Source: a virus
Virus record (IMG/VR): IMGVR_UViG_3300022305_000519
Length of the DNA: 38,429 bases
Direction: 5' to 3' (one strand)
Shown: piece by piece, positions 1 to 38,429 of the stretch
How positions within the stretch are numbered: position 1 is the first letter of the stretch
Layout of the letters: each line of letters opens with the position of its first letter
Position numbers and translations under genes: made by a program
The notes under the pieces: generated by a model
Seen by the model: only the letters and a program-made list of their open reading frames with translations
The model's database searches: none
What the model was told of the DNA's origin: nothing

Positions 1-238
1 TGCCTACCTGAGCGGTGCCAACCTGATCGGTGCTTACCTGAGCGGTGCCTACCTGCGCGGTGCTTACCTGCGCGGTGCCGACCTGAGCGGTGCTTACCTG
101 AGCGGTGCCAACCTGAGCGGTGCCAACCTGATCGGTGCTTACCTGAGCGGTGCCGACCTGCGCGGTGCCTACCTGCGCGGTGCCGACCTGAGCGGTGCTT
201 ACCTGAGCGGTGCTTACCTTGCGGGTGCCGAAAATGCA
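1..238 (+). repeat. 15-nt tandem repeat array encoding G-A-[Y/D/N]-L-[S/I/R] pentapeptides; continuation of the array at 38334-38429
   Basis: Direct reading: units ggtgc(c/t)-(t/g/a)ac-ctg-(agc/atc/cgc) repeat back to back with period 15. The array degenerates at about 224-238. Confidence 0.95.
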
Positions 239-559
239 GACTACGCAATCGCACAAACACGAATTCTTCCTGATGGTGATTTAATCGGATGGAAGAAATG
301 CAAAGATGGAGTTATCGTAAAACTCCGTATTCCTGAGTCTGCAAAGCGTAGCCATGCCTTTGGCCGAAAGTGTCGCACAGAATATGCCGATGTGCTGGAA
401 GTGTTTGGTGCAGAATTTGGCGTTGCAAAGCATGACGGGAAAACAGAATATCGCGTAGGAACTAGGGTTTATCCCAATAGCTTTTCTGATGACTGGCAAG
501 AAGAATGCGATCCTGGAATTCACTTTTTCATCACGCGAATCGAAGCGGAGAACTACTAA
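2..559 (+). CDS. Pentapeptide-repeat protein, C-terminal part (5'-partial in this window; N-terminus is 38217-38429). The C-terminal globular domain ends ...[17 protein letters not shown] (DUF5758-like)
   Basis: The frame starting at nt 2 stays open to TAA at 557-559. Translation reads [30 protein letters not shown]..., followed by about 105 aa of non-repeat sequence. The frame is continuous with 38217-38429 once the 52-nt end overlap is merged (about 239 aa joined). I recall the GIHFF-type C-terminal domain from viral and bacterial pentapeptide proteins; this is from memory, not a search. Confidence 0.85.
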
Positions 560-849
560 TGAACAAACCAGTTACAGACGCAGAGCTAGACCAGTTCTAT
601 GGCCGTGAAGTTCAGCAATGGGAAATCAATGAAGCTATTGGCCGTCATGCACGGGCTTTTGATGAGGACGATCTTTATATGATCGTAAACGAAAACTTCA
701 CCAAGATTCTTGATTTGCTGCGAAACAGTCTAGCTGGGCAAGCTGGGCTCGTGATTGATGATGCAAGACGCGTTACCATCGCACGCCGCGCAAGCATGGA
801 GCTTTACGGAAAGCCTGACGTTATCAAACCTTCGGAGGTGACATTGTGA
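559..849 (+). CDS. Hypothetical protein (96 aa, [15 protein letters not shown]...)
   Basis: Internal ATG of tracked ORF 505-849. The ATG overlaps the upstream TAA (TAATG). Confidence 0.7.
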   Translation: MNKPVTDAELDQFYGREVQQWEINEAIGRHARAFDEDDLYMIVNENFTKILDLLRNSLAGQAGLVIDDARRVTIARRASMELYGKPDVIKPSEVTL

Positions 850-1022
850 AAGCATCCCACTACACCACTCCTCGCACTCTGGAAGATTGCCAGTTCGCAT
901 TGAATGCTGATCCTATCGAGCCATATGAACAGCAAGACGGCATGAGCAAGAAAGGCGTGATTGTCGTTCTTGCGCTTTCTGTAGTTCTTTCGTCTGTGCT
1001 TCTTTTTATGGTGAACGTATGA
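846..1022 (+). CDS. Small tail-anchored membrane protein (58 aa)
   Basis: GTG start overlaps the upstream TGA (GTGA), with GGAGG 7 nt upstream. C-terminal hydrophobic segment GVIVVLALSVVLSSVLLFMV. Confidence 0.55.
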   Translation: MKASHYTTPRTLEDCQFALNADPIEPYEQQDGMSKKGVIVVLALSVVLSSVLLFMVNV

Positions 1023-1120
1023 AGCAAAACTTTGACACGCTCTGGCTTTACATTGCAGTATGGTTTACTTTCTGCTCTGTAGGTCTTGCTTCTGTTTTTG
1101 CTTTGATGAATGGAGGTTGA
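1019..1120 (+). CDS. Small membrane protein (33 aa)
   Basis: ATGA overlap with the upstream stop. Hydrophobic core LWLYIAVWFTFCSVGLASVFAL. Too short for more than a tentative call. Confidence 0.4.
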   Translation: MKQNFDTLWLYIAVWFTFCSVGLASVFALMNGG

Positions 1121-1121
1121 T

Positions 1122-1274
1122 ATGGAATCAGGCAATCAGCAACAATTCCAGGCTGAAGTAATGGATGAGCTTCGGCAGCGCGAAGAAATGGACGAGCTAG
1201 ACAATCGGCAAGCTATGCTGGAAGAGCGGCGCAAGCAGGATGCAAAGATCATCGAACGTAAGGAAAAGAAATGA
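1122..1274 (+). CDS. Small charged coiled-coil protein (50 aa)
   Basis: GGAGG lies 5 nt upstream of the ATG. The stop overlaps the Erf start (ATGA). Confidence 0.5.
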   Translation: MESGNQQQFQAEVMDELRQREEMDELDNRQAMLEERRKQDAKIIERKEKK

Positions 1275-1936
1275 GCGTTTACAAAGCAATCAACAACGTA
1301 CAGGCCGCGCTATGCAAGATCGGCATTACAAAAGACGGTCGCAACACCCAAGGCGCAGGCTACAACTTTCGCGGCATTGATCAGGTCTACAACACACTGT
1401 CGCCGTTGCTTGCAGAGCATGGGCTGTGCATCCTTCCTCGCGTTGTTGGAAGCAACCAGACCGAGCGCCAAAGCTCTAAAGGCGGATTGCTGATTTACAG
1501 CTATGTGACGATGGAGTTTGACCTTGTTGCAACTAGCGACGGCAGCAAGCACACAATTTGCACTGTGGGCGAAGCGTTTGATTCAGGCGACAAGAGCATG
1601 AATAAGGCTATGTCTGCGGCCTACAAATACGCTGCATTCCAGGCGTTTGCAATCCCAACTGAGGGAGATAACGATGCAGACGCTCATACGCATGAGGTAG
1701 CGCCGCGCAAAGCGCCTATCATCCCTGCACGGCCTGTAATTGAGCTTGATCCTGAGACAGAAGCCTTCCTGCAAAACTTTTCATCCACATGCACTGATCT
1801 TGTAAAGCAAGGAAAAGCAAAAGAGGCATGGCAGTCTATTCAAGCCGCTGCGCTTGATGATGATCAAACCATTGCACTAGCAAACATGATGGATTCCGCA
1901 ACCCGTAACGCAATCAAGAAAGCAAAGGCAGAATAA
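1271..1936 (+). CDS. erf: ERF-family single-strand annealing recombinase
   Basis: The N-terminal block ...KIGITKDGRNTQGAGYNFRGIDQVYNTLSPLLAEHGL... and ...GDKSMNKAMSAAYKYAAFQAFAIPT are typical of the ERF superfamily. The gene sits directly upstream of SSB. Confidence 0.85.
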   Translation: MSVYKAINNVQAALCKIGITKDGRNTQGAGYNFRGIDQVYNTLSPLLAEHGLCILPRVVGSNQTERQSSKGGLLIYSYVTMEFDLVATSDGSKHTICTVGEAFDSGDKSMNKAMSAAYKYAAFQAFAIPTEGDNDADAHTHEVAPRKAPIIPARPVIELDPETEAFLQNFSSTCTDLVKQGKAKEAWQSIQAAALDDDQTIALANMMDSATRNAIKKAKAE

Positions 1937-2379
1937 TGGCATCCGTTAACAAAGTAATCCTGCTGGGCAATTGTGGCCGTGACCCTGAGTTACGCTACCT
2001 GCCTAGCGGCAAAGCAGCCTGCAATATCAGTATTGCCACTTCTAACAAGTGGAAGGACAAGGACGGCAATCCGCATGAGGAAACGCAGTGGCATCGCGTA
2101 CAGTTCTTTGACAAGCTGGCAGAGATTGCAGGCGAATACGTGAAAAAAGGCTCCCCAGTCTACGTAGAGGGTTCTATCAAGTACGGCAAATTCACCGACA
2201 AAGAAGGCTTCGAAAAGAACACCGTAGACATTATGGCGACCTCTCTGCAATTGCTTGGCAGTAAAGAGCCTGGCAGCAATGAATCTGCTAAGAAGCCTAG
2301 CCATGATGCAGCAAAGGCGCGTCAATTGCCAAAGCAAGGAAGCGGGTTCGAGGACATGAGTGATGACGTGCCTTGGTGA
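1936..2379 (+). CDS. ssb: Single-stranded DNA-binding protein
   Basis: OB-fold N-terminus MASVNKVILLGNCGRDPELRYLPSGKAACNISIATS...TQWHRVQFF, flexible linker, and an acidic C-terminal tip FEDMSDDVPW. Confidence 0.95.
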   Translation: MASVNKVILLGNCGRDPELRYLPSGKAACNISIATSNKWKDKDGNPHEETQWHRVQFFDKLAEIAGEYVKKGSPVYVEGSIKYGKFTDKEGFEKNTVDIMATSLQLLGSKEPGSNESAKKPSHDAAKARQLPKQGSGFEDMSDDVPW

Positions 2380-2419
2380 TCTGAACAACTGGAACGGCTG
2401 CAAAGCAAAGGAGCAACCA

Positions 2420-3223
2420 ATGAACAAGCCTGAACAACCCGATGCGCTGCGGCTGGCGGATGAGTACGTTGGCGCTGCAATTACTGCCCACGCAACAGGC
2501 GGTGAGTTTTATTATCGTAAGCGGGACGCAAAGAAAGCAGCACTTGAAGTCGAACTACGCCGCCTGCACGCAGAGAACGACCGTCTCCGCATCATCGCAG
2601 ACACCGACAAGGCCAGCGCAGATCACTGGCGTGCTGAGTGCGAGAAGCTGCGCCAATCGGTTGAGCCTGGGACAAAACTATACGCATCCCCACCCCTACA
2701 GGCAGACGCCAGCCAAGACGGATGCAACAACTGCCGAAACCCACTGTTCGCCGGGACAAAGTGCAAGAACTGCGGGAAAGTGTTTGAGCTGGCAGAGCAG
2801 CCCAAGGGCGGGGAGTCGGTGGCGTGGGCTGAGAGATACGCGAAGGTTCTTTTAAAGCTCAAAGACTCTCTTGCCGAAAGAGGCGGTCGTCCGGTCACCC
2901 CGGAGAAAGCTGCGCTGTGGGATGAGGCTTGGAGTGTTTACGAAAGCATGTTGGAGTGGGCGCATAACTCCCAGCAGCAGGCCGCATCCCCAGCAGCACC
3001 CGAGGCGTCAACTGTGGTGGAGCTGATGCGTGGCGTCTACCCGTACCCAGCAGCACCCCTACAGGTAGACGCCTGCAAGGTTCCGATGGAGGTGGTTACT
3101 TTCCTGCGTGGCGCTGGTACTCTGGATGGCGTTTGGTTTGGAAATCGGCATCCTACCGAACGAGGAGAGTTCTGGTGGCGCAAGTGGCTCTCAGCATCCC
3201 CAGCAGCACCTACACAGGAATAA
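2420..3223 (+). CDS. Modular hypothetical protein (267 aa): N-terminal coiled coil, CxxC...CxxC zinc ribbon, and repeated ASP(AA)PLQxDA linkers
   Basis: Internal ATG of tracked ORF 2360-3223, with AGGAG 7 nt upstream. Contains CNNCRNPLFAGTKCKNCGK. The linker peptides are encoded by dispersed DNA repeats. Confidence 0.75.
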   Translation: MNKPEQPDALRLADEYVGAAITAHATGGEFYYRKRDAKKAALEVELRRLHAENDRLRIIADTDKASADHWRAECEKLRQSVEPGTKLYASPPLQADASQDGCNNCRNPLFAGTKCKNCGKVFELAEQPKGGESVAWAERYAKVLLKLKDSLAERGGRPVTPEKAALWDEAWSVYESMLEWAHNSQQQAASPAAPEASTVVELMRGVYPYPAAPLQVDACKVPMEVVTFLRGAGTLDGVWFGNRHPTERGEFWWRKWLSASPAAPTQE

Positions 3224-3245
3224 AAAAGCCCCCTTAATTGGGGGC
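3222..3245 (-). terminator. Intrinsic terminator at the convergence point of the plus-strand and minus-strand operons
   Basis: Stem gccccc (3228-3233) / gggggc (3240-3245) with loop ttaatt. On the minus strand the stem is followed by TTTTTT (3227-3222). On the plus strand it is preceded by an A-run, so it may act in both directions. Confidence 0.75.
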
Positions 3246-3264
3246 CAAGTCTTTCGGCAACTGC

Positions 3265-3714
3265 TCATTTAGGCCATGCTTGAATCAAGGTTTGTCGCTC
3301 TGATTCAACTCGGTCAAGCGTTTCTGCCAAGCCAGTAATTTCTGTCGCGCACTGTCCGAATAGCTCTGAGACTGCTTTGCTTCGCTCACGGGTGGCATTG
3401 CAGGACTCGGAGGGCATTCTGTCGATGCCGTTAGCGAGTTCGAGGCGCAGCCGGTCAAGCTGATAGCGAGAATCAGCAGCATCAATCCTGAGTTGAGTTT
3501 CACGCTTCTTAGCTGCATTGAGTGCCTCGTCTTTCTTTGCTTGCAATCTATCCTGTTCGCGCTGTGCTGCTTCAAATAGCTTATGCGCTGCTTCGGATTG
3601 CTCAAACTTCATCGCTTCGATCTGCTCACCATATCTCCACGACTGCGCCTGCCATGCACCAGCAAAAGCGATTGCAGCTCCTAGAAAGCTAGCTGCTAGA
3701 TGGGTGTAGATCAA
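3265..3714 (-). CDS. i-spanin (Rz-like)
   Basis: N-terminal TM segment LAASFLGAAIAFAGAW, then a long charged coiled coil. It is the last gene of the lysis cassette and contains an embedded lipoprotein ORF. The TTG start overlaps the upstream TGA. Confidence 0.75.
   Translation of the reverse strand: MIYTHLAASFLGAAIAFAGAWQAQSWRYGEQIEAMKFEQSEAAHKLFEAAQREQDRLQAKKDEALNAAKKRETQLRIDAADSRYQLDRLRLELANGIDRMPSESCNATRERSKAVSELFGQCATEITGLAETLDRVESERQTLIQAWPK
3285..3518 (-). CDS. o-spanin (Rz1-like lipoprotein), fully embedded in the i-spanin gene in another frame
   Basis: Internal ATG of tracked ORF 3285-3605 gives MQLRSVKLNSGLMLLILAISLTGCASNS.... This has a signal peptide plus the lipobox LTGC, followed by a Pro-rich short mature part. 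Confidence 0.7.
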   Translation of the reverse strand: MQLRSVKLNSGLMLLILAISLTGCASNSLTASTECPPSPAMPPVSEAKQSQSYSDSARQKLLAWQKRLTELNQSDKP

Positions 3715-3860
3715 GGCTTGTATCCTGGTGTTTCAGGCTCTGGATAGACCGGCCTGCTATCGTATCGCTCTGTAACTTTGCTTTCCTCGTTACGCCATTT
3801 CCATAGTTCTCGTTGCAGTTGATGGCGAAGGCGTTTTCTGGTGTAGCGTTTCAGAGTCAT
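3711..3860 (-). CDS. Small basic protein (49 aa) between the endolysin and the spanins
   Basis: The ATG overlaps the endolysin TGA (TGATG) and the stop overlaps the spanin TTG start. No recognisable motif. Confidence 0.35.
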   Translation of the reverse strand: MTLKRYTRKRLRHQLQRELWKWRNEESKVTERYDSRPVYPEPETPGYKP

Positions 3861-4258
3861 CAGGCATAACTCCATAGTCCTGGTCTAGGCATTGTAGGAG
3901 AACTTTCGCAGGTATCAAGGTGAATAAATCTTCCTGATCCTTTTTGCTGAATGCCGATGCCTGTAAAACCTTGAGCGAGAGCGAGTTTAAGCAGCCTGTA
4001 AGCGTCTTTTCCTTGTACTGCTACGTCACACGCCTTACCTGTCGTATGAGCGCCTGTAGTGGCTTTCTTGGCCTCTATGGGGTGTGTCTTGTCCCTGTAC
4101 CCGCTGGTGATAGTCATTGAGCTACCATAGGCTAGGCGAAGTGCCAGCAGCTTGGACATGAATTCGTTGTCCATCTCGCACTTACCAGAGTGCTTACAGC
4201 GGAATTCGTACTCTCGAAAGTACGGAGCGTAATCAGCCCAATCTACCGTACTTTTCAT
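3860..4258 (-). CDS. Endolysin, peptidase M15-type (zinc D-Ala-D-Ala carboxypeptidase-like fold)
   Basis: EFRCKHSGKCEMDNEFMSKLLALRLAYGSSMTITSGYRD...GAHTTGKACDV matches the M15A/M15_3 pattern (SGYR ... H..G.A.D). Located in the lysis cassette. Confidence 0.8.
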   Translation of the reverse strand: MKSTVDWADYAPYFREYEFRCKHSGKCEMDNEFMSKLLALRLAYGSSMTITSGYRDKTHPIEAKKATTGAHTTGKACDVAVQGKDAYRLLKLALAQGFTGIGIQQKGSGRFIHLDTCESSPTMPRPGLWSYA

Positions 4259-4568
4259 TCAGGAATTCCTTAACGTGCATTCCACGAAACCAGAGCCATA
4301 GCCAGAAAGAAAACATGGACATGATTGCAATCATGATCGAGTCAAGCAATATGCGCATATCTCCGTGGAAAGCAGCCGCCATCATCCAAGCAGAAGACCC
4401 TACAGTACACATGATGAAAATCATGACGATGTTAGGTGAGCTTGTCGGTGCTGCTGTGGCCATGCTCATGAAGTGAGCAAACATCGCGGCTCCAATGATG
4501 AAAACCATCAACCGATGGAAGAAAAATGATGGCAATACATCTTGCCATGTAACGAATAGTTCATTCAT
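4233..4568 (-). CDS. Multi-pass membrane protein, holin or antiholin candidate (111 aa)
   Basis: The ATG at 4568 overlaps the upstream TGA (ATGA), with GAGGTGG upstream. The tracked ORF begins at a GTG at 4580. Three or four hydrophobic segments. Confidence 0.6.
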   Translation of the reverse strand: MNELFVTWQDVLPSFFFHRLMVFIIGAAMFAHFMSMATAAPTSSPNIVMIFIMCTVGSSAWMMAAAFHGDMRILLDSIMIAIMSMFSFWLWLWFRGMHVKEFLNEKYGRLG

Positions 4569-4939
4569 TTTTTCAACCACCTCTTGACAGCGTAATCAGC
4601 CAGGAACGGGAAAAGCAAAGCAATCACGAAAGCCGACAAGTAGATAGTAGGCTTAGGATAGTCAAAATGCAAAACAATATTCGGCAAGTAAGGCCCTGCA
4701 AGACCACCTAGGAATACAGAGATGATCCCATTTCCTATAGCTGATCGGCGGCTTTTCTCTTCAATCTTGAAGTAAGCCCCTGCTGCCCCAGCCCCAGCAA
4801 CCGCCCATGTAACTGGATCAAATCCAAGAGAAGGTGCGATAACAGCAGCCGTAACACCTGTAGCAAGTGCAGCGCCAACAGCGTGTTTAGATGCCACTAG
4901 TGAGGCGAAAAGGATCATTAGTTTGCTTCTCAATGTCAT
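4565..4939 (-). CDS. Multi-pass membrane protein, holin candidate (124 aa)
   Basis: Hydrophobic segments LMILFASLVAS.., GVTAAVIAPSLGF, WAVAGAGAAGAYF, GIISVFLGGLAG and YLSAFVIALLFPFL. ATGA overlap with the upstream gene. Confidence 0.6.
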   Translation of the reverse strand: MTLRSKLMILFASLVASKHAVGAALATGVTAAVIAPSLGFDPVTWAVAGAGAAGAYFKIEEKSRRSAIGNGIISVFLGGLAGPYLPNIVLHFDYPKPTIYLSAFVIALLFPFLADYAVKRWLKK

Positions 4940-5421
4940 TCCCGCCCCTTAAAGAAATCTTCGGTTACATCGTATCCAATTGTAGCCAAAATGGCCGCAA
5001 ACTGAGAAGGGCCGAATATGTGCGCGTCCTTCAGAAATGGAGCGCCTACAGCCTGATTACAGAAGTATTGACCGCCTTGTGATAGCTGGGCAGGTATGGC
5101 TGTTGCGAACGCTCCTAGCGTGTTATACGGCGCTCCCTGATGCTCTTTGAACCACTGGCAGGCTGTTTGCTTGTTCCACGGCGTTTGGAAGATGATCCAA
5201 TGATCAGGATTAAGCCGGACGTTTTTCTTGATCCGCACGCCACCTTCACGCAGGCTAGAACTGCCAATATCTACCGTACCATTGTCATGCTCTTTAAGGA
5301 TAGCTTCTACATGGGTGACGCGCCAATACTCGCCCTTCTGGACAAGTCGAGTAGCCCACCATCCTAGACGGACTAGCGGCGTATCTTTAGAGTGGTCGCC
5401 AATGAAACAAGCAACGAACAT
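4936..5421 (-). CDS. Putative permuted papain-fold (YiiX/NlpC-P60-like) hydrolase; possible second cell-wall hydrolase
   Basis: A His-containing block (WRVTHVEAIL) precedes a Cys block (GQYFCNQAV), the order expected for permuted papain-like amidases. Located in the lysis cassette. Family assignment is tentative. Confidence 0.45.
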   Translation of the reverse strand: MFVACFIGDHSKDTPLVRLGWWATRLVQKGEYWRVTHVEAILKEHDNGTVDIGSSSLREGGVRIKKNVRLNPDHWIIFQTPWNKQTACQWFKEHQGAPYNTLGAFATAIPAQLSQGGQYFCNQAVGAPFLKDAHIFGPSQFAAILATIGYDVTEDFFKGRE

Positions 5422-5630
5422 AGCTTAGTCCAGACGTTATCAAAAATAACTCTTAGCTTGTAGAGCCAAACCACTCGCAATACAAGAAGCAATAGCGATA
5501 CTAGACCGCTTTGCATATGGCTTACATTTGCGCCGACAAGCATATACAGAAAAGGGATAGCAGCAATATTGAAAAGAAGTATTCCTAAAGATGCTATGAA
5601 CGCTTCTGTAAGATGCTTTTTGTTCAGCAT
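5373..5630 (-). CDS. Small two-TM membrane protein (85 aa)
   Basis: The ATG overlaps the upstream TAA (TAATG). TM segments AFIASLGILLFNIAAIPFLYMLVG and GLVSLLLLVLRVVWLY. The 3' end overlaps the next gene by 49 nt. Confidence 0.5.
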   Translation of the reverse strand: MLNKKHLTEAFIASLGILLFNIAAIPFLYMLVGANVSHMQSGLVSLLLLVLRVVWLYKLRVIFDNVWTKLCSLLVSLATTLKIRR

Positions 5631-6094
5631 TAGATAGGCTCTTCAGTCCAGAGGAAAGTAACAAACAGAGGCTTTCCGTACAAGGTGCTACGCACAAACA
5701 AACTATTCCCTTGGCCTAGCAGAATAGGAAACTCCAATTCAACTAGTTTACCTCCTAGGTTTTCATTATTCCAGATTTGTCCACCGTCATACTCTGGGCC
5801 TACTTTGATTTCATTGCGGGCATGAGCCGATGAATATGGACGTTGAGCGCCATCAATCAAAGGAAGGCCGCGAGACTCTCCAAATGATGCGCCAGTCATC
5901 ATCGGGCCACCGCGAAGACAGACGGTAAACCCATCACTGCAAGATACCCACATCTTATTCAATCGCGCCCTATGGGTTGAATCGATAGGCACATACAACT
6001 CACAATGCGCCCGAGCAAGCTGCCCTGTATTGCCTTGTACGTTGTTAATCTGATCTTGCGTAATGAACGCTGGGCGCATGAATTGCTGTGTCAT
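5630..6094 (-). CDS. Hypothetical protein downstream of the tail fibres (154 aa)
   Basis: Internal ATG (MTQQFMRPAF...) of tracked ORF 5630-6151. It starts next to the stop of the upstream gene. Confidence 0.65.
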   Translation of the reverse strand: MTQQFMRPAFITQDQINNVQGNTGQLARAHCELYVPIDSTHRARLNKMWVSCSDGFTVCLRGGPMMTGASFGESRGLPLIDGAQRPYSSAHARNEIKVGPEYDGGQIWNNENLGGKLVELEFPILLGQGNSLFVRSTLYGKPLFVTFLWTEEPI

Positions 6095-6095
6095 A

Positions 6096-6584
6096 TTAAA
6101 TCCTGTAGGTTCCAGAAACACGGAAAATAGAAGTACCTGCCAAATCAGCAACTGTTAAAGCATTAGCTCCACCAGCAGTAAAACGAAATAATCTGATTGT
6201 CGATGTATTTTCAACATTATCAGCCATTAATGCTGTAGTAGCTGTAGCCGCAAGATTTGTAGCTGTTACAGAAAATGCCGCCTTGTTGTTTGTAGCGCTA
6301 TTGCTGTTAAATGGAAGATTTGCAATAGTCACACTACCAGCAGCAAGCGTACCTAATGTAGCAAGCTGCACATTACATACAAAATGAATAAAACTTCCTA
6401 CTCTTTCATAGTATCCATACTGAACTGAATATGTAGGAGTGCCACCTCCAGAGCTAACAACTGTTGGAGTAAATGTGTTTTCTTCAAAATCTGGCTTTTC
6501 GTTAACTATAGTTGCAATATCTCGATACCATCGAGCAGTCTCTGCATCGACGTTTTGCCTGGGAGTTACGTTTAGCTTCTTCAT
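6096..6584 (-). CDS. Tail-fibre-associated protein (162 aa)
   Basis: Thr/Ala/Ser/Asn-rich, beta-like composition. ATGA-type coupling to the 360-aa fibre gene. Confidence 0.6.
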   Translation of the reverse strand: MKKLNVTPRQNVDAETARWYRDIATIVNEKPDFEENTFTPTVVSSGGGTPTYSVQYGYYERVGSFIHFVCNVQLATLGTLAAGSVTIANLPFNSNSATNNKAAFSVTATNLAATATTALMADNVENTSTIRLFRFTAGGANALTVADLAGTSIFRVSGTYRI

Positions 6585-7666
6585 TAAACCTGATATTCAG
6601 TGATTCGGATAAACGAATTAATCACGCCACCCAATTGACGAGCCGATGATGCTCCATTAAATGTAGTTGTACCTGCGCTGCTAGAACCAGCACGAATTTT
6701 AAACGTAGTCGCCGAAGTTGTACCAGCTACCATAGTATGTGAAAGAGTCAAACCAGCAGGGAAAGTACCGCCAATACCTGCATATGTTGCAACAGACAAT
6801 GCATTTGCGGTAGTATCTTGAAACAAGGCCATGATAAATGCAGGCCCTGCTGAATGTGAGAAATTACCACATGCATCAATAACAAGAATATTACTTGAAT
6901 TAGTTGGAGTAATTGCCAAAGTCATATACTCGTTACCCTCAGTATTTTGAGGGATAGTATCGTCTGCTGGAATAGTAGTAGTACCAGTTCCTACAGCTCC
7001 AGTAATTGAGTAAACAGTTTGTTTAATTACCTTAGCAGTAGTCCAAGTGGGAGCAGATGTGCCACCACTTGTAAAAAATTGACCGCTGGTTCCAGCAGCA
7101 AGAAAAGCCGTATTATCAGTTGACGTTTGATAGGCAATTTGCCCGCCAGCACCACCGGCAATATTTGTCGCTTTTGTTGCAGTGGTTGCAGTAGTTACAC
7201 TTGTTGCTGATGTTGCAGTATTCGCAGCACCGGGCGCAAGGCTTTTAACCATGTAGCTAACTACATTCCATCCATTAGGCGTACTGTTTGGAATTGCTAC
7301 ACAAGAATCTCCTGCTGCTGTCGTAATATTTGCGCTACCTGGGAGATTCAGAGTAGTAGCATTATGCGTCAGCGTAAGAGCGCCAGTAAATCGAATAAAT
7401 CTAGGCCCGTTATATGTCGTACCAAAACTTGTAATAGTAGTTGTACCGCTAATCTCAACAAACATGGCATTCTGTGCTCCAATGTCTGTCGTAGTCGCAG
7501 AGGCAAGCGTTACTTGGTCTGTAAAGCCTTTACCATCACGAAGGGTAGCGATAAACGCAGCGTATTGGCGTAGGTAGTTATCGGCAGTGATAGGGCTCTC
7601 GGAACCTGCCGGGCTGTTGCTGGATTCTGTTTGCGAAAGATCGCTGATTGCGCTAGGTACGGGCAT
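6584..7666 (-). CDS. Tail fibre or receptor-binding protein (360 aa)
   Basis: N-terminus MPVPSAISDLSQTESSNSPAG..., then long Thr/Ala/Gly/Ser-rich beta-type sequence. Its position follows the ejection-protein-like genes. Confidence 0.65.
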   Translation of the reverse strand: MPVPSAISDLSQTESSNSPAGSESPITADNYLRQYAAFIATLRDGKGFTDQVTLASATTTDIGAQNAMFVEISGTTTITSFGTTYNGPRFIRFTGALTLTHNATTLNLPGSANITTAAGDSCVAIPNSTPNGWNVVSYMVKSLAPGAANTATSATSVTTATTATKATNIAGGAGGQIAYQTSTDNTAFLAAGTSGQFFTSGGTSAPTWTTAKVIKQTVYSITGAVGTGTTTIPADDTIPQNTEGNEYMTLAITPTNSSNILVIDACGNFSHSAGPAFIMALFQDTTANALSVATYAGIGGTFPAGLTLSHTMVAGTTSATTFKIRAGSSSAGTTTFNGASSARQLGGVINSFIRITEYQV

Positions 7667-9270
7667 TATCGAGCCTCTTTAGGTTGCTGTGCTTGGTAGA
7701 GAATGTTTGAGAGCCAAACAGGATCAATATTTGCTGAGTCCAATAGCCCCCCTGCTCCTCTTGCGCCACGCTGGATAGAGCCCAATCCATAAGCCGCTTC
7801 TCCAACTAAACGAGGGGAAGAAAGCAAAGCCGATCCAGCAGCAGCAGGAAGACCACCTCCAGCCATGTAAGCAAGACCGGCAGTAGGAGCCGCAGCCATA
7901 CGCTGAATGCCACGCGGAGTGAATTCGCTCAGTGCTTGACCTGCGATGCTAGGAATGATCGTTCCTTGCGTATCAATCTGGCGTGCAAGTTCAGTCCTAC
8001 GTCCATAGTTTGTATTGACGTTGTTACGCATAACAGATTGCAGTTTTCGGATTGCTGTATCTGGAGCGGCTTTTTCTCCAAGCGACAATGTGCGCTCAAT
8101 CTCTTTGATGGCTTCGGTTGCTTTGGAATAGTCTTGCATCGTCTTGGCATAAGACGGAGCTTGCATTGCAATCTCGCTCTTGATCGAGTTATAGACTTGC
8201 CCGACTACACGGCGTGCGTTTGTTTCTTGCAGCGGGATAGACTCTCGAATATCACCGATACGCTGTTTTAGCGCATCCAGACCTTCCGGCGTGTGATACT
8301 GTTTAGGGGCAAGGTTTTTCCATGCCTGTACTTCTGATTGCACTTTAGAAAGCGCATCGGCTGCTGTTGGGGCTTTTACTTTGCCTTTGAATGTCACGCT
8401 ATCAATCGCAGAGACTAGAGACTTGTCAATATTGTTAAAGCTCAAAACTGATTTGTCTTTGGTAACGTCAACCATGCCGGATTTGTAATCGGCAGCACGT
8501 TGACGGCCCATCTCTGAAACGCTTTGTTTTGCTTCATCCAGCATATCCAGCATATCCGTCTTGCCGCGCATTGCGCCTTTAAATGCTTGACCAGCATCGC
8601 CACCAGCAGAACCTGCCTTGAATGCCTCTCGCACAGCCTGACCTCCTGCACCAGTCTGTAATCCTGTAAGCTCTGCAATTCCTTTGCCAGTAATAGAAGC
8701 TAATTTCCCTGCGCCTTTTACGGCAAGGTTAAGCGGGTCAATCGCACGCCCAGCAGAAATAACTTTCTGGCCCACGTTAGCCATTCCGGGTGCTTTTGAA
8801 AGAGCCATCCCACCAAGACCCAAGACCGATGACGCATCAGCCATAACGCCTACAGGATCGGTAGCCACGGCCTCTTTAAAACCGTCTTCGCTGCCGTATC
8901 GCTGTTTGTAAAACTGGCCTACAGCATCAGCCTTTTGTCGGCTTACAGGCTCTTCGCCTACCGCCTTAACCAGTCTCTCAGGCAAGGCATTTTGCAATCC
9001 ACCAGCCGCAACATCAAGTAGGTTACGAGCCGTCTGCACAGGGCTTGTAAGACTTTCATAAATTCCACCAAGCATTCGAGCGCCGGAGGAAGGAATATTG
9101 CCTGCGCCTTCGCCTAGAGCTTGTCCCCAAGTGCGTTTGATAGACGGCTTTTCTTGCTCTTGCGGCAGGCTTTGCTGAATCATCGCTTGCGCTTGTTCAG
9201 GCGTAGTTCCTTCCGGCACTTCAAACCGTGCAATTCGACCATCCGGCATTTGGAAACGTGCGACAGGCAT
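7666..9270 (-). CDS. Internal virion or ejection protein candidate (534 aa)
   Basis: Large Ala/Gly/Lys-rich protein. Its size and position are analogous to P22 gp16-type ejection proteins. Positional inference only. Confidence 0.5.
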   Translation of the reverse strand: MPVARFQMPDGRIARFEVPEGTTPEQAQAMIQQSLPQEQEKPSIKRTWGQALGEGAGNIPSSGARMLGGIYESLTSPVQTARNLLDVAAGGLQNALPERLVKAVGEEPVSRQKADAVGQFYKQRYGSEDGFKEAVATDPVGVMADASSVLGLGGMALSKAPGMANVGQKVISAGRAIDPLNLAVKGAGKLASITGKGIAELTGLQTGAGGQAVREAFKAGSAGGDAGQAFKGAMRGKTDMLDMLDEAKQSVSEMGRQRAADYKSGMVDVTKDKSVLSFNNIDKSLVSAIDSVTFKGKVKAPTAADALSKVQSEVQAWKNLAPKQYHTPEGLDALKQRIGDIRESIPLQETNARRVVGQVYNSIKSEIAMQAPSYAKTMQDYSKATEAIKEIERTLSLGEKAAPDTAIRKLQSVMRNNVNTNYGRRTELARQIDTQGTIIPSIAGQALSEFTPRGIQRMAAAPTAGLAYMAGGGLPAAAGSALLSSPRLVGEAAYGLGSIQRGARGAGGLLDSANIDPVWLSNILYQAQQPKEAR

Positions 9271-10469
9271 TATTCAAATCCCAAGAATTTAGCGCCGCCA
9301 GTTGCTTTAGGTGCCATATCAGCAAACAAAGGATTCTTGCTCGAATAGTCGTTTAGTTCTTCGTAGAAACCTTCGTCAATTTGGCCCTTGCGCTTACGGT
9401 AATCCCTCGCCATGCTAGCGATCTTCATATCACGTTTGGCAATTCTCGTTGACGTTTCAATCATCATCTTCCGACCCTCTGGAGTCGTAGCAATGTTAGG
9501 CGTCATCTGTTGCAGAAATTCGCGGTCCTTGTCGGACATAGCGCCCGGCATACCAGCACCACCAGCAGGATTGCGAAGCTGCAAAGCCATTTCACTAGAC
9601 AAAGCCCGTGCAGCCTCTTTGTTAGGCATGTTCGGATCAATGTTGAAACCAGCGGCAGCGGCAGTTTTCGCCACTTCCAAACCAATGTCAGAAAATTTCC
9701 CTGTGTTCACGCCATCAAGCAACTGACCCAAACGGTTGAAACGGTCAATCGTCCTTTGCGCTGTAAACCCTGCACCTTGAATGTTTGCATACTGTTCGCC
9801 AAACATTTCACCGACTTTTTTAGCCTCTGCTTTTTCCTGACCAATGGTTACGCTGTTTTGCGGAGCGCCAGCACGCTTTAGAGACTGCTGATAAGCTGCA
9901 AAGGCAGGGTTTTGCTGTGCGTAGTTGAAATTATCAATCTCAGACGATTCTTTAGGAATCGCCATAACTTGCTTGCCATTCTGATAAACAACGTCACCCG
10001 GCTTGTAAACCTCTTTCTTAGGCAAAGTACTTTGGTAGATGCTTTGGAAGTTAGCCACAGCATCAGGAGACATGCCCATTTGAATGGCTCTTACAGGATC
10101 AAATTTTCCAGGCGTTTGCATTGCAGGCGCATCAACTTGCGGCAGACCCATTGCATTCATGGATACTTGCGGCTCTGATACTTGCGGTCCGGTCATCCGT
10201 GCAAACACATCTTTGTTTGTTTGCTGTTGCGCTACCTGCTGGCGCATTTGCTGCATTTGCAGATCACGCAATTCCTGCGCTTTGGCAAGTTGCGACATTT
10301 GAGATTGACGATCAAGCGCACCGCCATAGCCAGACAATCCAGCCAATCCAGCGCGGCCAAGGCTGTTCAAAGGTTGACCTTGACGCGCACCAGCCAAGCC
10401 GCCAAAGGTAGCAGCAAGCAAGCCTTGTCCTTCTGGAGTCTTGAGGAAGTCTAGCAGTCCATCAGCCAT
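9270..10469 (-). CDS. Internal virion or ejection protein candidate (399 aa)
   Basis: Gln/Met/Gly-rich N-terminal half. Translationally coupled to both flanking genes. Positional analogy to P22 gp20. Confidence 0.5.
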   Translation of the reverse strand: MADGLLDFLKTPEGQGLLAATFGGLAGARQGQPLNSLGRAGLAGLSGYGGALDRQSQMSQLAKAQELRDLQMQQMRQQVAQQQTNKDVFARMTGPQVSEPQVSMNAMGLPQVDAPAMQTPGKFDPVRAIQMGMSPDAVANFQSIYQSTLPKKEVYKPGDVVYQNGKQVMAIPKESSEIDNFNYAQQNPAFAAYQQSLKRAGAPQNSVTIGQEKAEAKKVGEMFGEQYANIQGAGFTAQRTIDRFNRLGQLLDGVNTGKFSDIGLEVAKTAAAAGFNIDPNMPNKEAARALSSEMALQLRNPAGGAGMPGAMSDKDREFLQQMTPNIATTPEGRKMMIETSTRIAKRDMKIASMARDYRKRKGQIDEGFYEELNDYSSKNPLFADMAPKATGGAKFLGFE

Positions 10470-10944
10470 ATTGACGCCCCATCATCTGTTGAATCATTTG
10501 CTGATTAGCCATCCTGCGCTTTAGCTGCTCTTGCATCGTTTGATCAATGCCTTGCTGTCCAGCTTGTAGCAGTCCTTGAATCTCCTGATTCTGTGATACT
10601 TGCTGCGGCATCATTTGCGGAGCTTGCATAGGCTGTTCATTGCCTCCAAGCAAACCATTTGCCATATTGGCAGCACTAAGTGCAGTCATTGCAGGTTGAG
10701 CGTATCCGGCAGCAGTTTTAAGGCCACCAAGCAGACCGCCAGTTTGAGCAGCAGTACCAGCAGTAGCGCCTGCAGTGCTTGCACCAGCAGCACCTGCACC
10801 AGCAGCACCAGCACCCATTAGGTAAGGAGCAGCCACCATACCACCAGCACCAAGACCGGCGCCCATCAATGCGCCTTGTAGCGGCTTACGTCGATTAAGC
10901 AGTGCCCCGCCTACAGCACCAGCAAGAGGAAGCATCCAAAGCAT
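10462..10944 (-). CDS. Gly/Ala-rich membrane-active virion protein candidate (160 aa)
   Basis: Long GxxxG/Ala-rich hydrophobic stretch, then a Gln/Met-rich tail (QAPQMMPQQVSQNQEIQ...). Confidence 0.5.
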   Translation of the reverse strand: MLWMLPLAGAVGGALLNRRKPLQGALMGAGLGAGGMVAAPYLMGAGAAGAGAAGASTAGATAGTAAQTGGLLGGLKTAAGYAQPAMTALSAANMANGLLGGNEQPMQAPQMMPQQVSQNQEIQGLLQAGQQGIDQTMQEQLKRRMANQQMIQQMMGRQYG

Positions 10945-11627
10945 TATTTACCCCCGCCTGATTGCGTTGTAGTCTGGTTCATGCCCATGTTTGAGCTGAA
11001 CGGAGCAGCCATTGCAGACAATTGCTTGTACGGCATGTTTTGCTGTTCTTGGAATTGCTGATAGTTGAAATCAAGCCCTTGTTGTCCTTGGTTCTGCTGC
11101 ATCTGACCGACATTCAAAAGCTGGGCCGCATCCTGGTATGCAAGGTTTCCGAATTGAGGAGCCATTCCGATAGACTGCATCTGGCGCGACTTGTCTTGGT
11201 CGTATGCTTGTCCATACATCTGGCTAGAAACGTCTCCAAGGCCCTTAACTAGCTGCTCTTGTACTCCGCTATTGCCGAAGCTTCCAGAGCCTGCCATGGC
11301 TTGATTCGCTTGGCCTACAACATTTTGCTGGGCACGCTGCACCATCGAGTCAAGGAACGGATTTGTCTGGCCACCTTGAATATTCTGCTGAAGAGCAGTC
11401 GTAGCCATTTGCGTAGTAGGATCACCACTTTGTGCGCGGCCTTGAATCATCCCAAACGCTTGGTTTTGAGTTGGATTGAAATCTTCGTATCGCTGCGATG
11501 AGTAAGGCGTAAAGGCCTGATTGCCAAGCGTCATTGCCTTGGAGGCATATGCTTTGGCAAGAGGCTTTAGTTCCTCTGGAATACTTGTTTGCGTACTTTG
11601 CGTGCCGCCGCCACCACCACCGGACAT
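10944..11627 (-). CDS. Gln-rich virion protein candidate (227 aa)
   Basis: Internal ATG (MSGGGGGGTQ...) placed 1 nt after the GNAT stop, with GAGGTG upstream. The tracked ORF starts at 11672. Confidence 0.55.
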   Translation of the reverse strand: MSGGGGGGTQSTQTSIPEELKPLAKAYASKAMTLGNQAFTPYSSQRYEDFNPTQNQAFGMIQGRAQSGDPTTQMATTALQQNIQGGQTNPFLDSMVQRAQQNVVGQANQAMAGSGSFGNSGVQEQLVKGLGDVSSQMYGQAYDQDKSRQMQSIGMAPQFGNLAYQDAAQLLNVGQMQQNQGQQGLDFNYQQFQEQQNMPYKQLSAMAAPFSSNMGMNQTTTQSGGGK

Positions 11628-11628
11628 A

Positions 11629-12036
11629 TTACACCTCTGTTTCCATGATTTGATAAACTGGCTTGAACCCACTTTTCATGGAATAGAGCCGCGCCTGTGC
11701 TGGCTTTGCAGCGCACCTAACGCGAGAACATCCGAGGGCTCTTGCCATCTGTGTTAGCTGGCCGTAGAACCGCTCAAAGTGGCTATTTGGAGCCACCATG
11801 TCAGTAACGAACAAAACTCGGATATTCGGCAATTGATCAACCCTGACCACGCCCCACCCGACCGTTTCTCCGTCCTCTGACATTTGAATCAGCGTCCTCT
11901 CTCCACGAGAGAGAATAAGTTTTAGCTGATCTCCTGTTATCTCACCGCCTGAAACCTCACAGGCTTTACTTAAACAATCAGCCCCTTCACGCCATGCAAA
12001 ATCAATATGACTGGCTTGAATTGGCTTTAATTCCAT
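11629..12036 (-). CDS. GNAT-like acetyltransferase-fold protein (135 aa)
   Basis: The C-terminal ...ARALGCSRVRCAAKPAQARLYSMKSGFKPV resembles the GNAT A..LY.k.GF block. The canonical R/QxxGxG motif is not evident. Confidence 0.45.
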   Translation of the reverse strand: MELKPIQASHIDFAWREGADCLSKACEVSGGEITGDQLKLILSRGERTLIQMSEDGETVGWGVVRVDQLPNIRVLFVTDMVAPNSHFERFYGQLTQMARALGCSRVRCAAKPAQARLYSMKSGFKPVYQIMETEV

Positions 12037-12094
12037 TGATATTGCTTAGTTGATAGTAATTTTATATGATTGATATTGACAATGCAAGTATTTG

Positions 12095-13555
12095 CTATCG
12101 CTCTCCAGCAGGCTTAATAATTGGCCGGATATGGGTTACTTTCACATTCCCAGTAAAGTTAATTGATACGCTATGCCAATATGCCTCTTGCATCGTGTCA
12201 AACTTGTTATCTGCAATAAATACTGTTTCTCCTGTAGATGGAGAATCTCCGCTGGAATCCTTGTGATAGAAAGTTGCGCTTGCGGTAGTTGGCGAAAATG
12301 TCTCAGGGAATCTAAGGCGAAGCTGTGTCAGTAACGATCTACCATCATCATCCCCTGCATCACCAGTTGTAAAGCTCGAAGCGCCAGCAGCACCAGTAAG
12401 CAATTGAAGCTGATGCGATGTGTTGAAAACTGACAAAGCAGAGCCACCACTCAACCAATATTGCGAGTCATAGGAAATATCCGGCAGTGCGTCATAACTT
12501 GCCCCAAAGCTACTCCAAGTATCGTAAGTAGCGCCAGAGGAAACATACTGTACAGCAGCCTCAATAGACCTATCTGCCTTGCCCCATTGCTTAGTTACTA
12601 CGTGATAAACAAGCGCACTATTACAAGTGGTCGAACTGCTGGACGGATAGAAAATCCATACTCTGTTATTTTGACGGTCGAACACGCATTTAATTTTTGA
12701 TTTGAATGATGCGTTTACATTGTCAAAAAACCATTGCCTTACAGTGTCATCTGCTGCAGGAATAGGACGCGATCCGTCAAACATCCAGATATTGTCATCT
12801 CCTACAAAGAAATGGACGCCGCCAATATCGCAGATAGCCTCTTTCCCTACGCATCCAGCCTCACCGCCTGGAACTAGACGCCAGTCCCACACTGTAGTGC
12901 CGCCAATGTACTGTCCGAGATAGATGGACTTGAGTTTATAGGCGATTGCATAGTCACCAAGCCTAGCTCCAGCAGTGATGATTCCAGACGTATCAACTAG
13001 CTGACCGGATGCCGCTTGAGTTGTTACGGATGGAGTCCAGCTAGTTTCATCAAATGTTGCACAGTTATGCCAACCGTCAGGCTTATCAGTACCATCATTC
13101 GTGTTAAGCGCCATCACAAAAGCGCCAACAGAAAACACTATTTCAGCTTTTGGAGCGCCTGAAACATCAGCGAAAGCACCACTAGTGCTACTGCGCTGCA
13201 TAGCGTCTGTTTTGTTTACTGCAATGGTTGCATTGCCAAATTGAGTAAATGCCCAGCGAGTATCAGAACCACCAGTATAGTTGCCCCCACTTGCGCGGGT
13301 TACATCAGCCCATGAGCCTGAACTAAGTTCATATAGTTTTGTGGTAGTACCTGCGAATACTCGACGCGATCCACTGCGAATAGTGACAATGGATGTGCCG
13401 ATACACTCAGCAGCCAAAGCCGGAACATCTGCCGGAGTTGAGTTAGATGGCCCTGCCTGCATCCCATTACGATACGGGACAAAGTTTGTGCAGTCAGTTA
13501 TTACACCAGGAGTTGTCCGCTCAAGATCGGGAGAAAAACCGAGCAAAGGAATCAT
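12095..13555 (-). CDS. Tail hub or nozzle protein candidate (486 aa)
   Basis: Beta-rich, propeller-like sequence. Its size and position are analogous to P22 gp10 or tail tubular protein B. Confidence 0.55.
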   Translation of the reverse strand: MIPLLGFSPDLERTTPGVITDCTNFVPYRNGMQAGPSNSTPADVPALAAECIGTSIVTIRSGSRRVFAGTTTKLYELSSGSWADVTRASGGNYTGGSDTRWAFTQFGNATIAVNKTDAMQRSSTSGAFADVSGAPKAEIVFSVGAFVMALNTNDGTDKPDGWHNCATFDETSWTPSVTTQAASGQLVDTSGIITAGARLGDYAIAYKLKSIYLGQYIGGTTVWDWRLVPGGEAGCVGKEAICDIGGVHFFVGDDNIWMFDGSRPIPAADDTVRQWFFDNVNASFKSKIKCVFDRQNNRVWIFYPSSSSTTCNSALVYHVVTKQWGKADRSIEAAVQYVSSGATYDTWSSFGASYDALPDISYDSQYWLSGGSALSVFNTSHQLQLLTGAAGASSFTTGDAGDDDGRSLLTQLRLRFPETFSPTTASATFYHKDSSGDSPSTGETVFIADNKFDTMQEAYWHSVSINFTGNVKVTHIRPIIKPAGER

Positions 13556-14145
13556 GCAGGCCTCACCTGAAGACTGGCACCGTATTTACGCTGGTTATTG
13601 TCTCGTACAATCCTGTCAATCGCTTGCTCGTATGCTGCTTGCCTGACCTGAGCATTTGCAGGATCACGCGCAAAAATGAAAAGCTGCGTCATAGTTCCAT
13701 GCAGATAAGCATCAGGATATTTAGTGATAATTGCGTTTGTCGCGTTAGACCCGCTAAGTCCGGTAAAAGATGCCATGTAGTTGATCACAGCACTACCATC
13801 AAGCGTAGAGCTAAGAACAATGTTTGTGCCTTTGATGGTGTAGAAGTTAGGAAGATTTGATGTAAGGATGATTGCATCAAACTTATCTGGTGTGATGTAT
13901 TGCATTGGCCGCTTGTAGTCACCAGACCAATATACATTTCGCATTCCTCGATAGTCGCTAGGAAGTGCGGCAACACCAGCAGTAACTGTAAGCGTGCTGG
14001 TGCCTTCAAAATCTACGTTCTTCAGGCGGACTTGCATATCAGCTTCACAAAGCTGGATGAAGTTAGGAATATCGCTTGTCAGGTCAGAACGGAATGAATG
14101 ACGAGTTACAGCCGTGACTAGCTCTGAATATGTGGAAATGCTCAT
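13552..14145 (-). CDS. Head-to-tail adaptor or tail tubular A-like protein candidate (197 aa)
   Basis: Position immediately upstream of the hub-like gene, translational coupling, and size comparable with podovirus adaptor proteins. Confidence 0.5.
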   Translation of the reverse strand: MSISTYSELVTAVTRHSFRSDLTSDIPNFIQLCEADMQVRLKNVDFEGTSTLTVTAGVAALPSDYRGMRNVYWSGDYKRPMQYITPDKFDAIILTSNLPNFYTIKGTNIVLSSTLDGSAVINYMASFTGLSGSNATNAIITKYPDAYLHGTMTQLFIFARDPANAQVRQAAYEQAIDRIVRDNNQRKYGASLQVRPA

Positions 14146-14693
14146 TTCGCCTTCACCAATACGTTAAAGCCGTTGGGTGTGGCTTGGAATGACTGCAACT
14201 TAAAACGCTGCATGATCTTTGGCAGCCACCAGTCGGATGATTTTTGAATCAAGTGTGCGTTGCGGCCATCTGATAGAACCTTCTTTGCCGGTCCGGTGTG
14301 TACCGTGAAAAATCCCCATTTCTCAGTGAGCATCATCAGGTCGTCTAGCACGTTATCCAAAAGCTCCGGCTCGATATGCTCCAGCACATCAATGCTTACT
14401 ACTAAATCGGCTGGCTCTTTTCCCGAGAATTCAGGTACTCCTGGGTCATATCCTAGATACTCACAGTCACGCTCTACCTTGAGCACTTTCAGCAGATTAC
14501 GCATAGACCCACAGCCGTAATCAAGCATAGTATTGCACTCCAGCCGGTCAACTAGGTCAGAGACAATATTGCCATATTGCAGACTTGCAGTGCCGTAGTT
14601 TCCTTTGGCGTGCAGTGATTCCTGCTCTTTGCGGTAGTCTGGAGAAATTAGCATAATGTTATTGAATGACCTTATGGAAATCAAATCCCGCAA
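14142..14693 (-). CDS. Class I SAM-dependent methyltransferase
   Basis: Motif I MLDYGCGSM, followed by YLGYDP and ADLVVSIDVLEHIEPE (Methyltransf_11/23-like). The tracked start is TTG at 14693; an ATG alternative lies at 14654. Confidence 0.75.
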   Translation of the reverse strand: MRDLISIRSFNNIMLISPDYRKEQESLHAKGNYGTASLQYGNIVSDLVDRLECNTMLDYGCGSMRNLLKVLKVERDCEYLGYDPGVPEFSGKEPADLVVSIDVLEHIEPELLDNVLDDLMMLTEKWGFFTVHTGPAKKVLSDGRNAHLIQKSSDWWLPKIMQRFKLQSFQATPNGFNVLVKAK

Positions 14694-15997
14694 ATAGTTG
14701 GATTATCTTTGAGTCTTAGAATAGTGTTATTCCAAGTCTCTCCATTACGCTGTCTGAATAGTTTTGCGCTATTGTACCAAGGGAACTGATTAGCGTAAAG
14801 CCATAATGTCTGATCTGGCACTAGGATGACGCCAGGAACGCCCAAAGCGCCTGCCAAGTGGTGTACTGAGGTATGCACTCCGATAACCATGTCTAGGGCT
14901 GCTACAAGCCCTGCTGTGTCGTCATAGTCATCCGTCATCGTGGCGCGTTTCCAGTGCTTTACCGGAAGACCAGACGCGGCTATTTCATCGTTCGGGTCTT
15001 TATACTGTAGGCTAACCCATGTGATTTCTGGGTGTGCCTCAATCAGCGGCCTAAATGCCTCTAGGCCAATTGCCCGTGCTTCTCGCTTATTGTGTTTTGA
15101 TCCACCCGACCATGCAATGCCGATAGATTTGCCTTTTAGCACAGCTTTCCACTGTTCTACGCGCTCGTGATCAGCTTTCAGGTATGGCGTTCCAGGGAAT
15201 GATGCTGCAGAACGACGAAAGAATTTAGGCAGAGTACCAATAGAACAGCGACCATCAAAATGATATTTGTCCAACCAATCCACAGCCTCACGGCGGGTGC
15301 CATATACATCAACATTCGGAAATGATCGGCGGAATAGTCCTTCTAGTCTCTTATCACACTCTAGAACAACTTTATTATCTTTTGCAACATCTTGCAAACA
15401 GCTTGCATACATCACTTCATCGCCGAGACCTTGTTCACCATAGACAATCAGCGTCTTACCCGGCATTCCATTCCAGCGCGATTCATCCTGATACTGCGTT
15501 TCCTTGCGAAACTTGCCACCTAGCAGGGCCTCGTAATTGTCCCACCCTGTCGCCCAATCGTTGACGGCAAGGGACGCCATAGCAAGCACGGAGCGCCCCG
15601 CTGTAGGGTCGATCTGACGCGCTTTGTTAGCCCACTCGATAGCCTGTTTGTAGTCTTGGGTACTGAGATAGCAGTTACCGATGTTGGATGCGTAGTTTGC
15701 ACGCTTATCAAGGTGCCATGCCTTGCGAAACATTTTCATGGCCTCAGTGTGCATTTTCATGCCTTCGTAAGCCATGCCAAGGTTATTCCATGCCTCGGAC
15801 TTCTCAGGGCGAATATCAGTTACTCGCTTGAATATGTGACTCGCCATGCCAAAGCGCTCGGCTTCAGCATAAATTTGCCCAATCAGGAAAAGGGCTAAAG
15901 AGTCATTAGGATTTTTGTCTAACAGTGCAGCGCATTCGTGTACTGCTTTATCAGGGTCTTGCTTAGACAGTTCCTGAAGGTCTGTGTAAATGCCCAA
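14681..15997 (-). CDS. TPR-repeat protein fused to a GT-B, family-9-like (heptosyltransferase-like) glycosyltransferase domain
   Basis: N-terminal TPR units (ALFLIGQIYAEAERFGMA.., AWNNLGMAYEGMKMHTEA.., SNIGNCYLSTQDYKQAIEW). C-terminal blocks LIVYGEQGLGDEVMYASCL and DDTAGLVAALDMVIGVHTSVHHLAGALGVPGVILVP resemble GT9 signatures. Confidence 0.7.
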   Translation of the reverse strand: MGIYTDLQELSKQDPDKAVHECAALLDKNPNDSLALFLIGQIYAEAERFGMASHIFKRVTDIRPEKSEAWNNLGMAYEGMKMHTEAMKMFRKAWHLDKRANYASNIGNCYLSTQDYKQAIEWANKARQIDPTAGRSVLAMASLAVNDWATGWDNYEALLGGKFRKETQYQDESRWNGMPGKTLIVYGEQGLGDEVMYASCLQDVAKDNKVVLECDKRLEGLFRRSFPNVDVYGTRREAVDWLDKYHFDGRCSIGTLPKFFRRSAASFPGTPYLKADHERVEQWKAVLKGKSIGIAWSGGSKHNKREARAIGLEAFRPLIEAHPEITWVSLQYKDPNDEIAASGLPVKHWKRATMTDDYDDTAGLVAALDMVIGVHTSVHHLAGALGVPGVILVPDQTLWLYANQFPWYNSAKLFRQRNGETWNNTILRLKDNPTICGI

Positions 15998-16327
15998 TTA
16001 GATTTTGCCTTTAGTGGTGAAGCAATGCCCGTACTTGTCTCGGTTGCGTGCTAGGAATTTACGCAGTTCCTTGGCTGGCTGAGAGTATGGATTGAATTTA
16101 TCTTCAACCATCATTTTAAGACAATCTGCCTCTGACAAGTGGATACAGTGCCAAAAATTATTCTTGATGCCGTTTTTGCTGTATTCGTCAGACTCTCGCA
16201 AGTCTTTATTCCATTGGTGCGCTGCGCTTGTATTCTGCGTATAGCGAACCTTCATCTTTCCATCTTCAAAGCCAATGTCTGTGACAAGGCCGGTAATGGG
16301 GTCAATATTTCTGTCTACGATTGCCAT
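15998..16327 (-). CDS. Hypothetical protein (109 aa)
   Basis: The ATG at 16327 overlaps the HNH stop (TAATG). The tracked ORF extends to 16342. Confidence 0.6.
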   Translation of the reverse strand: MAIVDRNIDPITGLVTDIGFEDGKMKVRYTQNTSAAHQWNKDLRESDEYSKNGIKNNFWHCIHLSEADCLKMMVEDKFNPYSQPAKELRKFLARNRDKYGHCFTTKGKI

Positions 16328-16899
16328 TATGCGTCCTTCCAAGTTCTGCCGCGACGTATTCTAAGCACAGTCGATATATGTAGGCTATATTTTTCAGCGT
16401 AATACTTTGCTTTGATGTGATTATTATCTCGTATTTCTCTAGCTTGCTCTGCTGTTATTTTTGCCTTTGGGTTATTTTCTCCTACATGAATAGGAGGTTT
16501 GATAAACCTGTTTTTGTCCATCGCATCATGCGTGTTTTCTTTGGCAGTACCAAATCTAAGATGATCTGGGTTCACGCACGAAGGATTGTCGCAAGAATGC
16601 AAGATGTACATTCCATCTGGTATCTCGCCTTTATGAATTTTGTAGCTCAGACGATGGGACATTTCTTTACCATCTTTCTTGCTACCAAGTCCAATAGTCC
16701 CATAACCGTTTAAAGTCTTTGCCCCAGTCCAAATCCAACAATCTGAAGTTTTATCAACGAACTTCCAGAATCTTACTTCTACCGATGTGCGTTTCCTCGC
16801 TACCAAATCAGTAGTGCCATTGCGAAAAAGTCTCCCGTAGTGCTTTCGGCATAAACCTTTTGCAACTACGGGAGACTCGCAACCTTCGATAGAACACAT
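16327..16899 (-). CDS. HNH homing-type endonuclease
   Basis: N-terminal Zn-ribbon CSIEGCESPVVAKGLCRKHYGRL, then WIWTGAKTLNGYGTIG and HSCDNPSCVNPDHLRFGTAKENTHDA (HNH_3-type). AAGGA lies upstream of the ATG at 16899; the tracked ORF starts at 16938. Confidence 0.85.
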   Translation of the reverse strand: MCSIEGCESPVVAKGLCRKHYGRLFRNGTTDLVARKRTSVEVRFWKFVDKTSDCWIWTGAKTLNGYGTIGLGSKKDGKEMSHRLSYKIHKGEIPDGMYILHSCDNPSCVNPDHLRFGTAKENTHDAMDKNRFIKPPIHVGENNPKAKITAEQAREIRDNNHIKAKYYAEKYSLHISTVLRIRRGRTWKDA

Positions 16900-16944
16900 G
16901 GTAATCCTTGGAGTTTTTACACCCCAAGTATACCACAATTCTAT

Positions 16945-17913
16945 TTAAGTGACGCTCTGGATTTTAGCATGGGCGTCGGGATTATCACCTATCAGGGTGA
17001 ATTCCGTCAGGATTTCACCGCGAGTGGCATCACCCGTCTTAGCACGCTCCTCGAATTTGATCGGTCGCAAGAATCCGACCGACACATATTCGGGGTCAAG
17101 TGCAAGCAGTGTACCGGTTCGCATGTAGCGATTGAGCGAGATTTTATGCTCACCAAAGTCGCTGATGTACAGGTCAACACCGCCGATAACCACTGCTTGA
17201 GCGGTACGAGCGCCAGAGACTTGCACACCTGAGAACTTGGAAGCACCGCCGAATGTAGCGATCTTGCGTTTCAGTGTCGAGTTGACCATGATAAGGCTTG
17301 CATCTCCACCGTCAGTCCATGCGGCTTCCAGTGCGGAAACCAAGTCGCCTTCGGTCATTGCCGTAGCGGTGCCGTCCGTAACAGCGCCCCAGACGCCAGC
17401 AGCGTAACCGGGCGTGGTGCCGGTCGTGTTGCCAGTGCCAAGGATACGATTGCCGGAAATCATCGCTTCGATACCAGCCGAAGAACGAGCGGTGCCAGAG
17501 CCACCAGCAGACGAAACCTGATTCTGCACAAGTGCAAATTCAATGTCTCGCTTCAGTTCTTTGCCCTTCTTGGCGATCTGATATGCGAATTCAGCAGCGC
17601 GGCCATACTTGCGAACTGCATCAGCAGTGCCAGAAACCATGACGGTTTTCTTAGCGATCTGCGTGTAGTTGGAAAGCATGGTAGTGGGGGTCGCGGTAGC
17701 AAAAGTGCTATCGTCGCCTTCAATCGCCCGGTTAGCAGCAGCAGCAGCCAGCGAATCGGTCTGCCACTGGTGCAGGGTGTTCGTGACTTTCTTGCGCTTT
17801 GCCATCGATAGGAAAGGGGTTTCCTCGGGCGAGATGTTAAAGATAACGTCTTCGACGTCTTCTGCGATACCTACGAGGTCGTAGCTATCAGTGGTTCCAG
17901 TTGATTGTGCCAT
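16945..17913 (-). CDS. Major capsid protein (HK97 fold; SU10/DUF5309-like N-terminus)
   Basis: ...YDLVGIAEDVEDVIFNISPEETPFLSMAKRKKVTNTLHQWQTDSL..., 322 aa, directly downstream of a scaffold-like gene. Confidence 0.85.
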   Translation of the reverse strand: MAQSTGTTDSYDLVGIAEDVEDVIFNISPEETPFLSMAKRKKVTNTLHQWQTDSLAAAAANRAIEGDDSTFATATPTTMLSNYTQIAKKTVMVSGTADAVRKYGRAAEFAYQIAKKGKELKRDIEFALVQNQVSSAGGSGTARSSAGIEAMISGNRILGTGNTTGTTPGYAAGVWGAVTDGTATAMTEGDLVSALEAAWTDGGDASLIMVNSTLKRKIATFGGASKFSGVQVSGARTAQAVVIGGVDLYISDFGEHKISLNRYMRTGTLLALDPEYVSVGFLRPIKFEERAKTGDATRGEILTEFTLIGDNPDAHAKIQSVT

Positions 17914-17922
17914 TTCAATTCC

Positions 17923-18912
17923 TTATTTACGTCGTGTGCTTGAACGTGCCAGAATCAGCGCGGCAGCATCGTTTACAGTGCCGGTCTTCTTCAGGCTCTT
18001 TGCCGCTGTTTCGACAGCAGCCTTTACATTGCTTTTCACTTGACTACCAGCCCCAGGCTTCATAGTCTTATTGCTGACCTGTTGCTTTAGCTTCGGGTCT
18101 AGTTGGCTCATCTTCCAACCCTTGTATGCAAGATCAAGAGCCTTAATTACTGGCTCACTCATCACTGCACGCAAAGCGGTAGGGTCTGCGCCTAGCTGTT
18201 TGACAGAGAAATCCAAGAGTGTGTTGGAGTACTCATCTGACCAGCCTTTGATATTCTTTTGTGCATAGTCTGCAAGCCGTTGAAATCGTTGCGCTGTTTG
18301 CGCCTGCGACTCTTGTTGCATCTTTGCTTCTTCCTGCTGATACTTGGCCTCTACTCGCTGTTTAGCGCTTTGTAGCTGCACATATTCAGCATTCAGCCGT
18401 GTCAACGCTACCGGATCATTTTCGGCAAGCGTATTGAAGTCCATTTGCTCAATCTGCGCCATTCGGCGTGCGATTGTTCGATGGTCTGCAATAAGGTCTG
18501 CCTGTTGAGTGGCTACCTCTTGCATCTTCTGTACAGCTTCGATTTGTGATTCTGCGAATTTCCGAAGATCGGCGGCCTCTTGGAACTTGCGCGTCGCACC
18601 TGCCTCAACCTCTTTGGCCTTGGCTTCGATGCGCTTTGCTTGTTCAGCAAGGGCGGGAGGAAGTTTGAACTTCTCGCCAGCTACGTCAATTTCGATATCT
18701 TCGCTTTGAGCTTCGGCTTCTTCCTGCTCGCCTTCCGATTCCTCGGTTTCCTGCTCTTGAGCGTCGGATTGCTCCTGCTCATCGGCTTGGGCTTGCGGTT
18801 CATCTTCCTGCTCGGGTTCATCTCTTACACCCATTCGGCGCAGTAGCTCGTCTGCTGCTCCCTGTTCCGAATAACTGACTTCCGGTTGAACCGGCGTGGT
18901 CACTTCTGCCAT
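17923..18912 (-). CDS. Scaffolding protein
   Basis: Acidic N-terminus (EPEQEDEPQAQADEQEQSDAQEQETEESEGEQEE), long coiled-coil-type Ala/Gln/Lys/Glu sequence, and position upstream of the capsid gene. Confidence 0.75.
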   Translation of the reverse strand: MAEVTTPVQPEVSYSEQGAADELLRRMGVRDEPEQEDEPQAQADEQEQSDAQEQETEESEGEQEEAEAQSEDIEIDVAGEKFKLPPALAEQAKRIEAKAKEVEAGATRKFQEAADLRKFAESQIEAVQKMQEVATQQADLIADHRTIARRMAQIEQMDFNTLAENDPVALTRLNAEYVQLQSAKQRVEAKYQQEEAKMQQESQAQTAQRFQRLADYAQKNIKGWSDEYSNTLLDFSVKQLGADPTALRAVMSEPVIKALDLAYKGWKMSQLDPKLKQQVSNKTMKPGAGSQVKSNVKAAVETAAKSLKKTGTVNDAAALILARSSTRRK

Positions 18913-19033
18913 TTAACACTCCAAGGGTCGTATCACTACGATGCCTGCCCCAATCATTCCCTTCCGGGATTCTCGCTAGGGGGCTTGTCTAGCGCGAATA
19001 CTTATTTCTTCGGCGGCTTCTTGCCTTTTTTCT

Positions 19034-19324
19034 TCATGCAACCCATGATTTCATCCGATCTTTCATACTCTTTTTCTTGGCCTCTAGATTGATCTGAGCA
19101 ATCTTGCCATCCGTCACGCACTTCATAAAGAATGCTTGATACTTGGCATGGAAATACTGCATGGCTTTGATATGCTCAAGCGTTTCCTTATCCTGCGGAG
19201 TAGTTTCTTTCCACAGCCGATATACTTCGCGCTCGACGTGTTCGCAAGCCTCTTTCCACAGGTCATCATTAATGATGTTCTGTGCGCGATAACCGCGCTG
19301 GATTTCAGTTTCTGTTTTGTCCAT
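19034..19324 (-). CDS. Hypothetical protein (96 aa)
   Basis: Clean ORF coupled to the upstream gene (ATG at 19324, upstream stop adjacent). Confidence 0.65.
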   Translation of the reverse strand: MDKTETEIQRGYRAQNIINDDLWKEACEHVEREVYRLWKETTPQDKETLEHIKAMQYFHAKYQAFFMKCVTDGKIAQINLEAKKKSMKDRMKSWVA

Positions 19325-20250
19325 TACATCATTAGTAAGATCAATTCGTCGTCACTGATACGCTTAACGCTCTTTTTGACATTAGCTATTACTGTAGTCT
19401 CAATAATAGGCGTTGTCAATGCCTCAAGCTCGATTAATAGCCCCTCTACCTTTGCCCATTCCTGTGCGGATACTGTCTCAGGCTTAGGAGATTCTGCAAC
19501 CTTGGCTTTCTTGGCCTCTTTGAGCCGATACTTCTGTAGCAGGGCCTGCACCATTACGGCAAGCTCTTGCTCGGTCAAGAAGTACCGTTTACCCTCGATT
19601 TCGTACCATTTACGATTAGATATGTTACGGGCAATTCCACCTCTGCGCTCTTGCTGCGCTGGCGTAATGTATATTGCAGCATCGCCACCAGTTATCGAGT
19701 ATTCACCGCCCAAAGCCGTCAATACATAAGCGCCTGGGCTTGTCTTTGTAATGACAGCATCGCCACCAGCCAAGGCATACGCGCCACCCTGTGCCGACAG
19801 ATTGCGCCCACGGCTGATGATTGCTGCTGCGCCTGTGTATGCGTAAGTTCCTCCCGTGGCACTCAGGCTGCGATTCTTGAGAATCGTCGCGGTCTGTCCT
19901 GTATATGTGTAACTACCGCCCTGTGCTGTCAGGGTGTAGCCAATAGCACCGGGAGTGTATGTAATCGTCGCTTGCTGACCTGTATAGGTGTATGCGCCGC
20001 CTGATGCCGTCAGAGTCCTATTCCGGCTTAATACAGCCTGTGCGCCGTTGACCGTGTAAGCGCCACCCTGGGCGACTAGGCCACGATTCCGGCTGATTAC
20101 CGCGCTTGCGCCTGTTAGTGAGTAGCTACCGCCTAACGCTGTTAGAGTGTAAGTAGATCCACCAGCCGTAGCATTCGGATCGCGCAGCCTTACATCGTCT
20201 GAATCTGGATCAGAAGGGACTGACCATAGAATGATGTCATTCCCAGCCAT
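19324..20250 (-). CDS. Repeat protein (308 aa) with eight GG-x-Y-x-x-T-G... units of about 22 aa, plus a helical C-terminal domain
   Basis: Read from the translation: GGSYSLTGASAVISRNRGLVAQ / GGAYTVNGAQAVLSRNRTLTAS / GGSYTYTGQTATILKNRSLSAT / GGTYAYTGAAAIISRGRNLSAQ, and so on. Confidence 0.75.
   Translation of the reverse strand: MAGNDIILWSVPSDPDSDDVRLRDPNATAGGSTYTLTALGGSYSLTGASAVISRNRGLVAQGGAYTVNGAQAVLSRNRTLTASGGAYTYTGQQATITYTPGAIGYTLTAQGGSYTYTGQTATILKNRSLSATGGTYAYTGAAAIISRGRNLSAQGGAYALAGGDAVITKTSPGAYVLTALGGEYSITGGDAAIYITPAQQERRGGIARNISNRKWYEIEGKRYFLTEQELAVMVQALLQKYRLKEAKKAKVAESPKPETVSAQEWAKVEGLLIELEALTTPIIETTVIANVKKSVKRISDDELILLMM
19654..20163 (-). repeat. Coding tandem repeat of about 66 nt (22 aa), in about 8 diverged copies
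   Basis: Periodicity seen in the protein (aa 30-199 of the 308-aa ORF). The copies have diverged at the DNA level. Confidence 0.7.
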
Positions 20251-20817
20251 TTAGACCGCCGTCAGCGTGTTAAGCGTGGCCCCAGTTACATCCGGGGAGC
20301 CTGTCTTGTAAGAAACAACATAATGACGCGAGTTTGTGGGCAAGACTACAGAGTAATTTCCAGAACCATCAGAGATAGTCTGAGCCACCTTTACATCATC
20401 ACCAGTCTTGAAGATGATAACGTCACAGTTACCCAATACAGCCCCGGTAGAGTCTCGGGTAATTCCTGTTAACGTAAATGTATTCGTTGACTGAATGAAT
20501 GGGTTTATTAGTGCGTGGCCTCGATCGATAAATACTCTAGCCCCACATGGTGTCATGATGCAGGCATTATTAGCAATCATACTTCCGTCATATTCTGACC
20601 TCAGGATATCTATATTTCCAGCCTGAGTGTAGACGCCTAGAGATACTTCATCATCTTCGATCATCGGCGTAACCGCACCCATCATTACATCTTGCCCACC
20701 AGACACGACAATAGGCGAAGGCGCATCTACAACTTGGGCCGTGGCAAATGAACGCAGTTCATCACCCTGAATAACCAAGTCGAAAGGATCAGCAAGTGAC
20801 GGCAGAATGACGGGCAT
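20251..20817 (-). CDS. Hypothetical virion-module protein (188 aa) with a C-terminal carboxypeptidase-regulatory-like / Ig-like beta domain
   Basis: The C-terminus TGITRDSTGAVLGNCDVIIFKTGDDVKVAQTISDGSGNYSVVLP resembles CarboxypepD_reg-type domains. Confidence 0.55.
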   Translation of the reverse strand: MPVILPSLADPFDLVIQGDELRSFATAQVVDAPSPIVVSGGQDVMMGAVTPMIEDDEVSLGVYTQAGNIDILRSEYDGSMIANNACIMTPCGARVFIDRGHALINPFIQSTNTFTLTGITRDSTGAVLGNCDVIIFKTGDDVKVAQTISDGSGNYSVVLPTNSRHYVVSYKTGSPDVTGATLNTLTAV

Positions 20818-20818
20818 A

Positions 20819-21034
20819 TCAGGGGGTCAAAACATCAATGGTCACAACTGCGTAGAAGTCAAACGCATCATTTGTGAAGTAATGACTGAATCCGCTTGGC
20901 GGGGGACTCATCTCAATAGTCCCGGGCATATAGGTAGAGCAAGCAGCTACCGCGCCGTTTTCCGTCTGATGGTGCTCGACCATAGTGTCAGCTATGTAGC
21001 GCTTGCCCTTTGTAACAACATAATTTGATGGCAT
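20819..21034 (-). CDS. Hypothetical protein (71 aa)
   Basis: ORF tightly packed between neighbouring genes on the same strand. Confidence 0.55.
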   Translation of the reverse strand: MPSNYVVTKGKRYIADTMVEHHQTENGAVAACSTYMPGTIEMSPPPSGFSHYFTNDAFDFYAVVTIDVLTP

Positions 21035-21038
21035 GACT

Positions 21039-21590
21039 TCATGGTGTCAGTTGTTCAAGGATGAACTGATGACAGGTAAACGAGCCGGTCGCCACGGTCT
21101 GCGTAAAGAACACATCCAGCGTCAAGGCAGACTGAGAGTTGAAACCAGTACCAACAACAGGAGCAGTGTTGTATGGAACCACGATGTTACCTGACCACGG
21201 GCCAGTAGCTACAGCCGCCGTGTTTAGGAAGGCAGTCGATGACAGCAGGCCCTGAGTAATTAGGTTGGCCGATGTACCTGAACCCACTGCACGGCAAGTA
21301 ATCAGCGCGTCGTACTGCCACGGCACAGTAGTCTGTGCAACGATGTTCAGAGGAACGGCAAGTGTATCCGAAGCCACAACACCCCCCAAACGAACATCAA
21401 TACGGAATGTTCCTGGAGTGGTAACGGCGCAGGATACACGGCCTGCCATGCGAAGACGCCAAATGCGACCGATCTGCCAGTAACCAGCAGGAAGTGTGGT
21501 TGGGACGTAAGTAGGTACACAGGAAGCCGCTGCTGCTGCCGTGAGCGTTGGACCGTCTGTGTAACTTGATGCAATGACTTGAACTGCCAT
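21039..21590 (-). CDS. Hypothetical virion-module protein (183 aa)
   Basis: Beta-rich Thr/Ala/Val/Gly composition. Packed inside the structural operon. Confidence 0.6.
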   Translation of the reverse strand: MAVQVIASSYTDGPTLTAAAAASCVPTYVPTTLPAGYWQIGRIWRLRMAGRVSCAVTTPGTFRIDVRLGGVVASDTLAVPLNIVAQTTVPWQYDALITCRAVGSGTSANLITQGLLSSTAFLNTAAVATGPWSGNIVVPYNTAPVVGTGFNSQSALTLDVFFTQTVATGSFTCHQFILEQLTP

Positions 21591-21599
21591 AATTTTCCT

Positions 21600-22034
21600 T
21601 TAAGTGATCTTGAATACACCGACCGTAGCCGTCTGGTCTAGGTCTACCGTTACGGTTTCAGCGGCTGCAACGGCTTGGGATGAGCCGTAGTCCCAATACC
21701 CAACAACAGTACCGTTAGCGCCTTGCAATACGGTCTTGTTGACTAACAAGGCATAGCGGAAGGTAAGCCCGCCACCTGATGCAGTCCATACGGCAGGATC
21801 AGCCAGAACAAGCACGAAGTCCGAACCGTTCATGCCTGCGCTAGTCGTGCTGACGTTGTTACCGCCTGCTGTATATCCACCAGACGTAGCAAGGTCAGTC
21901 GTGCCGGAAGTAAACACCTTAGACGCTGGAGCGCCTGAAGCCAGTGCTATAGCCCATTGGTCCGTCCCGGCATTAATGCCTTCGGCCAAGTCTTCAATGG
22001 CTGCTGTAACTTTTACATAACTTGCGGTAGGCAT
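21600..22034 (-). CDS. Hypothetical virion-module protein (144 aa)
   Basis: The start is coupled to the portal stop. Beta-rich sequence. Confidence 0.6.
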   Translation of the reverse strand: MPTASYVKVTAAIEDLAEGINAGTDQWAIALASGAPASKVFTSGTTDLATSGGYTAGGNNVSTTSAGMNGSDFVLVLADPAVWTASGGGLTFRYALLVNKTVLQGANGTVVGYWDYGSSQAVAAAETVTVDLDQTATVGVFKIT

Positions 22035-24292
22035 TATTCAACTCCTGAAATATTACCGTCAGCGTCTCGGACTACCTTCTTAGGCTTGCCGACCTGTTGC
22101 AGTGCCGCCGACATGCCTTCCATTGCTTTGGCAAGTACCTGATTGTCCATAGACTGCGCTTTTAGGCCAGCGTCTACCATCTTGCTTTCCTGCTGGGCAC
22201 CGGCAATGGTCAGCTTAACCTGTGCGTCTAGCTCACCGAGATAACGCTTCGTAGCGTCTTCCATAGCCTTGATATCGCGCTCGTTCTGAATCTTCATTTC
22301 CTCGATCTGTGCATCGTACTGCGCTTTCAATGCTTCTCGTTCACTGTCGCGCTGGTCATTACTGGCCTGTAGCTGCAATTCCATCTCGCTTTGCCGCTGC
22401 TCGAACTCCATCTTCATCCTGTTAAGTTCCTGCTGCATAGTCTGCTCTGCTTGGAACTTCTGCACTTCCATCTGCTGAGTAGCCTGGAATTTCTGAATCT
22501 CGGCCTGCTGGCGCATCTGCTCAACTTGCACTTTAGGATCAACCTGAGGCTGCTTCGGCGGTGCTTTCTCAGGGTCTGTCCAGAACTCGTTAACGTCCTT
22601 AAATCCTGCTGTCTTCGTGATGCGTGCCAGCGTGTTATAGATGTTCTTGGGGCTTGCAATCCCTACTTGTGCGGCCTGTGCCTGCATCTGTGCAATCTGC
22701 GTTAGGACAGTGATTTGGCTAGTGCGGTCGCCCATACCAAACGTCATGCTGATCTGTAGATCACTGCGCTTAACCCATGTCCTCGGGTCTACAGGCACCC
22801 ATTCACCGTTCAAGCGCACCATTTCTTGCTGTCGGCTATGGGTAAGGGTAATGAAATGGACAAGCTGGAACAGCGATTTAATGCCTGTTTCGGCAAACAC
22901 CCTGGCAATGAACTTGATGCGCTGCTGTGCTGCTGTGAGCATCATAGTGTTAGCTGTAGCGCCTGCCTGATTGTTCAGCACATCAGGGTTAATTCCTTGC
23001 GTCTGGTCGCTTACACCCGTTCGACGCTGTGCGATGCCATCCATATACTGCATCATGGGGATAGCAATCTGCCCATTGGTAGGGTGCGTCAGCGGGAAAA
23101 ACGGGCTAGGGTTCTTTGCTCCATTGAATCGGACCATGCCACCAGGACGACTATCTAGCATGTCGTCAAGGTTCACGCTGTTTTCGTCAACACCATACCG
23201 ACCGTTATTGGCAAGGTACTGATTATCGAGTGCCCCCCGAAGTAGTGCAGTTTGGATGCGTTGCAAGTCCATAACAGAATCGGCCACGGACAAACCATAG
23301 TGCTGATGCGGCAGCGGAGTCGGGCACATCGCCACCACGGGGATGATTGTGCATTCTTCGTTATGCAGAATCTTGCTGCCAACCACAATAACGTGGCGCA
23401 GTTCTGCTCGGCCATCGTCGTCATAGTCAAACCTGATCCAAGTCTCACGCACTTTAACCCGGCGCATTGCAGGGTCGATATTCTCACCCTCTCGGTCACG
23501 CATGGGGCTGTAGTCGTTGCGGCTGACTTGCTCCCAATCGCCTTTACTGTCTCCATCGTCCTGAATGTCGTCAGGAACGTCAAAATCCATCAATCTAAGT
23601 TCTGTCAGCGTCTTATATTCGCTGTGCTGAACAAATGCAACTCTTTCATCTTGGAGGCTTACGCCGCGTGCATTCTCGTCAACCTTGATGTGTTCAGGTG
23701 CGATATTGACTATTTTGACCATGTTGCGCGGCTTTTTGCGCTCAAGTCTCACGGAATGGGTGATTACCGGGAATCCGGTCATCATGTCCAGGCTGGCTTC
23801 TTCCTCATGCTCGACAATCTCAATATCCTTGTCTTGCATCAAGATTACCCATTCCTCGGGCGTCAGATCATCGTAATACTCGCTTGTAATGTCCTCGGAA
23901 TCATCCCAATAGGCTTTTACATATCCATTTTTCTGGATCAAGGCATCGTGCGCCCAGCCATACCAAACATCAAACCAACTATTACGCTGAGTAATCTGAT
24001 AGTTTACGTAATCGCTTTCCTGCTCGGCAGCTTTGGTGTCTTCGGGGCCACGCGGCATGAATGACACAAGTTCATCGCCACTACAGAAAATGTCCGCAAG
24101 TTGCGGCTTTAGCCACTCGACTGTATCCCAGACTGTACGGGAAATGACCTGACTGCGGCCTTCTACCTCATTGCCGAGCGGCTTGCCTAGGTAGTAATCA
24201 AGCGAGTCTGTGCGATCTTCCTGGAGATTGCCGTACGTTTCTGCGTTGGATTCGTATGTCTCAATAGCATTGATTAGCTGGGAGTCATCCAT
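22034..24292 (-). CDS. Portal protein (P22-like, with a long C-terminal coiled-coil barrel segment)
   Basis: 752 aa, downstream of TerL. The N-terminal block ...YYLGKPLGNEVEGRSQVISRTVWDTVEWLKPQLADIF... is typical of P22-type portals. The C-terminal region of about 150 aa is Gln/Glu/Met-rich and helical. Confidence 0.9.
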   Translation of the reverse strand: MDDSQLINAIETYESNAETYGNLQEDRTDSLDYYLGKPLGNEVEGRSQVISRTVWDTVEWLKPQLADIFCSGDELVSFMPRGPEDTKAAEQESDYVNYQITQRNSWFDVWYGWAHDALIQKNGYVKAYWDDSEDITSEYYDDLTPEEWVILMQDKDIEIVEHEEEASLDMMTGFPVITHSVRLERKKPRNMVKIVNIAPEHIKVDENARGVSLQDERVAFVQHSEYKTLTELRLMDFDVPDDIQDDGDSKGDWEQVSRNDYSPMRDREGENIDPAMRRVKVRETWIRFDYDDDGRAELRHVIVVGSKILHNEECTIIPVVAMCPTPLPHQHYGLSVADSVMDLQRIQTALLRGALDNQYLANNGRYGVDENSVNLDDMLDSRPGGMVRFNGAKNPSPFFPLTHPTNGQIAIPMMQYMDGIAQRRTGVSDQTQGINPDVLNNQAGATANTMMLTAAQQRIKFIARVFAETGIKSLFQLVHFITLTHSRQQEMVRLNGEWVPVDPRTWVKRSDLQISMTFGMGDRTSQITVLTQIAQMQAQAAQVGIASPKNIYNTLARITKTAGFKDVNEFWTDPEKAPPKQPQVDPKVQVEQMRQQAEIQKFQATQQMEVQKFQAEQTMQQELNRMKMEFEQRQSEMELQLQASNDQRDSEREALKAQYDAQIEEMKIQNERDIKAMEDATKRYLGELDAQVKLTIAGAQQESKMVDAGLKAQSMDNQVLAKAMEGMSAALQQVGKPKKVVRDADGNISGVE

Positions 24293-24458
24293 TTATGTCC
24301 TTTGGCGGCCTGCCGGGTTTGGGACGCGACTCAAGCGCATCTAAGCGAGATTTTAGCGAATCTATCTCACTTTGCAAAGCGTTAGATTTAATCAATCGCT
24401 CAAGCTCTGCAATCTTTGCGGCTTGTTCTTTTAGCTGAACTGCTATATGGATACTCAT
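24285..24458 (-). CDS. Small coiled-coil protein (57 aa) between TerL and the portal
   Basis: The ATG overlaps the TerL TAA (TAATG) and the stop overlaps the portal start by 8 nt. Below the 60-aa track cutoff. Confidence 0.5.
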   Translation of the reverse strand: MSIHIAVQLKEQAAKIAELERLIKSNALQSEIDSLKSRLDALESRPKPGRPPKDING

Positions 24459-25768
24459 TAAATCACTCCGTTTGGTCGATATTTTATGGGCACAGCTTTA
24501 GGCTTAGGCTCTTCATAAGCCACTGCCATAAGCCCGAAAGCGTCACTTCCGTGGCTGGCCCAATCATGCTCGGGGCCTAGTCCGATGCCGCGAATATCGT
24601 CGCGCTTCTCGTGATACCAGCCTAATGCATCTCGGCCAGCCTGCGTCGTGTCTTCATTGAACCAGATATTAGTGAACAGCCTGCGGACGGCTTCAATGCG
24701 CTTTTTGGCAGCTCCTGCGCCCTGGTTCGGGATAACCGTCACGGTGTACCCTGCAGCACGCAATGCGCTCTCATAGCTCACATCATGCACCTTGTCATGG
24801 GTAGCTCCGTCATGTGGAAGCCAGAACTGCGCTTTATCAGGGCTGTATCCGCGCTCACGGCACCAAGCAAGGTGTGCCGATAGCGGCTGACCTACTGCCT
24901 CGTAATAGTCCAGTGTCCGCACTTCCTTTCCGATAAACTGTACCGCCCACATGGCAAAAGCGTCTGCCCTGGCACCAGTACCGCCAATATCGCAGAATAG
25001 CCTGATGGTCATCAGCGGATCAGGGCCAACCCTACCAATCCTTCCTGCCGTCTTGGCTTCTAACAGGTGTTTGGCAAAGTATGCGCCCTCCACAATGCTG
25101 GCGTAGTCGCCTTCCCATATATGAGGAACTTGCTCTGGGCGCTGGCGCATGTCGTCTTCCATCGCACGTTTCAGCACCTCAGGGAACTTGGGGTTATCTC
25201 GCCAGTTCAATTGCACGATCTTGTGGCGCGGATTAGTGCTGTTCTTAAACCTCTTGTCAGTTGCGCTACCCTTTCGTTTAGGGTTCCAAGTCACCCACAG
25301 TTCAGCATTCCAGTCCTCTCCCTCTTCTCGGAGAGTCGGGATAAGCGTGACCCATGCATCATCGCTAACAGGCTCTGCCTCATCTACCCAGCACAGCAGA
25401 ATCCTTCCCTTAGACTTAATCGAGGCGATGTTTCTATCTAGGCCAGCAAAGGCAAAGTGGATACGCCCATCCTTGCTTTTAATGTACTTGTCGCCTACAT
25501 CGTAGTATTCCAGCAGCCAAGGCTCTTCCTCAATGGCTCTCTTGCATTCTTCCAGGCTGGATTCGTCCAAGCTGTTCATGAACTGCCGCGCACACAGCAG
25601 AATTCCTCTAATTCCTGCCTTACCGTACTGATAGCCCTTTACAGCCACCATCTTGGCAAATGATCGAGTCTTGCCAGAGCCACGGCCCCCATAGGAGCCG
25701 CGCACGTCTGCATCCCCTTCAAATACGGGGATTAGCTTTTCAGGGAGTTGGATGCTTACCGCTGCCAA
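24458..25768 (-). CDS. terL: Terminase large subunit
   Basis: Walker A SYGGRGSGKTRSF near the N-terminus, a Walker B-like LLCWVDEAE, and a C-terminal nuclease-type domain. TTG start, bounded upstream by an in-frame TAA. Confidence 0.9.
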   Translation of the reverse strand: MAAVSIQLPEKLIPVFEGDADVRGSYGGRGSGKTRSFAKMVAVKGYQYGKAGIRGILLCARQFMNSLDESSLEECKRAIEEEPWLLEYYDVGDKYIKSKDGRIHFAFAGLDRNIASIKSKGRILLCWVDEAEPVSDDAWVTLIPTLREEGEDWNAELWVTWNPKRKGSATDKRFKNSTNPRHKIVQLNWRDNPKFPEVLKRAMEDDMRQRPEQVPHIWEGDYASIVEGAYFAKHLLEAKTAGRIGRVGPDPLMTIRLFCDIGGTGARADAFAMWAVQFIGKEVRTLDYYEAVGQPLSAHLAWCRERGYSPDKAQFWLPHDGATHDKVHDVSYESALRAAGYTVTVIPNQGAGAAKKRIEAVRRLFTNIWFNEDTTQAGRDALGWYHEKRDDIRGIGLGPEHDWASHGSDAFGLMAVAYEEPKPKAVPIKYRPNGVI

Positions 25769-25959
25769 TTTTTATGCGAGTCAATCGCTTCTTTGTGCCG
25801 AGCATGTGCAATTTCAAATGCTTGATCTTTTGTCAAATTACGATCTTTGTCGGAATAAGGAAAGTATGCAACCCTCCAAGAACCATCATCGCACTGATAA
25901 ACATCAATCAGTTCATCTTTAGTTGTAAACCTGTTTGTCTGGTACTCAAATAGTTGAAT
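25756..25959 (-). CDS. Possible 67-aa protein with no canonical start codon (AUU start candidate)
   Basis: The frame is open for 71 codons from stop to stop and fills the TerS-like/TerL gap. It contains no ATG, GTG or TTG. AAGGA lies 5 nt before the ATT at 25959. The translation looks protein-like (..DELIDVYQCDDGSWRVAYFPYSDKDRNLTKDQAFEIAHARHKEAIDSH..). Confidence 0.3.
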   Translation of the reverse strand: MQLFEYQTNRFTTKDELIDVYQCDDGSWRVAYFPYSDKDRNLTKDQAFEIAHARHKEAIDSHKNWQR

Positions 25960-25960
25960 G

Positions 25961-26251
25961 TCAATCCTTCTTCAGCGGCTCGATTACCACGCGGGTAATT
26001 GTCTCTAGCGGGTTTTCGCTGTCACCTGCCACAGTCAATGGAAGAAGTTTCGGGTAAATAGTTGCCCAAAATGCACGCTCGTTTAGCGGGTCTTCCTGCA
26101 CCCAGGCAAGCAATCTCTCTGCTCCACCTAGCTCAGTAGCTGCTTGGTGAATAACGTCCTTAGCGGCCTTTCCTAGCTTGTTAGGGCTGCCCTTGGGCCT
26201 ACCTGCTCCCTTACGAGTAAGATTGTCGCCCTCTATTAAATTTGTTGACAT
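25961..26251 (-). CDS. Small DNA-binding protein, terminase small-subunit candidate (DUF5681-like GRPKG motif)
   Basis: KGAGRPKGSPNKLGKAAKD motif. Located upstream of TerL. Confidence 0.4.
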   Translation of the reverse strand: MSTNLIEGDNLTRKGAGRPKGSPNKLGKAAKDVIHQAATELGGAERLLAWVQEDPLNERAFWATIYPKLLPLTVAGDSENPLETITRVVIEPLKKD

Positions 26252-26287
26252 TGTTATAGACCTCTCTATGAGCGTAGTCTGTGAGTA

Positions 26288-26716
26288 TTAACTAACACAG
26301 TATGATTTATTACCGTCTTTGTCTTTCCAGTCATCTCCGACAAACTTTGGATGAACGTCATTTCCCCATTTCTGGATTGATAGGAAAACTCCTCCTCGAT
26401 TCCCGAATATTCCCGAGTGCCAGCTATCAGGTCTTACTCTGATTGTTGCTCCTAGTTCTTTTTGAGCGTAGTCTAGTCCGTCGCATGTAAATACAATATC
26501 CCCTGCTATGTAAACCTCGTATGAATCCACGTTAGGATGCACATGAGGCTTGATTGTTGAGTTTGGCTTTACTGAAAACAATTCAACTTGGTATTGCCCT
26601 TCTCTATATAGAACAAGACCATTCGTATCCGCTACGTACACTAATTTGCTATCTGGCGGCGTATTGATTGGCCTATTTGTTAGCCACCAGTCTTTAAATC
26701 TTTCGAGGTCGTCCAT
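26288..26716 (-). CDS. Cupin-fold protein (142 aa)
   Basis: IKPHVHPNVDSYEVYIAG (HxH...E) together with a later RPDSWHSG is compatible with the two cupin motifs. Confidence 0.5.
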   Translation of the reverse strand: MDDLERFKDWWLTNRPINTPPDSKLVYVADTNGLVLYREGQYQVELFSVKPNSTIKPHVHPNVDSYEVYIAGDIVFTCDGLDYAQKELGATIRVRPDSWHSGIFGNRGGVFLSIQKWGNDVHPKFVGDDWKDKDGNKSYCVS

Positions 26717-27024
26717 TATCGTCCTAACAATCCTTGTCCGATGCCTCTATATGCTGCGAAAAGCTGGTCTATGCTTGATGGCGTAGCGTTTTCTCCGATC
26801 AGCCCCATACGCTTGCCTATGTCCATAATCATGGGTTGTTTAGCCATGTAGTAGAGTGGCGCTGCTGCGGCTATTGGTAATGCCATTAGCGGATTGTCTT
26901 GTACGCTTGTCCTGGCGAAGTCCATATGCTCTGCAGGTGCTAGCAATGGGTCAATGAGACGGTCGCCGCCGTACTTGTCTCTTAGCCTGATTAGCTCTTC
27001 TGTGCTTAGGCTGTTTAAGTCCAT
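26716..27024 (-). CDS. Hypothetical protein (102 aa)
   Basis: ORF coupled to the downstream gene. Confidence 0.6.
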   Translation of the reverse strand: MDLNSLSTEELIRLRDKYGGDRLIDPLLAPAEHMDFARTSVQDNPLMALPIAAAAPLYYMAKQPMIMDIGKRMGLIGENATPSSIDQLFAAYRGIGQGLLGR

Positions 27025-27025
27025 G

Positions 27026-27373
27026 TCAAGTCTGCGCTCTGTCTTTTAGGAAGCTCAATGCACTATCTTTCAGCATTGAGAATGCGATTGCTTTTGCGGC
27101 TGCATTCTTGTCGAAATTACGCCCCATCATCGAATAGATTGCGGCTGTTCCAAGCAACCCTCCGACCTTGCTTGACAATGCATTGTTGTCTACCTTGCCA
27201 AAGATTCCAGTCTTATTAAACCAGTCGCTTGTGCCGACACTTCCATTACCATATCCAATTCCTAGATATGGCGTGAACTCTGCTATTTGGTTTGCAGGGC
27301 CTGAAATAATTCCAGCCGCAGCGTTTACGGCAGCTTGCTTTCCATTTTGCAATTGTCCAAATAGTCCTTGCAT
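27026..27373 (-). CDS. Hypothetical Gly/Ala-rich protein (115 aa)
   Basis: Clean ORF on the operon strand. Confidence 0.6.
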   Translation of the reverse strand: MQGLFGQLQNGKQAAVNAAAGIISGPANQIAEFTPYLGIGYGNGSVGTSDWFNKTGIFGKVDNNALSSKVGGLLGTAAIYSMMGRNFDKNAAAKAIAFSMLKDSALSFLKDRAQT

Positions 27374-27411
27374 ATGAGTGATTATATTTTAGTTGGATAA
27401 ATCAATCAAAT

Positions 27412-27573
27412 TTAATTCACATCTTGTGGGTAGTTATATCTAACCCATTGCGCCATTGCCTGCCCAATAACACCGCATCGAACTAAGTTATATAACTCGT
27501 CATCAGAGCATTTCTCTAGCTCTTGTTCTAGCTGTGCCATGAGCATGGCAATGGTGACTAGATCAGCGGTCAT
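27412..27573 (-). CDS. Small hypothetical protein (53 aa)
   Basis: ATGA overlap with the upstream H-NS-like gene. Below the track cutoff. Confidence 0.45.
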   Translation of the reverse strand: MTADLVTIAMLMAQLEQELEKCSDDELYNLVRCGVIGQAMAQWVRYNYPQDVN

Positions 27574-27749
27574 GCAATTCGATATTGTTCCTTATCCTTT
27601 CCCTGCAAGAACTTCGGCAAGCGACCGCGCCCGGCCCATGTTTCACCATTCGGCCCCTTGAACTTTACTGGAAGTGTGCGGCCTTTTAGCTTGCTAGGCG
27701 CTTTCTGTTGCACTTCGGTTACTTGTACGGTTTCTTGAGTCTGTTCCAT
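27570..27749 (-). CDS. Short H-NS-family DNA-binding-domain protein (59 aa; C-terminal domain only)
   Basis: Hand translation: MEQTQETVQVTEVQQKAPSKLKGRTLPVKFKGPNGETWAGRGRLPKFLQGKDKEQYRIA. It carries the core H-NS/MvaT/Bv3F motif (..G.tW.GrGr.Pkw/fl). Below the track cutoff. Confidence 0.65.
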   Translation of the reverse strand: MEQTQETVQVTEVQQKAPSKLKGRTLPVKFKGPNGETWAGRGRLPKFLQGKDKEQYRIA

Positions 27750-27863
27750 GTCAATCCTATTGGTTTATGAACTGTTATTTTAACACTCTTCCCATGTTTT
27801 TTCCACTGTTTAAACGATCAGTGTTTTATTAGGGTTTTTACTAGTAGAAAAAACATTTTGGAT

Positions 27864-27872
27864 TGGCATAAT
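27864..27872 (+). promoter_or_regulatory. Extended -10 promoter candidate (TGgCATAAT) for the plus-strand moron operon
   Basis: tggcataat read at 27864-27872, about 35 nt upstream of the first plus-strand gene. No good -35 element. Confidence 0.35.
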
Positions 27873-27905
27873 AGAGTCATCAGCAAAGCAACTAGGAGAT
27901 AGAAA

Positions 27906-28097
27906 ATGCGAGTCATCATCAAAGACAAGGACACCGAAGCTGCTTACAAGTTTGCCGACCAATGGGCAAATACTGCTCAGGTTATGGCAGAGCAGCTTGA
28001 GGATGAAGGCACAATTCTTAGTGTTGAGGCATCTAAGAAATGGTATCGGATTATGGATGCTTTCCGCCAAGCCGCCGATGAAGTTGGCAAGGTCTAA
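27906..28097 (+). CDS. Hypothetical protein (63 aa), first gene of the plus-strand accessory operon
   Basis: A strong RBS within the motif CAACTAGGAG lies 7 nt upstream. The antisense ORF 27810-28070 lacks an RBS. Confidence 0.65.
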   Translation: MRVIIKDKDTEAAYKFADQWANTAQVMAEQLEDEGTILSVEASKKWYRIMDAFRQAADEVGKV

Positions 28098-28144
28098 AAA
28101 ATGGAAGGCTTGCTCTTCAATACTTTGATGTACTGGTGAAATAA

Positions 28145-28723
28145 ATGCAAACTACTCTCAATAAAATCCGTTCGCATGGTCCGTGTGCTAGTGGATGGAA
28201 AAAACTTCTCGCGCACCTGGGAAAGACTGAGGCAGACAACGAACCGCTGTCTATCCTCACCATTATTGAAAGCAACGGCCTTGATGACGCCTTGTGGTGC
28301 CTGCGTGCCGTAGACGGAAGCGATAAAGAGATTCGCTTGTTTGCCGTCTGGTGCGCCCGGCAAGTGCAGCACTTGATGACCGACAAGCGAAGTATTGATG
28401 CTCTTGATGTTGCCGAAAAATATGCATCAGGCATGGCTACTCGTGATGAATTGGAACGCGCGGAGTCTGCTGCGGAGTCTGCTGCGTGGTCTGCTGCGTG
28501 GTCTGCTGCGCGGTCTGCTGCGGAGTCTGCTGCGTGGTCTGCTGCGTGGTCTGCTGCGGAGTCTGCTGCGCGGTCTGCTGCGCGGTCTGCTGCGTGGTCT
28601 GCTGCGGAGTCTGCTGCGCGGTCTGCTGCGTGGTCTGCTGCGTGGTCTGCTGCGGAGTCTGCACAAAAAACAGAATTGATCCGTATTTGCAAGGAAATCG
28701 AATGCGCTTCCAACAAATCCTAG
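28145..28723 (+). CDS. Paralog A (192 aa): conserved N-terminal domain of about 105 aa plus 17 x [E/W/R]-S-A-A tandem repeats
   Basis: The N-terminus MQTTLNKIRSHGPCASGWKKLL...LWCLRAVDGSDKEIRLFAVWCARQVQHLM...ATRDELE aligns residue for residue with the product of 31234-31773. Confidence 0.8.
   Translation: MQTTLNKIRSHGPCASGWKKLLAHLGKTEADNEPLSILTIIESNGLDDALWCLRAVDGSDKEIRLFAVWCARQVQHLMTDKRSIDALDVAEKYASGMATRDELERAESAAESAAWSAAWSAARSAAESAAWSAAWSAAESAARSAARSAAWSAAESAARSAAWSAAWSAAESAQKTELIRICKEIECASNKS
28460..28663 (+). repeat. Perfect 12-nt tandem array, (gag|tgg|cgg)-tct-gct-gcg, 17 units
   Basis: Direct reading. Only the first two bases of each unit vary. There are no stops in any of the six frames. 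Confidence 0.95.
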
Positions 28724-28905
28724 ACCTTGCCCGTCACCATGCCGATAATGGTGCTGAAATGCAAACCTCTGCTGATCTGTGCATCCAAGAAGCTCTTGAA
28801 GCATGGCACGAAGGCAAATGGAACACTGCTAAACAGTGGGCTATTAAATCGCTCTCTCACTCTGTGGGAGTTCTTCATTCTGACTATATTGAGGCAAGCA
28901 AATGA
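28702..28905 (+). CDS. Hypothetical protein (67 aa)
   Basis: Internal ATG of tracked ORF 28486-28905, with AAGGA upstream. The N-terminal part of the tracked ORF is a repeat-frame artefact (VCC repeats). Confidence 0.6.
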   Translation: MRFQQILDLARHHADNGAEMQTSADLCIQEALEAWHEGKWNTAKQWAIKSLSHSVGVLHSDYIEASK

Positions 28906-29003
28906 GCTTCATCATCCTATCAGCATCTATCGGCCTGTTCTGCTACATCGCATGGCGTATCGTTGACCGTATCGCTACTGTGATAGTAGACGAACTGTTT
29001 TAA
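28902..29003 (+). CDS. Small single-TM protein (33 aa)
   Basis: ATGA overlap with the upstream stop. TM segment FIILSASIGLFCYIAWRIV. Followed by a terminator. Confidence 0.4.
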   Translation: MSFIILSASIGLFCYIAWRIVDRIATVIVDELF

Positions 29004-29020
29004 TCGCTCCTAGACGCAAT

Positions 29021-29048
29021 AAAGGCCCTTCGGGGCCTTTTTGTATTT
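29021..29048 (+). terminator. Intrinsic terminator ending the plus-strand accessory operon
   Basis: aaaggccc-ttcg-gggccttt hairpin followed by ttgtattt. It also faces the convergent TLP gene. Confidence 0.8.
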
Positions 29049-29172
29049 GTGCCGGGTGCTACGACCCATCCCGGCCTGGGCTTTCCTTTGGCTGGAGCAA
29101 TTTACAGCCTTCCATCCGTAGCTTTTGGGTTCTGTTTATTTCGCGTAATAATCTGGCAGGATATTCGCCGGT

Positions 29173-29994
29173 CTATCTTGCGTTAAACCGCTCTGCCACC
29201 AGTGGTTCAGCGCCATCAAAAATGACAGCCTCGCGGTTCGTCACAGTGCCAAGCGGCGGCATGTCAAGCGCGGCGCACACGGACCGTTCGACCACCAGCG
29301 CCGGGTTTGTGCGTGCCTCGTGCTTCGGTGGCAAACGGTCCAGTTCTTCGGTGCTGAACGGCACGCTCACGGTACGCCGCTGCACGTAGGCGCCACGCTT
29401 GAACAGCGGCGGGTAGTCGTTCCAGTTCACACCCTTAGCGTGCAGCATGTCATGCTTCTGTGGGTTGTTCTTGCCCGTCAGTGCCTTATGGCTGTAGTGC
29501 GCCGAAGCTGCCATGCTCACGCTGTTCTTAGTGGCGTCCCACTCGCGCCACAGAAACACATTCGCGCCTTCGGCCCGATTCGGCACATTCCACACGCGGG
29601 CGTCAAATGTCGGCAGGCGATTAGCATATTGCGGCATGCGTTCCAGCACCAAGCGGTAGAAGATCAACGTGGCCTGGGCTGCAAGCTGGCTTGTCATCTT
29701 CGCCACGCGGCCATCAAACCAAATCTGGCTCTGTGTCGTGCTGGCGTGCCAAGCCAGTGTGATTTCGTCGCTCTGCGTGTAGCCCATGCAGGCACCGGTG
29801 TCGCGCACCAGTGCGGCGGTCGTGCCCAGCATGCAGCCAGAAAAACCGGAATCGAATGGGCGCTCCATACCTTTTGTAAAGCTGTGGAATGCGCGGCCAT
29901 CAATCCGCGCCATGGCTGGCAGCAGCGGCATCAAGCGCCGCCCGGCTTCCATGCCCTCGTACAGTTTCATTCGGTCGCCTAAATCATCTTTCAT
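29173..29994 (-). CDS. Thg1-like protein (TLP), tRNA(His) guanylyltransferase-family 3'-5' nucleotidyltransferase
   Basis: Family blocks present: GDRMKLYE, ARIDGRAFHSFTKG..RPFD, GYTQSDEITL, FDGRVAKMTSQLAAQAT, FDARVWNVP, FLWREWDATKNS and KGVNWNDYPPLFKRG. The metal-binding Asp (DGR) and the acidic pair (SDE) are both retained. Confidence 0.9.
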   Translation of the reverse strand: MKDDLGDRMKLYEGMEAGRRLMPLLPAMARIDGRAFHSFTKGMERPFDSGFSGCMLGTTAALVRDTGACMGYTQSDEITLAWHASTTQSQIWFDGRVAKMTSQLAAQATLIFYRLVLERMPQYANRLPTFDARVWNVPNRAEGANVFLWREWDATKNSVSMAASAHYSHKALTGKNNPQKHDMLHAKGVNWNDYPPLFKRGAYVQRRTVSVPFSTEELDRLPPKHEARTNPALVVERSVCAALDMPPLGTVTNREAVIFDGAEPLVAERFNAR

Positions 29995-30215
29995 ACATTC
30001 CCTCGGAATCGGTTTAACAGGTCGCCCAAGTCCGACCGCCTACGGCGTCGGCTTGTCTCCAGCGTTAGAACTCATGACCGCGCCATTTCCAAGAGCGCAT
30101 TGCTTCCGATCAATGCCGCGTACTTATCGTTCAAATTGGTTGATGGTGTGCCAGTGCTGTTATCTCTGGCTTGCTTTAAGCGGCAACTTTGTTAGGCAAT
30201 AATTTGGCTAACTAC

Positions 30216-30221
30216 ATTATC
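30216..30221 (-). promoter_or_regulatory. -10-like element GATAAT inside the repeated motif ATAATGTAGTT (proximal copy, about 220 nt upstream of the TLP ATG)
   Basis: Plus strand attatc at 30216-30221. It shares the 11-mer aactacattat with the copy at 30489-30499. No convincing -35 element. Confidence 0.3.
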
Positions 30222-30324
30222 CGCAGGTCAGCATCCTGCATTACACCATCAAGATAGCGCACATAGCCGTTCTTCCAGTTACATTAACCGCCCGCTAGTG
30301 CGGTCACTATATGCGCTAACTTCA

Positions 30325-30493
30325 TGGCGTTTAGGATTGGCGGACAGTCGCTACTATGGCTAAACCTTATTCGGCATTCGGTTTACAGCTACACCGGAAG
30401 GGACGAACCCAGCGCCGGGCCTTATTAGCTGTGCGTGTCTCCGTTGCAACCGCTTGGGCAGTTACTCTCCACGCCGCGCCAATCCTAAACTAC
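30325..30493 (-). ncRNA. Candidate structured RNA (about 165 nt) closed by a perfect 14-bp terminal helix
   Basis: gtttaggattggcg (30329-30342) is the exact reverse complement of cgccaatcctaaac (30477-30490). Internal hairpins include ACAGCTA/TAGCTGT and TAAACC/GGTTTA. The region has no ORF. A TATAAT lies immediately 5' on the minus strand. Confidence 0.35.
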
Positions 30494-30499
30494 ATTATA
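30494..30499 (-). promoter_or_regulatory. Perfect -10 hexamer TATAAT (distal copy of the ATAATGTAGTT motif)
   Basis: Plus strand attata at 30494-30499. The helix arm starts 4 nt downstream on the minus strand. The -35 is weak (TTCTTA at 17-nt spacing). Confidence 0.35.
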
Positions 30500-30715
30500 T
30501 GCTTTGTGGTGACAATTAAGAAAGATCATTACCCCCGTGCCAAGAAGTAATTCGCAGATTGGCACATCCACTGCAAATACTTATGCATCTGTCTCAATAG
30601 TCACCACAAAACACACTCTCCTAAAAAGAACCCCATCAACGTACACACATATCCGGGGCCTAAACACTGTCCACATCATTGCCAACTAGGAGAAGAGTTG
30701 GCCAGTGGATAGCGG

Positions 30716-31036
30716 CTAACTTGTTGCTCGATCTTGCCTGCGGTTGCTTGCTTCCTGGCTTCTCCACACTTCGATTCGTAGCTCTGCCGCTGTCATCTGC
30801 CACTTCATCGTTTCCTCTGCCTCTACAGCAGCCCTAAGCCCCTCTAGTAGCTCTCGGTACTCTGGATGCGCGTAGGCATACGCTTCTTTGGCTGCAATCG
30901 TTCCTTCTGTCTCGTTCATCAGCAGGCTTTTCTTGCTTCTCAGGAAGTTCTCGATGTACACGCGGTTAGCCTTGGCCTGTGCAAACTTTGGCGCGTTTTC
31001 TATTAGGAAGTTGACTGCTTTGTTAGGGTCAGTCAT
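30716..31036 (-). CDS. Hypothetical helical protein (106 aa)
   Basis: Clean ORF, coupled to the upstream 70-aa gene (8-nt overlap). Confidence 0.7.
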   Translation of the reverse strand: MTDPNKAVNFLIENAPKFAQAKANRVYIENFLRSKKSLLMNETEGTIAAKEAYAYAHPEYRELLEGLRAAVEAEETMKWQMTAAELRIEVWRSQEASNRRQDRATS

Positions 31037-31241
31037 TTTTCATTGCTGCGTCAAATTCAATCGCAGATTTTGCAATTTGCGTCATTTGGATATCAGATAA
31101 GCGATTACTAAAAATCTTAGTAGACCCACCCTTATAAATTGCCATCAACGCGCCAAGTGCAGAATTTCTTTGCTGTTGCAGTTCCTCCACCATGCGCTTT
31201 AGGCTGTCCAGGGCTTCGGCTTCGACTTCGATCTTAGGCAT
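31029..31241 (-). CDS. Hypothetical protein (70 aa, MPKIEVEAEALDSLKRMVEEL...)
   Basis: Internal ATG of tracked ORF 31029-31490, with AGGAGG 6 nt upstream. The PT-rich N-terminus of the tracked ORF is a repeat-frame artefact. Confidence 0.65.
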   Translation of the reverse strand: MPKIEVEAEALDSLKRMVEELQQQRNSALGALMAIYKGGSTKIFSNRLSDIQMTQIAKSAIEFDAAMKND

Positions 31242-31773
31242 TGTCAGCCTCCTGGCAGATTTCACGCAGGCGCTTTTCTTGGGAGTAGTAGGCGGCGTAG
31301 GCGTCGGCGGCGTAGGCGTCGGCGTAGGCGTAGGCGTAGGCGTAGGAGGAGGCGTAGGCGGCGGCGTCGGCGGCGTAGGCGTCGGCGTCGGCGTAGGCGG
31401 CGTCGGCGGCGTAGGCGGCGGCTGAGTCGGCGTAGGCGGCGTAGGCGGCGGATCGTGCCGACTCCAATTCATCCCGCGTTGCCATTCCATTCGCGTATCG
31501 CTCCGCTACATCCAGCGCACGAATACTACGTTCGTCTTTCATCAGGTGCTGTACTTGTCGGGCGCACCACACAGCATAAAGCCGGATTTCCTTGTCGTGT
31601 CCGTCCACAGCACGCAGGCACCAAATAGCATCGCGCAAGCCGTTGCTGTCAATGATGGTAGCGATGCTGATTTCTTCGTCATCTGCCTCAGTCTTTCCAA
31701 GGTTACGCAGTAACTTTGCCCATCCAGAATTGCATGGGCCTTTGGCTCGGATTTTGTTGAGGGTGGTTTTCAT
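31234..31773 (-). CDS. Paralog B (179 aa): same N-terminal domain as 28145-28723 plus an Ala/Tyr/Asp dipeptide-repeat C-terminus
   Basis: MKTTLNKIRAKGPCNSGWAKLL...IWCLRAVDGHDKEIRLYAVWCARQVQHLM...ATRDELE. The RBS lies within CAACTAGGAG. Confidence 0.8.
   Translation of the reverse strand: MKTTLNKIRAKGPCNSGWAKLLRNLGKTEADDEEISIATIIDSNGLRDAIWCLRAVDGHDKEIRLYAVWCARQVQHLMKDERSIRALDVAERYANGMATRDELESARSAAYAAYADSAAAYAADAAYADADAYAADAAAYASSYAYAYAYADAYAADAYAAYYSQEKRLREICQEADNA
31285..31450 (-). repeat. 6-nt-period tandem array (plus-strand gcgtag/gcgtcg/gcggcg units; minus strand GCC-TAC / GCC-GAC / GCC-GCC)
   Basis: Direct reading. The region is open in several frames, which produces the PT-rich and GV-rich shadow ORFs. 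Confidence 0.9.
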
Positions 31774-31802
31774 TTCTCTCTCCTAGTTGTTGCTGATGAT
31801 TC

Positions 31803-31830
31803 AGTTTATCCCCTGCCCAGCATCTTGCAA
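31803..31830 (-). promoter_or_regulatory. Sigma70-like promoter candidate for the paralog B operon (TTGCAA-16 nt-TAAACT)
   Basis: Read on the minus strand: TTGCAA at 31830-31825 and TAAACT at 31808-31803. It overlaps an 8-bp inverted repeat, gtttatcc/ggataaac. Confidence 0.4.
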
Positions 31831-31855
31831 TCAGGATAAACCCTACTGTCTTTAA

Positions 31856-32311
31856 TCACAGCTCCACAACCTCCGGCGCTTTGCTTCTCACTCTGTTTGC
31901 TGTGTTCTGGATGTGTCTTTCGTACTCGCTTAGGCTCACGCTCTTTCTCTGCAAGTGGTGGTACTCGTAGAGGTCGCGCACGGCCTGCAATCCTTCTCCT
32001 GTCAGTCCCATACGTCCTGTCGTCTGAAAACGCTTTGCAGCGGCTTCTAGATGCTCCTGGACACGTTCGCAGCAGTCTATAACCTCTACACCTACTCCTA
32101 ATCGGCTCATTTCCTCTGCAATGTTCATCATGGATGCGATGTGTTGCCAGTCTTGCAGTGTTGCTTTGCCAGTCCTGAATGATTCGATGCTCGACAGTTC
32201 TAGCATACACAGCTTGTCTAGCTTTGATCCGCTTACGATTGCTGCCCCTTCAATAGCGTGCAGGATAGGGTTGATTAGCTGATAGTGCTTGCGCTTTGTC
32301 TGCTTACGCAT
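31856..32311 (-). CDS. Conserved-looking hypothetical phage protein (151 aa)
   Basis: Clean ORF in the nin-like region. No family that I can name with confidence. Confidence 0.7.
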   Translation of the reverse strand: MRKQTKRKHYQLINPILHAIEGAAIVSGSKLDKLCMLELSSIESFRTGKATLQDWQHIASMMNIAEEMSRLGVGVEVIDCCERVQEHLEAAAKRFQTTGRMGLTGEGLQAVRDLYEYHHLQRKSVSLSEYERHIQNTANRVRSKAPEVVEL

Positions 32312-32313
32312 TG

Positions 32314-32481
32314 TTACAGCTTTGCCTTTGCAATTGCTTGTACTGCCTCTAGCTGTGCCACCAAGCCAAGGTTTTGCTGATTCAATTCCGCAATCAGGTT
32401 TGCCTGCTGCTGGGTGAGATTGGCTAGGCTTGAGACTAGCTCCATCATTTTGTCAATCGCTTCTTCTTGATCTGGTGTCAT
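32314..32481 (-). CDS. Small coiled-coil protein (55 aa)
   Basis: ATGA overlap with the NinG stop. Below the track cutoff. Confidence 0.5.
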   Translation of the reverse strand: MTPDQEEAIDKMMELVSSLANLTQQQANLIAELNQQNLGLVAQLEAVQAIAKAKL

Positions 32482-33038
32482 TGCTTTTCCTTCAAGTCTT
32501 TTAGCTTTTGACGGTAAGTTTCTTTGATCTGGATCAATTCTTCACGCTTCCACTTCCTAGGCGTGTTTTCTGTTTCCAGCGCCTCGACTCTCTCTACACC
32601 TATACGCTCAATCAGCCTGATTCTGTAGTCAACCGCATTCCCTGCTTTCCACTGGTTGCACTTGACACATTGAGCATGGCAATTATCTTCGTGGAATCTC
32701 AGGCGTGATGCGCTTCCTACGCTTCGATAGTGGCCTGCATCCCTTCCAGCATGTAGCTCTGTCATTGATCCAGGAGGCTTGCCACACGAAATACAAGGTT
32801 GCTGGCTGTCTCTGCACCTAACCCATACGTTAAACGCTGTCTGAGCCTCTTTTAGTAGCTCTGGAATGGTCTTTATTGCTTCCTTGCGCTTCTTGAATGT
32901 CTCTCGCTCTGCTTTCCTGTCTGCTTTCACCTTTTTGCTGGCACAGATAGGAGAACACACAGACTGCATTGGTCTTGCTGGCATGAACTTGGATAGGCAT
33001 GTTTTGCATACCTTCTCGCGCAGTTCAGTTGTCAGCAA
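32478..33038 (-). CDS. ninG: NinG/Rap-family recombination endonuclease
   Basis: N-terminal CKTCLSKF...CSPICA Zn motif, basic KK/RK stretch, central CISCGK...HYRSVG...RFHEDNCHAQCVKCN block typical of lambda NinG. TTG start. Confidence 0.85.
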   Translation of the reverse strand: MLTTELREKVCKTCLSKFMPARPMQSVCSPICASKKVKADRKAERETFKKRKEAIKTIPELLKEAQTAFNVWVRCRDSQQPCISCGKPPGSMTELHAGRDAGHYRSVGSASRLRFHEDNCHAQCVKCNQWKAGNAVDYRIRLIERIGVERVEALETENTPRKWKREELIQIKETYRQKLKDLKEKQ

Positions 33039-33039
33039 T

Positions 33040-33240
33040 TCAGCCCCCAGCTTTCACAGGTTCTACGCTCGATTTCTTCATACACTTTTCCAAGTCTTGA
33101 GCGATCCCTTGGAATAAACCGCTTTCTGATTTGTCCATTAGGTTTGCCATGTGCCATGCGTGATGCTTGAATCCTTGGTGATTCGCCATGACGATCAGCC
33201 AGTCTAGCTGTTTCTTGTAGGCTTGTTGTTGCCAGTTCAT
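33040..33240 (-). CDS. Hypothetical protein (66 aa, MNWQQQAYKKQLDW...); frame choice is uncertain
   Basis: The ATG follows the upstream stop by 5 nt and the TGA abuts the NinG start. An overlapping alternative frame, 33032-33268 (TTG start), cannot be excluded. Confidence 0.45.
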   Translation of the reverse strand: MNWQQQAYKKQLDWLIVMANHQGFKHHAWHMANLMDKSESGLFQGIAQDLEKCMKKSSVEPVKAGG

Positions 33241-33245
33241 CTTTT

Positions 33246-33425
33246 TTATGCAACACCAATTCCGCCAATTACAAATGCTCCCCACACAAGAAAAATTGCA
33301 GTTACTACTGCATCAATAAAAACATCTTTCATGCTTCTGTATGTGTCTTGTTTGTAAATCTTAAATAGCTTACCAATCAAATCCAAAAAAAGCAGCACAA
33401 AAATTGTGACAATGTAAGTTTTCAT
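33246..33425 (-). CDS. Small two-TM membrane protein (59 aa)
   Basis: Hand translation: MKTYIVTIFVLLFLDLIGKLF...AVVTAIFLVWGAFVIGGIGVA. Just under the track cutoff. Confidence 0.5.
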   Translation of the reverse strand: MKTYIVTIFVLLFLDLIGKLFKIYKQDTYRSMKDVFIDAVVTAIFLVWGAFVIGGIGVA

Positions 33426-33438
33426 ATTTCATTCTCAG

Positions 33439-33549
33439 TTATGCAATATCACCAGTCAAACAAAGTGCCATAGTTATCTCAGCAAGCGTAGGAGTCTTAT
33501 CACCAGCACGCACGCGGGTCAGGATTGATACAGCTTCAAAGTAGCTCAT
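33439..33549 (-). CDS. Very small protein (36 aa)
   Basis: TAATG overlap with the upstream gene. Translation MSYFEAVSILTRVRAGDKTPTLAEITMALCLTGDIA. Confidence 0.35.
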   Translation of the reverse strand: MSYFEAVSILTRVRAGDKTPTLAEITMALCLTGDIA

Positions 33550-33947
33550 TATTTCTCCGTCCAATAGTCATCCCTGATAGGCTCGATACTGTCCTCTAGG
33601 TGTCCTGGCTTGTCTAACCTGTCTGTTAGCCACTTGATCCAGATTACCCATGCTGGAGAACTAAATCCATCACGGCTAAAAATACGCCCAGCAGCGTTGC
33701 TTATCGTTTCGTCTGACCGGCCACCAAAAACACTTGTACAAGCTGTCTGGTCCTTGCTCTTGACGTAGCGATAGACGTAAGCCTCTGACCGAAGCGCTCT
33801 TTGTTTCCAGCCCCGCCACTTGGCAAACCGCATAAACGGATAGTGCCAGAACAGCAACTTCAAGAACCCGACTACATCAGCAATCCAGAACAAGACTAGG
33901 CAGAACAAGCCGGGCCAAAACTTGTGGAAAAGCAGGTCATCTTTCAT
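33549..33947 (-). CDS. Membrane-anchored hypothetical protein (132 aa)
   Basis: N-terminal hydrophobic WPGLFCLVLFWIADVVGFLKLLFW. Confidence 0.65.
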   Translation of the reverse strand: MKDDLLFHKFWPGLFCLVLFWIADVVGFLKLLFWHYPFMRFAKWRGWKQRALRSEAYVYRYVKSKDQTACTSVFGGRSDETISNAAGRIFSRDGFSSPAWVIWIKWLTDRLDKPGHLEDSIEPIRDDYWTEK

Positions 33948-33948
33948 C

Positions 33949-34311
33949 TTATTCTAGAAGTTGCTTCTTTATGTCATCAATCATAGAAAGCGCATACTCT
34001 TGATTGTCGTTAAAAATAGCGTGCTTAAGCTCGTCAAGTTTTGATACTGTATCTCCATACAAAATTGAAACAACTGCTTTTTGTGCTATTTTTTTAGCAT
34101 ATTCATATTGAGCTTTATTTGCAAAAAAATGCGTTTCGATTGTTAGTTTTGTTACGAACTCAAATTGATGAGACAGATTACCAATCTCATCTGGATCAGA
34201 TTGAAAAAAACTAGCGGTTAGTTTTGGTTTTTCTGGTCGAATACGTCCAGCCTCTTTAGTTTCAAACTTTTCATAAAGGTTTTTCATCGCATCCACTCCG
34301 GTTTTAAACAA
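33949..34311 (-). CDS. Hypothetical protein (120 aa), AT-rich gene
   Basis: Clean ORF. Visibly lower G+C than its flanks. Confidence 0.65.
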   Translation of the reverse strand: MFKTGVDAMKNLYEKFETKEAGRIRPEKPKLTASFFQSDPDEIGNLSHQFEFVTKLTIETHFFANKAQYEYAKKIAQKAVVSILYGDTVSKLDELKHAIFNDNQEYALSMIDDIKKQLLE

Positions 34312-34523
34312 GCCATGTAATCATTATTCCGTCTGTCTGTGTACCAGCTAACACAGTGCTTCATTAGCTCTTTCTTTGCCCATTCTCGTGCTTCCTGACG
34401 GGCTTCATATCGCTCTTGAATCCGTCCGTTGTAGTGCGATACCTCATGCGAGATTATCGTCCCTGCAAAGATTCCCGCCATTAGTGATAACCCGCAGCAA
34501 CCGAAAATGTCTGCTTTCCTCAT
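34284..34523 (-). CDS. Membrane-anchored small protein (79 aa)
   Basis: N-terminal hydrophobic FGCCGLSLMAGIFAGTIIS. The start is coupled to the stop of the upstream gene. Confidence 0.6.
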   Translation of the reverse strand: MRKADIFGCCGLSLMAGIFAGTIISHEVSHYNGRIQERYEARQEAREWAKKELMKHCVSWYTDRRNNDYMACLKPEWMR

Positions 34524-34942
34524 TTGAGTGACCAGCTTGCAGAAATATGTAGTACAGCTTGCCCATCCTCTGTAATCTTTACTGGCGATCCAGAAATAAA
34601 GATCGACGGCCCATTTTCAAAAGTGTGCAACCGTACAGAAGGAACTGCCACAAAAGTAACAGGCTTGAAATAACCTGTAACACCTACAAAAGACACGTTC
34701 AGACGATTCCATTCAGGACTTGTCCATCCTGCGTAGTAGGACATTTTGCGGATGGAGTTAAAGTATCCGCCAGCGATATATCCTTTGTCAGTCTGTGCAT
34801 AAAAGCCTAGATTGAAGTCATTTGCACCATAACTAGGATCGTGCCTAGTCAGTGTATGGACTCCAACTGTCTCAACGCTTCCAATATCAAAAGCAAATGA
34901 AAGGCTTGGAATTAGAAGAAGGATTGCAAGTAGCTTTTTCAT
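34520..34942 (-). CDS. Secreted beta-rich protein (140 aa); possibly a small outer-membrane beta-barrel or PagL-like protein
   Basis: Signal peptide MKKLLAILLLIPSLSFA, amphipathic beta-strand patterning, a C-terminal LHISASW (H-x-S), and an AGGAGA RBS. Any enzymatic assignment is speculative. Confidence 0.7.
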   Translation of the reverse strand: MKKLLAILLLIPSLSFAFDIGSVETVGVHTLTRHDPSYGANDFNLGFYAQTDKGYIAGGYFNSIRKMSYYAGWTSPEWNRLNVSFVGVTGYFKPVTFVAVPSVRLHTFENGPSIFISGSPVKITEDGQAVLHISASWSLK

Positions 34943-34965
34943 TTTTTCTCCTGAATTTTAGTTAA

Positions 34966-35115
34966 TTAGTTTTTTCTTGCTTCGTCGCAAATCAACATAA
35001 AAAATAGCAATTGACTGGCACTAATGCTGCTAATCATTTCTTTTTTGCTTACAAATTCATATGCCCATGCTGGAAAATCAACTGAAATAAATACCCAATT
35101 TGGCATATCTTTCAT
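34966..35115 (-). CDS. Small hypothetical protein (49 aa)
   Basis: AGGAG lies 6 nt upstream of the ATG. Below the track cutoff. Confidence 0.5.
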   Translation of the reverse strand: MKDMPNWVFISVDFPAWAYEFVSKKEMISSISASQLLFFMLICDEARKN

Positions 35116-35176
35116 ATTCACTCCTATCTGTTGCTGCGTTATTGCAGTGGGATTCAGTCTATCAGCTAGATTTGTG

Positions 35177-35689
35177 TTAACAATAGGTGTTTACCCTAAG
35201 CAAAAACTCTATAAGCTCGTTCGTCGCTTCTTTCTTATCGCCGCTTCCTACTTTGTTTCTAATCAATCCGTGATGATCTGCAATCAGTCGTATGCATTTT
35301 TCAGCGTTCCCACTCTCTCCAGTGTGTTCGTCTGATTCATCCATGCAGACATATCCTGGCAGTCGATACACAATCCATCCAATGGATTCAAATTCTGCGT
35401 CCCGCTTAGCATCTTTTTCTTTGTCATGATGAAATGCAGCGCCATCGCATTCAATTGCTATTTTCGCAACAGGATTGGCAAAGTCTGCAAAGTACCTTAA
35501 TACCGGATACTGAGGATAAAAAACCGCGTTTACATTCCTTATTTTTTCCCATATCGCAAGCTCGATTGGCGTCATATTTACGAATGCATTCCATGCGTAT
35601 GGCGCAAAAGCCCATTCGTTTCTTTTACAAGCAAGAATTTTTCTCTCTTCATCTTTATAGAAGCGCCTAGCAAGCTCAAAATTGTTCAT
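35177..35689 (-). CDS. DUF559 / Vsr-like (restriction-endonuclease-fold) endonuclease-domain protein
   Basis: FADFANPVAKIAIECDGAAFHHDKEKDAKRDAEFESIGWIVYRLPG matches the DUF559 core (D..p..k.aIE.DG..H....D..Rd..l...Gw.v.R). Confidence 0.7.
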   Translation of the reverse strand: MNNFELARRFYKDEERKILACKRNEWAFAPYAWNAFVNMTPIELAIWEKIRNVNAVFYPQYPVLRYFADFANPVAKIAIECDGAAFHHDKEKDAKRDAEFESIGWIVYRLPGYVCMDESDEHTGESGNAEKCIRLIADHHGLIRNKVGSGDKKEATNELIEFLLRVNTYC

Positions 35690-36507
35690 GCTCTATTCCT
35701 TGCTTGCGCCATTGCATATAGATCTCCTACTGTCTTAAAGCCACTAGACTCCCCTTTAAAAGCTCGCATTACTCTAACCTTGTATGCTGGAAATTGTTCA
35801 TCCATAGCTCTTAAAGGCAATCCAAGTTCTTTTGCCTTAGCGTCTATGCCTGCGGATGTCTCGTGCCATTCACGCACCTCCTGAGCTTGCGGCTTACCAG
35901 GGGAAAACTGCTTTCTTACCCATCCACGCCACGTAGCAGACCAATCAAGTTTTACTCCCTTCGCCCCAGGTATTGCCGTCCAGTAGTCAAGAAAATCCTC
36001 AGCAACACGGCTCGGGTCTAGATCGGGTCTAGTCTGCTTGCAGTATTGGATTTCTTCTGCATTTGGTTTCCAATCTGCTTGGAGGCGTGAGCCGCGATCA
36101 ATACTTGGTTTATGGTTCTTGGTTAGTGGTTTATGGTTAGGTGGCGTTTCGTTCACGACTCGTTCACGGTTCGTGCTGTTTTGCCTACGACTCGTTTCCC
36201 TTTCTTGGGCGATTCGTTTGTTTGTCTCTGCTTTTAAGTGGTATTCGTTGACCTCTTCTTGGATGCGTTTTTGAACGTAAACGCCATCTTCAACTGTGAA
36301 GAACTTGTGCAAAACAAACGCAACAGCCTCTTTTTCCTCTGTTGTAGATGCCCATGTCCATTCGTAGGCTTCTTCAAGAGTAGGGAAGTGTTCACGGTCA
36401 TAGCACGCATCAATCAAAAGCGTGTACGAACCGTGCTGTAGCATTGAAAGCCGTCCGGCCTTCTTGGCGTAATCGCCTAAATTGCGTTTGTAGTAATGCA
36501 TAACCAT
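35686..36507 (-). CDS. Replication protein: DUF1376 (YdaU-like) N-terminal domain with a DnaT-like C-terminal region
   Basis: N-terminus YYKRNLGDYAKKAGRLSMLQHGSYTLLIDACYDRE... is typical of DUF1376. Central DWKPN...DFLDYW...WSATWRGWVRK is typical of the DnaT/primosomal-like DNA-binding region. Confidence 0.7.
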   Translation of the reverse strand: MVMHYYKRNLGDYAKKAGRLSMLQHGSYTLLIDACYDREHFPTLEEAYEWTWASTTEEKEAVAFVLHKFFTVEDGVYVQKRIQEEVNEYHLKAETNKRIAQERETSRRQNSTNRERVVNETPPNHKPLTKNHKPSIDRGSRLQADWKPNAEEIQYCKQTRPDLDPSRVAEDFLDYWTAIPGAKGVKLDWSATWRGWVRKQFSPGKPQAQEVREWHETSAGIDAKAKELGLPLRAMDEQFPAYKVRVMRAFKGESSGFKTVGDLYAMAQARNRA

Positions 36508-36599
36508 TCCAGCGGGACCACATTAAGAAGCTCCGGCAGGCGGTGGACGCGCTTTTCAGGATGGTAGCTACCCCATCCCTAGCCGGGTTCTGTGCGTAA

Positions 36600-36627
36600 A
36601 TTATAGCGATACCGCAAAGATAGTCAA
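36600..36627 (-). promoter_or_regulatory. Strong sigma70-type promoter (TTGACT-16 nt-TATAAT) upstream of the replication gene
   Basis: Minus strand: TTGACT at 36627-36622 and TATAAT at 36605-36600. The leader of about 85 nt contains the hairpin GGATGG..CCATCC. Confidence 0.7.
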
Positions 36628-36860
36628 TACGGCGCATCCGGCCACTTCACCACCCATACCTTATTAGGCTTGTAAACCTTAATCACGCGATAGACGTTCA
36701 GCCCACGATCATTTTTGTGCTTTGTAAGTTTCTCTCCTCTTTGCAGGCTTTCATCAATGCGCTTCCAGGGGCATGTGCTGATGCCTAGTTTAAGAATCTC
36801 CATGTTTGTCATGCCACGTTTCTTAAGAATCTCGATCAGTTGACGGCCTTGTGTTTTCAT
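36624..36860 (-). CDS. Small winged-helix-like protein, paralog 1 (78 aa)
   Basis: Shares GRxLIxxLKxRxMTxxExxxxGISTCPWKRxxExLxxGExL...RGLxxYRV with 37480-37695. Confidence 0.7.
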   Translation of the reverse strand: MKTQGRQLIEILKKRGMTNMEILKLGISTCPWKRIDESLQRGEKLTKHKNDRGLNVYRVIKVYKPNKVWVVKWPDAPY

Positions 36861-37081
36861 GCTGCTTGCTTTCGTAGGATTGCAGGAACTTCATCTGCAT
36901 GATCAAGAAAATCAACAAAATCAGAATCAACAAACCGTGCAGAGCATTCTGATTTATCCACAGCATCCATGATATAGATACGGCCTGCGATTTGATCAGT
37001 GAAGTCTGCCGGGAGTGGCTTGGTAGTGCTGAATTCGATAAGAAGGTATTTCTTGGTGAGGTTTTTCATGTCGGTTAGCAT
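36857..37081 (-). CDS. Hypothetical acidic protein (74 aa)
   Basis: ORF coupled to both neighbours. An alternative ATG lies at 37069. Confidence 0.55.
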   Translation of the reverse strand: MLTDMKNLTKKYLLIEFSTTKPLPADFTDQIAGRIYIMDAVDKSECSARFVDSDFVDFLDHADEVPAILRKQAA

Positions 37082-37422
37082 TTCTGCCCGTAGCTTTTAA
37101 GGTTGCTGTGATCTGATCCTGGTCGCTGGTACTGGCTACCAAACTCGCCGTCACCTCTGACATAAGTAGTACGCTTCCAGTCCAGTTCACGTACTGTAGC
37201 TTTTGCGTCGTTCGTGTCAATAGCGCTTCTACCTAGTACAGTGATATGGTAGATACCGTTTTGCTCGTACAGATAGCCAGATTCAGCCATTTCTGCAAGC
37301 CACTTTTCAACGATTACCGGGCTTGTAATTCGCTCAAGGTTTCCGTGCGTGAAATGCTTGGCGTTGCGGGGGCTGCTGGCGATTGTGGTTAGGACTTGGC
37401 GCTTGCGCTCTGAAAGTTTCAT
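37075..37422 (-). CDS. Putative wHTH DNA-binding protein (115 aa)
   Basis: N-terminus MKLSERKRQVLTTIASSPRNAKHFT...WLAEMAESGYL suggests a MarR/wHTH-like fold. Weak evidence. Confidence 0.5.
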   Translation of the reverse strand: MKLSERKRQVLTTIASSPRNAKHFTHGNLERITSPVIVEKWLAEMAESGYLYEQNGIYHITVLGRSAIDTNDAKATVRELDWKRTTYVRGDGEFGSQYQRPGSDHSNLKSYGQKC

Positions 37423-37479
37423 GTTTCACCTTTACGTCTGTGTAATAGTAGCGGGGAGGGTCTAGGGGCTTGAATTCGC

Positions 37480-37695
37480 TCATTTGCTGCGCCAAATAGT
37501 CTTAGGGCTCACCACCACTCGATAGATGTTGCTAAGGCCACGCTTGCCTACAATCATCAGCGTCTCTCCTTCTTGCAGAGCTTCCCTACATCTTTTCCAA
37601 GGGCAGGTAGAAATGCCGGTCATCTGCATTTCCAGCGTCGTCATAGGACGCTGTTTAAGCAGCTTGATTAGGCGACGGCCTTGGGATTCTTTCAT
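37480..37695 (-). CDS. Small winged-helix-like protein, paralog 2 (71 aa)
   Basis: See 36624-36860; shares the GISTCPWKR core. Confidence 0.7.
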   Translation of the reverse strand: MKESQGRRLIKLLKQRPMTTLEMQMTGISTCPWKRCREALQEGETLMIVGKRGLSNIYRVVVSPKTIWRSK

Positions 37696-37916
37696 ATCTG
37701 AGCCTTTCTGATACGTTTGTTTTTCTCTGCACTAAGCAGAGCATGGGGGTCGAAACTGATCTGTTGCCGTGCTTTGACCTCTGTTACGTGAGAAGCTGAT
37801 CCACGGTTGCGGGTAGATGCTTGTATCTCTTTCACCCATTGCTTGCCAAAGTCGCTAGACTGAGACAGGTCAAAGGCGTTGCCTTCGCTGCGTTTTGTGC
37901 CGTCTTGCCAGTTCAT
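37692..37916 (-). CDS. Hypothetical early protein (74 aa)
   Basis: ATGA-type coupling to both neighbours. Confidence 0.6.
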   Translation of the reverse strand: MNWQDGTKRSEGNAFDLSQSSDFGKQWVKEIQASTRNRGSASHVTEVKARQQISFDPHALLSAEKNKRIRKAQI

Positions 37917-38122
37917 TCTTCCTCCAATATGCTAAGGATTACAACACTCTTGAATCCCTGTGCTTGCGCCTCTTGCTGTGCTGCAATCATGAGTACAGCC
38001 AGTCTAGCTGCGGCCATGTCTTGCGGCTCTGCATAGGTGCATACAAGGTGTTCAGCTTTTGCACGCAACAGGGTTGCTGCGGCATGTTCGGATGATTCGA
38101 ATTTGTTCATGTGATAGAGCAT
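37913..38122 (-). CDS. Hypothetical early protein (69 aa), first gene of the minus-strand early operon
   Basis: ORF adjacent to the divergent control region. An alternative ATG lies at 38110. Confidence 0.6.
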   Translation of the reverse strand: MLYHMNKFESSEHAAATLLRAKAEHLVCTYAEPQDMAAARLAVLMIAAQQEAQAQGFKSVVILSILEEE

Positions 38123-38162
38123 AGACTCTGTTTTTTATCTTGTCTCTAGGTGTTTTCCCTAG

Positions 38163-38190
38163 TTGTCAGACATTTTTAAGCTCCTAGAAT
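38163..38190 (+). promoter_or_regulatory. Sigma70-type promoter (TTGTCA-16 nt-TAGAAT) for the pentapeptide/Erf/SSB operon
   Basis: TTGTCA at 38163-38168 and TAGAAT at 38185-38190, about 27 nt before the ATG at 38217. Confidence 0.6.
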
Positions 38191-38216
38191 AACTCACATC
38201 GCAACTAGGAGTAAAC

Positions 38217-38429
38217 ATGAAACAGAAAATCTTCCATCGTTCCAATAGCGCAGTTATCTTTGAATGTGAAGTGCCTGACGAGAATAGCGGAATGGCAATG
38301 CGCTATGCGCTTGAGAAAGCTACGCAAAGCGGTGCCGACCTGATCGGTGCCGACCTGATCGGTGCCGACCTGATCGGTGCCTACCTGAGCGGTGCCAACC
38401 TGATCGGTGCTTACCTGAGCGGTGCCTAC
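38217..38429 (+). CDS. Pentapeptide-repeat protein, N-terminal part (3'-partial in this window; continues at nt 2/53-559)
   Basis: ATG at 38217 with an AGGAG RBS. Translation [71 protein letters not shown]. The frame runs off the end of the window. Confidence 0.85.
38334..38429 (+). repeat. 15-nt tandem repeat array (start of the pentapeptide array)
   Basis: ggtgccgacctgatc x3, then variant units. The last 52 nt are identical to nt 1-52. Confidence 0.95.

Follow-up and report, generated by a model that had tools for sequence, protein, structure and literature searches.

A gene pair that recurs in the structural operons of hundreds of uncultured SU10-like phages suggests virion glycosylation by a phage-encoded TPR-glycosyltransferase and methyltransferase

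What are two enzyme genes, one for a TPR-glycosyltransferase (TPR-GT) and one for a methyltransferase (MTase), doing between the capsid and the tail genes of a virus? The question arises from IMG/VR record IMGVR_UViG_3300022305_000519, a stretch of viral DNA of 38,429 nucleotides (the window). A first-pass annotation had located the pair between the capsid block and the tail adaptor and hub genes, and both open reading frames were recovered at the claimed coordinates on the minus strand from the ORF list. The gene order was confirmed by Pfam and PHROG assignments and runs MCP, HNH, 114-aa gene, TPR-GT, MTase, adaptor and a 486-aa nozzle/hub-like protein. The features of this interval are the following:

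16945..17913, minus strand, major capsid protein (MCP), SU10 type (Pfam SU10_MCP, 3e-94); upstream boundary of the slot
16327..16938, minus strand, HNH homing endonuclease between the MCP and 114-aa genes (Pfam HNH_3, 4.7e-12; phrog_3593, 9e-38)
15998..16342, minus strand, 114-aa post-capsid protein, a backbone gene whose homologues follow the MCP with or without the enzyme module
14681..15997, minus strand, TPR-GT gene, 438 aa (ORF call, Pfam TPR families, AF2 model)
15563..15991, minus strand, TPR domain of TPR-GT, residues ~3-145, nine helices, 4-5 repeats; predicted acceptor-binding part
14684..15475, minus strand, GT-B catalytic domain of TPR-GT, residues ~175-438, GT9-like fold (Foldseek), with the motifs EQGxGDE at residues 188-194 and VIGVHTSVHHLAGALG at residues 371-386
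14142..14693, minus strand, class I SAM-dependent MTase, 183 aa from a TTG, probably 170 aa from the ATG at 14654
13552..14145, minus strand, head-to-tail adaptor, SU10 type (Pfam SU10_adaptor, 9.2e-28); downstream boundary of the slot

The proposed translational coupling of the pair to structural genes was borne out at both ends, given that the TTG start of TPR-GT directly abuts the TAA stop of the 114-aa gene and that the adaptor start overlaps the MTase stop (ATGA). For the MTase itself the ATG at 14654, which matches its relatives, is more likely the start than the TTG at 14693, and the resulting 170-aa protein would be encoded behind TPR-GT after a 26-nt spacer. Terminator-like sites on the minus strand were found neither inside the two enzyme genes nor at their junctions, and the GC content of both genes (0.47-0.48, against ~0.49 for the whole window) marks them as native. 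The HNH endonuclease is a mobile passenger outside the putative glycosylation module and is present in some relatives only. The 114-aa gene was considered as a substrate dedicated to the module and rejected as not module-specific, because its homologues also follow the MCP in phages without the module (L170, L172). The virion genes fall in SU10 Pfam families, so that the initial label of the phage as P22-like is imprecise, and inaccurate at the family level. No tRNA genes were found in the window.

The N-terminal part of TPR-GT (residues ~3-145) matches Pfam TPR_1 (E 1.1e-16), TPR_2 (4e-16) and TPR_8 (3.5e-15), and helices cover residues 3-144 in the full-length AF2 model (pLDDT 91.7). The C-terminal ~290 aa gave nothing significant in Pfam, NCBIfam or PDB phmmer searches, and this domain was assigned through structure prediction with Foldseek and through transitive homology. 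It is confidently modelled as a GT-B fold (pLDDT 92.4, pTM 0.91) whose nearest solved folds are GT9 heptosyltransferases, including WaaF (1psw, E 1e-8, TM 0.57), 3tov (TM 0.58) and WaaC (6dfe, TM 0.59), followed by TibC (E 1e-5, TM 0.51-0.55); with the protein heptosyltransferases TibC/AAH (BAHT family) included, these neighbours span TM 0.51-0.59 and E 1e-8 to 1e-5. Since the best structural neighbours are GT9 enzymes, the annotated architecture of TPR repeats followed by a GT-B, family-9-like domain is correct. Membership of GT41 was rejected: a full-length Foldseek search is topped by OGT/SPY (E 6e-12) at a TM of only ~0.34, the isolated catalytic domain matches GT9, and there is no Pfam GT41 match in TPR-GT. 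The enzymes of that family (OGT, SPINDLY, XcOGT) share with TPR-GT the layout of a TPR domain that presents the protein substrate to a GT-B domain. Of the two examples named by the annotation, OGT is therefore an analogue in architecture only, as without the TPRs the nearest folds are GT9 and not GT41, while the second, FlmG, appears to be related by descent.

The case for FlmG comes from BLASTP alignments of TPR-GT with a 596-aa Caulobacteraceae protein (P0333; 30% identity over 417 aa, E 3e-44), collinear through the last TPRs, the linker and the entire GT domain, and with a Caulobacter sp. protein encoded beside flagellins (32% over 415 aa, E 7e-46). The neighbours of P0333 are flaEY, three flagellin genes, flaG, flaF, flbT, a cytidylyltransferase and an acetyltransferase. 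As the homologues are labelled only "tetratricopeptide repeat protein" and none is named FlmG, we infer from its length, architecture and gene context that P0333 is the orthologue of Caulobacter crescentus FlmG, through which the annotation's analogy would become genuine homology. FlmG binds its protein acceptor through the TPR domain, and which donor it uses is decided by the GT-B domain (PMC7591256; bioRxiv 10.1101/2022.03.25.485807). The FlmG proteins of C. crescentus and Brevundimonas share the invariant motifs of TPR-GT and are soluble and cytoplasmic, as TPR-GT is predicted to be. They differ from it in that FlmG genes lie in flagellar clusters instead of a phage virion operon, that no pseudaminic or legionaminic acid pathway genes lie near TPR-GT, that a donor-side motif reads HTSVHH in TPR-GT and SNATIN in the orthologue, and that the acceptor of TPR-GT is presumably other than flagellin; flagellin genes occur neither in the window nor in the best 80 viral loci.

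Homologues of TPR-GT form 2233 protein clusters, and the gene is present on at least 536 viral contigs; with thousands of homologues the protein cannot be a chance reading frame. They belong to a TPR/GT9-like protein family of more than 33,000 representative clusters that is largely uncharacterised, in which several bacterial members adjoin flagellin genes and one, of 1139 aa, is flanked by fliD and fleQ in a MAG of the Pseudomonadales. The best match among the phage collection is an uncultured genome (35% identity), and no cultured phage with exactly this module was found. The literature that we searched, incomplete in its coverage, nowhere describes a TPR-GT or FlmG-like gene within the structural module of a podophage.

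The position of the gene is strongly conserved. In the best 80 viral-contig relatives of TPR-GT, which made up the synteny sample, it lies on the strand of the structural genes without exception (80/80), the MCP is upstream in 51/51 covered loci and the adaptor downstream in 56/57, and placement is identical in four further contigs. Among the 60 loci that span both MCP and adaptor, 46 contain an MTase, 38 a GT8-like gene and 11 TPR-GT alone. The MTase slot is filled by either of two non-orthologous MTase types, and the GT8-like gene is absent from the module of the window phage. In related phages without the module, the MCP is followed by a small protein and then directly by the adaptor. The trio of TPR-GT, MTase and GT8 is also clustered in Betaproteobacteria and Methylococcus, and a natural fusion of TPR-GT with a methyltransferase domain exists (P0236). 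Distances between GT domains follow those between the MCPs (r = 0.80), indicating co-descent of the GT with the virion genes, and the retention of the gene in the structural operon by hundreds of related phages favours a virion-related role.

This recurring arrangement in hundreds of uncultured phages suggests that the pair glycosylates the virion. We lean, with modest confidence, towards a late-expressed protein O-glycosylation module of FlmG type whose target is a conserved core virion protein and whose MTase caps the sugar. The 438-aa protein would be a soluble O-glycosyltransferase in which a short N-terminal TPR domain binds the protein acceptor and a C-terminal GT9-like GT-B domain attaches to Ser/Thr of that acceptor a sugar taken from a nucleotide sugar made by the host. 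The adjacent SAM MTase would then methylate the attached sugar or, less likely, the same protein. In most relatives the GT8-like enzyme would extend the glycan before the MTase acts, and as the window phage has no GT8 gene a shorter glycan is expected there. The acceptor would most probably be one of the conserved core virion proteins that are synthesised concurrently, so that progeny particles carry the (methylated) glycan. The pair is predicted to be a minimal version of a module that a large lineage of SU10-like podophages has long carried in its late structural operon. The wider proposition is put forward more tentatively, as one that falls a little short of an even chance: a large lineage of as yet uncultured SU10-like podophages, with hosts that are probably Proteobacteria of freshwater and soil, would use an FlmG-type enzyme, sharing ancestry with a bacterial flagellin-type glycosylation island, to attach O-linked glycans to a core virion protein, for instance the MCP, and swappable GT8-like and MTase cassettes would diversify the glycan.

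One point against a virion target is that flagellin, a host protein, is the substrate of the sole characterised relatives. The pair might likewise modify flagellin, pilin or another surface protein of the host and so alter motility or the phage receptor, and a changed receptor could bring superinfection exclusion or spare progeny from being lost on debris. The family members beside flagellin genes fit this possibility, as do the lambdoid-type early genes of the phage (ERF, NinG, SSB) and a related module that lies where the record of a bacterial chromosome ends (L057), so that some family members may be temperate. We nevertheless consider a host-protein target rather unlikely. In effectively all of the best 80 relatives the gene sits, coupled, well inside the late structural operon, and it co-diverges with the capsid gene, unlike host-conversion morons, which are sporadic and separately expressed. 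Late expression would leave little time to change a surface that is already assembled. Moreover, the phage TPR domain (~145 aa) is about half the length of the ~290-aa region before the GT domain in the FlmG orthologue, and only the last repeats align. No integrase was found among the assignable ORFs of the window.

If a virion protein is glycosylated, which one is it? The MCP alignment (61 module-positive against 7 module-negative sequences) showed no specific insertion and no Ser/Thr-rich extension, and the four Ser/Thr columns that differ by module (S134, S135, T167 and S206) are confounded by phylogeny. In a mirror-tree analysis the TPR-domain distances correlated with those of MCP, scaffold, adaptor and nozzle alike (partial r 0.38-0.59), with no discrimination among them. 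The Thr/Ser-rich fibres and the 22-aa-repeat protein named initially as targets were rejected: the 308-aa repeat protein and the 183-, 144- and 188-aa proteins occur in 0-1 of the 25 relatives' loci that cover the interval, and as almost all relatives that keep TPR-GT do so without them, they cannot be its conserved target. A tandem-repeat finder run on the repeat-protein region at the DNA level gave nothing. The acceptor would most probably be a core virion protein; among the candidates the MCP ranks first, ahead of the adaptor, nozzle, portal or small post-capsid protein. As for the donor, no nucleotide-sugar synthesis gene, including those of the nonulosonic-acid pathway, was found among the scanned window ORFs.

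The GT9 folds raise another possibility, that the enzyme acts like WaaC/WaaF on LPS core or capsule glycan and the MTase on the same glycan, altering the host surface. The LPS heptosyltransferases WaaF and WaaC are the nearest solved folds, and TPR-GT shares with GT9 enzymes a C-terminal xTxxxHLxxALGxP motif and has a putative counterpart of their Gly-Asp motif in the beta1-loop-helix. The NCBIfam heptosyltransferase I model (TIGR02193) matches weakly at residues 358-404 (E 0.003, 16.8 bits against a cut-off of 185). However, identity to GT9 enzymes is 11-14%, TPR-GT has no match to Pfam GT9 (PF01075), and that model is reached by cellular multi-domain relatives only (27.8-37.7 bits). When the family profile was compared with single WaaC and WaaF sequences by hhalign, the alignment was restricted to a C-terminal motif of 34-37 residues (probability 3-7%), in which residues 359-392 correspond to the D261-T262..H266 motif of WaaC (VIGVHTSVHH against VVSVDTGLSH). 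The heptose-binding Asp261 of WaaC is replaced there by His375, in a column that varies across the family. The similarity to FlmG-type proteins (E ~1e-44, 417 aa) far exceeds this short motif, the fused TPR domain is a hallmark of protein-directed GTs, and the operon-position arguments weigh against a host-surface target here too. We therefore judge a non-protein glycan acceptor to be very unlikely. Protein O-glycosylation in the cytoplasm by an enzyme of GT9-like fold is exemplified by TibC, which differs from TPR-GT in its iron-binding dodecamer signature, missing from the phage protein, and in having no fused TPR domain.

The catalytic residues were assessed by scoring conservation over 85 viral and 134 cellular GT domains. 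Residues E188, Q189, G190, G192 and D193 are identical in all 85 viral domains and in 98-99% of the cellular ones (99% for D193). EQGxGDE (188-194), RSFP (224-227), R261, D369, H380, G386 and W407-Y408 are conserved in at least 94% of viral and 84-100% of cellular domains; for E188, Q189, G190, G192, D193, E194, R224, S225, F226, R261, G293, D369, G386, W399, W407, Y408 and W422 the figures are at least 95% and 84-100%, respectively. Every family-wide invariant residue is kept in the window protein. The segment KTLIVYGEQGLGD193E resembles RVLIVKTSSMGD13V of WaaC, and its strand-loop-helix position is alike in the model; because hhalign aligned the C-terminal motif only and left this segment unaligned, the equivalence of D193 with WaaC Asp13 is drawn by inspection. 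The invariant Asp193 is placed as the likely catalytic base in the proposed O-glycosylation mechanism. TPR proteins are often chaperones, and TPR-GT could be imagined as a non-catalytic assembly protein that merely keeps a GT-like fold, the MTase being independent of it. Yet the family-wide motif set, with its Gly-Asp where the GT9 catalytic base would lie, is retained across 219 viral and cellular domains and the gene co-occurs with glycan-building enzymes (GT8, MTases), which makes such a role highly improbable.

The assignment of the second enzyme as a class I SAM methyltransferase is supported by Methyltransf_23 (28.3 bits, above the cut-off of 27; E 1.7e-6), by phrog_24759 "methyltransferase" (6e-20) and by motif I LDYGCG(S), which is conserved among relatives together with DVLEHI. 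That the pair hypermodifies phage DNA against restriction, by base glycosylation and DNA methylation, has next to no probability: although some phages do have GT-B enzymes for DNA glycosylation, and this role is often presumed for phage GTs (PMC12619734), the MTase matches generic small-molecule/protein families and none of the N6, N4 or C5 DNA MTase families, no hydroxymethylase, TET/JBP-like enzyme or DNA MTase family was found among the scanned window ORFs, the homologues are TPR protein GTs, and the genes lie in the virion module and not in the replication module. For sugar methylation there is a precedent in VioM, encoded within a flagellin glycosylation island (PMC3927599). In such Pseudomonas islands (Fgt1/Fgt2, VioM; PMC3927599) a protein-directed GT, a glycan-extending GT and a terminal-sugar MTase parallel by function the TPR-GT, GT8 and MTase of the phage lineage and of the betaproteobacterial clusters, the difference being that the nucleotide-sugar pathway is encoded in the islands and not in the window.

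A conserved virion-protein O-glycosylation module would extend a phenomenon of narrow distribution. To our knowledge, some mycobacteriophages are as yet the only phages whose particles have been shown to be covalently glycosylated by phage enzymes, and there the modification shields virions from antibodies. The accounts available for these (Che8 and Rita; Freeman 2023, cited in PMC11256854 and PMC12619734) resemble our case in that a phage's structural proteins are glycosylated, as demonstrated or as proposed, by GTs that the phage itself encodes. As described there, Che8 differs in being an actinobacterial siphovirus with GT genes near the genome end and not in the capsid-to-adaptor interval, its enzymes are not presented as TPR-fused or FlmG-like, and glycans are demonstrated on the C-termini of capsid and tail-tube proteins, whereas the window phage is known from its genes alone. 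If our reading is right, the module would provide the first case of virion glycosylation outside the actinophages and a new class of variation at the phage surface, and self-glycosylation would be widespread in a different and very abundant environmental lineage. It would also rely on another class of enzymes, the TPR-guided FlmG family, with a modular set of glycan-diversifying genes, and would offer the TPR/GT9-like protein family a second acceptor system that is experimentally tractable. A protein-targeting GT as compact as 438 aa could, in addition, serve the glyco-engineering of capsids.

The first-pass annotation had placed two adjacent enzyme genes inside the structural operon, and both were recovered there, on the minus strand, within the following set of genes.

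minus strand, portal (phrog_1216, 2.9e-149)
16945-17913, minus strand, major capsid protein (Pfam SU10_MCP, 3e-94)
16327-16938, minus strand, HNH homing endonuclease, between the capsid gene and a 114-aa post-capsid gene
14681-15997, minus strand, TPR-GT (TPR repeats plus a GT-B domain), 438-aa ORF
14142-14693, minus strand, methyltransferase, 183-aa ORF with probable start ATG 14654 (170 aa)
minus strand, downstream of the methyltransferase, head-to-tail adaptor (Pfam SU10_adaptor, 9e-28)
minus strand, after the adaptor, 486-aa nozzle-like virion protein (phrog_3287)

These genes belong to an unbroken minus-strand run in the window that comprises the portal, scaffold, capsid, HNH endonuclease, 114-aa, TPR-GT, methyltransferase, adaptor and 486-aa protein genes, followed by those for ejection-type proteins. 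The TTG start of the TPR-GT gene directly abuts the TAA of the 114-aa gene, and the start of the adaptor gene overlaps the methyltransferase stop (ATGA). The methyltransferase probably starts at ATG 14654, as its relatives do, with a spacer of 26 nt after the upstream stop. No terminator-like sites were found on the minus strand inside the two enzyme genes or at their junctions, and their GC content (0.47-0.48) matches that of the remainder of the window. The virion module consists of SU10 Pfam families, which makes the earlier "P22-like" label imprecise; the early region carries lambdoid-type genes (ERF, SSB, NinG and DUF1376/DnaT). Only some relatives have the HNH endonuclease gene, which marks it as a mobile passenger of this operon. 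Also in the early region (29173-29994, minus strand) lies a gene whose 273-aa product contains a Thg1 domain (Pfam Thg1 1.6e-25, weak Thg1C match) of the tRNA-His guanylyltransferase family, unusual for a phage.

The TPR repeats of TPR-GT span residues ~3-145 (Pfam TPR_1, 1e-16), and the remaining ~290 residues had no match in Pfam or among PDB sequences, the sole sequence trace in the C-terminal part being a sub-threshold NCBIfam heptosyltransferase I match at residues 358-404. AlphaFold2 models built from alignments of homologues reached pLDDT 91.7 and pTM 0.86 for the full-length protein, and pLDDT 92.4 and pTM 0.91 for the isolated C-terminal domain. The full-length model matched SPINDLY, XcOGT and OGT, all protein glycosyltransferases combining TPR and GT-B, with a TM-score of only ~0.34. 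The matches of the catalytic-domain model were GT9 enzymes, namely WaaF (E 1e-8, TM 0.57), a Veillonella GT9 enzyme, WaaC (TM at most 0.59) and the protein heptosyltransferase TibC (E 1e-5), in agreement with the original description of the domain as GT-B and family-9-like. On the strength of these matches, membership of GT41 was ruled out.

In the hhalign alignment, the TPR-GT motif VIGVHTSVHHLAGALGVP was aligned to VVSVDTGLSHLTAALDRP of WaaC, so that His375 of TPR-GT takes the place of Asp261, the WaaC residue that binds heptose. On visual comparison, the N-terminal KTLIVYGEQGLGD193E is the putative counterpart of the WaaC stretch with the catalytic Asp13. Counted over 85 viral and 134 cellular GT domains, a signature composed of E188-Q189-G190-x-G192-D193-E194, R224-S225-F226-P227, R261, G293, D369, H380, G386, W399, W407-Y408 and W422 is 84-100% conserved, and the window protein has every one of its residues. 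Across the same domains, the column that matches the sugar-binding Asp of WaaC varies, which fits a putative determinant of donor specificity.

In a 90%-clustered collection, the catalytic domain had 2233 homologue clusters; among the best 120 of these, all proteins were 363-485 aa long (mostly ~440-480 aa), nearly all had TPR matches and many came from contigs 30-46 kb long. When representatives at 50% identity were searched exhaustively, 33,554 relatives were retrieved at E <= 1e-3, many of which have 1000-3100 aa and two to six tandem GT9-like domain copies separated by TPRs (cellular proteins within P0121-P0270), some of these multi-copy relatives passing the Pfam GT9 threshold. One of the cellular relatives, P0236, naturally joins TPR, GT and Methyltransf_24 domains in a single protein. 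Bacterial genomes with homologues include Betaproteobacteria, Caulobacteraceae, Rhodospirillales, Acidobacteria and Planctomycetes, and flagellin genes adjoin the homologue in MAGs of Caulobacteraceae and in several others; a MAG of Pseudomonadales encodes a family member of 1139 aa between fliC-fliD and fleQ-fleS. The 596-aa Caulobacteraceae protein P0333 is encoded in a cluster with the order flaEY, acetyltransferase, flagellin, flaG, flagellin, flagellin, flaF, flbT, P0333, cytidylyltransferase and acetyltransferase, and its length, architecture and setting match those published for the Caulobacter crescentus flagellin O-glycosyltransferase FlmG, whose TPR domain binds flagellin and whose GT-B domain dictates whether pseudaminic or legionaminic acid serves as donor (PMC7591256; bioRxiv 10.1101/2022.03.25.485807). 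TPR-GT is collinear with P0333 over 417 residues (30% identity, E 3e-44) and aligns with a Caulobacter sp. orthologue over 415 residues (32% identity, E 7e-46). From these sequence comparisons we conclude that TPR-GT is an intact member of the FlmG-type protein O-glycosyltransferase family, in which its predicted place is on a new, viral branch. In Betaproteobacteria and Methylococcus, two to four TPR-GT paralogues are clustered with methyltransferase and GT8-like homologues (L016, L017, L020, L023, L030, L037, L040 and other loci); such clusters also hold FkbM methyltransferases and GT2 enzymes, and look like large, uncharacterised protein-glycosylation islands.

The methyltransferase narrowly passed the Methyltransf_23 threshold (28.3 vs 27 bits) and strongly matched phrog_24759, and both its motif I (LDYGCG) and its DVLEHI motif are kept in relatives at 41-82% identity. 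It had no similarity to the DNA methyltransferase families of Pfam and NCBIfam, and no informative relative among PDB sequences. Across relatives, two non-orthologous methyltransferase types (23% identity) share one slot.

The same gene order was seen in four relatives inspected singly, at 89%, 69%, 60% (catalytic-domain identity) and 35% identity. A scan of viral contigs yielded at least 536 relatives, freshwater viromes such as those from Manatee Spring or of the JGI 3300035187 type being rich in this lineage, and synteny was counted in the best 80 of these loci, upstream and downstream genes being scored only where sequence suffices. All genes detected in these 80 loci share the strand of TPR-GT, the capsid gene lies upstream in 51/51 covered loci, and the adaptor gene lies downstream in 56/57. 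Among the 60 loci with both capsid and adaptor, 46 have a methyltransferase, 38 a GT8-like gene and 17 a further 262-aa gene, and in 11 TPR-GT stands alone. The GT8-like assignment by Pfam (threshold 24.3 bits) holds for L001 (4.9e-9, 36.6 bits) and L008 (26.2 bits), with L003 and L006 slightly below threshold. The closest relatives (89% and 72-74% identity) have a GT8-like gene between TPR-GT and the methyltransferase (11292-11978 in L003), whereas the window phage has none, only ~26 nt separating the two genes (14654-14683), so that any glycan it makes should fall short of theirs in length.

In SU10-like phages without this module, the capsid gene is followed by that of a ~100-aa protein, homologous to the 114-aa protein of the window, and then directly by the adaptor gene. 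Distances between GT domains correlate with those between capsids (r = 0.80), which points to a long co-descent of TPR-GT with the structural genes instead of a recent acquisition. One SU10-like phage without TPR-GT (MW202711.1) carries a different gene, for a 209-aa "putative glycosyltransferase" (5350-5979), in the space between its small post-capsid and adaptor genes, which suggests that this slot is a hot spot for genes of this kind. As to the host, the one hint that emerged was a run of portal, capsid, TPR-GT and adaptor genes at the very start (bases 1-7475) of a 4.99-Mb alphaproteobacterial chromosome record (OZ001190.1, Thalassobaculaceae), which may represent either a prophage or a join made in assembly.

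We postulate that the TPR domain, as in its homologues, would recruit a protein acceptor and that the GT-B domain would move a sugar from a host nucleotide sugar onto Ser/Thr, with Asp193 as the likely base; in relatives the GT8-like enzyme would extend the glycan, and the methyltransferase would afterwards modify the attached sugar. For the last step there is a precedent in VioM, which methylates the terminal sugar of the Pseudomonas syringae flagellin glycan (PMC3927599). It is highly probable that the module is active in FlmG-type protein glycosylation, and we lean slightly towards a virion protein as its target. The TPR-GT gene sits within the late operon, is translationally coupled to its neighbours and keeps this place in the whole lineage; the simplest assumption is therefore that its acceptor is one of the virion proteins which the lineage shares. 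The initial proposal of virion glycosylation by the enzyme pair is supported in its gene pair, fold, FlmG-type family and operon placement, but not in its candidate targets other than the capsid: of the 25 relatives that cover the interval in question, 24-25 lack the 308-aa repeat protein and the proteins of 183, 144 and 188 aa, and the conserved target must therefore be sought among the capsid, scaffold, portal, adaptor, nozzle and small post-capsid proteins. In phages with the module, the capsid protein has no special insertion or extension and differs in only four, lineage-confounded, Ser/Thr columns, and a mirror-tree test singled out no target among capsid, scaffold, adaptor and nozzle.

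Flagellin or another host surface protein is a less likely acceptor, though one worth keeping in mind because the characterised relatives act on flagellin; the operon position and fixation speak against such a moron-like role in host conversion. That the substrate is LPS or another glycan is improbable, for although the nearest solved folds are LPS heptosyltransferases, the similarity to FlmG-type enzymes is much stronger, a TPR domain is fused and the heptose-binding residue is replaced. TPR proteins are often chaperones, but a non-catalytic chaperone would hardly have kept the invariant motif set, which makes this role for TPR-GT marginally less credible again. DNA hypermodification by the enzyme pair, conceivable since DNA-glycosylating phage GT-B enzymes exist, is the least probable, no supporting genes having been found among the scanned window ORFs.

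FlmG-type enzymes are documented in bacteria, and the searchable literature, the coverage of which is incomplete, gave no account of FlmG-like or TPR-GT genes in podophage structural operons; viral relatives in BFVD are uncharacterised throughout. Two mycobacteriophages, Che8 and Rita, are documented to have virions glycosylated by phage-encoded enzymes (Freeman 2023, cited in PMC11256854 and PMC12619734), and glycosylation of a virion protein by the module would add a further phage lineage and another class of enzyme.

The portal-scaffold interval of the window (19324-20250 and 21039-22034, minus strand), which encodes the 308-aa repeat protein and the 188-, 183- and 144-aa proteins, holds other genes in L003 and L006, among them one for a SASA-like esterase and one for a second methyltransferase, and looks like a second variable cassette of the head module. 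Downstream of the nozzle-like gene, a 135-aa gene (11629-12036, minus strand) is kept in relatives (11 loci); its product has no Pfam match, the syntenic gene of MW202512.1 is annotated "putative acyltransferase", and it may encode a further modifying enzyme of the virion module. Cultured phages, among them Ralstonia phage RsoM2USA, also have homologues in other gene settings. In the cyanomyovirus Synechococcus phage S-SRM01, the TPR and GT9-like protein gp338 (4479-5828 of locus L178; BFVD TM 0.68) is encoded next to a long tail fibre gene, RCC1-repeat proteins, a 2OG-Fe(II) oxygenase and a sulfotransferase, in what may be another virion-modification cluster, and this phage, being cultured, is a possible experimental handle.

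Follow-up and report, generated by a model that had tools for sequence, protein, structure and literature searches.

A coding 12-nt minisatellite under concerted evolution in phage proteins of the phrog_18326 family

Why does a small phage gene, after a conserved helical domain, turn into a nearly perfect tandem repeat at both the DNA and the protein level, and what could the resulting protein do? This question is raised by paralog A, one of two related genes in the viral contig analysed here (IMG/VR record IMGVR_UViG_3300022305_000519, 38,429 nt, hereafter the window). When split into 12-mers, its array resolves into 17 tandem in-frame units GCG-NNG-TCT-GCT. Unit positions 1-3 and 6-11 are the same in 17 of the 17 units, and position 12 is T in 16 of them and A in the final one. 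The variable sites are position 4 (T, G or C) and position 5 (G or A), yielding GAG, TGG or CGG and the order E E W W R E W W E R R W E R W W E along the array. The unit number and the residue order given in a preliminary description of this DNA are thus exactly borne out. Read in the phase NNG-TCT-GCT-GCG from 28463, the array contains 16 perfect units and a 17th, GAG-TCT-GCA-CAA (E-S-A-Q). Tandem Repeats Finder returned a period of 12 (16.5 copies, score 298) as well as a period of 48 (4.2 copies, 94% matches, score 357); the corresponding 4-unit super-period in the unit order is not significant after correction for the lags tested (P=0.11) and was not retained. The pattern GCGNNGTCTGCTGCG has 16 exact matches, within the array, and 19 in the window when up to two mismatches are allowed, against 1.37 expected, a number reached in 0 of 100 shuffles.

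Paralog A sits in a separate islet of four + strand genes, with promoter-like and terminator-like sites (Table 1), the former in the AT-rich intergenic stretch between divergent genes that precedes the islet. The 63-aa gene has no PHROG match and is not conserved in the contig of the closest relative. The 67-aa gene, equally without PHROG match, is kept beside the array gene in the closest related locus (L147, about 89% nucleotide identity) and is not conserved across the phrog_18326 family loci. The final 16 tail residues of paralog A (ELIRICKEIECASNKS) are identical in its closest relative (protein P0002), and the 6 kb around the gene gave no megablast match among GenBank phages. In paralog B, 55 of the 56 array codons follow [G/T][C/A]C, that is GCC (A), GAC (D), TCC (S) or TAC (Y), the exception being one TCA (Ser), and Tandem Repeats Finder detects periods of 6, 12 and 18. 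Since Arg is absent from this second array and Tyr and Asp are present, no single array surface chemistry is conserved.

Table 1. Coordinates of the paralog A islet and of paralog B in the window
Feature	Position	Strand	Basis or remark
Promoter-like site TAGAAA-16-CATAAT, TG before the -10 hexamer	27845..27872	+	consensus scan only
First islet gene, 63 aa	27906..28097	+	ORF and JGI gene call
Paralog A coding sequence, 192 aa	28145..28723	+	ORF; phrog_18326 member
Conserved helical N-domain, residues 1-105	28145..28459	+	near-invariant columns; model pLDDT 96.4
17 x 12-nt in-frame array, A-[E/W/R]-S-A	28460..28663	+	repeat finding and direct cutting
Conserved C-terminal tail QKTELIRICKEIECASNKS and stop codon	28664..28723	+	fits family consensus Q-E-x-E-L-R-R-I-C
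Downstream gene overlapping paralog A, 67 aa	28702..28905	+	JGI gene call
Hydrophobic ORF, 33 aa, last islet gene	28902..29003	+	JGI gene call
Terminator-like hairpin AAAGGCCC-TTCG-GGGCCTTT, then T run	29021..29040	+	pattern match only; closes islet
Paralog B, 179 aa	31234..31773	-	N-domain 79% identical to paralog A, like tail, other array
Paralog B array, 56 codons	31282..31449	-	read directly from sequence

The phrog_18326 HMM matches paralog A with E=2.2e-56 and 191.7 bits, residues 2-183 aligning with profile positions 4-191 of 203. A set of 5.8 billion proteins yielded more than 3,655 homologs; among 50%-identity representatives, the family comprises 837 clusters at E<=1e-30 and 17,852 at E<=1e-3. 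IMG/VR contains at least 572 family loci, and the 61 loci detected among 185,579 species genomes lie mostly on phage-sized MAG contigs or in prophage-like regions. The family is essentially phage-borne. Homologs are present in cultured phages of Pseudomonas, Burkholderia, Erwinia and Vibrio, and also in a Curvibacter phage, in which the protein is annotated as ‘tail fiber protein’. Pseudomonas phage AF gp46 (AFV50659.1), PPpW-3 ORF54 (BAO20654.1) and Burkholderia phage Bcep176 gp36 (ABA60037.1) resemble paralog A over their full length, with the same N-domain, an AA-x-x array and the tail Q-E-K-x-L-R-x-x-C. This layout in three parts, a helical N-domain of about 105 aa, an array of varying length and a short conserved tail, is common to the relatives. 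The N-domain motifs quoted in the preliminary description, PC..GW.KLL, LWCLRAV and AVWCARQV, correspond to invariant or near-invariant columns of the family alignment. A Cys3-His zinc site (C14, C52, C70, H76) was considered and rejected: C70 is Ala or Ser in AF and PPpW-3, and C14 and C52 are not kept in Bcep176.

Other family arrays share with that of paralog A its homogenisation at the DNA level. Arrays as perfect as this one are found in the cultured Pseudomonas phages AF (18 units) and PPpW-3 (16 units) and in many viral contigs, and the uniqueness implied by the preliminary description has to be given up. What sets the paralog A unit apart is Ser (TCT) at its fourth residue (x4) and Glu (GAG) as one state of the third (x3), where units of the family usually carry Ala or Asp at x4 and Trp, Arg or Gly at x3; few arrays are AAxS-rich, at least six such units being present in 9 of 246 family genes. 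Family homologs lie among small early genes, near genes for repressor, ERF/exonuclease, primase and methylase. Paralogs often stand in tandem, as many as four in one locus (L015), and the commonest downstream gene is another family copy. Scans of both paralogs and the phage homologs against Pfam, NCBIfam and PADLOC gave nothing meaningful. Literature searches on Imm5-like proteins, peptide repeats and the cultured phages gave no functional data and no characterised homolog, the Bcep176 transcriptomics paper dealing with host genes only.

The mode of evolution of the array is visible in its codons. In 41 family arrays of at least six units, third codon positions show a mean diversity within the array of 0-0.18, against 0.56 at the first base of x3 and 0.50 at the second base of x4. 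Gly at x3 is encoded by GGG in 98% of cases, against 18% in the N-domains of those genes, and Arg at x3 by AGG or CGG in 94%, against 25% outside arrays. From one phage to another, the consensus units differ at synonymous sites and keep the peptide pattern. Gain, loss and conversion of units make such sites alike within an array and different between phages, which is concerted evolution of an in-frame coding minisatellite. What appears family-wide as a ‘variable residue’ is really one variable nucleotide, NGG giving W, R or G and GMY giving D or A.

The comparison with related phages, proposed in the preliminary description, shows that the array is not invariant. In L147, whose flanks are about 90% identical, the array counts 6 units against 17 in paralog A; GCT stands in place of TCT, which is present in 17/17 paralog A units and 0/6 L147 units, and GGG units occur where the paralog A array has GAG. 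Among 52 pairs with N-domains at least 95% identical, which are not phylogenetically independent, the arrays are 64% identical and of equal length in 13%. Where the arrays of such close pairs differ in length, they do so by a multiple of 4 aa in 9 of 13 cases, compared with 24% in distant pairs (P=6e-4, the pairs again not being independent). Array length and unit order thus evolve much faster than the flanks between related phages. Homogenisation or recent expansion with one variable residue in four, initially put forward for paralog A, describes a pattern that recurs in the whole family and stands out directly in the contrast with L147.

Coding VNTRs of microbial surface proteins are known as in-frame and rapidly evolving tandem repeats. 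We found no description of this self-homogenising array pattern in the literature searched. The amino-acid tandem repeats of Borg elements are close to it: according to Schoelmerich et al. (PMC9879509), they are perfect or near-perfect nucleotide repeats, always in frame, within ORFs, recently formed and rapidly gained or lost between relatives, and they are reported to create intrinsically disordered regions and to arise at many unrelated sites. The phrog_18326 array differs in being predicted as helical and in sitting at one fixed place in one family, and its constrained AA-x-x pattern is kept across hundreds of diverged lineages.

The full AlphaFold model of paralog A, with helices at residues 100-139 and 145-191, has a pLDDT of 88, and that of the N-domain about 96. 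For the array the full model draws, at lower confidence, a pair of antiparallel helices that turn near residues 140-144. The position of this turn in a perfectly periodic sequence (pLDDT 60-68), together with a poor superposition over the array in the best viral structural match (rmsd 20 A), makes the tertiary arrangement of the array uncertain. As the array itself is predicted to be helical, the proposal that a period of 4 places the variable residues on a slowly winding stripe stands. High Ala content favours helix, and Trp-Arg and Glu-Arg pairs at i/i+4 are helix-stabilising. By analogy, type I antifreeze proteins, ‘alacoil’ antiparallel coiled coils and Ala-based model helices may be compared with the array as very Ala-rich. 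Alacoils and antifreeze proteins have periods of 7 or 11 residues; the strict 4-residue period of the array would differ from them in giving no one-face register in a canonical coiled coil. A sequence-profile search of the PDB with paralog A gave nothing at E<=1, and Foldseek found no significant fold match in the PDB (best E 1.0 for the full model and 2.7 for the N-domain model). AcrIF25, 7jtu chain B and the antitoxins BiaA and VbhA recurred as weak Foldseek matches; they are not significant and were set aside. The entry 7jtu is that of a T6S cytidine deaminase toxin.

On balance, we favour the following reading, which as a whole we regard as probable though by no means secure: paralog A is an ordinary phrog_18326 member, whose concerted-evolution minisatellite encodes a predicted Ala-helical array, and would be an Imm5-like binder. 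Unit gain, loss and conversion, by replication slippage or unequal recombination, keep the array homogeneous, and one unit departs from another solely through single-nucleotide variants in one or two of its codons (GAG, TGG and CGG in paralog A). The array would fold as long Ala-based helices, and the antiparallel hairpin of the model suggests that the tail is brought back to the N-domain, with the x3 Trp, Arg and Glu side chains presumably spaced i/i+4 along the slowly winding stripe. With such a stripe, unit gain or loss would alter both the length and the surface of a projecting helical stalk. The protein could act in the cytoplasm as a stoichiometric binder or neutraliser on an Imm5-like scaffold, expressed from an early or accessory operon, with a host toxin or defence effector as putative target; array turnover and paralog multiplication may then reflect diversifying pressure from this target. 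A counter-defence or antitoxin binder is our best guess for its function.

The alternative that fares best, though we consider it rather unlikely, reduces the array to a neutral low-complexity linker: the N-domain and the tail would be functional, joined by a tolerated, slippage-prone helical spacer free to drift while remaining Ala-rich. This would fit the wide range of array lengths in the family (0 to 134 aa, median 62), the radically different composition of two arrays in a single phage (E/W/R/S in paralog A, A/D/S/Y in paralog B) and the lower pLDDT of the array. Moreover, the residues found at the variable sites are those one nucleotide change away (NGG, GMY), which looks driven by mutation rather than by chemistry. 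A mere spacer, however, accounts poorly for the presence of an array in nearly all members across hundreds of diverged clusters, and exposed Trp, found at about one third of the x3 positions, would be costly. Drift and conversion should also homogenise non-synonymous and synonymous sites alike, whereas the former are heterogeneous and the latter homogenised.

More doubtful is a contingency-type locus, as suggested in the preliminary description, in which slippage would be frequent enough for virions of the same population to vary in copy number and unit order, as a form of bet-hedging. The much faster change of the array than of its flanks between related phages, mostly by whole units, is in line with this idea. 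Within the population, on the contrary, a single array version was assembled. The paralog A protein is encoded on five contigs, 100% identical; being redundant assemblies of one circular genome, they were not retained as independent proof of array stability either. No further copy of the lineage was found in the collections searched: exact-match scans for the array flanks in the metagenome and viral collections returned nothing, the source contig itself being also unmatched there. From k=49 upwards no k-mer of the array is repeated, and a mixture of variants could have assembled separately. In addition, units of 12 nt slip far less often than the 1-4-nt repeats of contingency loci, and since they are in frame they are unable to switch expression on or off by phase variation.

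The ‘immunity-type’ resemblance noted in the preliminary description most likely refers to the Pfam models Imm5_like (PF21805) and Imm5 (PF14423), which stand for predicted immunity proteins against polymorphic toxins, and it holds for a minority of relatives; paralog A itself falls below both. Neither the two paralogs nor the AF, PPpW-3 and Bcep176 homologs match Imm5_like even at E<=10. One relative (P0063) scores 24.7 bits over residues 61-172, for a gathering cut-off of 25 bits. Imm5_like matches 1 of 118 close members and 6 of 150 diverse ones (4%, best 6.2e-10), and Imm5 matches 3 of those 150. In some relatives the Imm5_like model covers the last two helices of the N-domain, the Ala-rich array and the tail, leaving the first 60 or so residues outside. 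Foldseek against BFVD retrieved an ‘Imm-5-like domain-containing protein’ (A0A6J5RNF9, E=8.3e-4, TM 0.48/0.45, 124 columns, 25% identity). The link of phrog_18326 to these Pfam families is real but marginal. Imm5, which consists mostly of alpha-helices, was defined as conferring immunity to toxins of the DYW-clade deaminase and CdiA-CT types and has been proposed as a scaffold for several unrelated toxins, the toxin association being genomic only (Zhang et al. 2012, PMC3482391; Iyer et al. 2011, PMC3239186).

Could paralog A then be a bona fide Imm5-family immunity protein against polymorphic toxins, carried by the phage to shield its host cell, infected or lysogenic, from a toxin of the deaminase or CdiA-CT type? 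Besides the marginal matches in relatives and the viral structural match, the mostly helical nature of Imm5, its proposed versatility as a scaffold and the tandem paralogs of the family, which recall polyimmunity loci, speak in this sense. We nevertheless hold it to be improbable: paralog A fails both models, the family has an extra N-terminal part of about 60 residues and is essentially phage-borne, with the few bacterial loci reported above, and when a conserved neighbour gene, partner or toxin, was sought across family loci, none was found.

Targeted hypermutation of the NNG codon of each unit, by a DGR-like or other site-directed mutator, is highly improbable. As in DGR variable regions, the variation falls on specific nucleotides, one or two per unit, of codons (NGG and GMY) that cannot become stops at the variable base. 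Against this, a second copy of the unit, which could serve as template, is found nowhere in the genome, and there is no Pfam reverse-transcriptase match among the gene calls covering positions 18145-38429 of the window; the 17 units use 3 of the 16 possible NNG states, and all four bases occur at the family variable site, with no adenine-specific signature. Variation is instead carried through whole-unit shuffling, and the unit-wide fixation of a G to T change is explained by conversion, not by mutagenesis. The DGR reading is effectively refuted. Equally far-fetched is a non-coding repeat (iterons or a recombination signal) open in frame by chance, and an assembly artefact is also improbable: the array comes solely from a short-read metagenome assembly and all six frames are open across it, yet the k-mers are unique at the length given above, the perfect arrays of AF and PPpW-3 with the same layout come from cultured phages, the reading frame joins a conserved N-domain to a conserved tail, and the synonymous differences between the units of different phages preserve the peptide pattern.

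Taken alone, paralog A is no discovery, being one more member of a catalogued and uncharacterised phage family. The family-level pattern is more useful, that of an abundant phage accessory protein with a self-homogenising C-terminal minisatellite of fast turnover. It also bears on annotation, since these genes are subject to mis-annotation, as with the Curvibacter phage homolog, and their arrays yield spurious ORFs in other frames. Should the array serve as an evolvable surface for interactions, the family would be a good candidate for a counter-defence or antitoxin function. One may go a step further, in what is for now a doubtful speculation, and regard the array as a recombination-driven diversity generator for a putative counter-defence binder. 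It would provide a homogenised 12-nt scaffold with one or two ‘allowed’ variable nucleotides (NGG, GMY) at which no stop is possible, and gain, loss and shuffling of units would produce new lengths and new patterns of Trp, Arg and Gly (or Glu) on the helical stalk. The phage might in this way keep pace with host toxins or immune effectors that vary, and tandem paralogs would widen the repertoire. If true, this would constitute a third route to targeted diversification of phage proteins, beside DGRs and the exchange of tail-fibre cassettes.

Splitting the array of paralog A, whose product is 192 aa, into 12-mers gives 17 x GCG-NNG-TCT-GCT, with ten of the twelve positions constant bar a synonymous T to A change in the final unit. 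Units vary only at positions 4 (T/G/C) and 5 (G/A), yielding GAG, TGG or CGG, and the residue order given in the preliminary description is confirmed in full: E E W W R E W W E R R W E R W W E. TRF scores a period of 12 at 298 and one of 48 at 357, and the unit pattern occurs 19 times in the window against 1.4 expected by chance (up to 2 mismatches); a four-unit super-period in unit order is not significant (P=0.11) after allowing for the number of lags tried. Since k-mers across the array are all unique from k=49, it is resolvable by ordinary assemblers. This uniqueness also argues against a non-coding repeat or assembly artefact, as do the reading frame, which links two conserved protein segments, and the similar arrays of cultured phage genomes. 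The five contigs with an identical paralog A protein represent one genome, assembled redundantly, and exact-match scans of metagenome and viral collections with the array flanks retrieved no other copy, the source contig being likewise unmatched. A DGR is rejected: the genome holds no template copy of the unit and its annotated half no reverse-transcriptase Pfam match, just 3 of the 16 NNG states occur in paralog A, and no adenine bias appears across the family. On/off switching, one form of the contingency-like variation suggested earlier, is excluded by the in-frame 12-nt unit.

Paralog A adds one member to a family already known but uncharacterised. Its product matches phrog_18326 (function unknown; E=2e-56) and has more than 3,655 homologs in a large protein set, none meaningfully named; HMMER over 1.84 billion 50%-identity representatives recovers 17,852 proteins at E<=1e-3, of which 837 pass the stricter E<=1e-30. 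At least 572 family loci lie in IMG/VR, and cultured carriers are Pseudomonas phages (AF, PPpW-3), a Burkholderia phage (Bcep176) and Erwinia, Vibrio and Curvibacter phages. The 185,579 bacterial and archaeal species genomes hold only 61 loci, almost all on phage-sized MAG contigs or in prophage-like regions, often of Betaproteobacteria; the family is therefore essentially phage-borne. Each member read displays three parts: a conserved helical N-domain, an AA-x-x array and a Q-E-K-x-L-R-x-x-C tail. Residues 101-179 of paralog A match phrog_3416 (E=2e-9) and phrog_8332 (E=1e-6) over array and tail only, so that further phage families seem to carry this Ala-repeat and tail module after different N-terminal domains. 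The homolog of Curvibacter phage P26059A (KY981271.1 64403-64756, hit H12) is labelled ‘tail fiber protein’, probably a mis-annotation due to the Ala-rich repeat. In MW202621.1 (contig L002), the CDS annotated at 289 aa begins with a long, non-homologous extension, and past about 10 array residues the sequence looks frameshifted.

The array is a family trait that evolves in concert. Many arrays match the perfection of paralog A (22 units in contig L065, 18 in phage AF, 16 in PPpW-3). Averaged over 41 arrays with at least 6 in-phase units, within-array nucleotide diversity is 0.04 and 0.16 at the third bases of the first and second Ala codons and 0.17-0.18 at those of both x codons, and reaches 0.56 at the first base of x3 and 0.50 at the second base of x4 (third and fourth residues of the unit). 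Codon choice separates arrays from the N-domains encoded by the same genes: for Gly at x3, GGG makes up 98% versus 18%, for Arg at x3, AGG or CGG 94% versus 25%, and for Ala at x4, GCC or GCT 99% versus 49%. The x3 codon is thus NGG, whose single free base sets the residue (T for W, A or C for R, G for G), and the x4 codon, G[A/C]Y, encodes D or A. Between phages, consensus units vary at synonymous sites (GCTGCG, GCCGCA, GCAGCC and others), so what is conserved is the peptide pattern, whereas homogenisation affects the DNA inside each array. Paralog B follows the same logic with another unit: 55 of the 56 codons in its array fit [G/T][C/A]C, the exception being one TCA, and all four such codons (GCC, GAC, TCC, TAC for A, D, S, Y) are used, Ala always as GCC. 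The result is acidic, Tyr-rich and devoid of Arg, very unlike paralog A.

Turnover of units is visible in the closest relative, contig L147 (protein P0002), whose identity to the window is 90.3% for the 5' UTR plus N-domain and 89.3% for the tail plus the gene downstream. The L147 array is made of 6 x GCG-NGG-GCT-GCT; the T of the window TCT (Ser; GCT, Ala, in L147) is found in 17/17 window units and 0/6 L147 units, and GGG (Gly) units stand where the window has GAG (Glu), one step apart. Among 52 pairs with N-domains at least 95% identical, arrays average 64% identity and are of equal length in only 13%. Where close pairs share their C-terminus, multiples of four residues account for 9 of the 13 non-zero length differences, versus 24% in distant pairs. 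Such a pattern is the hallmark of units being gained, lost and converted through slippage or unequal recombination. The homogenisation proposed earlier is thereby borne out, but as a continuous and general process rather than a single recent event. Similarity to L147 begins abruptly at about window position 28106, some 40 nt 5' of the gene A start codon (43% before, 90% after), so gene A moves together with the 67-aa ORF behind it as one cassette whose edge is mosaic, leaving the 63-aa gene in front outside the shared segment.

The window is a complete circular phage genome, as contig L005, 100% identical over 20.3 kb, crosses from its end to its start. Gene A belongs to an islet of four plus-strand genes (63 aa, A, 67 aa and 33 aa) flanked by minus-strand blocks and preceded by an AT-rich divergent region with promoter-like sites. 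The 33-aa peptide is possibly a small membrane protein. The 59-aa Histone_HNS protein is encoded opposite the islet, at the divergent promoter region, and therefore may be a phage H-NS-like silencer or counter-silencer. ARAGORN found no tRNA genes in the phage genome, despite the Thg1-like gene. The pentapeptide-repeat gene, third in this phage to carry a DNA-level tandem array, crosses the circular junction and consists of A[D/N/Y]L[S/I/R]G units from near-perfect 15-nt DNA repeats. The contig breaks inside this array and redundant contigs vary from 38,429 to 38,631 bp, so the assembly probably does not give its true copy number. Qnr, MfpA and other pentapeptide-repeat proteins mimic DNA.

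Features of the window around the two paralogs and at the circular junction
Feature	Coordinates	Strand	Remarks
59-aa protein	27570..27749	-	Pfam Histone_HNS (JGI precomputed); phrog_10171
Paralog A	28145..28723	+	
Paralog A array	28460-28663	+	
Last islet gene	28902..29003	+	33 aa, strongly hydrophobic (MSFIILSASIGLFCYIAWRIVDRIATVIVDELF)
Terminator-like element	29021-29040		canonical hairpin and T-run (pattern match), 3' of islet
Thg1-like tRNA-His guanylyltransferase	29173..29994	-	directly after islet terminator; phrog_4717, E=4e-81; Pfam Thg1 (JGI call)
Pro/Thr-rich long ORF	31029..31490	-	mostly paralog B repeat in another reading frame
JGI gene call in that ORF	31029..31241	-	its last ~70 codons only
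Paralog B	31234..31773	-	N-domain 79% identical to A; tail related; array quite different
Paralog B array	31282..31449	-	
Pentapeptide-repeat gene	38217..38429 into 1..>280	+	L005 20073-20456

The AlphaFold2 model of paralog A, built on a 118-sequence alignment (pLDDT 88, pTM 0.73), displays six short N-domain helices followed by helices 100-139 and 145-191; the N-domain modelled alone reaches pLDDT 96.4. A helical array is credible in this prediction because the sequence is about 50% Ala, but the hairpin geometry is uncertain, the turn near 140-144 (pLDDT falling to 60-68) being placed in perfectly periodic sequence. With the standard helix geometry of 100 degrees per residue, the four-residue period would align the i/i+4-spaced Trp, Arg and Glu residues along a stripe that winds 40 degrees per unit, permitting Trp-Arg and Glu-Arg contacts, and would be incompatible with a canonical heptad coiled coil. 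Structure searches of the PDB with full and N-domain models returned nothing significant (best E 1.0 and 2.7), nor did any PDB sequence match the family profile. Predicted viral structures that match the model include uncharacterised Caudovirales proteins and an “Imm-5-like domain-containing protein” (E=8e-4, TM about 0.47).

The ‘immunity-type’ resemblance suggested in the preliminary description is a weak but real lead. Paralog A itself matches neither Pfam Imm5_like nor Imm5, whereas some relatives do: 1 of 118 close members reaches Imm5_like, as do 6 of 150 diverse members (best E=6e-10), and 3 of the 150 reach Imm5. The homologous protein P0063 scores 24.7 bits against Imm5_like (cut-off 25) over residues 61-172, that is the last two N-domain helices, array and tail. 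Genomic context defined Imm5 as a mostly alpha-helical protein for immunity against DYW-clade deaminase and CdiA-CT toxins, and a scaffold role was proposed for it, in which it could bind several toxins unrelated to one another (PMC3482391, PMC3239186). This defining context is missing from the phage family, whose neighbour genes include no toxin and no conserved neighbour of any kind; the family is therefore a peripheral Imm5 relative, not a member. The commonest gene downstream of a family member is another copy, up to four in tandem (contig L015). These four lie head to tail at about 2400-4500 of IMGVR_UViG_3300033076_000420, and two to four copies, with arrays all different, occur there and in L007, L024, L054, L132 and the contig behind L059/L061. 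Such loci resemble a homogeneous polyimmunity locus.

Small early genes surround the homologs, with repressor, ERF/exonuclease, primase and methylase genes close by, and the context points to an accessory rather than core protein, given the self-contained islet, this early-gene placement, the frequent paralog multiplication, the fast in-frame diversification and the distant link to a toxin-binding scaffold. Our best guess is that paralog A would act on a host toxin or defence effector as its stoichiometric binder or neutraliser. In the main rival reading, the array would be a helical spacer that is tolerated and drifts; this agrees with a residue set that mutation can reach and with how strongly paralog B differs in chemistry, but is at odds with the heterogeneity maintained at non-synonymous sites. 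The family-wide concerted evolution with single-nucleotide variable sites is more interesting than the gene itself, and this pattern is approachable by experiment in cultured phages.

Follow-up and report, generated by a model that had tools for sequence, protein, structure and literature searches.

What does a Thg1-like protein (TLP) contribute to a phage genome of ~38 kb? The question of what bacterial-type TLPs do physiologically has stood since 2010; in metagenomic large-phage relatives the gene often lies amid tRNA genes, reviews list further RNA-repair genes for jumbo phages, and its own contribution there is hard to isolate. The setting described here is new in that the TLP stands alone in a ~38-kb genome in which neither a tRNA gene nor any further repair enzyme was found.

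The window, by which we mean the whole stretch of 38,429 nt that we analysed, has ends that overlap by 52 nt inside a gene with a 15-nt-period repeat, and the identical TLP protein is encoded by five contigs of ~38.4-38.6 kb from one JGI sample, indicating that the genome is complete or nearly so. Its portal protein is only 32-36% identical to that of any deposited phage, and at the DNA level the genome matched only a pentapeptide-repeat gene found in Rheinheimera phages. We found no tRNA genes in this genome; Pfam and PHROG families of polynucleotide kinase, RNA ligase and CCA-adding enzyme were likewise missing from the scanned ORFs; between 1 and 19 kb the scan took in most ORFs of at least 100 aa, and between 19 and 38 kb every gene called by JGI. 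A multi-enzyme RNA-repair module of the T4 or jumbo-phage type is accordingly not seen in this phage, and the TLP itself matched none of the PADLOC models, on which ground we rejected it as part of a known defence system. The locus comprises the following features:

29173-29994, minus strand: TLP gene, encoding a 273-aa Thg1-like protein and predicted 3'-5' nucleotidyltransferase (ORF, family, fold and residue mapping)
29999-30004, minus strand: Shine-Dalgarno-like GAGGGA, read from the sequence, with its GAGG core 6 nt 5' of the TLP ATG
29995-30715, minus strand: ORF-free 720-nt stretch from g106 to the TLP gene, holding a TATAAT, an inverted repeat and a candidate RNA
30716-31036, minus strand: g106, the conserved upstream neighbour of the TLP gene, carried by 80 IMG/VR loci
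27906-29002, plus strand: convergent unit of four small genes (~63, 192, 69 and ~33 aa), ORFs that match independent JGI gene calls
29021-29040, no strand assigned: GC-rich hairpin AAAGGCCCTTCGGGGCCTTT between the TLP gene and the convergent unit, its plus-strand tail a T-run and its minus-strand tail TTTATTGC

A sequence-only reading of this DNA had proposed a catalytically intact TLP, citing the motifs ARIDGRAFHSF and YTQSDEITL in the product of 29173-29994, and profile, structure and residue comparisons bear that prediction out. The Pfam Thg1 profile (PF04446) matched with 90 bits (E=1.6e-25; gathering cut-off 29.2), aligning TLP residues 7-138 to profile positions 2-130 of 130; the Thg1C profile was only weakly matched, at 18.8 bits, under its cut-off of 26.3. 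PHROG 4717, 'tRNA-His guanylyltransferase', was recovered at E=4.4e-81 (273 bits), and the best solved relative was the Bacillus thuringiensis TLP (BtTLP; PDB 4kgk, E=1.8e-37, over residues 3-204). With an AF2 model of the protein (pLDDT 86.5, pTM 0.84) as query, the top 32 Foldseek matches in the PDB were all Thg1/TLP chains, led by 4kgm (E=2.8e-20, TM 0.83), and the next match had E=0.026. At the level of profile matches and a predicted model, these searches confirm that the product belongs to the Thg1/TLP superfamily and has the palm fold of solved Thg1/TLP structures. The start codon is backed by homologues that align from residue 1.

The residues that we mapped as key to this enzyme are E13, R30, D32, S75, D76, E77, K99, D131, R133, R150, D153, N157 and K199, and every position that is invariant across 139 aligned homologues is kept. 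The metal carboxylates D32/D76/E77, each present in 137-139 of the 139, correspond to BtTLP D30/D75/E76, which have been shown to be essential, and to D29, D76 and E77 of hTHG1 (PMC3701042). Also kept are R30, K99, R133, E13 and D131-x-R133 (each in 136-139 of 139 aligned sequences); R30/K99/R133 are the counterparts of the yeast Thg1 nucleotidyl-transfer residues R27/K96/R133 (PMC3701042). As for the activation step, which in yeast involves K44, S75 and N161, S75 and N157 match here (PMC3701042), and the activation lysine (yeast K44, BtTLP K43) is replaced by Arg45, to judge from the alignment a conservative substitution; arginine occupies this position in 116 of 139 clade members, including the protein of phage 201phi2-1. 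The alignment shows a predicted active site that is intact, with all family-invariant catalytic residues present.

The HINNLYN-bearing insertion of eukaryotic Thg1 is absent: the phage protein reads WREWDATKNS with a 10-residue gap, where yeast Thg1 has WRYVDTHINNLYNTTFWQL. The E-value for BtTLP surpasses that for the next distinct PDB sequence by 27 orders of magnitude, and that for any eukaryotic Thg1 by 28. By sequence, the phage protein falls in the bacterial/archaeal TLP subgroup, not with the eukaryotic Thg1 type, and we expect it to depend on a template and to lack specificity for tRNA-His.

How did the gene come to be in this genome? Its description as a GC-rich insert and cargo gene of a small phage proved accurate. 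The ORF has a GC content of 0.600 (GC3 0.723) against 0.488 for the genome; in 822-nt windows the genome's GC maximum lies at 29231, and 0.600 is reached by only 0.35% of windows. Over 133 TLP loci the GC of the gene otherwise tracks that of its flanks (r=0.97; gene-minus-flank difference, mean 0.007, sd 0.034), and the excess of +0.114 over the rest of this genome is the largest gene-versus-flank excess among them. Matches to other loci in blastn, at 79-84% nucleotide identity, are confined to 29169-29995 and in the closest relatives cover the full ORF; nothing beyond the ORF is common to these loci. None of the 80 g106-bearing IMG/VR loci has a TLP gene. Deviant composition, gene-confined homology and this presence/absence pattern, all read from sequence, mark the TLP as a horizontally acquired, moron-like cargo gene. 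The proposal that it arrived recently holds only in part: its GC content shows no amelioration, yet the gene stands at a dS of 0.67-0.97 from the closest relatives of known context, and the direct donor is not among these relatives. There was no empty-site relative from which to read exact insertion borders, as the nearest g106-bearing loci align at the DNA level only at g106.

That upstream gene forms one edge of a variable cargo slot reaching to the terminase genes; the distance from g106 to g96/TerL is ~0.7-4.4 kb in the eight loci where it was seen (0.7 kb in L175 and L176) against 4.5 kb here. Facing the TLP gene, the plus-strand unit (27906-28097, 28145-28723, 28696-28905 and ~28903-29002, the last approximate) has a promoter-like site at 27845-27872, and its 192-aa gene belongs to phrog_18326; this unit is neighbouring cargo, separate from the TLP gene. 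The hairpin at 29021-29040 ends the unit and lies 130 nt downstream of the TLP gene, as found by a terminator scan of the plus strand only. Convergence and the plus-strand hairpin with its T-run therefore agree with the arrangement that had been read from the sequence, while 'bidirectional' is plausible but weaker, because the minus-strand tail is TTTATTGC and only the plus strand was scored.

Two ideas about phrog_18326 were set aside. An inverted pair of its paralogues might have formed an invertible or mobile cassette around the TLP, but the arms are 71-74% identical and the arrangement occurs in no other locus; and the family's co-occurrence with TLP in Planctomycete contigs, which could have made it a TLP partner, was treated as coincidence because it rests on a short common motif in a multi-copy family.

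The 720-nt stretch upstream of the gene (29995-30715), presumably its 5' leader or regulatory region, raises the question of whether the enzyme serves an RNA of the phage. Within it lie a TATAAT (30497-30502), an inverted repeat (30500-30526/30587-30613) and the candidate RNA (30325-30493); a consensus scan of its minus strand found no sigma-70-type promoter, only the TATAAT with a poor -35. The TLP could act on a phage or other non-tRNA RNA such as this predicted transcript, extending or 5'-adenylylating its 5' end, and the ORF-free region does lie directly 5' of the gene. In a single-sequence fold of the minus strand a 14-bp helix pairs the 5' and 3' ends (z = -2.4), with the TATAAT just upstream of the helix; TLPs, moreover, recognize RNA more broadly than Thg1 (PMC6471195). 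We nevertheless consider this role extremely unlikely. The region had no homologue in 300 fetched loci (blastn, tblastx and nhmmer), in INPHARED (distant mode) or in a stem-pattern scan of IMG/VR; a metagenome pattern scan returned at least 120 chance palindromic matches, none homologous among the matches listed; and Rfam gave nothing at its gathering threshold, nor with E relaxed to 10. In relatives, the gap between the upstream gene and the TLP is ~12-18 nt (L001 and L142), an overlapping stop/start (L141) or 135 nt (L003), so that close relatives, in which the TLP follows with little gap, leave no room for such an RNA. With no homologue in the searched sets and no other TLP locus accompanied by this region, the suggested link between TLP and adjacent RNA was rejected.

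Several mutually unrelated backbones of small phages and prophages, and one jumbo phage with chimallin, encode proteins of 75-94% aa identity. At 75-91% identity, the TLP follows NinB in P22-like and lambdoid contigs (L001, L142) and RusA in a Piscinibacter prophage (L127), adjoins integrases (L138, L063, L088, L086), occurs in phages that encode a giant LPD39 protein (L003), and at 80% identity lies beside chimallin in a nucleus-forming, presumably virulent jumbo phage (L141). No copy above 60% aa identity occurs in any deposited phage. Apart from an integrase in four loci, we found no conserved partner gene beside the TLP in close relatives. Relative to its nearest relatives the gene has a dN/dS of 0.08-0.09; these sequence comparisons show a gene under purifying selection and mobile between unrelated phages.

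It is very improbable that the gene is a passenger without a role here, brought in by recombination at the cargo slot and not yet lost. Such a passenger would fit the unameliorated composition and the lack of TLP from all 80 g106-sharing loci; however, an undamaged ORF follows a good Shine-Dalgarno sequence and keeps all catalytic residues, dN/dS is ~0.08-0.09 across the clade, the gene recurs in many compact phage genomes, and it is unchanged in five assemblies of this phage. Near-identical copies that have moved between unrelated backbones under strong purifying selection, together with the stand-alone setting, argue for an enzyme that is useful alone, on universal host substrates.

Would the benefit fall to the phage or to its host? 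As in lysogenic conversion, a TLP expressed from a prophage might repair the tRNAs of the lysogen, for instance after attack by other phages or by RNase toxins of competitors. Four loci (L138, L063, L088 and L086, the last with a tRNA-Thr gene ~0.9 kb beyond the integrase homologue) have a tyrosine-integrase homologue downstream of the TLP, at 0.15-2 kb; in two others (L143 and L127) the TLP lies in a prophage of a bacterial genome; and clade members at least 75% identical are present in genome assemblies of Burkholderiales, Thermomonas and Nitrosomonadales. Here, however, we detected no integrase in the genome; the TLP is co-oriented with replication, nin and packaging genes and sits between them, away from a prophage end; and the 80%-identical jumbo-phage copy is in a presumably virulent phage. 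A benefit of this kind to the lysogen strikes us as doubtful.

The family's usual annotation suggests another role, that of keeping tRNA-His identity: the enzyme would re-add G-1 opposite C73 when this nucleotide is lost or unmade during infection and so sustain histidine charging. Databases annotate TLPs everywhere as tRNA-His guanylyltransferase, and bacterial and archaeal TLPs do add a templated N-1 to tRNA-His (PMC3061083). A tRNA-His gene is within ~0.4 kb upstream of the TLP in L042/L044, adjoins it in L022 and lies within 0.1 kb downstream on a Gemmataceae chromosome (L102). All three TLP-adjacent tRNA-His genes that we inspected, however, encode G-1 as well as C73, for which reason we rejected phage tRNA-His genes devoid of G-1 as an explanation for the TLP; in most bacteria, too, G-1 is genome-encoded (PMC3061083). 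Further, BtTLP shows a 5- to 160-fold preference for mending truncated tRNAs over adding a -1 nucleotide (PMC3061083), and this phage has no tRNA-His gene. Upkeep of tRNA-His alone is, in our view, distinctly unlikely.

On balance we favour, by a slight preference over its negation, an active stand-alone bacterial-type 3'-5' RNA polymerase that would repair the 5' ends of host tRNAs. Horizontal transfer brought the gene into the variable cargo slot, which has the nin-type region on one side and the packaging genes on the other. On the model of the characterised B. thuringiensis and archaeal TLPs, its product would bind a tRNA or tRNA-like helix end that lacks one or a few nucleotides of its 5' strand, activate the 5'-monophosphate with ATP or GTP or take a 5'-triphosphate directly, and then carry out Watson-Crick-templated 3'-5' addition with the intact 3' strand as template, so that the acceptor stem would be restored and, in bacterial tRNA-His, G-1 placed opposite C73. 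As the phage encodes no tRNA, its substrates have to come from among the host's RNAs; we infer that they are host tRNA 5' ends and that the benefit is translation kept running when those ends are damaged during infection, possibly by an undescribed host nuclease. Across the wider family, 19 of 60 scanned loci place tRNA genes close to the TLP, and metagenomic large-phage relatives often carry it within tRNA arrays. With no polynucleotide kinase, RNA ligase or CCA-adding enzyme among the scanned ORFs, 5'-OH lesions would be beyond the phage alone; polynucleotide kinase is the most persistent linkage of bacterial TLP genes (PMC2904730).

A more specific version, which we put forward tentatively and regard as unlikely, is that the mobile stand-alone TLP clade is a counter-defence against an undescribed bacterial immune nuclease that shortens tRNA acceptor stems on their 5' side or takes G-1 off tRNA-His. 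We found no defence system that shortens tRNA 5' ends in the literature searched, nor any biochemical or genetic work on a phage TLP. The cognate defence is hypothetical, because the acceptor-end lesions found in the literature hit the 3' strand or tail. Eco2 nicks tRNA 6-7 nt from the 3' end, and its authors set such lesions against the anticodon-targeting Cas13 and PARIS; a bacterial Schlafen cuts the T-loop; and cleavage of the 'tRNA tail' is reported for Cas12a3. The Eco2, Schlafen, Cas12a3 and anticodon lesions are beyond TLP repair. Were the counter-defence reading true, it would supply the first physiological role for a bacterial-type TLP, from a compact phage, and point to a new class of tRNA-targeting defence. 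In a small phage of this kind, deletion and complementation of the gene would also be a simple way to trace what damages tRNA 5' ends in infection.

The idea of a phage TLP as counter-defence had been put forward from the sequence as apparently undescribed, which does not hold: PHROG 4717 exists, 164 deposited phage genomes have a distant TLP homologue (many annotated tRNA-His guanylyltransferase), RNA repair against host defence was proposed for the TLP of phage 201phi2-1 in 2010 (PMC2904730), and the idea was repeated for jumbo phages in 2021 (PMC7824862). Published work already covers the gene family, its occurrence in phages and the repair hypothesis; with annotation in ~160 large phages and an anti-defence role proposed years ago, ours is a known gene in a new setting. 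TLPs of large and jumbo phages (PHROG 4717), among them Pseudomonas phage 201phi2-1, Caulobacter CcrColossus, Burkholderia BcepSauron and Bacillus Bcp1-like phages, belong to the same family, being 37-54% identical over up to 99% of the length including the C-terminal part, and an RNA-repair role has been proposed for them as well (PMC2904730, PMC7824862). The complete TLP-bearing phage genomes among the 120 of 164 matches listed, however, are all at least 98 kb, whereas this genome has ~38 kb and no tRNA or other repair gene found; in the metagenomic large-phage relatives scanned the TLP often lies within tRNA arrays, and for jumbo phages the 2021 review names Thg1 together with RNA ligases, kinases and CCA-adding enzymes (PMC7824862).

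The role proposed here would follow the logic of T4 Pnk/Rnl1 repair of PrrC-cleaved tRNA-Lys, in which a phage enzyme restores a host tRNA damaged to halt translation. The T4 enzymes, however, are unrelated to TLP and mend an anticodon-loop break by end healing and ligation; their host nuclease is identified, whereas no known nuclease makes a TLP-repairable lesion. Eukaryotic Thg1, which adds G-1 to tRNA-His, has superfamily, palm fold and two-metal active site in common with the phage TLP, but carries the HINNLYN insertion where the phage protein reads DATKNS with a 10-residue gap. Dictyostelium TLP3 fills in truncated acceptor stems of any tRNA by templated 3'-5' addition (PMC6471195) and is the only TLP with a proven physiological role in 5'-end repair, the 5'-editing of mitochondrial tRNAs (PMC6471195); it differs in being eukaryotic and organellar, and in that truncation there comes from a programmed editing step, not from damage. 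BtTLP (PDB 4KGK/4KGM) shares with the phage protein the fold, the metal carboxylates, the nucleotidyl-transfer arginines and lysine and the HINNLYN-free loop, at 29-38% identity in Foldseek alignments. It differs in its activation residue Lys43 (Arg45 in the phage TLP), in being chromosomal where the present copy is phage-borne, and in its length of 245 aa, the clade-conserved C-terminal ~60 residues of the phage TLP (212-273) lying outside the sequence alignment. Both BtTLP and the archaeal MaTLP favour 5'-truncated tRNAs of any identity (PMC3061083).

The gene in question encodes a Thg1-like protein (TLP), a 3'-5' nucleotidyltransferase, in the same orientation as the nin and packaging genes:

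29173-29994, minus strand: TLP gene, an ORF of 273 aa with the blocks ARIDGRAFHSF and YTQSDEITL
29021-29040: hairpin downstream of the gene, 130 nt beyond the TLP stop
past the hairpin at 29021-29040, plus strand: four small genes forming a convergent unit; promoter-like site at 27845-27872

The sequence-only reading had described the convergent unit and terminator accurately, but scoring of the terminator covered just the plus strand, so its label as 'bidirectional' is plausible but less supported.

The motif blocks quoted in that reading are present, and database and structure searches confirmed the family. The protein scored 90 bits on Pfam Thg1 (PF04446), whose curated cut-off is 29.2, and matched PHROG 4717 ('tRNA-His guanylyltransferase') with E=4.4e-81; the Thg1C model gave only a weak, sub-threshold match. 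Its top sequence match among solved structures was the Bacillus thuringiensis TLP (BtTLP; 4kgk, E=1.8e-37), with an archaeal TLP next and the fungal and human Thg1 proteins behind it. An AlphaFold2 model with 41 homologues as input (mean pLDDT 86.5, pTM 0.84) recovered the Thg1 fold: the best 32 Foldseek matches in the PDB were all Thg1/TLP chains, headed by 4kgm (E=2.8e-20, target-normalised TM 0.83), and the next match had E=0.026.

We then aligned the window TLP with translated matches from 136 loci and with fragments of BtTLP and yeast Thg1 (n=139), and found that it retains each invariant or near-invariant position (E13, R30, D32, G33, S75-D76-E77, K99, D131-x-R133, R150, D153, N157 and K199-R200-G201). 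The metal carboxylates of BtTLP are D30, D75 and E76, equivalent to human D29, D76 and E77, and its D75A mutant is inactive; in yeast numbering, R27, K96 and R133 serve nucleotidyl transfer, and K44, S75 and N161 serve activation (PMC3701042). All of these published residues map onto the window TLP except the activation lysine (yeast Thg1 K44, BtTLP K43), which is Arg45 (about 29860-29862). Arginine occupies this position in 116 of the 139 aligned sequences, which include phage (201phi2-1 among them), proteobacterial, myxobacterial and planctomycete homologues, and may affect the preference for p- versus ppp-ended substrates. Where eukaryotic Thg1 has HINNLYN, the window TLP has DATKNS and a 10-residue deletion, as does BtTLP. 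On these grounds the protein is a TLP, not Thg1, and appears catalytically intact, with the Lys-to-Arg change at 45 as the single caveat, in support of the earlier claim.

The impression that the gene is a GC-rich insert was borne out by calculation: no gene in the window, whose overall GC is 0.488, is richer in GC than this one (0.600; GC3 0.723), and the maximum over all 822-nt windows lies at 29231. Across 132 other TLP loci, gene GC follows flank GC (r=0.97, mean difference 0.007, sd 0.034), and the excess of +0.114 here is the largest value seen among TLP loci (z=3.1). When the whole window was compared by blastn with the first 85 fetched loci (L001-L085), matches were confined to 29169-29995, that is, to the TLP ORF, which they span in full at 79-84% identity in the closest relatives. 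The TLP gene is absent from all 80 IMG/VR loci carrying its conserved upstream neighbour g106 (30716-31036, minus strand). Deviant GC, ORF-confined homology and absence from these loci thus identify it as cargo that was gained horizontally and occupies a variable slot. Matches to g96 (small-terminase-like) and TerL lie about 0.7-4.4 kb from g106 in the eight loci showing them (0.7 kb in L175/L176), against 4.5 kb in the window. The description 'recently acquired' holds for acquired cargo of deviant GC, but recency is only relative, with dS of 0.67-0.97 to the closest relatives of known context. The corresponding dN/dS of 0.08-0.09 indicates strong purifying selection, and none of these relatives is the donor.

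The sequence-only reading had offered an adjacent RNA as a possible TLP substrate. The features concerned are:

29995-30715, minus strand: ORF-free stretch of 720 nt upstream of the TLP gene
30325-30493, minus strand: candidate structured RNA, from its predicted fold
30497-30502: TATAAT, just upstream of the candidate RNA
30500-30526 and 30587-30613: 27-nt inverted repeat, just upstream of the candidate RNA

An ORF-free region of this length is unusual in so tightly packed a phage. The minus strand of 30320-30500 is predicted to form a multi-branch fold with a 14-bp closing helix (z=-2.4); the plus-strand fold is unremarkable (z=-1.2). The region had no homologue in any locus or collection searched and no Rfam match, and close relatives leave little space upstream of TLP: the gap is 12-18 nt in L001 and L142 and 135 nt in L003, and stop and start overlap in L141. 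The region is not a conserved partner of TLP, which argues against the adjacent RNA as substrate.

The window ends overlap by 52 nt inside a pentapeptide-repeat gene of 15-nt period, found at both contig ends (1-219 and 38328-38426). Over its first 231 nt the window shares 83% identity with a 'pentapeptide' gene from the Barba series of Rheinheimera phages; this one match aside, no deposited phage resembles the genome at the DNA level, and its portal is at most 36% identical to that of any deposited phage. A TLP identical to the window's is encoded on five contigs (about 38.4-38.6 kb) of JGI sample 3300022468, and the two of these that were compared with the window show no difference from it in the stretches covered. 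The window carries a head and packaging set (SU10-type portal and adaptor, major head protein, scaffold, large terminase) and a lambdoid-style set (Erf, SSB, DUF1376 replication protein, NinG). It has no tRNA gene and no Rfam family, and no polynucleotide kinase, RNA ligase, CCA-adding enzyme or integrase was found among the ORFs scanned; we found no phage-encoded substrate or partner for TLP in the window.

Two inverted paralogues of phrog_18326 (function unknown) flank the TLP segment, at 28145-28723 (plus strand) and 31234-31773 (minus strand). Their N-terminal 103 aa are 80% identical, the DNA arms only 71-74% identical, and their C-terminal halves are differing hypervariable tandem repeats (12/48-nt period at 28460-28662; 6/12/18-nt period at 31291-31441). 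A Fimbriiglobus MAG (L095, 8859-12600) has, directly downstream of TLP, a tandem run of four paralogues from a Planctomycete multi-copy family. Three of them are blastp matches to the window phrog_18326 proteins, the shared part being a short motif, RLF..C.R....L.DERS..A..VAE; resting on this motif, the association is probably coincidental. The window also encodes, at 27570-27749 (minus strand), a 59-aa protein made up almost entirely of an H-NS C-terminal DNA-binding domain (Pfam E=8.5e-7). Its homologue in L144, a related locus, is seemingly split (6416-7268) by a 206-aa ORF (6632-7252), possibly an unannotated homing-endonuclease insertion, and in L003-L006 an H-NS-domain gene lies about 3.5 kb upstream of TLP. 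The head genes are interrupted by an HNH endonuclease gene (16327-16938, minus strand; PHROG 3593, E=9e-38), inserted immediately downstream of the one for the major head protein.

The TLP family comprises 5,583 clusters at 50% identity (E up to 1e-3) and more than 7,400 at 90% identity (E up to 1e-20); the best 120 are 74-94% identical to the window TLP, so its clade is abundant in metagenomes. Close relatives whose context is available occupy unrelated genomic settings: TLP moves between phages as a single gene. In L001 and L142, which are P22-like or lambdoid contigs of 33-38 kb, TLP lies right after NinB, with HNH/terminase following. In a prophage of Piscinibacter sakaiensis (L127) it comes after RusA, and in contigs of about 35 kb (L003-L006) it is accompanied by a giant LPD39 protein. 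In L141 (1696-4854), a TLP 80% identical to the window's is 0.4 kb upstream of a gene for chimallin, the nuclear-shell protein of jumbo phages (PhiKZ); the clade is therefore common to small lambdoid-type and nucleus-forming jumbo phages. L143 has TLP at a prophage end, by a radical-SAM protein and a metallo-beta-lactamase-fold protein, in what may be an anti-defence gene neighbourhood. The order after TLP there (2276-5206) is a weak radical-SAM match, a PyocinActivator-family gene and the metallo-beta-lactamase-fold protein, which weakly matches the Apyc1 (anti-Pycsar) family. In four loci (L138, L063, L088, L086) a tyrosine integrase lies 0.15-2 kb from TLP; because relatives carry the gene beside integrases, TLP may be a host-benefit gene in lysogens.

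In species-representative genomes, clade members of at least 75% identity occur in Burkholderiales, Thermomonas and Nitrosomonadales, with further ones on some MAG contigs whose taxon labels are doubtful; copies at 50-60% identity occur on contigs and chromosomes of Myxococcota and Planctomycetota. A survey of phage genomes, which the sequence-only reading had proposed, found a homologue in 164 of 50,697 deposited records, all below 60% identity and none matching across the gene at the DNA level; among 120 of the 164 matches listed, no complete genome is smaller than 98 kb, and the majority are larger than 150 kb. The window's clade is highly mobile and absent from deposited phage genomes. tRNA genes lie near TLP in 19 of 60 loci scanned. 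Distant, mostly large-phage relatives often have TLP within tRNA arrays, and those roughly 50-63% identical carry it in or beside arrays of up to 26 tRNAs per 6 kb (L013, L023, L026, L028, L031, L033, L042/L044, L045, L051). A tRNA-His gene is about 0.3-0.4 kb upstream of TLP in L042/L044 and directly downstream, within 0.1 kb, on a Gemmataceae chromosome (L102); G-1 and C73 are encoded in every TLP-adjacent tRNA-His gene inspected. Such tRNA-gene neighbours are absent from the close small-phage clade.

The most likely role of the window TLP is 5'-end fill-in of host tRNAs. It would add missing 5' nucleotides, possibly including G-1 of tRNA-His, with the 3' strand of the tRNA as template, starting from a 5'-phosphate activated by ATP/GTP or from a 5'-triphosphate used directly, and would thereby keep translation going during infection. 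None of the defence lesions that we found in the literature shortens tRNA 5' ends: the nick made by Eco2 is in the 3' strand, a bacterial Schlafen cleaves within the T-loop, other tRNA-targeting defences act on the anticodon region, and Cas12a3 is reported to cut tRNA 'tails'. A 5'-OH lesion would require a kinase, which the phage apparently lacks, and no PADLOC defence model matched the TLP.

Counter-defence by a phage TLP, put forward earlier as a new type, is an existing untested hypothesis, having been proposed in 2010 and 2021 publications. In 2010, Anantharaman, Iyer and Aravind drew attention to the homologue of Thg1 in phage 201phi2-1 and found polynucleotide kinase to be the most persistent gene linkage of bacterial Thg1 (PMC2904730); in 2021, a jumbo-phage survey listed Thg1 as a sporadic RNA-repair component (PMC7824862). 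We found no experimental work on phage TLPs in the literature. The observation of a TLP gene is confirmed and its interpretation partly supported.

[quoted passage not shown] The window TLP belongs to this known gene family, here in a compact phage without tRNA genes, and its main value is as a clean system for testing the function of bacterial-type TLPs; like BtTLP, and in contrast to eukaryotic Thg1, it is built without the HINNLYN-bearing segment.

Follow-up and report, generated by a model that had tools for sequence, protein, structure and literature searches.

A gene-free gap beside a Thg1-like protein gene in a phage genome: a candidate modular noncoding RNA locus

In an otherwise tightly packed phage genome, 721 nt (positions 29995-30715) lie without a gene between a 106-aa gene and a gene for a Thg1-like protein (TLP), raising the questions of what this gap contains and whether it forms a functional unit with the TLP. 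The window, the whole stretch of viral DNA analysed here, is 38,429 nt (38.4 kb) long, and the gap makes up 1.9% of its sequence. Public gene calls on identical contigs also leave the gap empty, and it is the largest among the 19 kb of such calls listed, in agreement with an earlier model-generated annotation made from the letters alone (the sequence-only reading), which had picked it out as a stretch without a credible ORF. Its longest ORF (64 aa) is on the plus strand, while each of the three frames of the minus strand, the strand of the operon, contains 16-18 stops of all three kinds; since TAA-, TAG- and TGA-type stops are all frequent, stop-codon recoding is ruled out. A decayed gene or a set of small ORFs is ruled out by the lack of any Pfam or PHROG family match for the small ORFs, and protein-level similarity was found in no frame by TBLASTX of related loci or by family search, with no sign in these searches of the decayed protein gene named beforehand as a possible refutation. 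The gap sequence is identical in independent ENA samples, which excludes an assembly artefact. Comparative sequence and predicted folds support the conclusion that no protein is encoded in the gap and that it harbours structured RNA, on the operon (minus) strand. Somewhat better than even, at a probability of roughly 55%, is the fuller reading developed below, in which the gap is a noncoding RNA locus of modular build, conserved among phages, representing a new family, encoded on the minus strand and probably processed or regulatory. Read along that strand, the gap and its flanking genes comprise the following features.

30716..31036, minus strand: upstream 106-aa gene, whose homologs led to those of the RNA
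30665..30714, minus strand: module A, a hairpin immediately following the stop codon of the 106-aa gene
30623..30660, minus strand: terminator-like hairpin, GGCCCC...GGGGUU followed by CUUUUU
30498..30616, minus strand: domain B, a 119-nt stem-enclosed cassette
30323..30495, minus strand: domain C, a multibranch cassette closed by a 14-bp perfect helix
30243..30330, minus strand: domain D, a hairpin with a conserved foot
30139..30252, minus strand: domain E, a cassette closed by UUGAUGGUGU (the D 3' arm) pairing with ACACCAUCAA
29995..30138, minus strand: spacer found in this phage only, with the TLP ribosome-binding site GAGGGA at its end
29173..29994, minus strand: TLP gene (Pfam Thg1, E = 1.6e-25)

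The inverted repeats previously described in the gap are all present, and both local 7-bp hairpins named with them occur in the predicted folds. The longer pairs, of which the last had been missed, are as follows.

30324-30342 / 30477-30495: 19 nt at 89%, with a 14-nt exact core
30500-30526 / 30587-30613: 27 nt at 85%
30566-30573 / 30703-30710: 8 nt
30243-30266 / 30307-30330: 24 nt at 83%

The whole window holds seven inverted pairs of at least 16 nt within 250 nt, two of them inside the gap. Folding of the minus strand, one of the checks proposed with the initial annotation, was scored as z against dinucleotide shuffles, giving -5.85 for the whole gap on the minus strand vs -3.16 on the plus strand, -6.85 vs -4.75 for domain B, and -6.93 vs -3.43 for domain D. 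The value for domain C is only -2.33 vs -1.37, so that C alone folds barely better than shuffles on the minus strand. A z-score scan of the window at a fixed length of 150 nt did not single out the gap, because segments of this size break up the long helices.

Homologs of the RNA region, reached via homologs of the 106-aa gene, lie on the phage contigs L430, L437 and L082/L434, with one module in L245. The L430 region matches the window at 93% identity over 43 nt and at 69% over 249 nt, ends its homology at window position 30139, and is itself a 688-nt gene-free gap before an H-NS-like gene. In L082/L435 the RNA region likewise lies just upstream of an H-NS-like gene; two D-type hairpins are found in L082/L434/L435, and a tRNA-Arg is nearby in L082/L434. 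L245, which has no protein similarity to the window, carries one D-type hairpin after an ORF that we take, from a reading of its translated sequence rather than a family search, to be RNase H-like. Other searches added little. BLASTN of the gap found nothing significant among INPHARED phages or PLSDB plasmids, and BLASTN and TBLASTX against 161 IMG/VR loci and then 80 metagenome TLP loci gave no homolog. Of about 80 candidates that a broad D-foot pattern picked up in IMG/VR, L082 and L245 alone were genuine, and scans with a stricter pattern and other gap ranges, or with a 22-mer from the D/E junction, returned none. No D-type copy beyond the five phage lineages was found in 3.7 Mb of loci, stem model R3 (which misses interiors above about 60 nt) brought no extra members, and a single-sequence covariance model of domain B had no match. 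The modules are known from only five independent phage lineages, and statistics drawn from them are thin.

The first element of the gap, module A (fold z = -3.4), has an outer stem UCCAC/GUGGA, an inner stem GCCAACU/AGUUGGC and a CU-rich, anti-Shine-Dalgarno-like loop, CUUCUCCU. Hairpins of this type with a CCUCCU-containing loop also occur in L430, L434, L437 and L444, and their stem pairs covary. The loop together with the 3' stem is the exact antisense of the ribosome-binding site (RBS) motif CAACTAGGAGA, and the plus-strand segment 30683-30693, once considered a third copy of the RBS, is reinterpreted as the antisense of the module A loop. A role of module A as a trans-acting anti-RBS small RNA is weak as a candidate: in a duplex scan the RBS of the 63-aa gene ranks only about fifth, and that of the 179-aa gene falls outside the top 14. 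Next comes the terminator-like hairpin, with a stem of four GC and two GU pairs, a 20-nt loop and CUUUUU, which is weak in the window and was not called by a simple terminator scan. A G+C-rich stem with a U-run is aligned at this place in the window, L430, L434, L444 and L437, and is stronger in relatives, with strong stems and U-runs in L434, L444 and L437. The conserved UUUUUAGGAG comes after this hairpin. Because the hairpin stands immediately before domain B and leaves no space for a promoter, expression of B-E would need read-through.

Four cassettes follow. Domain B is closed by a basal stem GUGUGUUUUGU GGUGAC / GUCACC ACAAAGCAUAU of 17 pairs, three of them G·U, with seven further pairs beyond a 1x1 loop, and its fold contains seven G·U pairs on the minus strand vs one on the plus strand. 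Its interior, a three-way hairpin, is found only in this phage. The flanks of the stem are kept in L430, the one homolog of B (a thin basis for statistics), around an interior that is a tRNA-like element by Rfam (tRNA, 42.7 bits vs a gathering score of 29) and gets no ARAGORN call; this cargo is predicted to form a cloverleaf with an acceptor stem, a D-arm and a canonical T-arm (GGUUCGAAUCC), in which a 4-nt loop replaces the anticodon loop. Domain C is closed by a helix that with its extension has 17 pairs over 19 positions. L430 retains the helix, with one G-C pair changed to U·G and one extra C-G pair, a compensatory insertion; the interior there is reduced to about 50 nt, from 134 nt in the window. 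In L437 a helix of 18 positions has wholly different sequence. The first inner hairpin of C, GCGUGGA..ACACGC, is common to the window, L430 and L437.

Domain D has the widest distribution, with members in L082/L434 (two copies), L245, L430 and L437. Its stem has 23 pairs over 25 positions, comprising a conserved foot, 5'-GCCAUGAAGU / UCUUGAUGG-3', in which two 1x1 mismatches (GxG, UxU) are kept, and a variable 13-bp upper stem around a variable interior. In a four-sequence alignment, from which L430 and L437 were left out, both sides change in 11 of 20 pairs and 96% of the cells are paired, compared with 32-47% in slid controls, counts that are biased by two family members having been found with structure-aware filters. 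A null scan of reversed sequences for the D-type hairpin gave no match. Domain E (fold z = -3.78) includes a 10-bp exact complement from the inverted-repeat list, and its helix is mutually exclusive with the lower stem of D. RNAalifold on the window and L430 favours the E helix, of ~20 bp between two 100% conserved blocks, and the helix covaries by subtype (GGUGU/ACACC vs GGCAAG/CUUGCC in L437 and L082), with three compensatory pairs between the two subtypes. Conservation or covariation of helices in homologs, another point raised in advance, is seen for the basal helices.

The exclusive pairings of D and E bear on a first alternative, in which the gap is a cis-regulatory leader or attenuator whose alternative pairings (D lower stem vs E basal helix, and C extension vs D 5' arm) decide the transcription or translation of the downstream gene, H-NS-like or late in the relatives and TLP in the window. 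The 3' arm of D has two covarying partners, the terminator-like hairpin lies ahead of the cassettes, a promoter-like box is found right before the first hairpin in L082/L434, and on a reading of the sequence the L082 anti-segment CUUGCC could base-pair with GGCAAG where the H-NS-like gene begins. However, the anti-segment is 145 nt from the TLP start in the window, D stays closed in the minimum-free-energy folds, there is no U-run after D or E in the window, and the tRNA-like cargo of L430 and the swapped interiors would be unexpected for a simple attenuator. We consider this reading unlikely as an account of the whole locus.

Across homologs, the basal helices contain 19 G·U and no A·C pairs (binomial p = 3.8e-6). 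Together with the strand asymmetry of folding and the compensatory changes in homologs, this argues for a structured RNA on the operon strand, and to this extent the minus-strand, inverted-repeat-dense RNA of the sequence-only reading is upheld. The same figures weigh against two further explanations. Feet that are kept, centres that vary and hairpins that come and go between relatives would be accounted for by miniature inverted-repeat mobile elements (MITEs), or by attC-like recombination sites that fold as single-stranded DNA. The hairpins described here resemble such elements in being imperfect palindromes whose base is conserved and whose centre varies in both sequence and length (58 to 127 nt in D), and accessory genes adjoin them; D-type hairpins are present in L434 and absent from the otherwise similar L083, and one occurs in L245, whose proteins have no similarity to those of the window. 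Yet the G·U asymmetry indicates RNA from one transcribed strand, all copies are sense to the flanking genes, and no target-site duplications are visible at the flanks of the D hairpins. There is no multi-copy spread either, a search of 185,579 species genomes (55-85 nt gap class) having given 25 matches, all by chance, and the window having no second D-type copy. Helix C ends GTTTAGG...CCTAAAC, a polarity opposite to the RYYYAAC ... GTTRRRY boxes of attC, and no integrase or transposase is found among the annotated genes of the window, whose annotation is incomplete, with part of the ORFs scanned. DNA-level elements are accordingly rated very unlikely. Hardly credible is a decayed gene or a neutral recombination scar with chance hairpins, which would fit the mosaic nature of the phage and the failure of the first searches, over about 2 Mb of related loci, to find a homolog; it is contradicted by stems kept or covarying across phages while interiors change, by z-scores near -7, and by the missing protein-level similarity.

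The size of the locus invites comparison with the ROOL and GOLLD RNAs of phages and prophages, which often lie beside tRNA islands, with tRNAs sometimes in the GOLLD linker (PMC12286853). The gap could thus encode one large 'ornate' RNA of a new class, B-E forming a single particle of about 480-530 nt with a possible closure of 30630-30640 with 30139-30149 and a tRNA-like element embedded in some relatives. The resemblance is that of a phage-encoded, multi-helix RNA of several hundred nucleotides, with module B of L430 enclosing a tRNA-like element and with a tRNA-Arg near the L082/L434 copy, and the fold of the whole region includes the closing helix. This long-range helix is without compensatory support, though, and on hand pairing L430 has a mismatch at a different position. 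Rfam at the gathering score gives no match in the whole window (including GOLLD, ROOL, tRNA, tmRNA, introns, ribozymes and riboswitches), and at E <= 10 the gap yields only three sub-threshold matches to plant miRNA-precursor hairpins, which are noise; the Rfam scan advised at the outset therefore assigned no family. Unlike ROOL and GOLLD, the modules, known from sequence and predicted folds, are separable, occurring alone (L245) or recombined (L082) with unconserved interiors, which argues that they are independent units. The L082 region as a whole does not fold better than shuffles (z = -0.95). A single ornate RNA is hence judged distinctly improbable.

The arms of the L430 cargo also recall tRNA-like mimics such as bacterial YrlA Y RNAs and the stable RNAs of the phage T4 tRNA region. 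By contrast, the window gap itself has no tRNA-like match (ARAGORN finds neither tRNA nor tmRNA), no Ro/Rsr gene was seen, and the acceptor helix of the cargo is extended by leader-trailer pairing rather than closed.

With the RNA locus preferred over these alternatives, its relation to the TLP can be considered. The gene downstream is a TLP as proposed, and its closest relatives share 89-91% aa identity, homology ending exactly at the gene ends. The initial annotation had likened the layout to a retron, and the corresponding model holds that a transcript starting at the TATAAT has a recessed 5' end in helix C, which the TLP extends 3'-5' on the opposite-strand template. As in a retron msr-msd, an inverted-repeat-bounded structured RNA lies beside a polymerase-type gene on the same strand, and phage TLP genes are often found among structured RNA genes (tRNAs within 6 kb in 18 of 60 loci). 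A TATAAT does precede the 14-bp helix by 4 nt, but its reading as a promoter is not supported: it lacks a -35, a promoter scan of 28900-31900 gave no site, all but one of its bases fall within the predicted basal helices of B and C, which explain them, and its counterpart in L437 is GATAAG. The window RNA has no supported promoter before it. There is also no reverse transcriptase, the neighbour being Pfam Thg1 and the other flanking ORFs lacking a reverse transcriptase family match.

The pairing of RNA and polymerase is conserved in neither direction. No TLP is found in the fetched stretches of L430, L437, L082/L434/L435 and L245, four other lineages that carry the RNA. Conversely, homologous TLP-upstream regions, in which covariation was to have been sought, do not carry the gap sequence in any of 118 other, non-identical TLP loci, whose upstream gaps have a median of about 20 nt; the sole comparable gap (L017/L018/L227) is filled by ordinary tRNA genes, and the spacer 29995..30138 has no similarity to upstream regions of TLP relatives. 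In synteny, 2.4 kb in the window (30138..27750) stand against about 160 nt in L430, the difference being an insertion downstream of the RNA that contains the TLP and an inverted four-gene block. A literature search found no paper tying phage TLPs to a dedicated noncoding RNA. Because related phages carry the RNA without the TLP in the fetched stretches, the retron-like partnership is unsupported, and the model built on it is extremely unlikely. On this comparison of loci the TLP is a neighbour of the RNA module set, with no conserved partnership. In other phages the TLP gene is often located in a tRNA island, and this common setting among tRNA genes makes tRNAs likely substrates of phage TLPs.

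Transcription of the locus, its RNA ends and its processing are all inferred. The modular noncoding RNA locus would open with the CU-loop hairpin and the terminator-like hairpin, which would close the upstream operon, followed by the cassettes B, C, D and E, each presumably shut by a long basal helix that spans 17-25 positions, includes a few G·U pairs or 1x1 mismatches, and is conserved or covaries between phages. Cassette interiors appear to be exchanged, shortened or replaced, the B interior of L430 being a putative tRNA-like mimic without an anticodon loop. The locus would sit where the early-right operon meets the late genes, with the H-NS-like gene directly next in L430 and L082/L435; in this phage a TLP moron and the inverted four-gene block would have been inserted just downstream of the RNA. 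The gap RNA would be transcribed together with the operon, and the long basal helices may serve as folding and processing units that would release or present small stable structured RNAs, while the exclusive pairings of D and E could act as a switch for the downstream part.

RNase III stems, known from the flanks of rRNA precursors and from sites R1-R5 of phage T7 early mRNA, offer a model of such processing. There, too, both flanks of a structured RNA pair over ~20 bp or more with small internal loops, between cistrons of a polycistronic phage transcript. The basal helices (B 17 + 7, C 17/19, D 23/25 and E ~20 bp) have the length of RNase III substrates (~20-22 bp of mostly Watson-Crick dsRNA, roughly two helical turns), and it is by this length only that RNase III-type processing is suggested. 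The D foot differs in that about 10 nt on each strand are conserved in sequence, a requirement that RNase III sites usually lack. A bolder version, which we regard as improbable, sees an exchangeable RNA-cassette platform for swappable structured RNAs (e.g. tRNA-like decoys or spare parts against tRNA-targeting defences), to which the TLP would have been recruited for 5'-end maturation or repair of cassette RNAs or host tRNAs.

ROOL, GOLLD and other structured phage RNAs that neighbour tRNA islands have long been a puzzle, and this locus probably adds to them an unusually modular and undescribed example, with long conserved or covarying basal helices around phage-specific interiors, one of them a predicted tRNA mimic. 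The 'retron with a reverse polymerase', an attractive idea, is unsupported and is now removed. Should the cargo RNAs prove to be stable, processed species, the locus would provide a tractable system for the role of small phage RNAs late in infection, and for testing whether such loci attract RNA-repair genes like the TLP.

Two independent ENA assemblies contain identical copies of the RNA region (29995-30715) of this near-complete phage genome (~38.4 kb, JGI metagenome 3300022468). On the minus strand, the main gene orientation, DUF1376/primosomal and NinG early and replication genes are followed by the 179-aa, 70-aa and 106-aa genes, a 721-nt gap and the gene for a Thg1-like protein (TLP; Pfam Thg1, E = 1.6e-25). 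Downstream of TLP lie a hairpin terminator (29021-29040; plus strand in the terminator scan), which we read as bidirectional, a four-gene block on the opposite strand, and then an H-NS-like gene, terminase, portal and late genes. As the sequence-only reading held, the gap is free of credible ORFs: the longest is 64 aa, public annotation places no gene in it, each minus-strand frame contains 16-18 stops of all three types, and its small ORFs have no match in Pfam or PHROGs. The RNA locus is non-coding. The 15-nt tandem repeats at both window ends (1-219 and 38330-38426) are probably a single repeat-containing gene split by the contig break, and suggest a complete, circularly permuted genome; the equivalent end of phage contig L434 is occupied by a pentapeptide-repeat gene.

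The region is made up of a hairpin and stem-enclosed cassettes:

30714..30665, minus strand: module A, a hairpin with the CU-rich loop CUUCUCCU
30660..30623, minus strand: terminator-like hairpin and U-run, directly after module A
30616..30498, minus strand: domain B, basal stem GUGUGUUUUGU.../...ACAAAGCAUAU with 3 G·U pairs
30495..30323, minus strand: domain C, closing helix with a 14-bp perfect core
30330..30243, minus strand: domain D, a hairpin family with a conserved foot
30252..30139, minus strand: domain E, the D 3' arm UUGAUGGUGU perfectly paired with ACACCAUCAA ~100 nt downstream

All inverted repeats named previously are present, together with a 24-nt inverted pair that had been missed; of the seven inverted pairs in the whole window that are 16 nt or longer and at most 250 nt apart, two lie in the gap. 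In the folding suggested earlier the region outperformed dinucleotide shuffles by a wide margin, the minus strand more so than the plus strand (whole region z = -5.85 vs -3.16; domain B -6.85 vs -4.75; domain D -6.93 vs -3.43); domain C, closed by the perfect 14-bp helix, is marginal (z = -2.33). The minus-strand advantage is due to G·U pairs (7 vs 1 in B, 4 vs 0 in D). Counting every helix in every homolog gives 210 Watson-Crick, 19 G·U (some common by descent, hence fewer independent ones) and 0 A·C pairs (p = 3.8e-6), and the sense strand is therefore the strand that folds. Beside these counts, the view that the repeats are palindromic elements acting at the DNA level is very unlikely. The strongest structure in the window lies at 16790-17030 (minus; MFE -97 kcal/mol, z = -8.15), where two late ORFs meet; within it, a long hairpin of perfect pairing, GAGUCUCCCGUAGU...ACUACGGGAGACUUUUU, is followed by a U-run and looks like a terminator or attenuator within the late operon.

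A covariance model built from the one domain D sequence matched L082, the closest IMG/VR relative for the 106-aa gene, at 33 bits; this contig has two abutting hairpins with the common foot 5'-GCCAUGAAGU...UCUU(G/U)AUGG-3', and upper stems and interiors unlike each other. An IMG/VR pattern scan for the foot gave ~80 candidates, among which a 10-bp upper stem beyond it was found only in L082 and a new contig, L245, the remainder having at most 6 consecutive pairing positions past the foot, which is chance level. When four sequences were aligned, 11 of the 20 D-stem pairs were changed on both sides, with 96% of cells paired vs 32-47% in slid controls; the scan of reversed sequences gave zero D-type matches, and scanning 185,579 species genomes yielded no D-type copy of the tested gap class. 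A protein search with the 106-aa gene and contig look-ups led to L430, a 40-kb phage in which a homolog of the region (93% over 43 nt, 69% over 249 nt) occupies a gene-free gap of 688 nt, and the same gene also led to contig L437, arranged C-D-E. Modules of any kind were found in five phage lineages only, structure-aware filters having been used in ascertaining two family members. L245 (3013-3130, 3451-3864) has the D-type hairpin in common with the window, yet no protein similarity to it; the ORF just upstream of the hairpin is RNase H-like by eye on the translated sequence and is preceded by a long-stem hairpin (115 nt) with a U-run at its end, making L245, if its translation is read correctly, a further case of long-stem RNA modules accompanied by an accessory nucleic-acid enzyme. 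Contigs L083 and L434 both contain a CU-loop hairpin, terminator, promoter-like region and tRNA-Arg region, and L083 lacks ~740 nt that in L434 lie between these features and hold two D-type hairpins; cassettes are thus present or absent between related phages.

In these alignments the basal helices either stay conserved or covary, and the interiors are exchanged between phages. Module A and the terminator-like hairpin are kept, with covarying stems, in the window, L430, L434, L437 and L444. L430 conserves the domain B basal stem and its flanks, UUUUUAGGAG and AUAAUGUAGU, around a tRNA-like interior (42.7 bits with the Rfam tRNA model) that has an acceptor, a D-arm and a T-arm, the anticodon loop being replaced by a loop of 4 nt. 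The closing helix of domain C persists in L430, having gained a C-G pair and changed one G-C to U·G, around an interior of ~50 nt (134 nt in the window); in L437 it has 18 positions of unrelated sequence, and the first inner hairpin is common to all three. RNAalifold (window + L430) favours the E helix, lengthened to ~20 bp between two blocks 100% identical in both, and in L437 and L082 both strands of this helix have changed together to GGCAAG/CUUGCC. Because the E helix uses the D 3' arm, the D lower stem and the E basal helix are mutually exclusive. The tRNA-like elements of L430 (5631-5739) and L444 (about 2024-2178) have a canonical T-arm and acceptor stem, and anticodon regions that are altered or much enlarged; the former reaches the Rfam tRNA threshold, the latter misses it, and ARAGORN calls neither.

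The Rfam scan proposed earlier places the region outside known families at gathering score, and relaxing the cutoff to E <= 10 adds only plant miRNA-precursor matches below threshold, of the kind that long hairpins generically produce. ARAGORN detects neither tRNA nor tmRNA in the window, and BLAST of the region against phage and plasmid collections gave nothing significant. ROOL and GOLLD are found in phages near tRNAs, and even with tRNAs embedded (PMC12286853), features that this locus shares, but the region gives no Rfam membership match for either family even at E <= 10, and one large RNA of that kind is quite unlikely.

The sequence-only reading had further, as speculation, joined RNA and TLP in a retron-like unit, which the comparison of TLP-relative loci (79 from IMG/VR, 80 from metagenomes) does not support. 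Nucleotide homology to the closest TLP relatives (89-91% aa) is confined to the gene, beginning and ending at its two ends (window 29993..29180), and the nearest upstream ORF is a median of ~20 nt away (118 non-identical loci). Once the homologous upstream regions had been collected, the sole comparable gap (667 nt, loci L017/L018/L227) proved to be filled by four ordinary tRNA genes, the TLP of L017 starting ~40 nt past the last gene in the cluster. Since tRNA genes, often whole islands, occur within 6 kb in 18/60 phage TLP loci (L001-L072, IMG/VR), several of which carry 9-26 tRNAs, the natural company of phage TLPs is tRNAs and no dedicated ncRNA. L430 aligns to the window over the 70-aa and 106-aa genes, the RNA region (30507..30139), the H-NS-like gene (27740..27606) and the next gene, with ~160 nt from RNA to H-NS-like gene vs 2.4 kb in the window, there taken up by spacer, TLP, terminator and the inverted four-gene block. 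In L082/L435 the hairpins lie just upstream of the H-NS-like gene, directly after a promoter-like box; that the RNA is purely a cis-regulatory leader is nevertheless unlikely. Because TLP sits in the 2.4 kb absent from L430, and the H-NS-like gene adjoins the RNA there and in L082/L435, TLP is a later neighbour. At the level of sequence, the RNA locus is independent of TLP, which is not its partner.

The TATAAT hexamer put forward as a promoter is present, in a 19-nt block identical in L430, but no -35 accompanies it in either phage; all its bases but one lie within the B or C helix, and L437 has GATAAG at this position. A partly conserved promoter-like region precedes different genes in the window (27826-27905, plus; 31774-31853, minus), with further copies in L082 (6980-7016, directly preceding the hairpin cassettes), L437 (1100-1166), L444 (2183-2240) and L430 (5240-5300). 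The L082, L437 and L444 copies have an imperfect palindrome, TAGGGTAAACACCTA, ~35 nt upstream of a GATAAT-type (or AATAAT) hexamer, and those of the window and L430 are reduced to the TAGGGTTT half plus the hexamer; the region resembles a promoter under activator or repressor control. Paralogous phrog_18326 genes (31234-31773, minus; 28145-28723, plus; 80% identity over the first 103 aa) flank the RNA/TLP block, inverted relative to each other, each carrying, in its C-terminal half, a tandem repeat of its own (6 or 12 nt). The 179-aa paralog and a 63-aa ORF (27906-28097) adjoining the 192-aa paralog on its upstream side have the 5' leader TCATCAGCAA..CAACTAGGAGAnAGAAA-ATG in common. The 11-mer CAACTAGGAGA has three exact copies (30683-30693, plus; 27889-27899, plus; 31779-31789, minus), and, with one mismatch, 4 matches vs 0.4 expected. 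Two copies are RBSs, one for the 179-aa and one for the 63-aa gene; the third is antisense of the module A loop, so this hairpin could pair with both start regions, of which a duplex scan for module A ranked the 63-aa site about fifth and the 179-aa site outside the top 14.

The RNA region would be transcribed with the operon, or via read-through of the weak terminator, and the alternative D/E pairing may work as a switch. The long basal helices resemble RNase III substrates in length, and may act as units in which small stable RNAs are folded and processed.

Follow-up and report, generated by a model that had tools for sequence, protein, structure and literature searches.

Proteins that vary through in-frame tandem repeats of their coding sequence are known in several systems, among them M and alpha-C of streptococci and MSP3 of Plasmodium vivax, a polymorphic coiled-coil protein rich in Ala. 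The Bordetella phage protein Mtd is a DGR variable protein with a C-type lectin fold. Designed helical-repeat binders, as well as minimalist synthetic paratopes composed of Tyr, Ser, Trp, Arg, Asp, and Gly, represent binding scaffolds that utilize a small alphabet of residues. Imm5 is a predicted immunity protein present in polyimmunity loci, and Imm-ank and ImmHEAT are repeat-protein immunity families (PMC3482391).

The gene described here, gene B, is located in a stretch of 38,429 nucleotides of viral DNA (IMG/VR record IMGVR_UViG_3300022305_000519), referred to below as the window, which also contains a paralog, A. The proteins of the A/B family share with those of Imm5_like (PF21805) and Imm5 (PF14423) a small size, cytoplasmic location, mostly α-helical composition, and homologous core helices, and the canonical Imm5-like relatives likewise end in Ala-rich helices with W, R, and D. 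In turn, the A/B family adds an N-module of its own, expands the Ala-rich part into a repeat-encoded, predicted hairpin with a C-terminal closing motif, is phage-borne with no neighboring toxin gene, and has the RPR..AIETA signature replaced. Compared to VNTR or contingency proteins such as M, alpha-C, and MSP3, short units in multiples of 3 nt, polymorphism of length and order, conserved flanks, and an α-helical, Ala-rich scaffold are held in common. However, those proteins are surface antigens under antibody pressure, whereas the phage proteins are intracellular, lack a signal peptide, and are built from 3–12-nt units that encode a four-residue motif. A phage-encoded conserved scaffold with a local hypervariable, probably ligand-binding region is also found in DGR variable proteins such as Mtd, although the A/B family has no template, reverse transcriptase, or adenine pattern, and relies instead on repeat slippage or recombination and on a helical hairpin scaffold. 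Finally, repeat-protein immunity families and binder scaffolds are similar in showing a small, binding-prone alphabet on helical repeats, with the variable positions of the A/B family being mostly W, R, G, D, Y, and S; in this family, however, units of 3–4 residues would lie in one continuous pair of helices, rather than in 30-aa repeats, and binding is only putative.

Organization of Gene B

Gene B (31234..31773, minus strand) is a 179-aa ORF found at the position given in an initial annotation, which had omitted the strand; the translated strings quoted there match exactly, with the tail ...AAYAAYADSAAAYAADAAYADADAYAADAAAYASSYAYAYAYADAYAADAYAAYY and the terminal QEKRLREICQEADNA among them. 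A JGI metagenome contig encodes a protein (P0001) identical in sequence, and the exact B protein is confined to its own sample, in which three contigs that were read carry it and five are on record.

The protein starts with the N-module (aa 1–58; 31600..31773, minus strand), which is the hallmark of the family, follows the pattern TTLNKIR..PC..GW..LL..LGKT.ADDE....II.SNGL.DA.WCL, and accounts for the majority of positions that do not vary in the family alignment (T3, T4, L5, I8, G17, W18, L22, K27, D31, S43, N44, G45, D48, W51, and C52). There is no Pfam model for this module, and the Pfam scan of B gave no match. The region that follows comprises the Imm5-like core helices (aa 59–105, EIRLYAVWCARQVQHLMKDERSIRALDVAERYANGMATRDELES; 31459..31599, minus strand), delineated by hhalign and by bridging proteins, and leads to the hypervariable Ala-rich tail array (aa 106–164; 31282..31458, minus strand), a degenerate (KMC)n triplet repeat that encodes Ala, Tyr, Asp, and Ser and is predicted to form the arms and the turn of a hairpin. 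The conserved C-terminal closing segment, together with the stop codon (31234..31281, minus strand), carries the motif Q-E-K-x-L-R-E-x-C, which is common to the whole family, with Q165 nearly invariant in the family alignment. Since this motif continues in frame past the array, the reading frame of B is validated.

A Shine-Dalgarno-like AGGAGAG (31778..31784, minus strand), read from the sequence, is located 4 nt 5' of the ATG of B. On the 3' side, gene calls and the sequence place a 70-aa ORF (31029..31241, minus strand), the ATG of which overlaps the stop codon of B by 8 nt and which is likely coupled translationally to gene B; a 106-aa ORF (30716-31036) comes next, with an overlap of the same kind. 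Family searches with the 70-aa and 106-aa ORFs gave no match, and searches with the neighboring genes of the window returned no informative matches.

The phrog_18326 Family

B is a member of the phage family phrog_18326, the HMM of which matches residues 2–175 with E = 3.4e-47 (profile positions 4–192 of 203), and A matches the same HMM with E = 2.2e-56. At 90% clustering the family has at least 3,934 homologues, and the matching 50%-identity representatives number 5,790 at E <= 1e-3 and 1,776 at E <= 1e-10. Homologues are known in cultured phages of Pseudomonas, Burkholderia, Erwinia, Curvibacter, and Vibrio, and cellular genomes seldom carry one (53 loci in about 186k species genomes). phrog_18326 is a very large, mainly phage-borne, uncharacterized family, to which A and B belong as small cytoplasmic all-α accessory proteins of a tailed phage. 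Scans of A and B against Pfam, NCBIfam, and PADLOC were uninformative, and no account of the family was found in the literature on PF21805/Imm5_like, on repeat motifs, or on repeat-based phage anti-defense.

Members of this family are encoded in early or accessory parts of the genome, surrounded by small genes of unassigned function and with recombination genes nearby. A tandem paralog is present for 22 of 179 genes, with four copies at one locus, and these multi-copy arrays only resemble homogeneous polyimmunity loci. Clustering of the neighboring ORFs within +/-2.5 kb of the 179 genes revealed no conserved partner, toxin gene, or polyimmunity locus, and the sole recurring neighbors were paralogs of the same family and ordinary early genes (e.g., SSB, Erf, and exonuclease). 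As no toxin or conserved partner adjoins the family genes, an analogy with immunity does not find support in genomic association.

Predicted Structure and Kinship with Imm5-like Proteins

The AF2 models of B and A have pLDDT values of 86.2 and 89.8, respectively, and in both the conserved helix at the C-terminal end is modeled with high confidence. In both proteins the tail is predicted to form a long helical hairpin, the geometry of which, as well as the packing of its C-terminal end, is that of the AF2 models alone. In B, a helix formed by residues 100–132 is followed by a turn (133–137, pLDDT about 55) and by a second helix (138–178); the corresponding elements in A are residues 100–138, 139–143, and 144–191. 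The pLDDT of B is 92–97 in the N-module, about 90 in the C-terminal segment, and 54–78 in the middle of the tail. Residues C14, C52, C70, and H76, together with the C-terminal Cys, make up a candidate Cys/His cluster or a possible metal site.

A Foldseek search of BFVD identified a phage protein annotated as 'Imm-5-like domain-containing protein' (A0A6J5RNF9; E = 4e-4, probability 1.0, TMq 0.51, rmsd 3.6 Å over 122 columns). Nothing in the PDB scored below E = 1 in Foldseek, and no solved structure was matched significantly; the top match, 7jtu_B, from an entry for a cytidine-deaminase T6S toxin of P. syringae, is suggestive but not significant (E = 1.2). A sequence-profile search of the PDB returned a chance match alone (E = 0.74).

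Neither A nor B reaches the Pfam thresholds, and PF21805, with a gathering score of 25 bits, does not match them even at E <= 1. Among 82 members of the family, sub-threshold matches were found to PF21805 in eight (best E = 8e-4) and to PF14423 in six. Two bridging proteins (L203 and L211) carry the N-module and pass the gathering score of PF21805 (26.9 vs 25 bits), one bridging protein bears the NCBI name 'putative immunity protein', and in P0122–P0125 the N-module of the family is joined to a canonical Imm5-like core. In a profile-profile comparison with hhalign, the family alignment (A1) matched an Imm5-like set (A2, consisting of P0126–P0129 and including the PF21805-annotated P0128) with a probability of 97.5% and E = 5.5e-12 over 96 columns, which include the non-repetitive core (residues 51–151 of B, profile columns 53–150).

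The signature of the Imm5-like core, ..C..A...L..VP.GE.RPR.AIETA..(W/Y)A.GE, is altered in B, where the corresponding segment reads VWCARQVQHLMKD--ERSIRALDVAERYANGM. The helix pattern and AE..A.G are retained, but P.GE.RPR is missing and the alignment has a gap of two residues; RS..ALDVAE takes the place of the canonical RPR..AIETA. The profile-profile comparison, the bridging sequences, and the fold match show a remote homology that makes this family a divergent branch of the Imm5/Imm5-like superfamily.

Paralog A and Its Relationship to B

Paralog A (28145..28723, plus strand) encodes a 192-aa protein of the same family and, according to tblastn and gene calls, is located within a plus-strand cassette of four ORFs (27906-29003). 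Its tail array (28460..28660, plus strand) consists of 17 near-perfect 12-nt units, [GAG|TGG|CGG] TCT GCT GCG, that encode (E/W/R)-S-A-A; TRF reports period 12 with 16.5 copies and 89% match, and the autocorrelation of Ala is 0.94 at lag 4. Just 3' of the end of the cassette (29003), a terminator-like hairpin, AAAGGCCC-TTCG-GGGCCTTT, with an 8-bp stem that includes 5 GC pairs, is followed by a T-run (29021..29040, plus strand). A weak promoter-like site on the 5' side (27845..27872, plus strand; 9/12 matches) comes from a consensus scan alone, and such sites are no more numerous than expected from shuffled sequence.

The initial annotation had estimated by eye an identity of roughly 70% over the N-terminal ~105 residues of the two proteins. 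Pairwise alignment places this similarity far beyond chance, with 78.5% amino acid and 69% nucleotide identity in a gapless alignment of 107 codons, and with E = 4e-55 for B against A in tblastn (aa 1–103). Also in agreement with that description, the C-terminal ends align with each other and the Ala-rich tails differ, the two arrays sharing no DNA similarity.

Purifying selection acts on the N-domain of A and B (dN = 0.21, pS = 0.75, which is saturated, and dN/dS about 0.05). Each copy has closer kin elsewhere, with A being 91% identical to a homologue from another genome (P0037) and the A–B pair ranking 7th–10th of 263. A and B are old paralogs rather than the product of a recent duplication, since synonymous sites are saturated and closer relatives are found elsewhere. 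Relatives whose N-domains are about 35% identical, and Imm5-like proteins that begin with another N-terminus, also have an Ala-rich tail. The repeat tail thus dates back to the ancestor of the family, and those of A and B were inherited and remodeled rather than acquired twice, so that the notion of two copies of a gene having filled the same position with unrelated microsatellites is not supported.

Repeat Arrays in B and in Other Members of the Family

The codons of the B tail are almost entirely of the type [G/T][A/C]C (56 of 57: GCC 31, TAC 14, GAC 7, and TCC 4), with GCC accounting for 31 of its 32 Ala codons, and those for Tyr and Asp are seldom adjacent to one another. TRF reports periods of 6, 12, and 18 with a match of 73–75%, and the nucleotide self-identity of the array is 0.70 at lag 6, 0.57 at lag 3, and 0.20 at 5 nt. 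The 6-nt period ascribed to this tail by the initial annotation is therefore fair but imperfect, and codon composition, TRF match, and self-identities at the different lags define a degenerate triplet array. A duplication of 37 nt lies within it (31300-31336 vs 31363-31399). The triplet/6-nt array of B and the 12-nt units of A are both coding tandem repeats of the VNTR type, with the C-terminal motif in frame.

The Tyr/Asp tail of B, composed almost wholly of [G/T][A/C]C codons, is a rare flavor within phrog_18326. The usual unit of the family is A-A-[W/R/G]-[A/D], encoded by GCN GCN NGG GMY, and period 4 is the best fit in 143 of 170 tails. In 1,440 AAxyAA units, position x is occupied by W (30%), R (29%), or G (18%), with an NGG codon in 74% of the cases, and position y by A (44%) or D (34%), with a GMY codon in 78%. 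The tail uses fewer kinds of Ala codons than does the N-domain in 164 of 178 genes.

Instability of the Arrays

Among genes whose N-domain DNA is 100% identical, in-frame indels of 12, 21, 48, and 204 nt distinguish the arrays, and indels of 12, 54, and 204 nt were observed among genes with identical or near-identical N-domains. One pair (L017 and L020) is identical over 8 kb but for a single 21-nt in-frame indel in the array, and the indel in another (L072 and L075) is 48 nt long. Polymorphism of repeat number or order, characteristic of VNTRs, is also seen in L155/L148, L116/L033, L040/L150, and the Burkholderia prophages vB_E177/vB_E169. The latter two are identical over 44.4 kb save one 61/73-nt block inside the array, in which one unit was added and the W/R and A/D units were reshuffled; they originate from different strains (PMC12860723). 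Every observed array indel is a multiple of 3 and keeps the frame. Indels seen in metagenomes could in principle be assembly artifacts, although the pair of Burkholderia isolates argues against this. In related phages, the repeats of the array change faster than the rest of the genome. For the array of B itself, no near-identical phage relative was found, and the best N-domain identity in one metagenome scan was 78%.

The initial annotation had proposed selection for a repetitive, fast-evolving Ala-based module rather than for one particular sequence. This proposal is upheld by the survey of homologues, in which the Ala-rich tail is present between the conserved N-domain and the C-terminal motif in 178 of 179 unique members, by the identical N-domains accompanied by array indels, and by the prophage pair that differs only there. 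As for the possibility, raised at the same time, that homologues would show the repeats to be ancestral and fixed, they are ancestral but not fixed.

Putative Function of the Hairpin and Alternative Interpretations

The explanation that we favor, with a probability of roughly 55%, is that of an Imm5-like phage accessory protein whose varying repeat hairpin binds and neutralizes a variable partner. Its descriptive part, namely the family, the architecture, the remote Imm5-like homology, the repeat grammar, the instability of arrays in relatives, and the purifying selection on the N-domain, is highly probable; the binding and neutralizing function of the hairpin, proposed by analogy, has an even chance at best. 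The N-terminal domain of ~105 residues, which is strongly conserved, combines the N-module of the family with the Imm5-like core helices. The Ala-rich segment would extend the last core helix outward, turn, and return as the second helix, with the C-terminal QEK.LRE.C likely anchoring it on the N-domain. Replication slippage or unequal recombination between units, together with single-base changes within a mutationally connected set of codons, may alter the array, changing the number and order of non-Ala residues while the frame and the helix-forming Ala scaffold would be kept. The hairpin might then serve as a rapidly diversifying protein-binding surface with its variable residues presumably exposed, and two or more copies with different tails may broaden the range of partners. 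By analogy with immunity proteins, the partner could be a toxin or defense effector of the bacterium or of a rival phage, encountered during infection or lysogeny. We infer that the protein probably acts in the cytoplasm, where it would bind or inhibit a toxin or defense protein that is itself variable.

The tail might instead be a neutrally drifting, low-complexity helical spacer, its content unselected and function residing only in the N-domain and the C-terminal motif. Such a spacer would account for the diversity of the family tails, which have a median of 63 aa, range from 14 to 249 aa, contain about 55% Ala, and differ in sequence and length almost everywhere, as well as for the members in which the tail is nearly missing (L103 and P0173) or non-repetitive (L073, P0131, and P0265). 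The tail of B has almost no higher-order period and resembles a decayed (GCC)n tract, and homogeneity of codons shows recent slippage, with no need for selection. As tails are near-absent or non-repetitive in some members, the repeat array is not strictly needed for the protein to exist. However, the tail is otherwise retained throughout, including in relatives whose N-domains are as little as 35% identical and in Imm5-like proteins that have another N-terminus, its non-Ala positions keep a restricted alphabet (W/R/G, then A/D) rather than drifting to random residues, the indels are all in frame, and the sole change between the 44-kb twin genomes adds one unit and reshuffles W/R and A/D units. 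We therefore consider a neutral spacer unlikely.

The initial annotation had also suggested that the aromatic and acidic tail of B could, as a speculation, act as a nucleic-acid mimic or a decoy surface. In this case it might lure host proteins that bind DNA, restriction enzymes for instance. Its 59 residues include 7 Asp, 14 Tyr, and a single basic residue, an Arg, for a net charge of -6, and the whole protein contains 28 D+E vs 21 K+R. The pentapeptide-repeat fold is known for DNA mimicry, and this phage also has a pentapeptide-repeat gene, which bears on the lifestyle of the phage only. On the other hand, the tails of the family are near neutral (median net charge -2, IQR -4 to 0, and -8 or below in 6%, with 7% Arg vs 8% Asp), that of A has a charge of -2, and Foldseek gave no structural match to any mimic. 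Known DNA mimics such as Ocr and ArdA are far more acidic than -6 over 59 residues. The suggestion is thus unsupported, and we regard it as very unlikely.

Still less probable is a virion protein of the tail-fiber type, with the repeats forming a fibrous coiled coil. The GenBank entry of a Curvibacter phage homologue (P26059A_0094) reads 'tail fiber protein', and A weakly matches a tape-measure PHROG (E = 0.006, compositional). Yet the genes of the family are situated in early, recombination, or accessory regions, outside structural modules, and the proteins, of only about 180 aa, are modeled by AF2 as a globular head with a single intramolecular hairpin and have no match to the fold of a structural protein. 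Its context in the genome and its predicted fold lead us to reject the tail-fiber annotation of the Curvibacter homologue.

Some hypervariable binding proteins of phages are known to arise from DGRs, and the variation of the tails is centered on particular codon positions (NGG, GMY), as might be expected of a dedicated mutagenic machine, either a DGR or a similar templated system. Nevertheless, neither array has a second match or a template copy anywhere in the window, and no ORF of at least 120 aa in the window has the YxDD motif of reverse transcriptases, which refutes a DGR for the arrays of the window. The GCA codons in the array of phage AF always keep their third, synonymous A, although adenine-directed mutagenesis would alter it, and near-identical genomes differ by indels and reshuffling of units, not by substitutions scattered at A positions. 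A templated origin of the variation is therefore exceedingly improbable.

The chance that the array acts as a nucleic acid, such as a guide RNA repeat of the VIPR type or another repeat element, with the ORF being incidental, is negligible: it is GGC-rich on the plus strand, and phage VIPR RNAs consist of tandem YNNGG repeats, with 9–16 units of 5-nt period in an intergenic vrRNA array beside a RAMP-like vipr gene (bioRxiv 10.64898/2026.04.26.720920), but the longest GGYNN run in the window is 4, the self-identity of the B array at 5 nt is far below that at 6 nt (0.20 vs 0.70), the array lies in a conserved ORF with flanking motifs in frame in hundreds of homologues, and the indels are all multiples of 3, so that a VIPR-type array is refuted by periodicity and conservation of the frame.

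Implications

Returning to an Imm5-like accessory protein with a variable hairpin, a bolder and doubtful extension is that the whole family might be a slippage-driven phage 'binder library', in which an Ala hairpin showing W, R, G, D, Y, and S would be shuffled to keep pace with toxins and defense effectors of hosts and rival phages. If true, such a library would parallel DGR diversification at the protein level, without a template and with an intracellular inhibitor as its substrate. In-frame shuffling of micro-repeats on an Ala scaffold would differ both from DGRs and from arms races based on point mutations.

Annotation pipelines would be able to name the members of a large 'hypothetical' family, of which one or more are now mis-annotated as a tail fiber, and the minimal A-A-[W/R/G]-[A/D] grammar may interest protein designers. 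The proposed role is testable in cultured phages, including Pseudomonas AF, Burkholderia Bcep176 and vB_E177/E169, Erwinia phiEt88, and Vibrio Athena1. The gene has had no name in the thousands of phage genomes that carry it, often in multiple copies, and if its hairpin is indeed a fast-evolving inhibitor surface, the family would constitute a new class of counter-defense or immunity factor.

The two paralogs and their Ala-rich arrays

Gene B occupies positions 31234..31773 on the minus strand and encodes a protein of 179 residues, the translation of which matches exactly the protein sequence quoted in the initial annotation. Paralog A (28145..28723, 192 aa) lies on the opposite, plus strand. 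Over their first 107 codons the two genes align without gaps, as had been claimed, although the amino-acid identity is 78.5% (69% at the nucleotide level; tblastn E = 4e-55), nearer 79% than the roughly 70% originally estimated. Past residue ~105 the proteins diverge into Ala-rich arrays, which are followed in both by a similar short C-terminal segment, also as described. The genome thus does carry two paralogs whose Ala tails differ, with the strands and the level of identity corrected as stated here.

The array of A consists of 17 near-perfect 12-nt units, (GAG/TGG/CGG) TCT GCT GCG, encoding (E/W/R)-S-A-A. In the array of B, 56 of 57 codons conform to [G/T][A/C]C (GCC 31, TAC 14, GAC 7, and TCC 4), nucleotide self-identity is 0.70 at lag 6 and 0.57 at lag 3, and TRF reports periods of 6, 12, and 18 with a match of ~74%. 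Direct comparison of the two arrays found no similarity at the DNA level. The Ala autocorrelation at lag 4 is 0.94 in A versus 0.07 in B, which has no period-4 pattern. GCC accounts for 31 of the 32 Ala codons in the tail of B, the N-domain of which (the conserved first ~105 residues) uses all four, and the Ala codons in the tail of A alternate rigidly between GCT and GCG. The array of B also spawns long spurious ORFs in another frame and on the other strand, one Pro/Thr-rich (31029-31490, minus strand, 153 aa, PPTPPTPTQPPPTPPTP...) and one Gly/Val-rich (31192-31425, plus strand, 77 aa). Both are side effects of the triplet repeat, and a real gene is likely only for the final 70 codons of the former, from 31241.

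Synonymous divergence between the N-domains of A and B is saturated (pS = 0.75), with dN = 0.21 and dN/dS ~0.05, indicating old paralogs with strong purifying selection on this domain and a long divergence. Each of them is closer to relatives elsewhere than to the other, their pair ranking 7th-10th of 263. Paralog A is 91% identical to the homologous protein P0037 and shares its C-terminal peptide, but the tail of P0037 is quite different and the protein is 44 residues shorter overall.

The phrog_18326 family and its tails

Both A and B match phrog_18326, annotated as "unknown function", over their full length. A search of 5.8 billion proteins yielded at least 3,934 homologues, and the N-domain profile matches 5,790 representatives of 50%-identity clusters at E <= 1e-3 (1,776 at E <= 1e-10), nearly all of them 140-270 residues long. 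Homologues in cultured phages infect Pseudomonas (AF, PPpW-3), Burkholderia (Bcep176 gp36, vB_E177/E169), Erwinia (phiEt88), Curvibacter, and Vibrio, and are annotated as hypothetical proteins. The sole exception is P26059A_0094 of Curvibacter phage P26059A (KY981271, 2992-3579), labeled "tail fiber protein"; its predicted fold and its context of small early genes, with a Lar-like restriction alleviation gene nearby, argue against this label, which the Ala-rich repeats would have prompted. In cellular genomes the family is rare, with 53 loci, mostly on MAG contigs, among ~186,000 species genomes. A literature search turned up no publication on the family, on its repeat motif, or on PF21805.

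In 178 of the 179 unique genes extracted from 220 loci, an Ala-rich stretch, the tail, separates the N-domain from a conserved C-terminal Q-E-K-x-L-R-E-x-C segment. The tails have a median length of 63 residues (range 14-249), are ~55% Ala, and in 143 of 170 cases are best fitted by a 4-residue Ala period. Across 1,440 units the typical one is A-A-[W 30% / R 29% / G 18%]-[A 44% / D 34%], encoded in about three quarters of the cases by GCN GCN NGG GMY. Such tails are kept even in Vibrio phage homologues with an N-domain identity of only ~35%, and that of Athena1_0028, SAARSAAESAAR, resembles paralog A. The initial annotation proposed that the two copies had filled the same position with unrelated microsatellites; since the tails are family-wide, the Tyr-rich type is rare (5 of 178), and B departs from the period of 4, its array is an unusual flavor of a universal feature rather than an independent invention, and the A/B pair is one instance of a general property of the family. 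Since some homologues have tails that are helical but non-repetitive (L073, P0131, P0265) or almost no tail at all (L103, P0173), the arrays probably arose by expansion of an ordinary helical segment.

A paralog on the same strand within 2.5 kb is found for 22 of the 179 genes, and two further viral contigs each have a pair of copies far apart. Among these copies, the N-domains are always 77-87% identical and the tails differ. One contig (IMGVR_UViG_3300033076_000420, 5471-7600) carries four tandem copies in the same orientation; their N-domains share 79-87% identity and their tails all differ, an arrangement that resembles homogeneous polyimmunity loci. In P0131 (590 aa), two family copies with non-repetitive tails are fused and carry a C-terminal extension.

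Array instability and its mechanism

Fewer kinds of Ala codons are used in the tail than in the N-domain in 164 of 178 genes. Such narrowed usage, seen in A and B as well, indicates that the arrays were generated recently at the DNA level, next to anciently diverged N-domains. Two loci from different metagenomes (L017 and L020) have flanks of 8,016 nt with 0 mismatches and differ by a single in-frame 21-nt gap in the array. With identical N-domain DNA, the arrays differ by 48 nt in L072/L075, by 12 nt in L155/L148, and by 204 nt in L116/L033; with 99% identity, those of L040/L150 differ by 54 nt. In all five near-identical pairs the differences are multiples of 3.

The prophages vB_E177 (PQ789817, 44,373 bp) and vB_E169 (PV072755, 44,385 bp) were obtained by induction of two Burkholderia thailandensis strains, each from its own soil site (PMC12860723). 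Their genomes differ solely in the block 37079-37139 versus 37079-37151, inside the array of the family homologue (vBE177_00053 / vBE169_00053), where one 12-nt unit is added and W/R and A/D units are reshuffled. The array is the fastest-changing site of the genome in these relatives, from which the evidence comes, as no near-identical relative of the phage carrying B was found.

The pattern of variation fits slippage or unequal recombination among units of 3-12 nt, to which single-base steps within mutationally connected codon sets (TGG / CGG / AGG / GGG; GAC / GCC / GTC / GGC) would add; in B the corresponding closed set would be GCC / GAC / TAC / TCC. A diversity-generating retroelement is excluded, as no template copy of either array is present elsewhere in the window, its ORFs lack an RT-like YxDD motif, and the synonymous third-position A of GCA codons is invariant in the array of phage AF. 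An array of YNNGG units, as in the phage repeat-RNA system VIPR (bioRxiv 10.64898/2026.04.26.720920), is likewise excluded by the presence of at most 4 such units window-wide and by a 5-nt self-identity of 0.20 in the array of B.

Predicted structure

AlphaFold2 models of A and B are confident (mean pLDDT 89.8 and 86.2, respectively) and share the same architecture, with a compact, helical N-domain (pLDDT > 90) followed by a helical hairpin. The outgoing helix, turn, and return helix comprise residues 100-138, 139-143, and 144-191 in A, and 100-132, 133-137, and 138-178 in B. The conserved C-terminal segment has pLDDT ~90, and the mid-tail of B only 54-78. Since the predicted turn of A falls mid-way in perfectly repetitive sequence, its position seems to be set by the length of the array rather than by a turn motif, and the hairpin would thus be able to tolerate gains and losses of units.

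Relationship to Imm5-like proteins

No matches to A or B were found in Pfam, NCBIfam, or PADLOC, nor any solved structure similar in sequence or fold. The top two sub-threshold Pfam families are the putative immunity-protein families Imm5_like (PF21805, hit by 8 of 82 phrog_18326 family members) and Imm5 (PF14423, hit by 6 of 82). Two homologues, L203 and L211 (P0121, named "putative immunity protein" by NCBI), combine the N-module of the family (residues 1-58) with a canonical core and pass the PF21805 gathering score; P0122-P0125 have the same hybrid architecture. A comparison of the family with Imm5-like proteins devoid of the N-module (hhalign, probability 97.5%, E = 5.5e-12) extends over the non-repetitive core, EIRLYAVWCARQVQHLMKD--ERSIRALDVAERYANG versus KLRLVACDIARTVLHLVPEGEDRPRIAIETAERYARG, and a Foldseek search of viral models returns an "Imm-5-like domain-containing protein" (E = 4e-4, TM 0.51). 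Canonical Imm5-like relatives likewise end in Ala-rich W/R/D helices. P0126, P0127, and P0129 join a different N-terminal module (C..A..W...AW..CPRGDWMLW) to a canonical core and an Ala-rich W/R/D tail, and end in ADIVRKH.PTPP, so that the Ala-repeat tail is common to several superfamily architectures.

These data support remote homology of residues ~53 to 150 of A and B to Imm5_like and Imm5 rather than membership, since both proteins score below the Pfam threshold and lack the RPR..AIETA signature. We classify the family as a divergent phage-borne Imm5-like branch, in which the Ala-rich helices became a repeat-encoded hypervariable hairpin. Imm5 is a mostly α-helical predicted immunity protein associated with DYW-deaminase and CdiA-CT toxins and with polyimmunity loci (Zhang et al. 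2012, PMC3482391); no toxin gene or other conserved partner was found near the family genes.

Genomic context

The window, derived from contig Ga0233289_14670508 of JGI (38,631 bp), is essentially a whole tailed-phage genome, encoding an SU10-type portal (22034-24292), large terminase (24458-25768), NinG/Rap (32478-33038), a scaffold protein, Erf, and a primosomal/replication protein. Its ends are the two halves of one plus-strand pentapeptide-repeat gene (38213-38429 and 1-219), so the contig is probably a complete genome, circular or terminally redundant, that the assembler broke inside the repeat. This gene starts at about 38213 (MKQKIFHRS...), has 15-nt repeats encoding A(D/Y/N)L(S/I/R)G, resumes at position 2, and ends in a non-repeat C-terminal domain; pentapeptide-repeat proteins have a DNA-mimic fold, and a phage-encoded one is of interest in its own right.

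Gene B is preceded by a Shine-Dalgarno-like AGGAGAG, and its stop overlaps by 8 nt the start of a 70-aa ORF, followed by one of 106 aa. Paralog A belongs to a moron-like cassette of four ORFs (27906-29003), transcribed against the surrounding genes and followed at its 3' end by a strong terminator-like hairpin (29021-29040). Adjoining the cassette is a 59-aa mini-protein consisting essentially of an H-NS C-terminal DNA-binding domain (27570-27749, minus strand; PF00816, 29.1 bits versus a cutoff of 25.6). A Thg1-like enzyme of the tRNA-His guanylyltransferase family (29173-29994, minus strand; phrog_4717, E = 4e-81; PF04446) could act in tRNA repair or in counter-defence; ARAGORN found no tRNA genes in the window. 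The 170-aa product of 35177-35689 (minus strand), adjoining a DUF1376/primosomal replication gene, has precomputed DUF559 / MTES_1575 matches on the source contig, with an endonuclease-like fold, which makes it a candidate homing or Vsr-like nuclease.

Possible function

Members of the family are phage-borne, reside in early or accessory regions, and are often multi-copy with different tails. They are homologous to putative immunity proteins and combine a strongly conserved head domain with an extremely labile, repeat-encoded predicted hairpin, in which the non-Ala positions are restricted to W/R/G/D, or Y/D/S. The reading best supported by these traits makes the hairpin a protein-binding surface that diversifies. 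During infection or lysogeny, a B-family protein would bind and neutralize a toxin or defence effector that is itself variable, a function to which we assign a probability of roughly 0.4-0.5. The main rival, in which the tail is a helical spacer drifting neutrally, appears unlikely. The earlier suggestion of nucleic-acid mimicry is unsupported, as the tails of the family are near neutral (median net charge -2) and that of B carries only -6.

The family is very large and unstudied, and its array can be the sole difference between otherwise identical phage genomes. The proposed binding and neutralizing function is directly testable in cultured phages.
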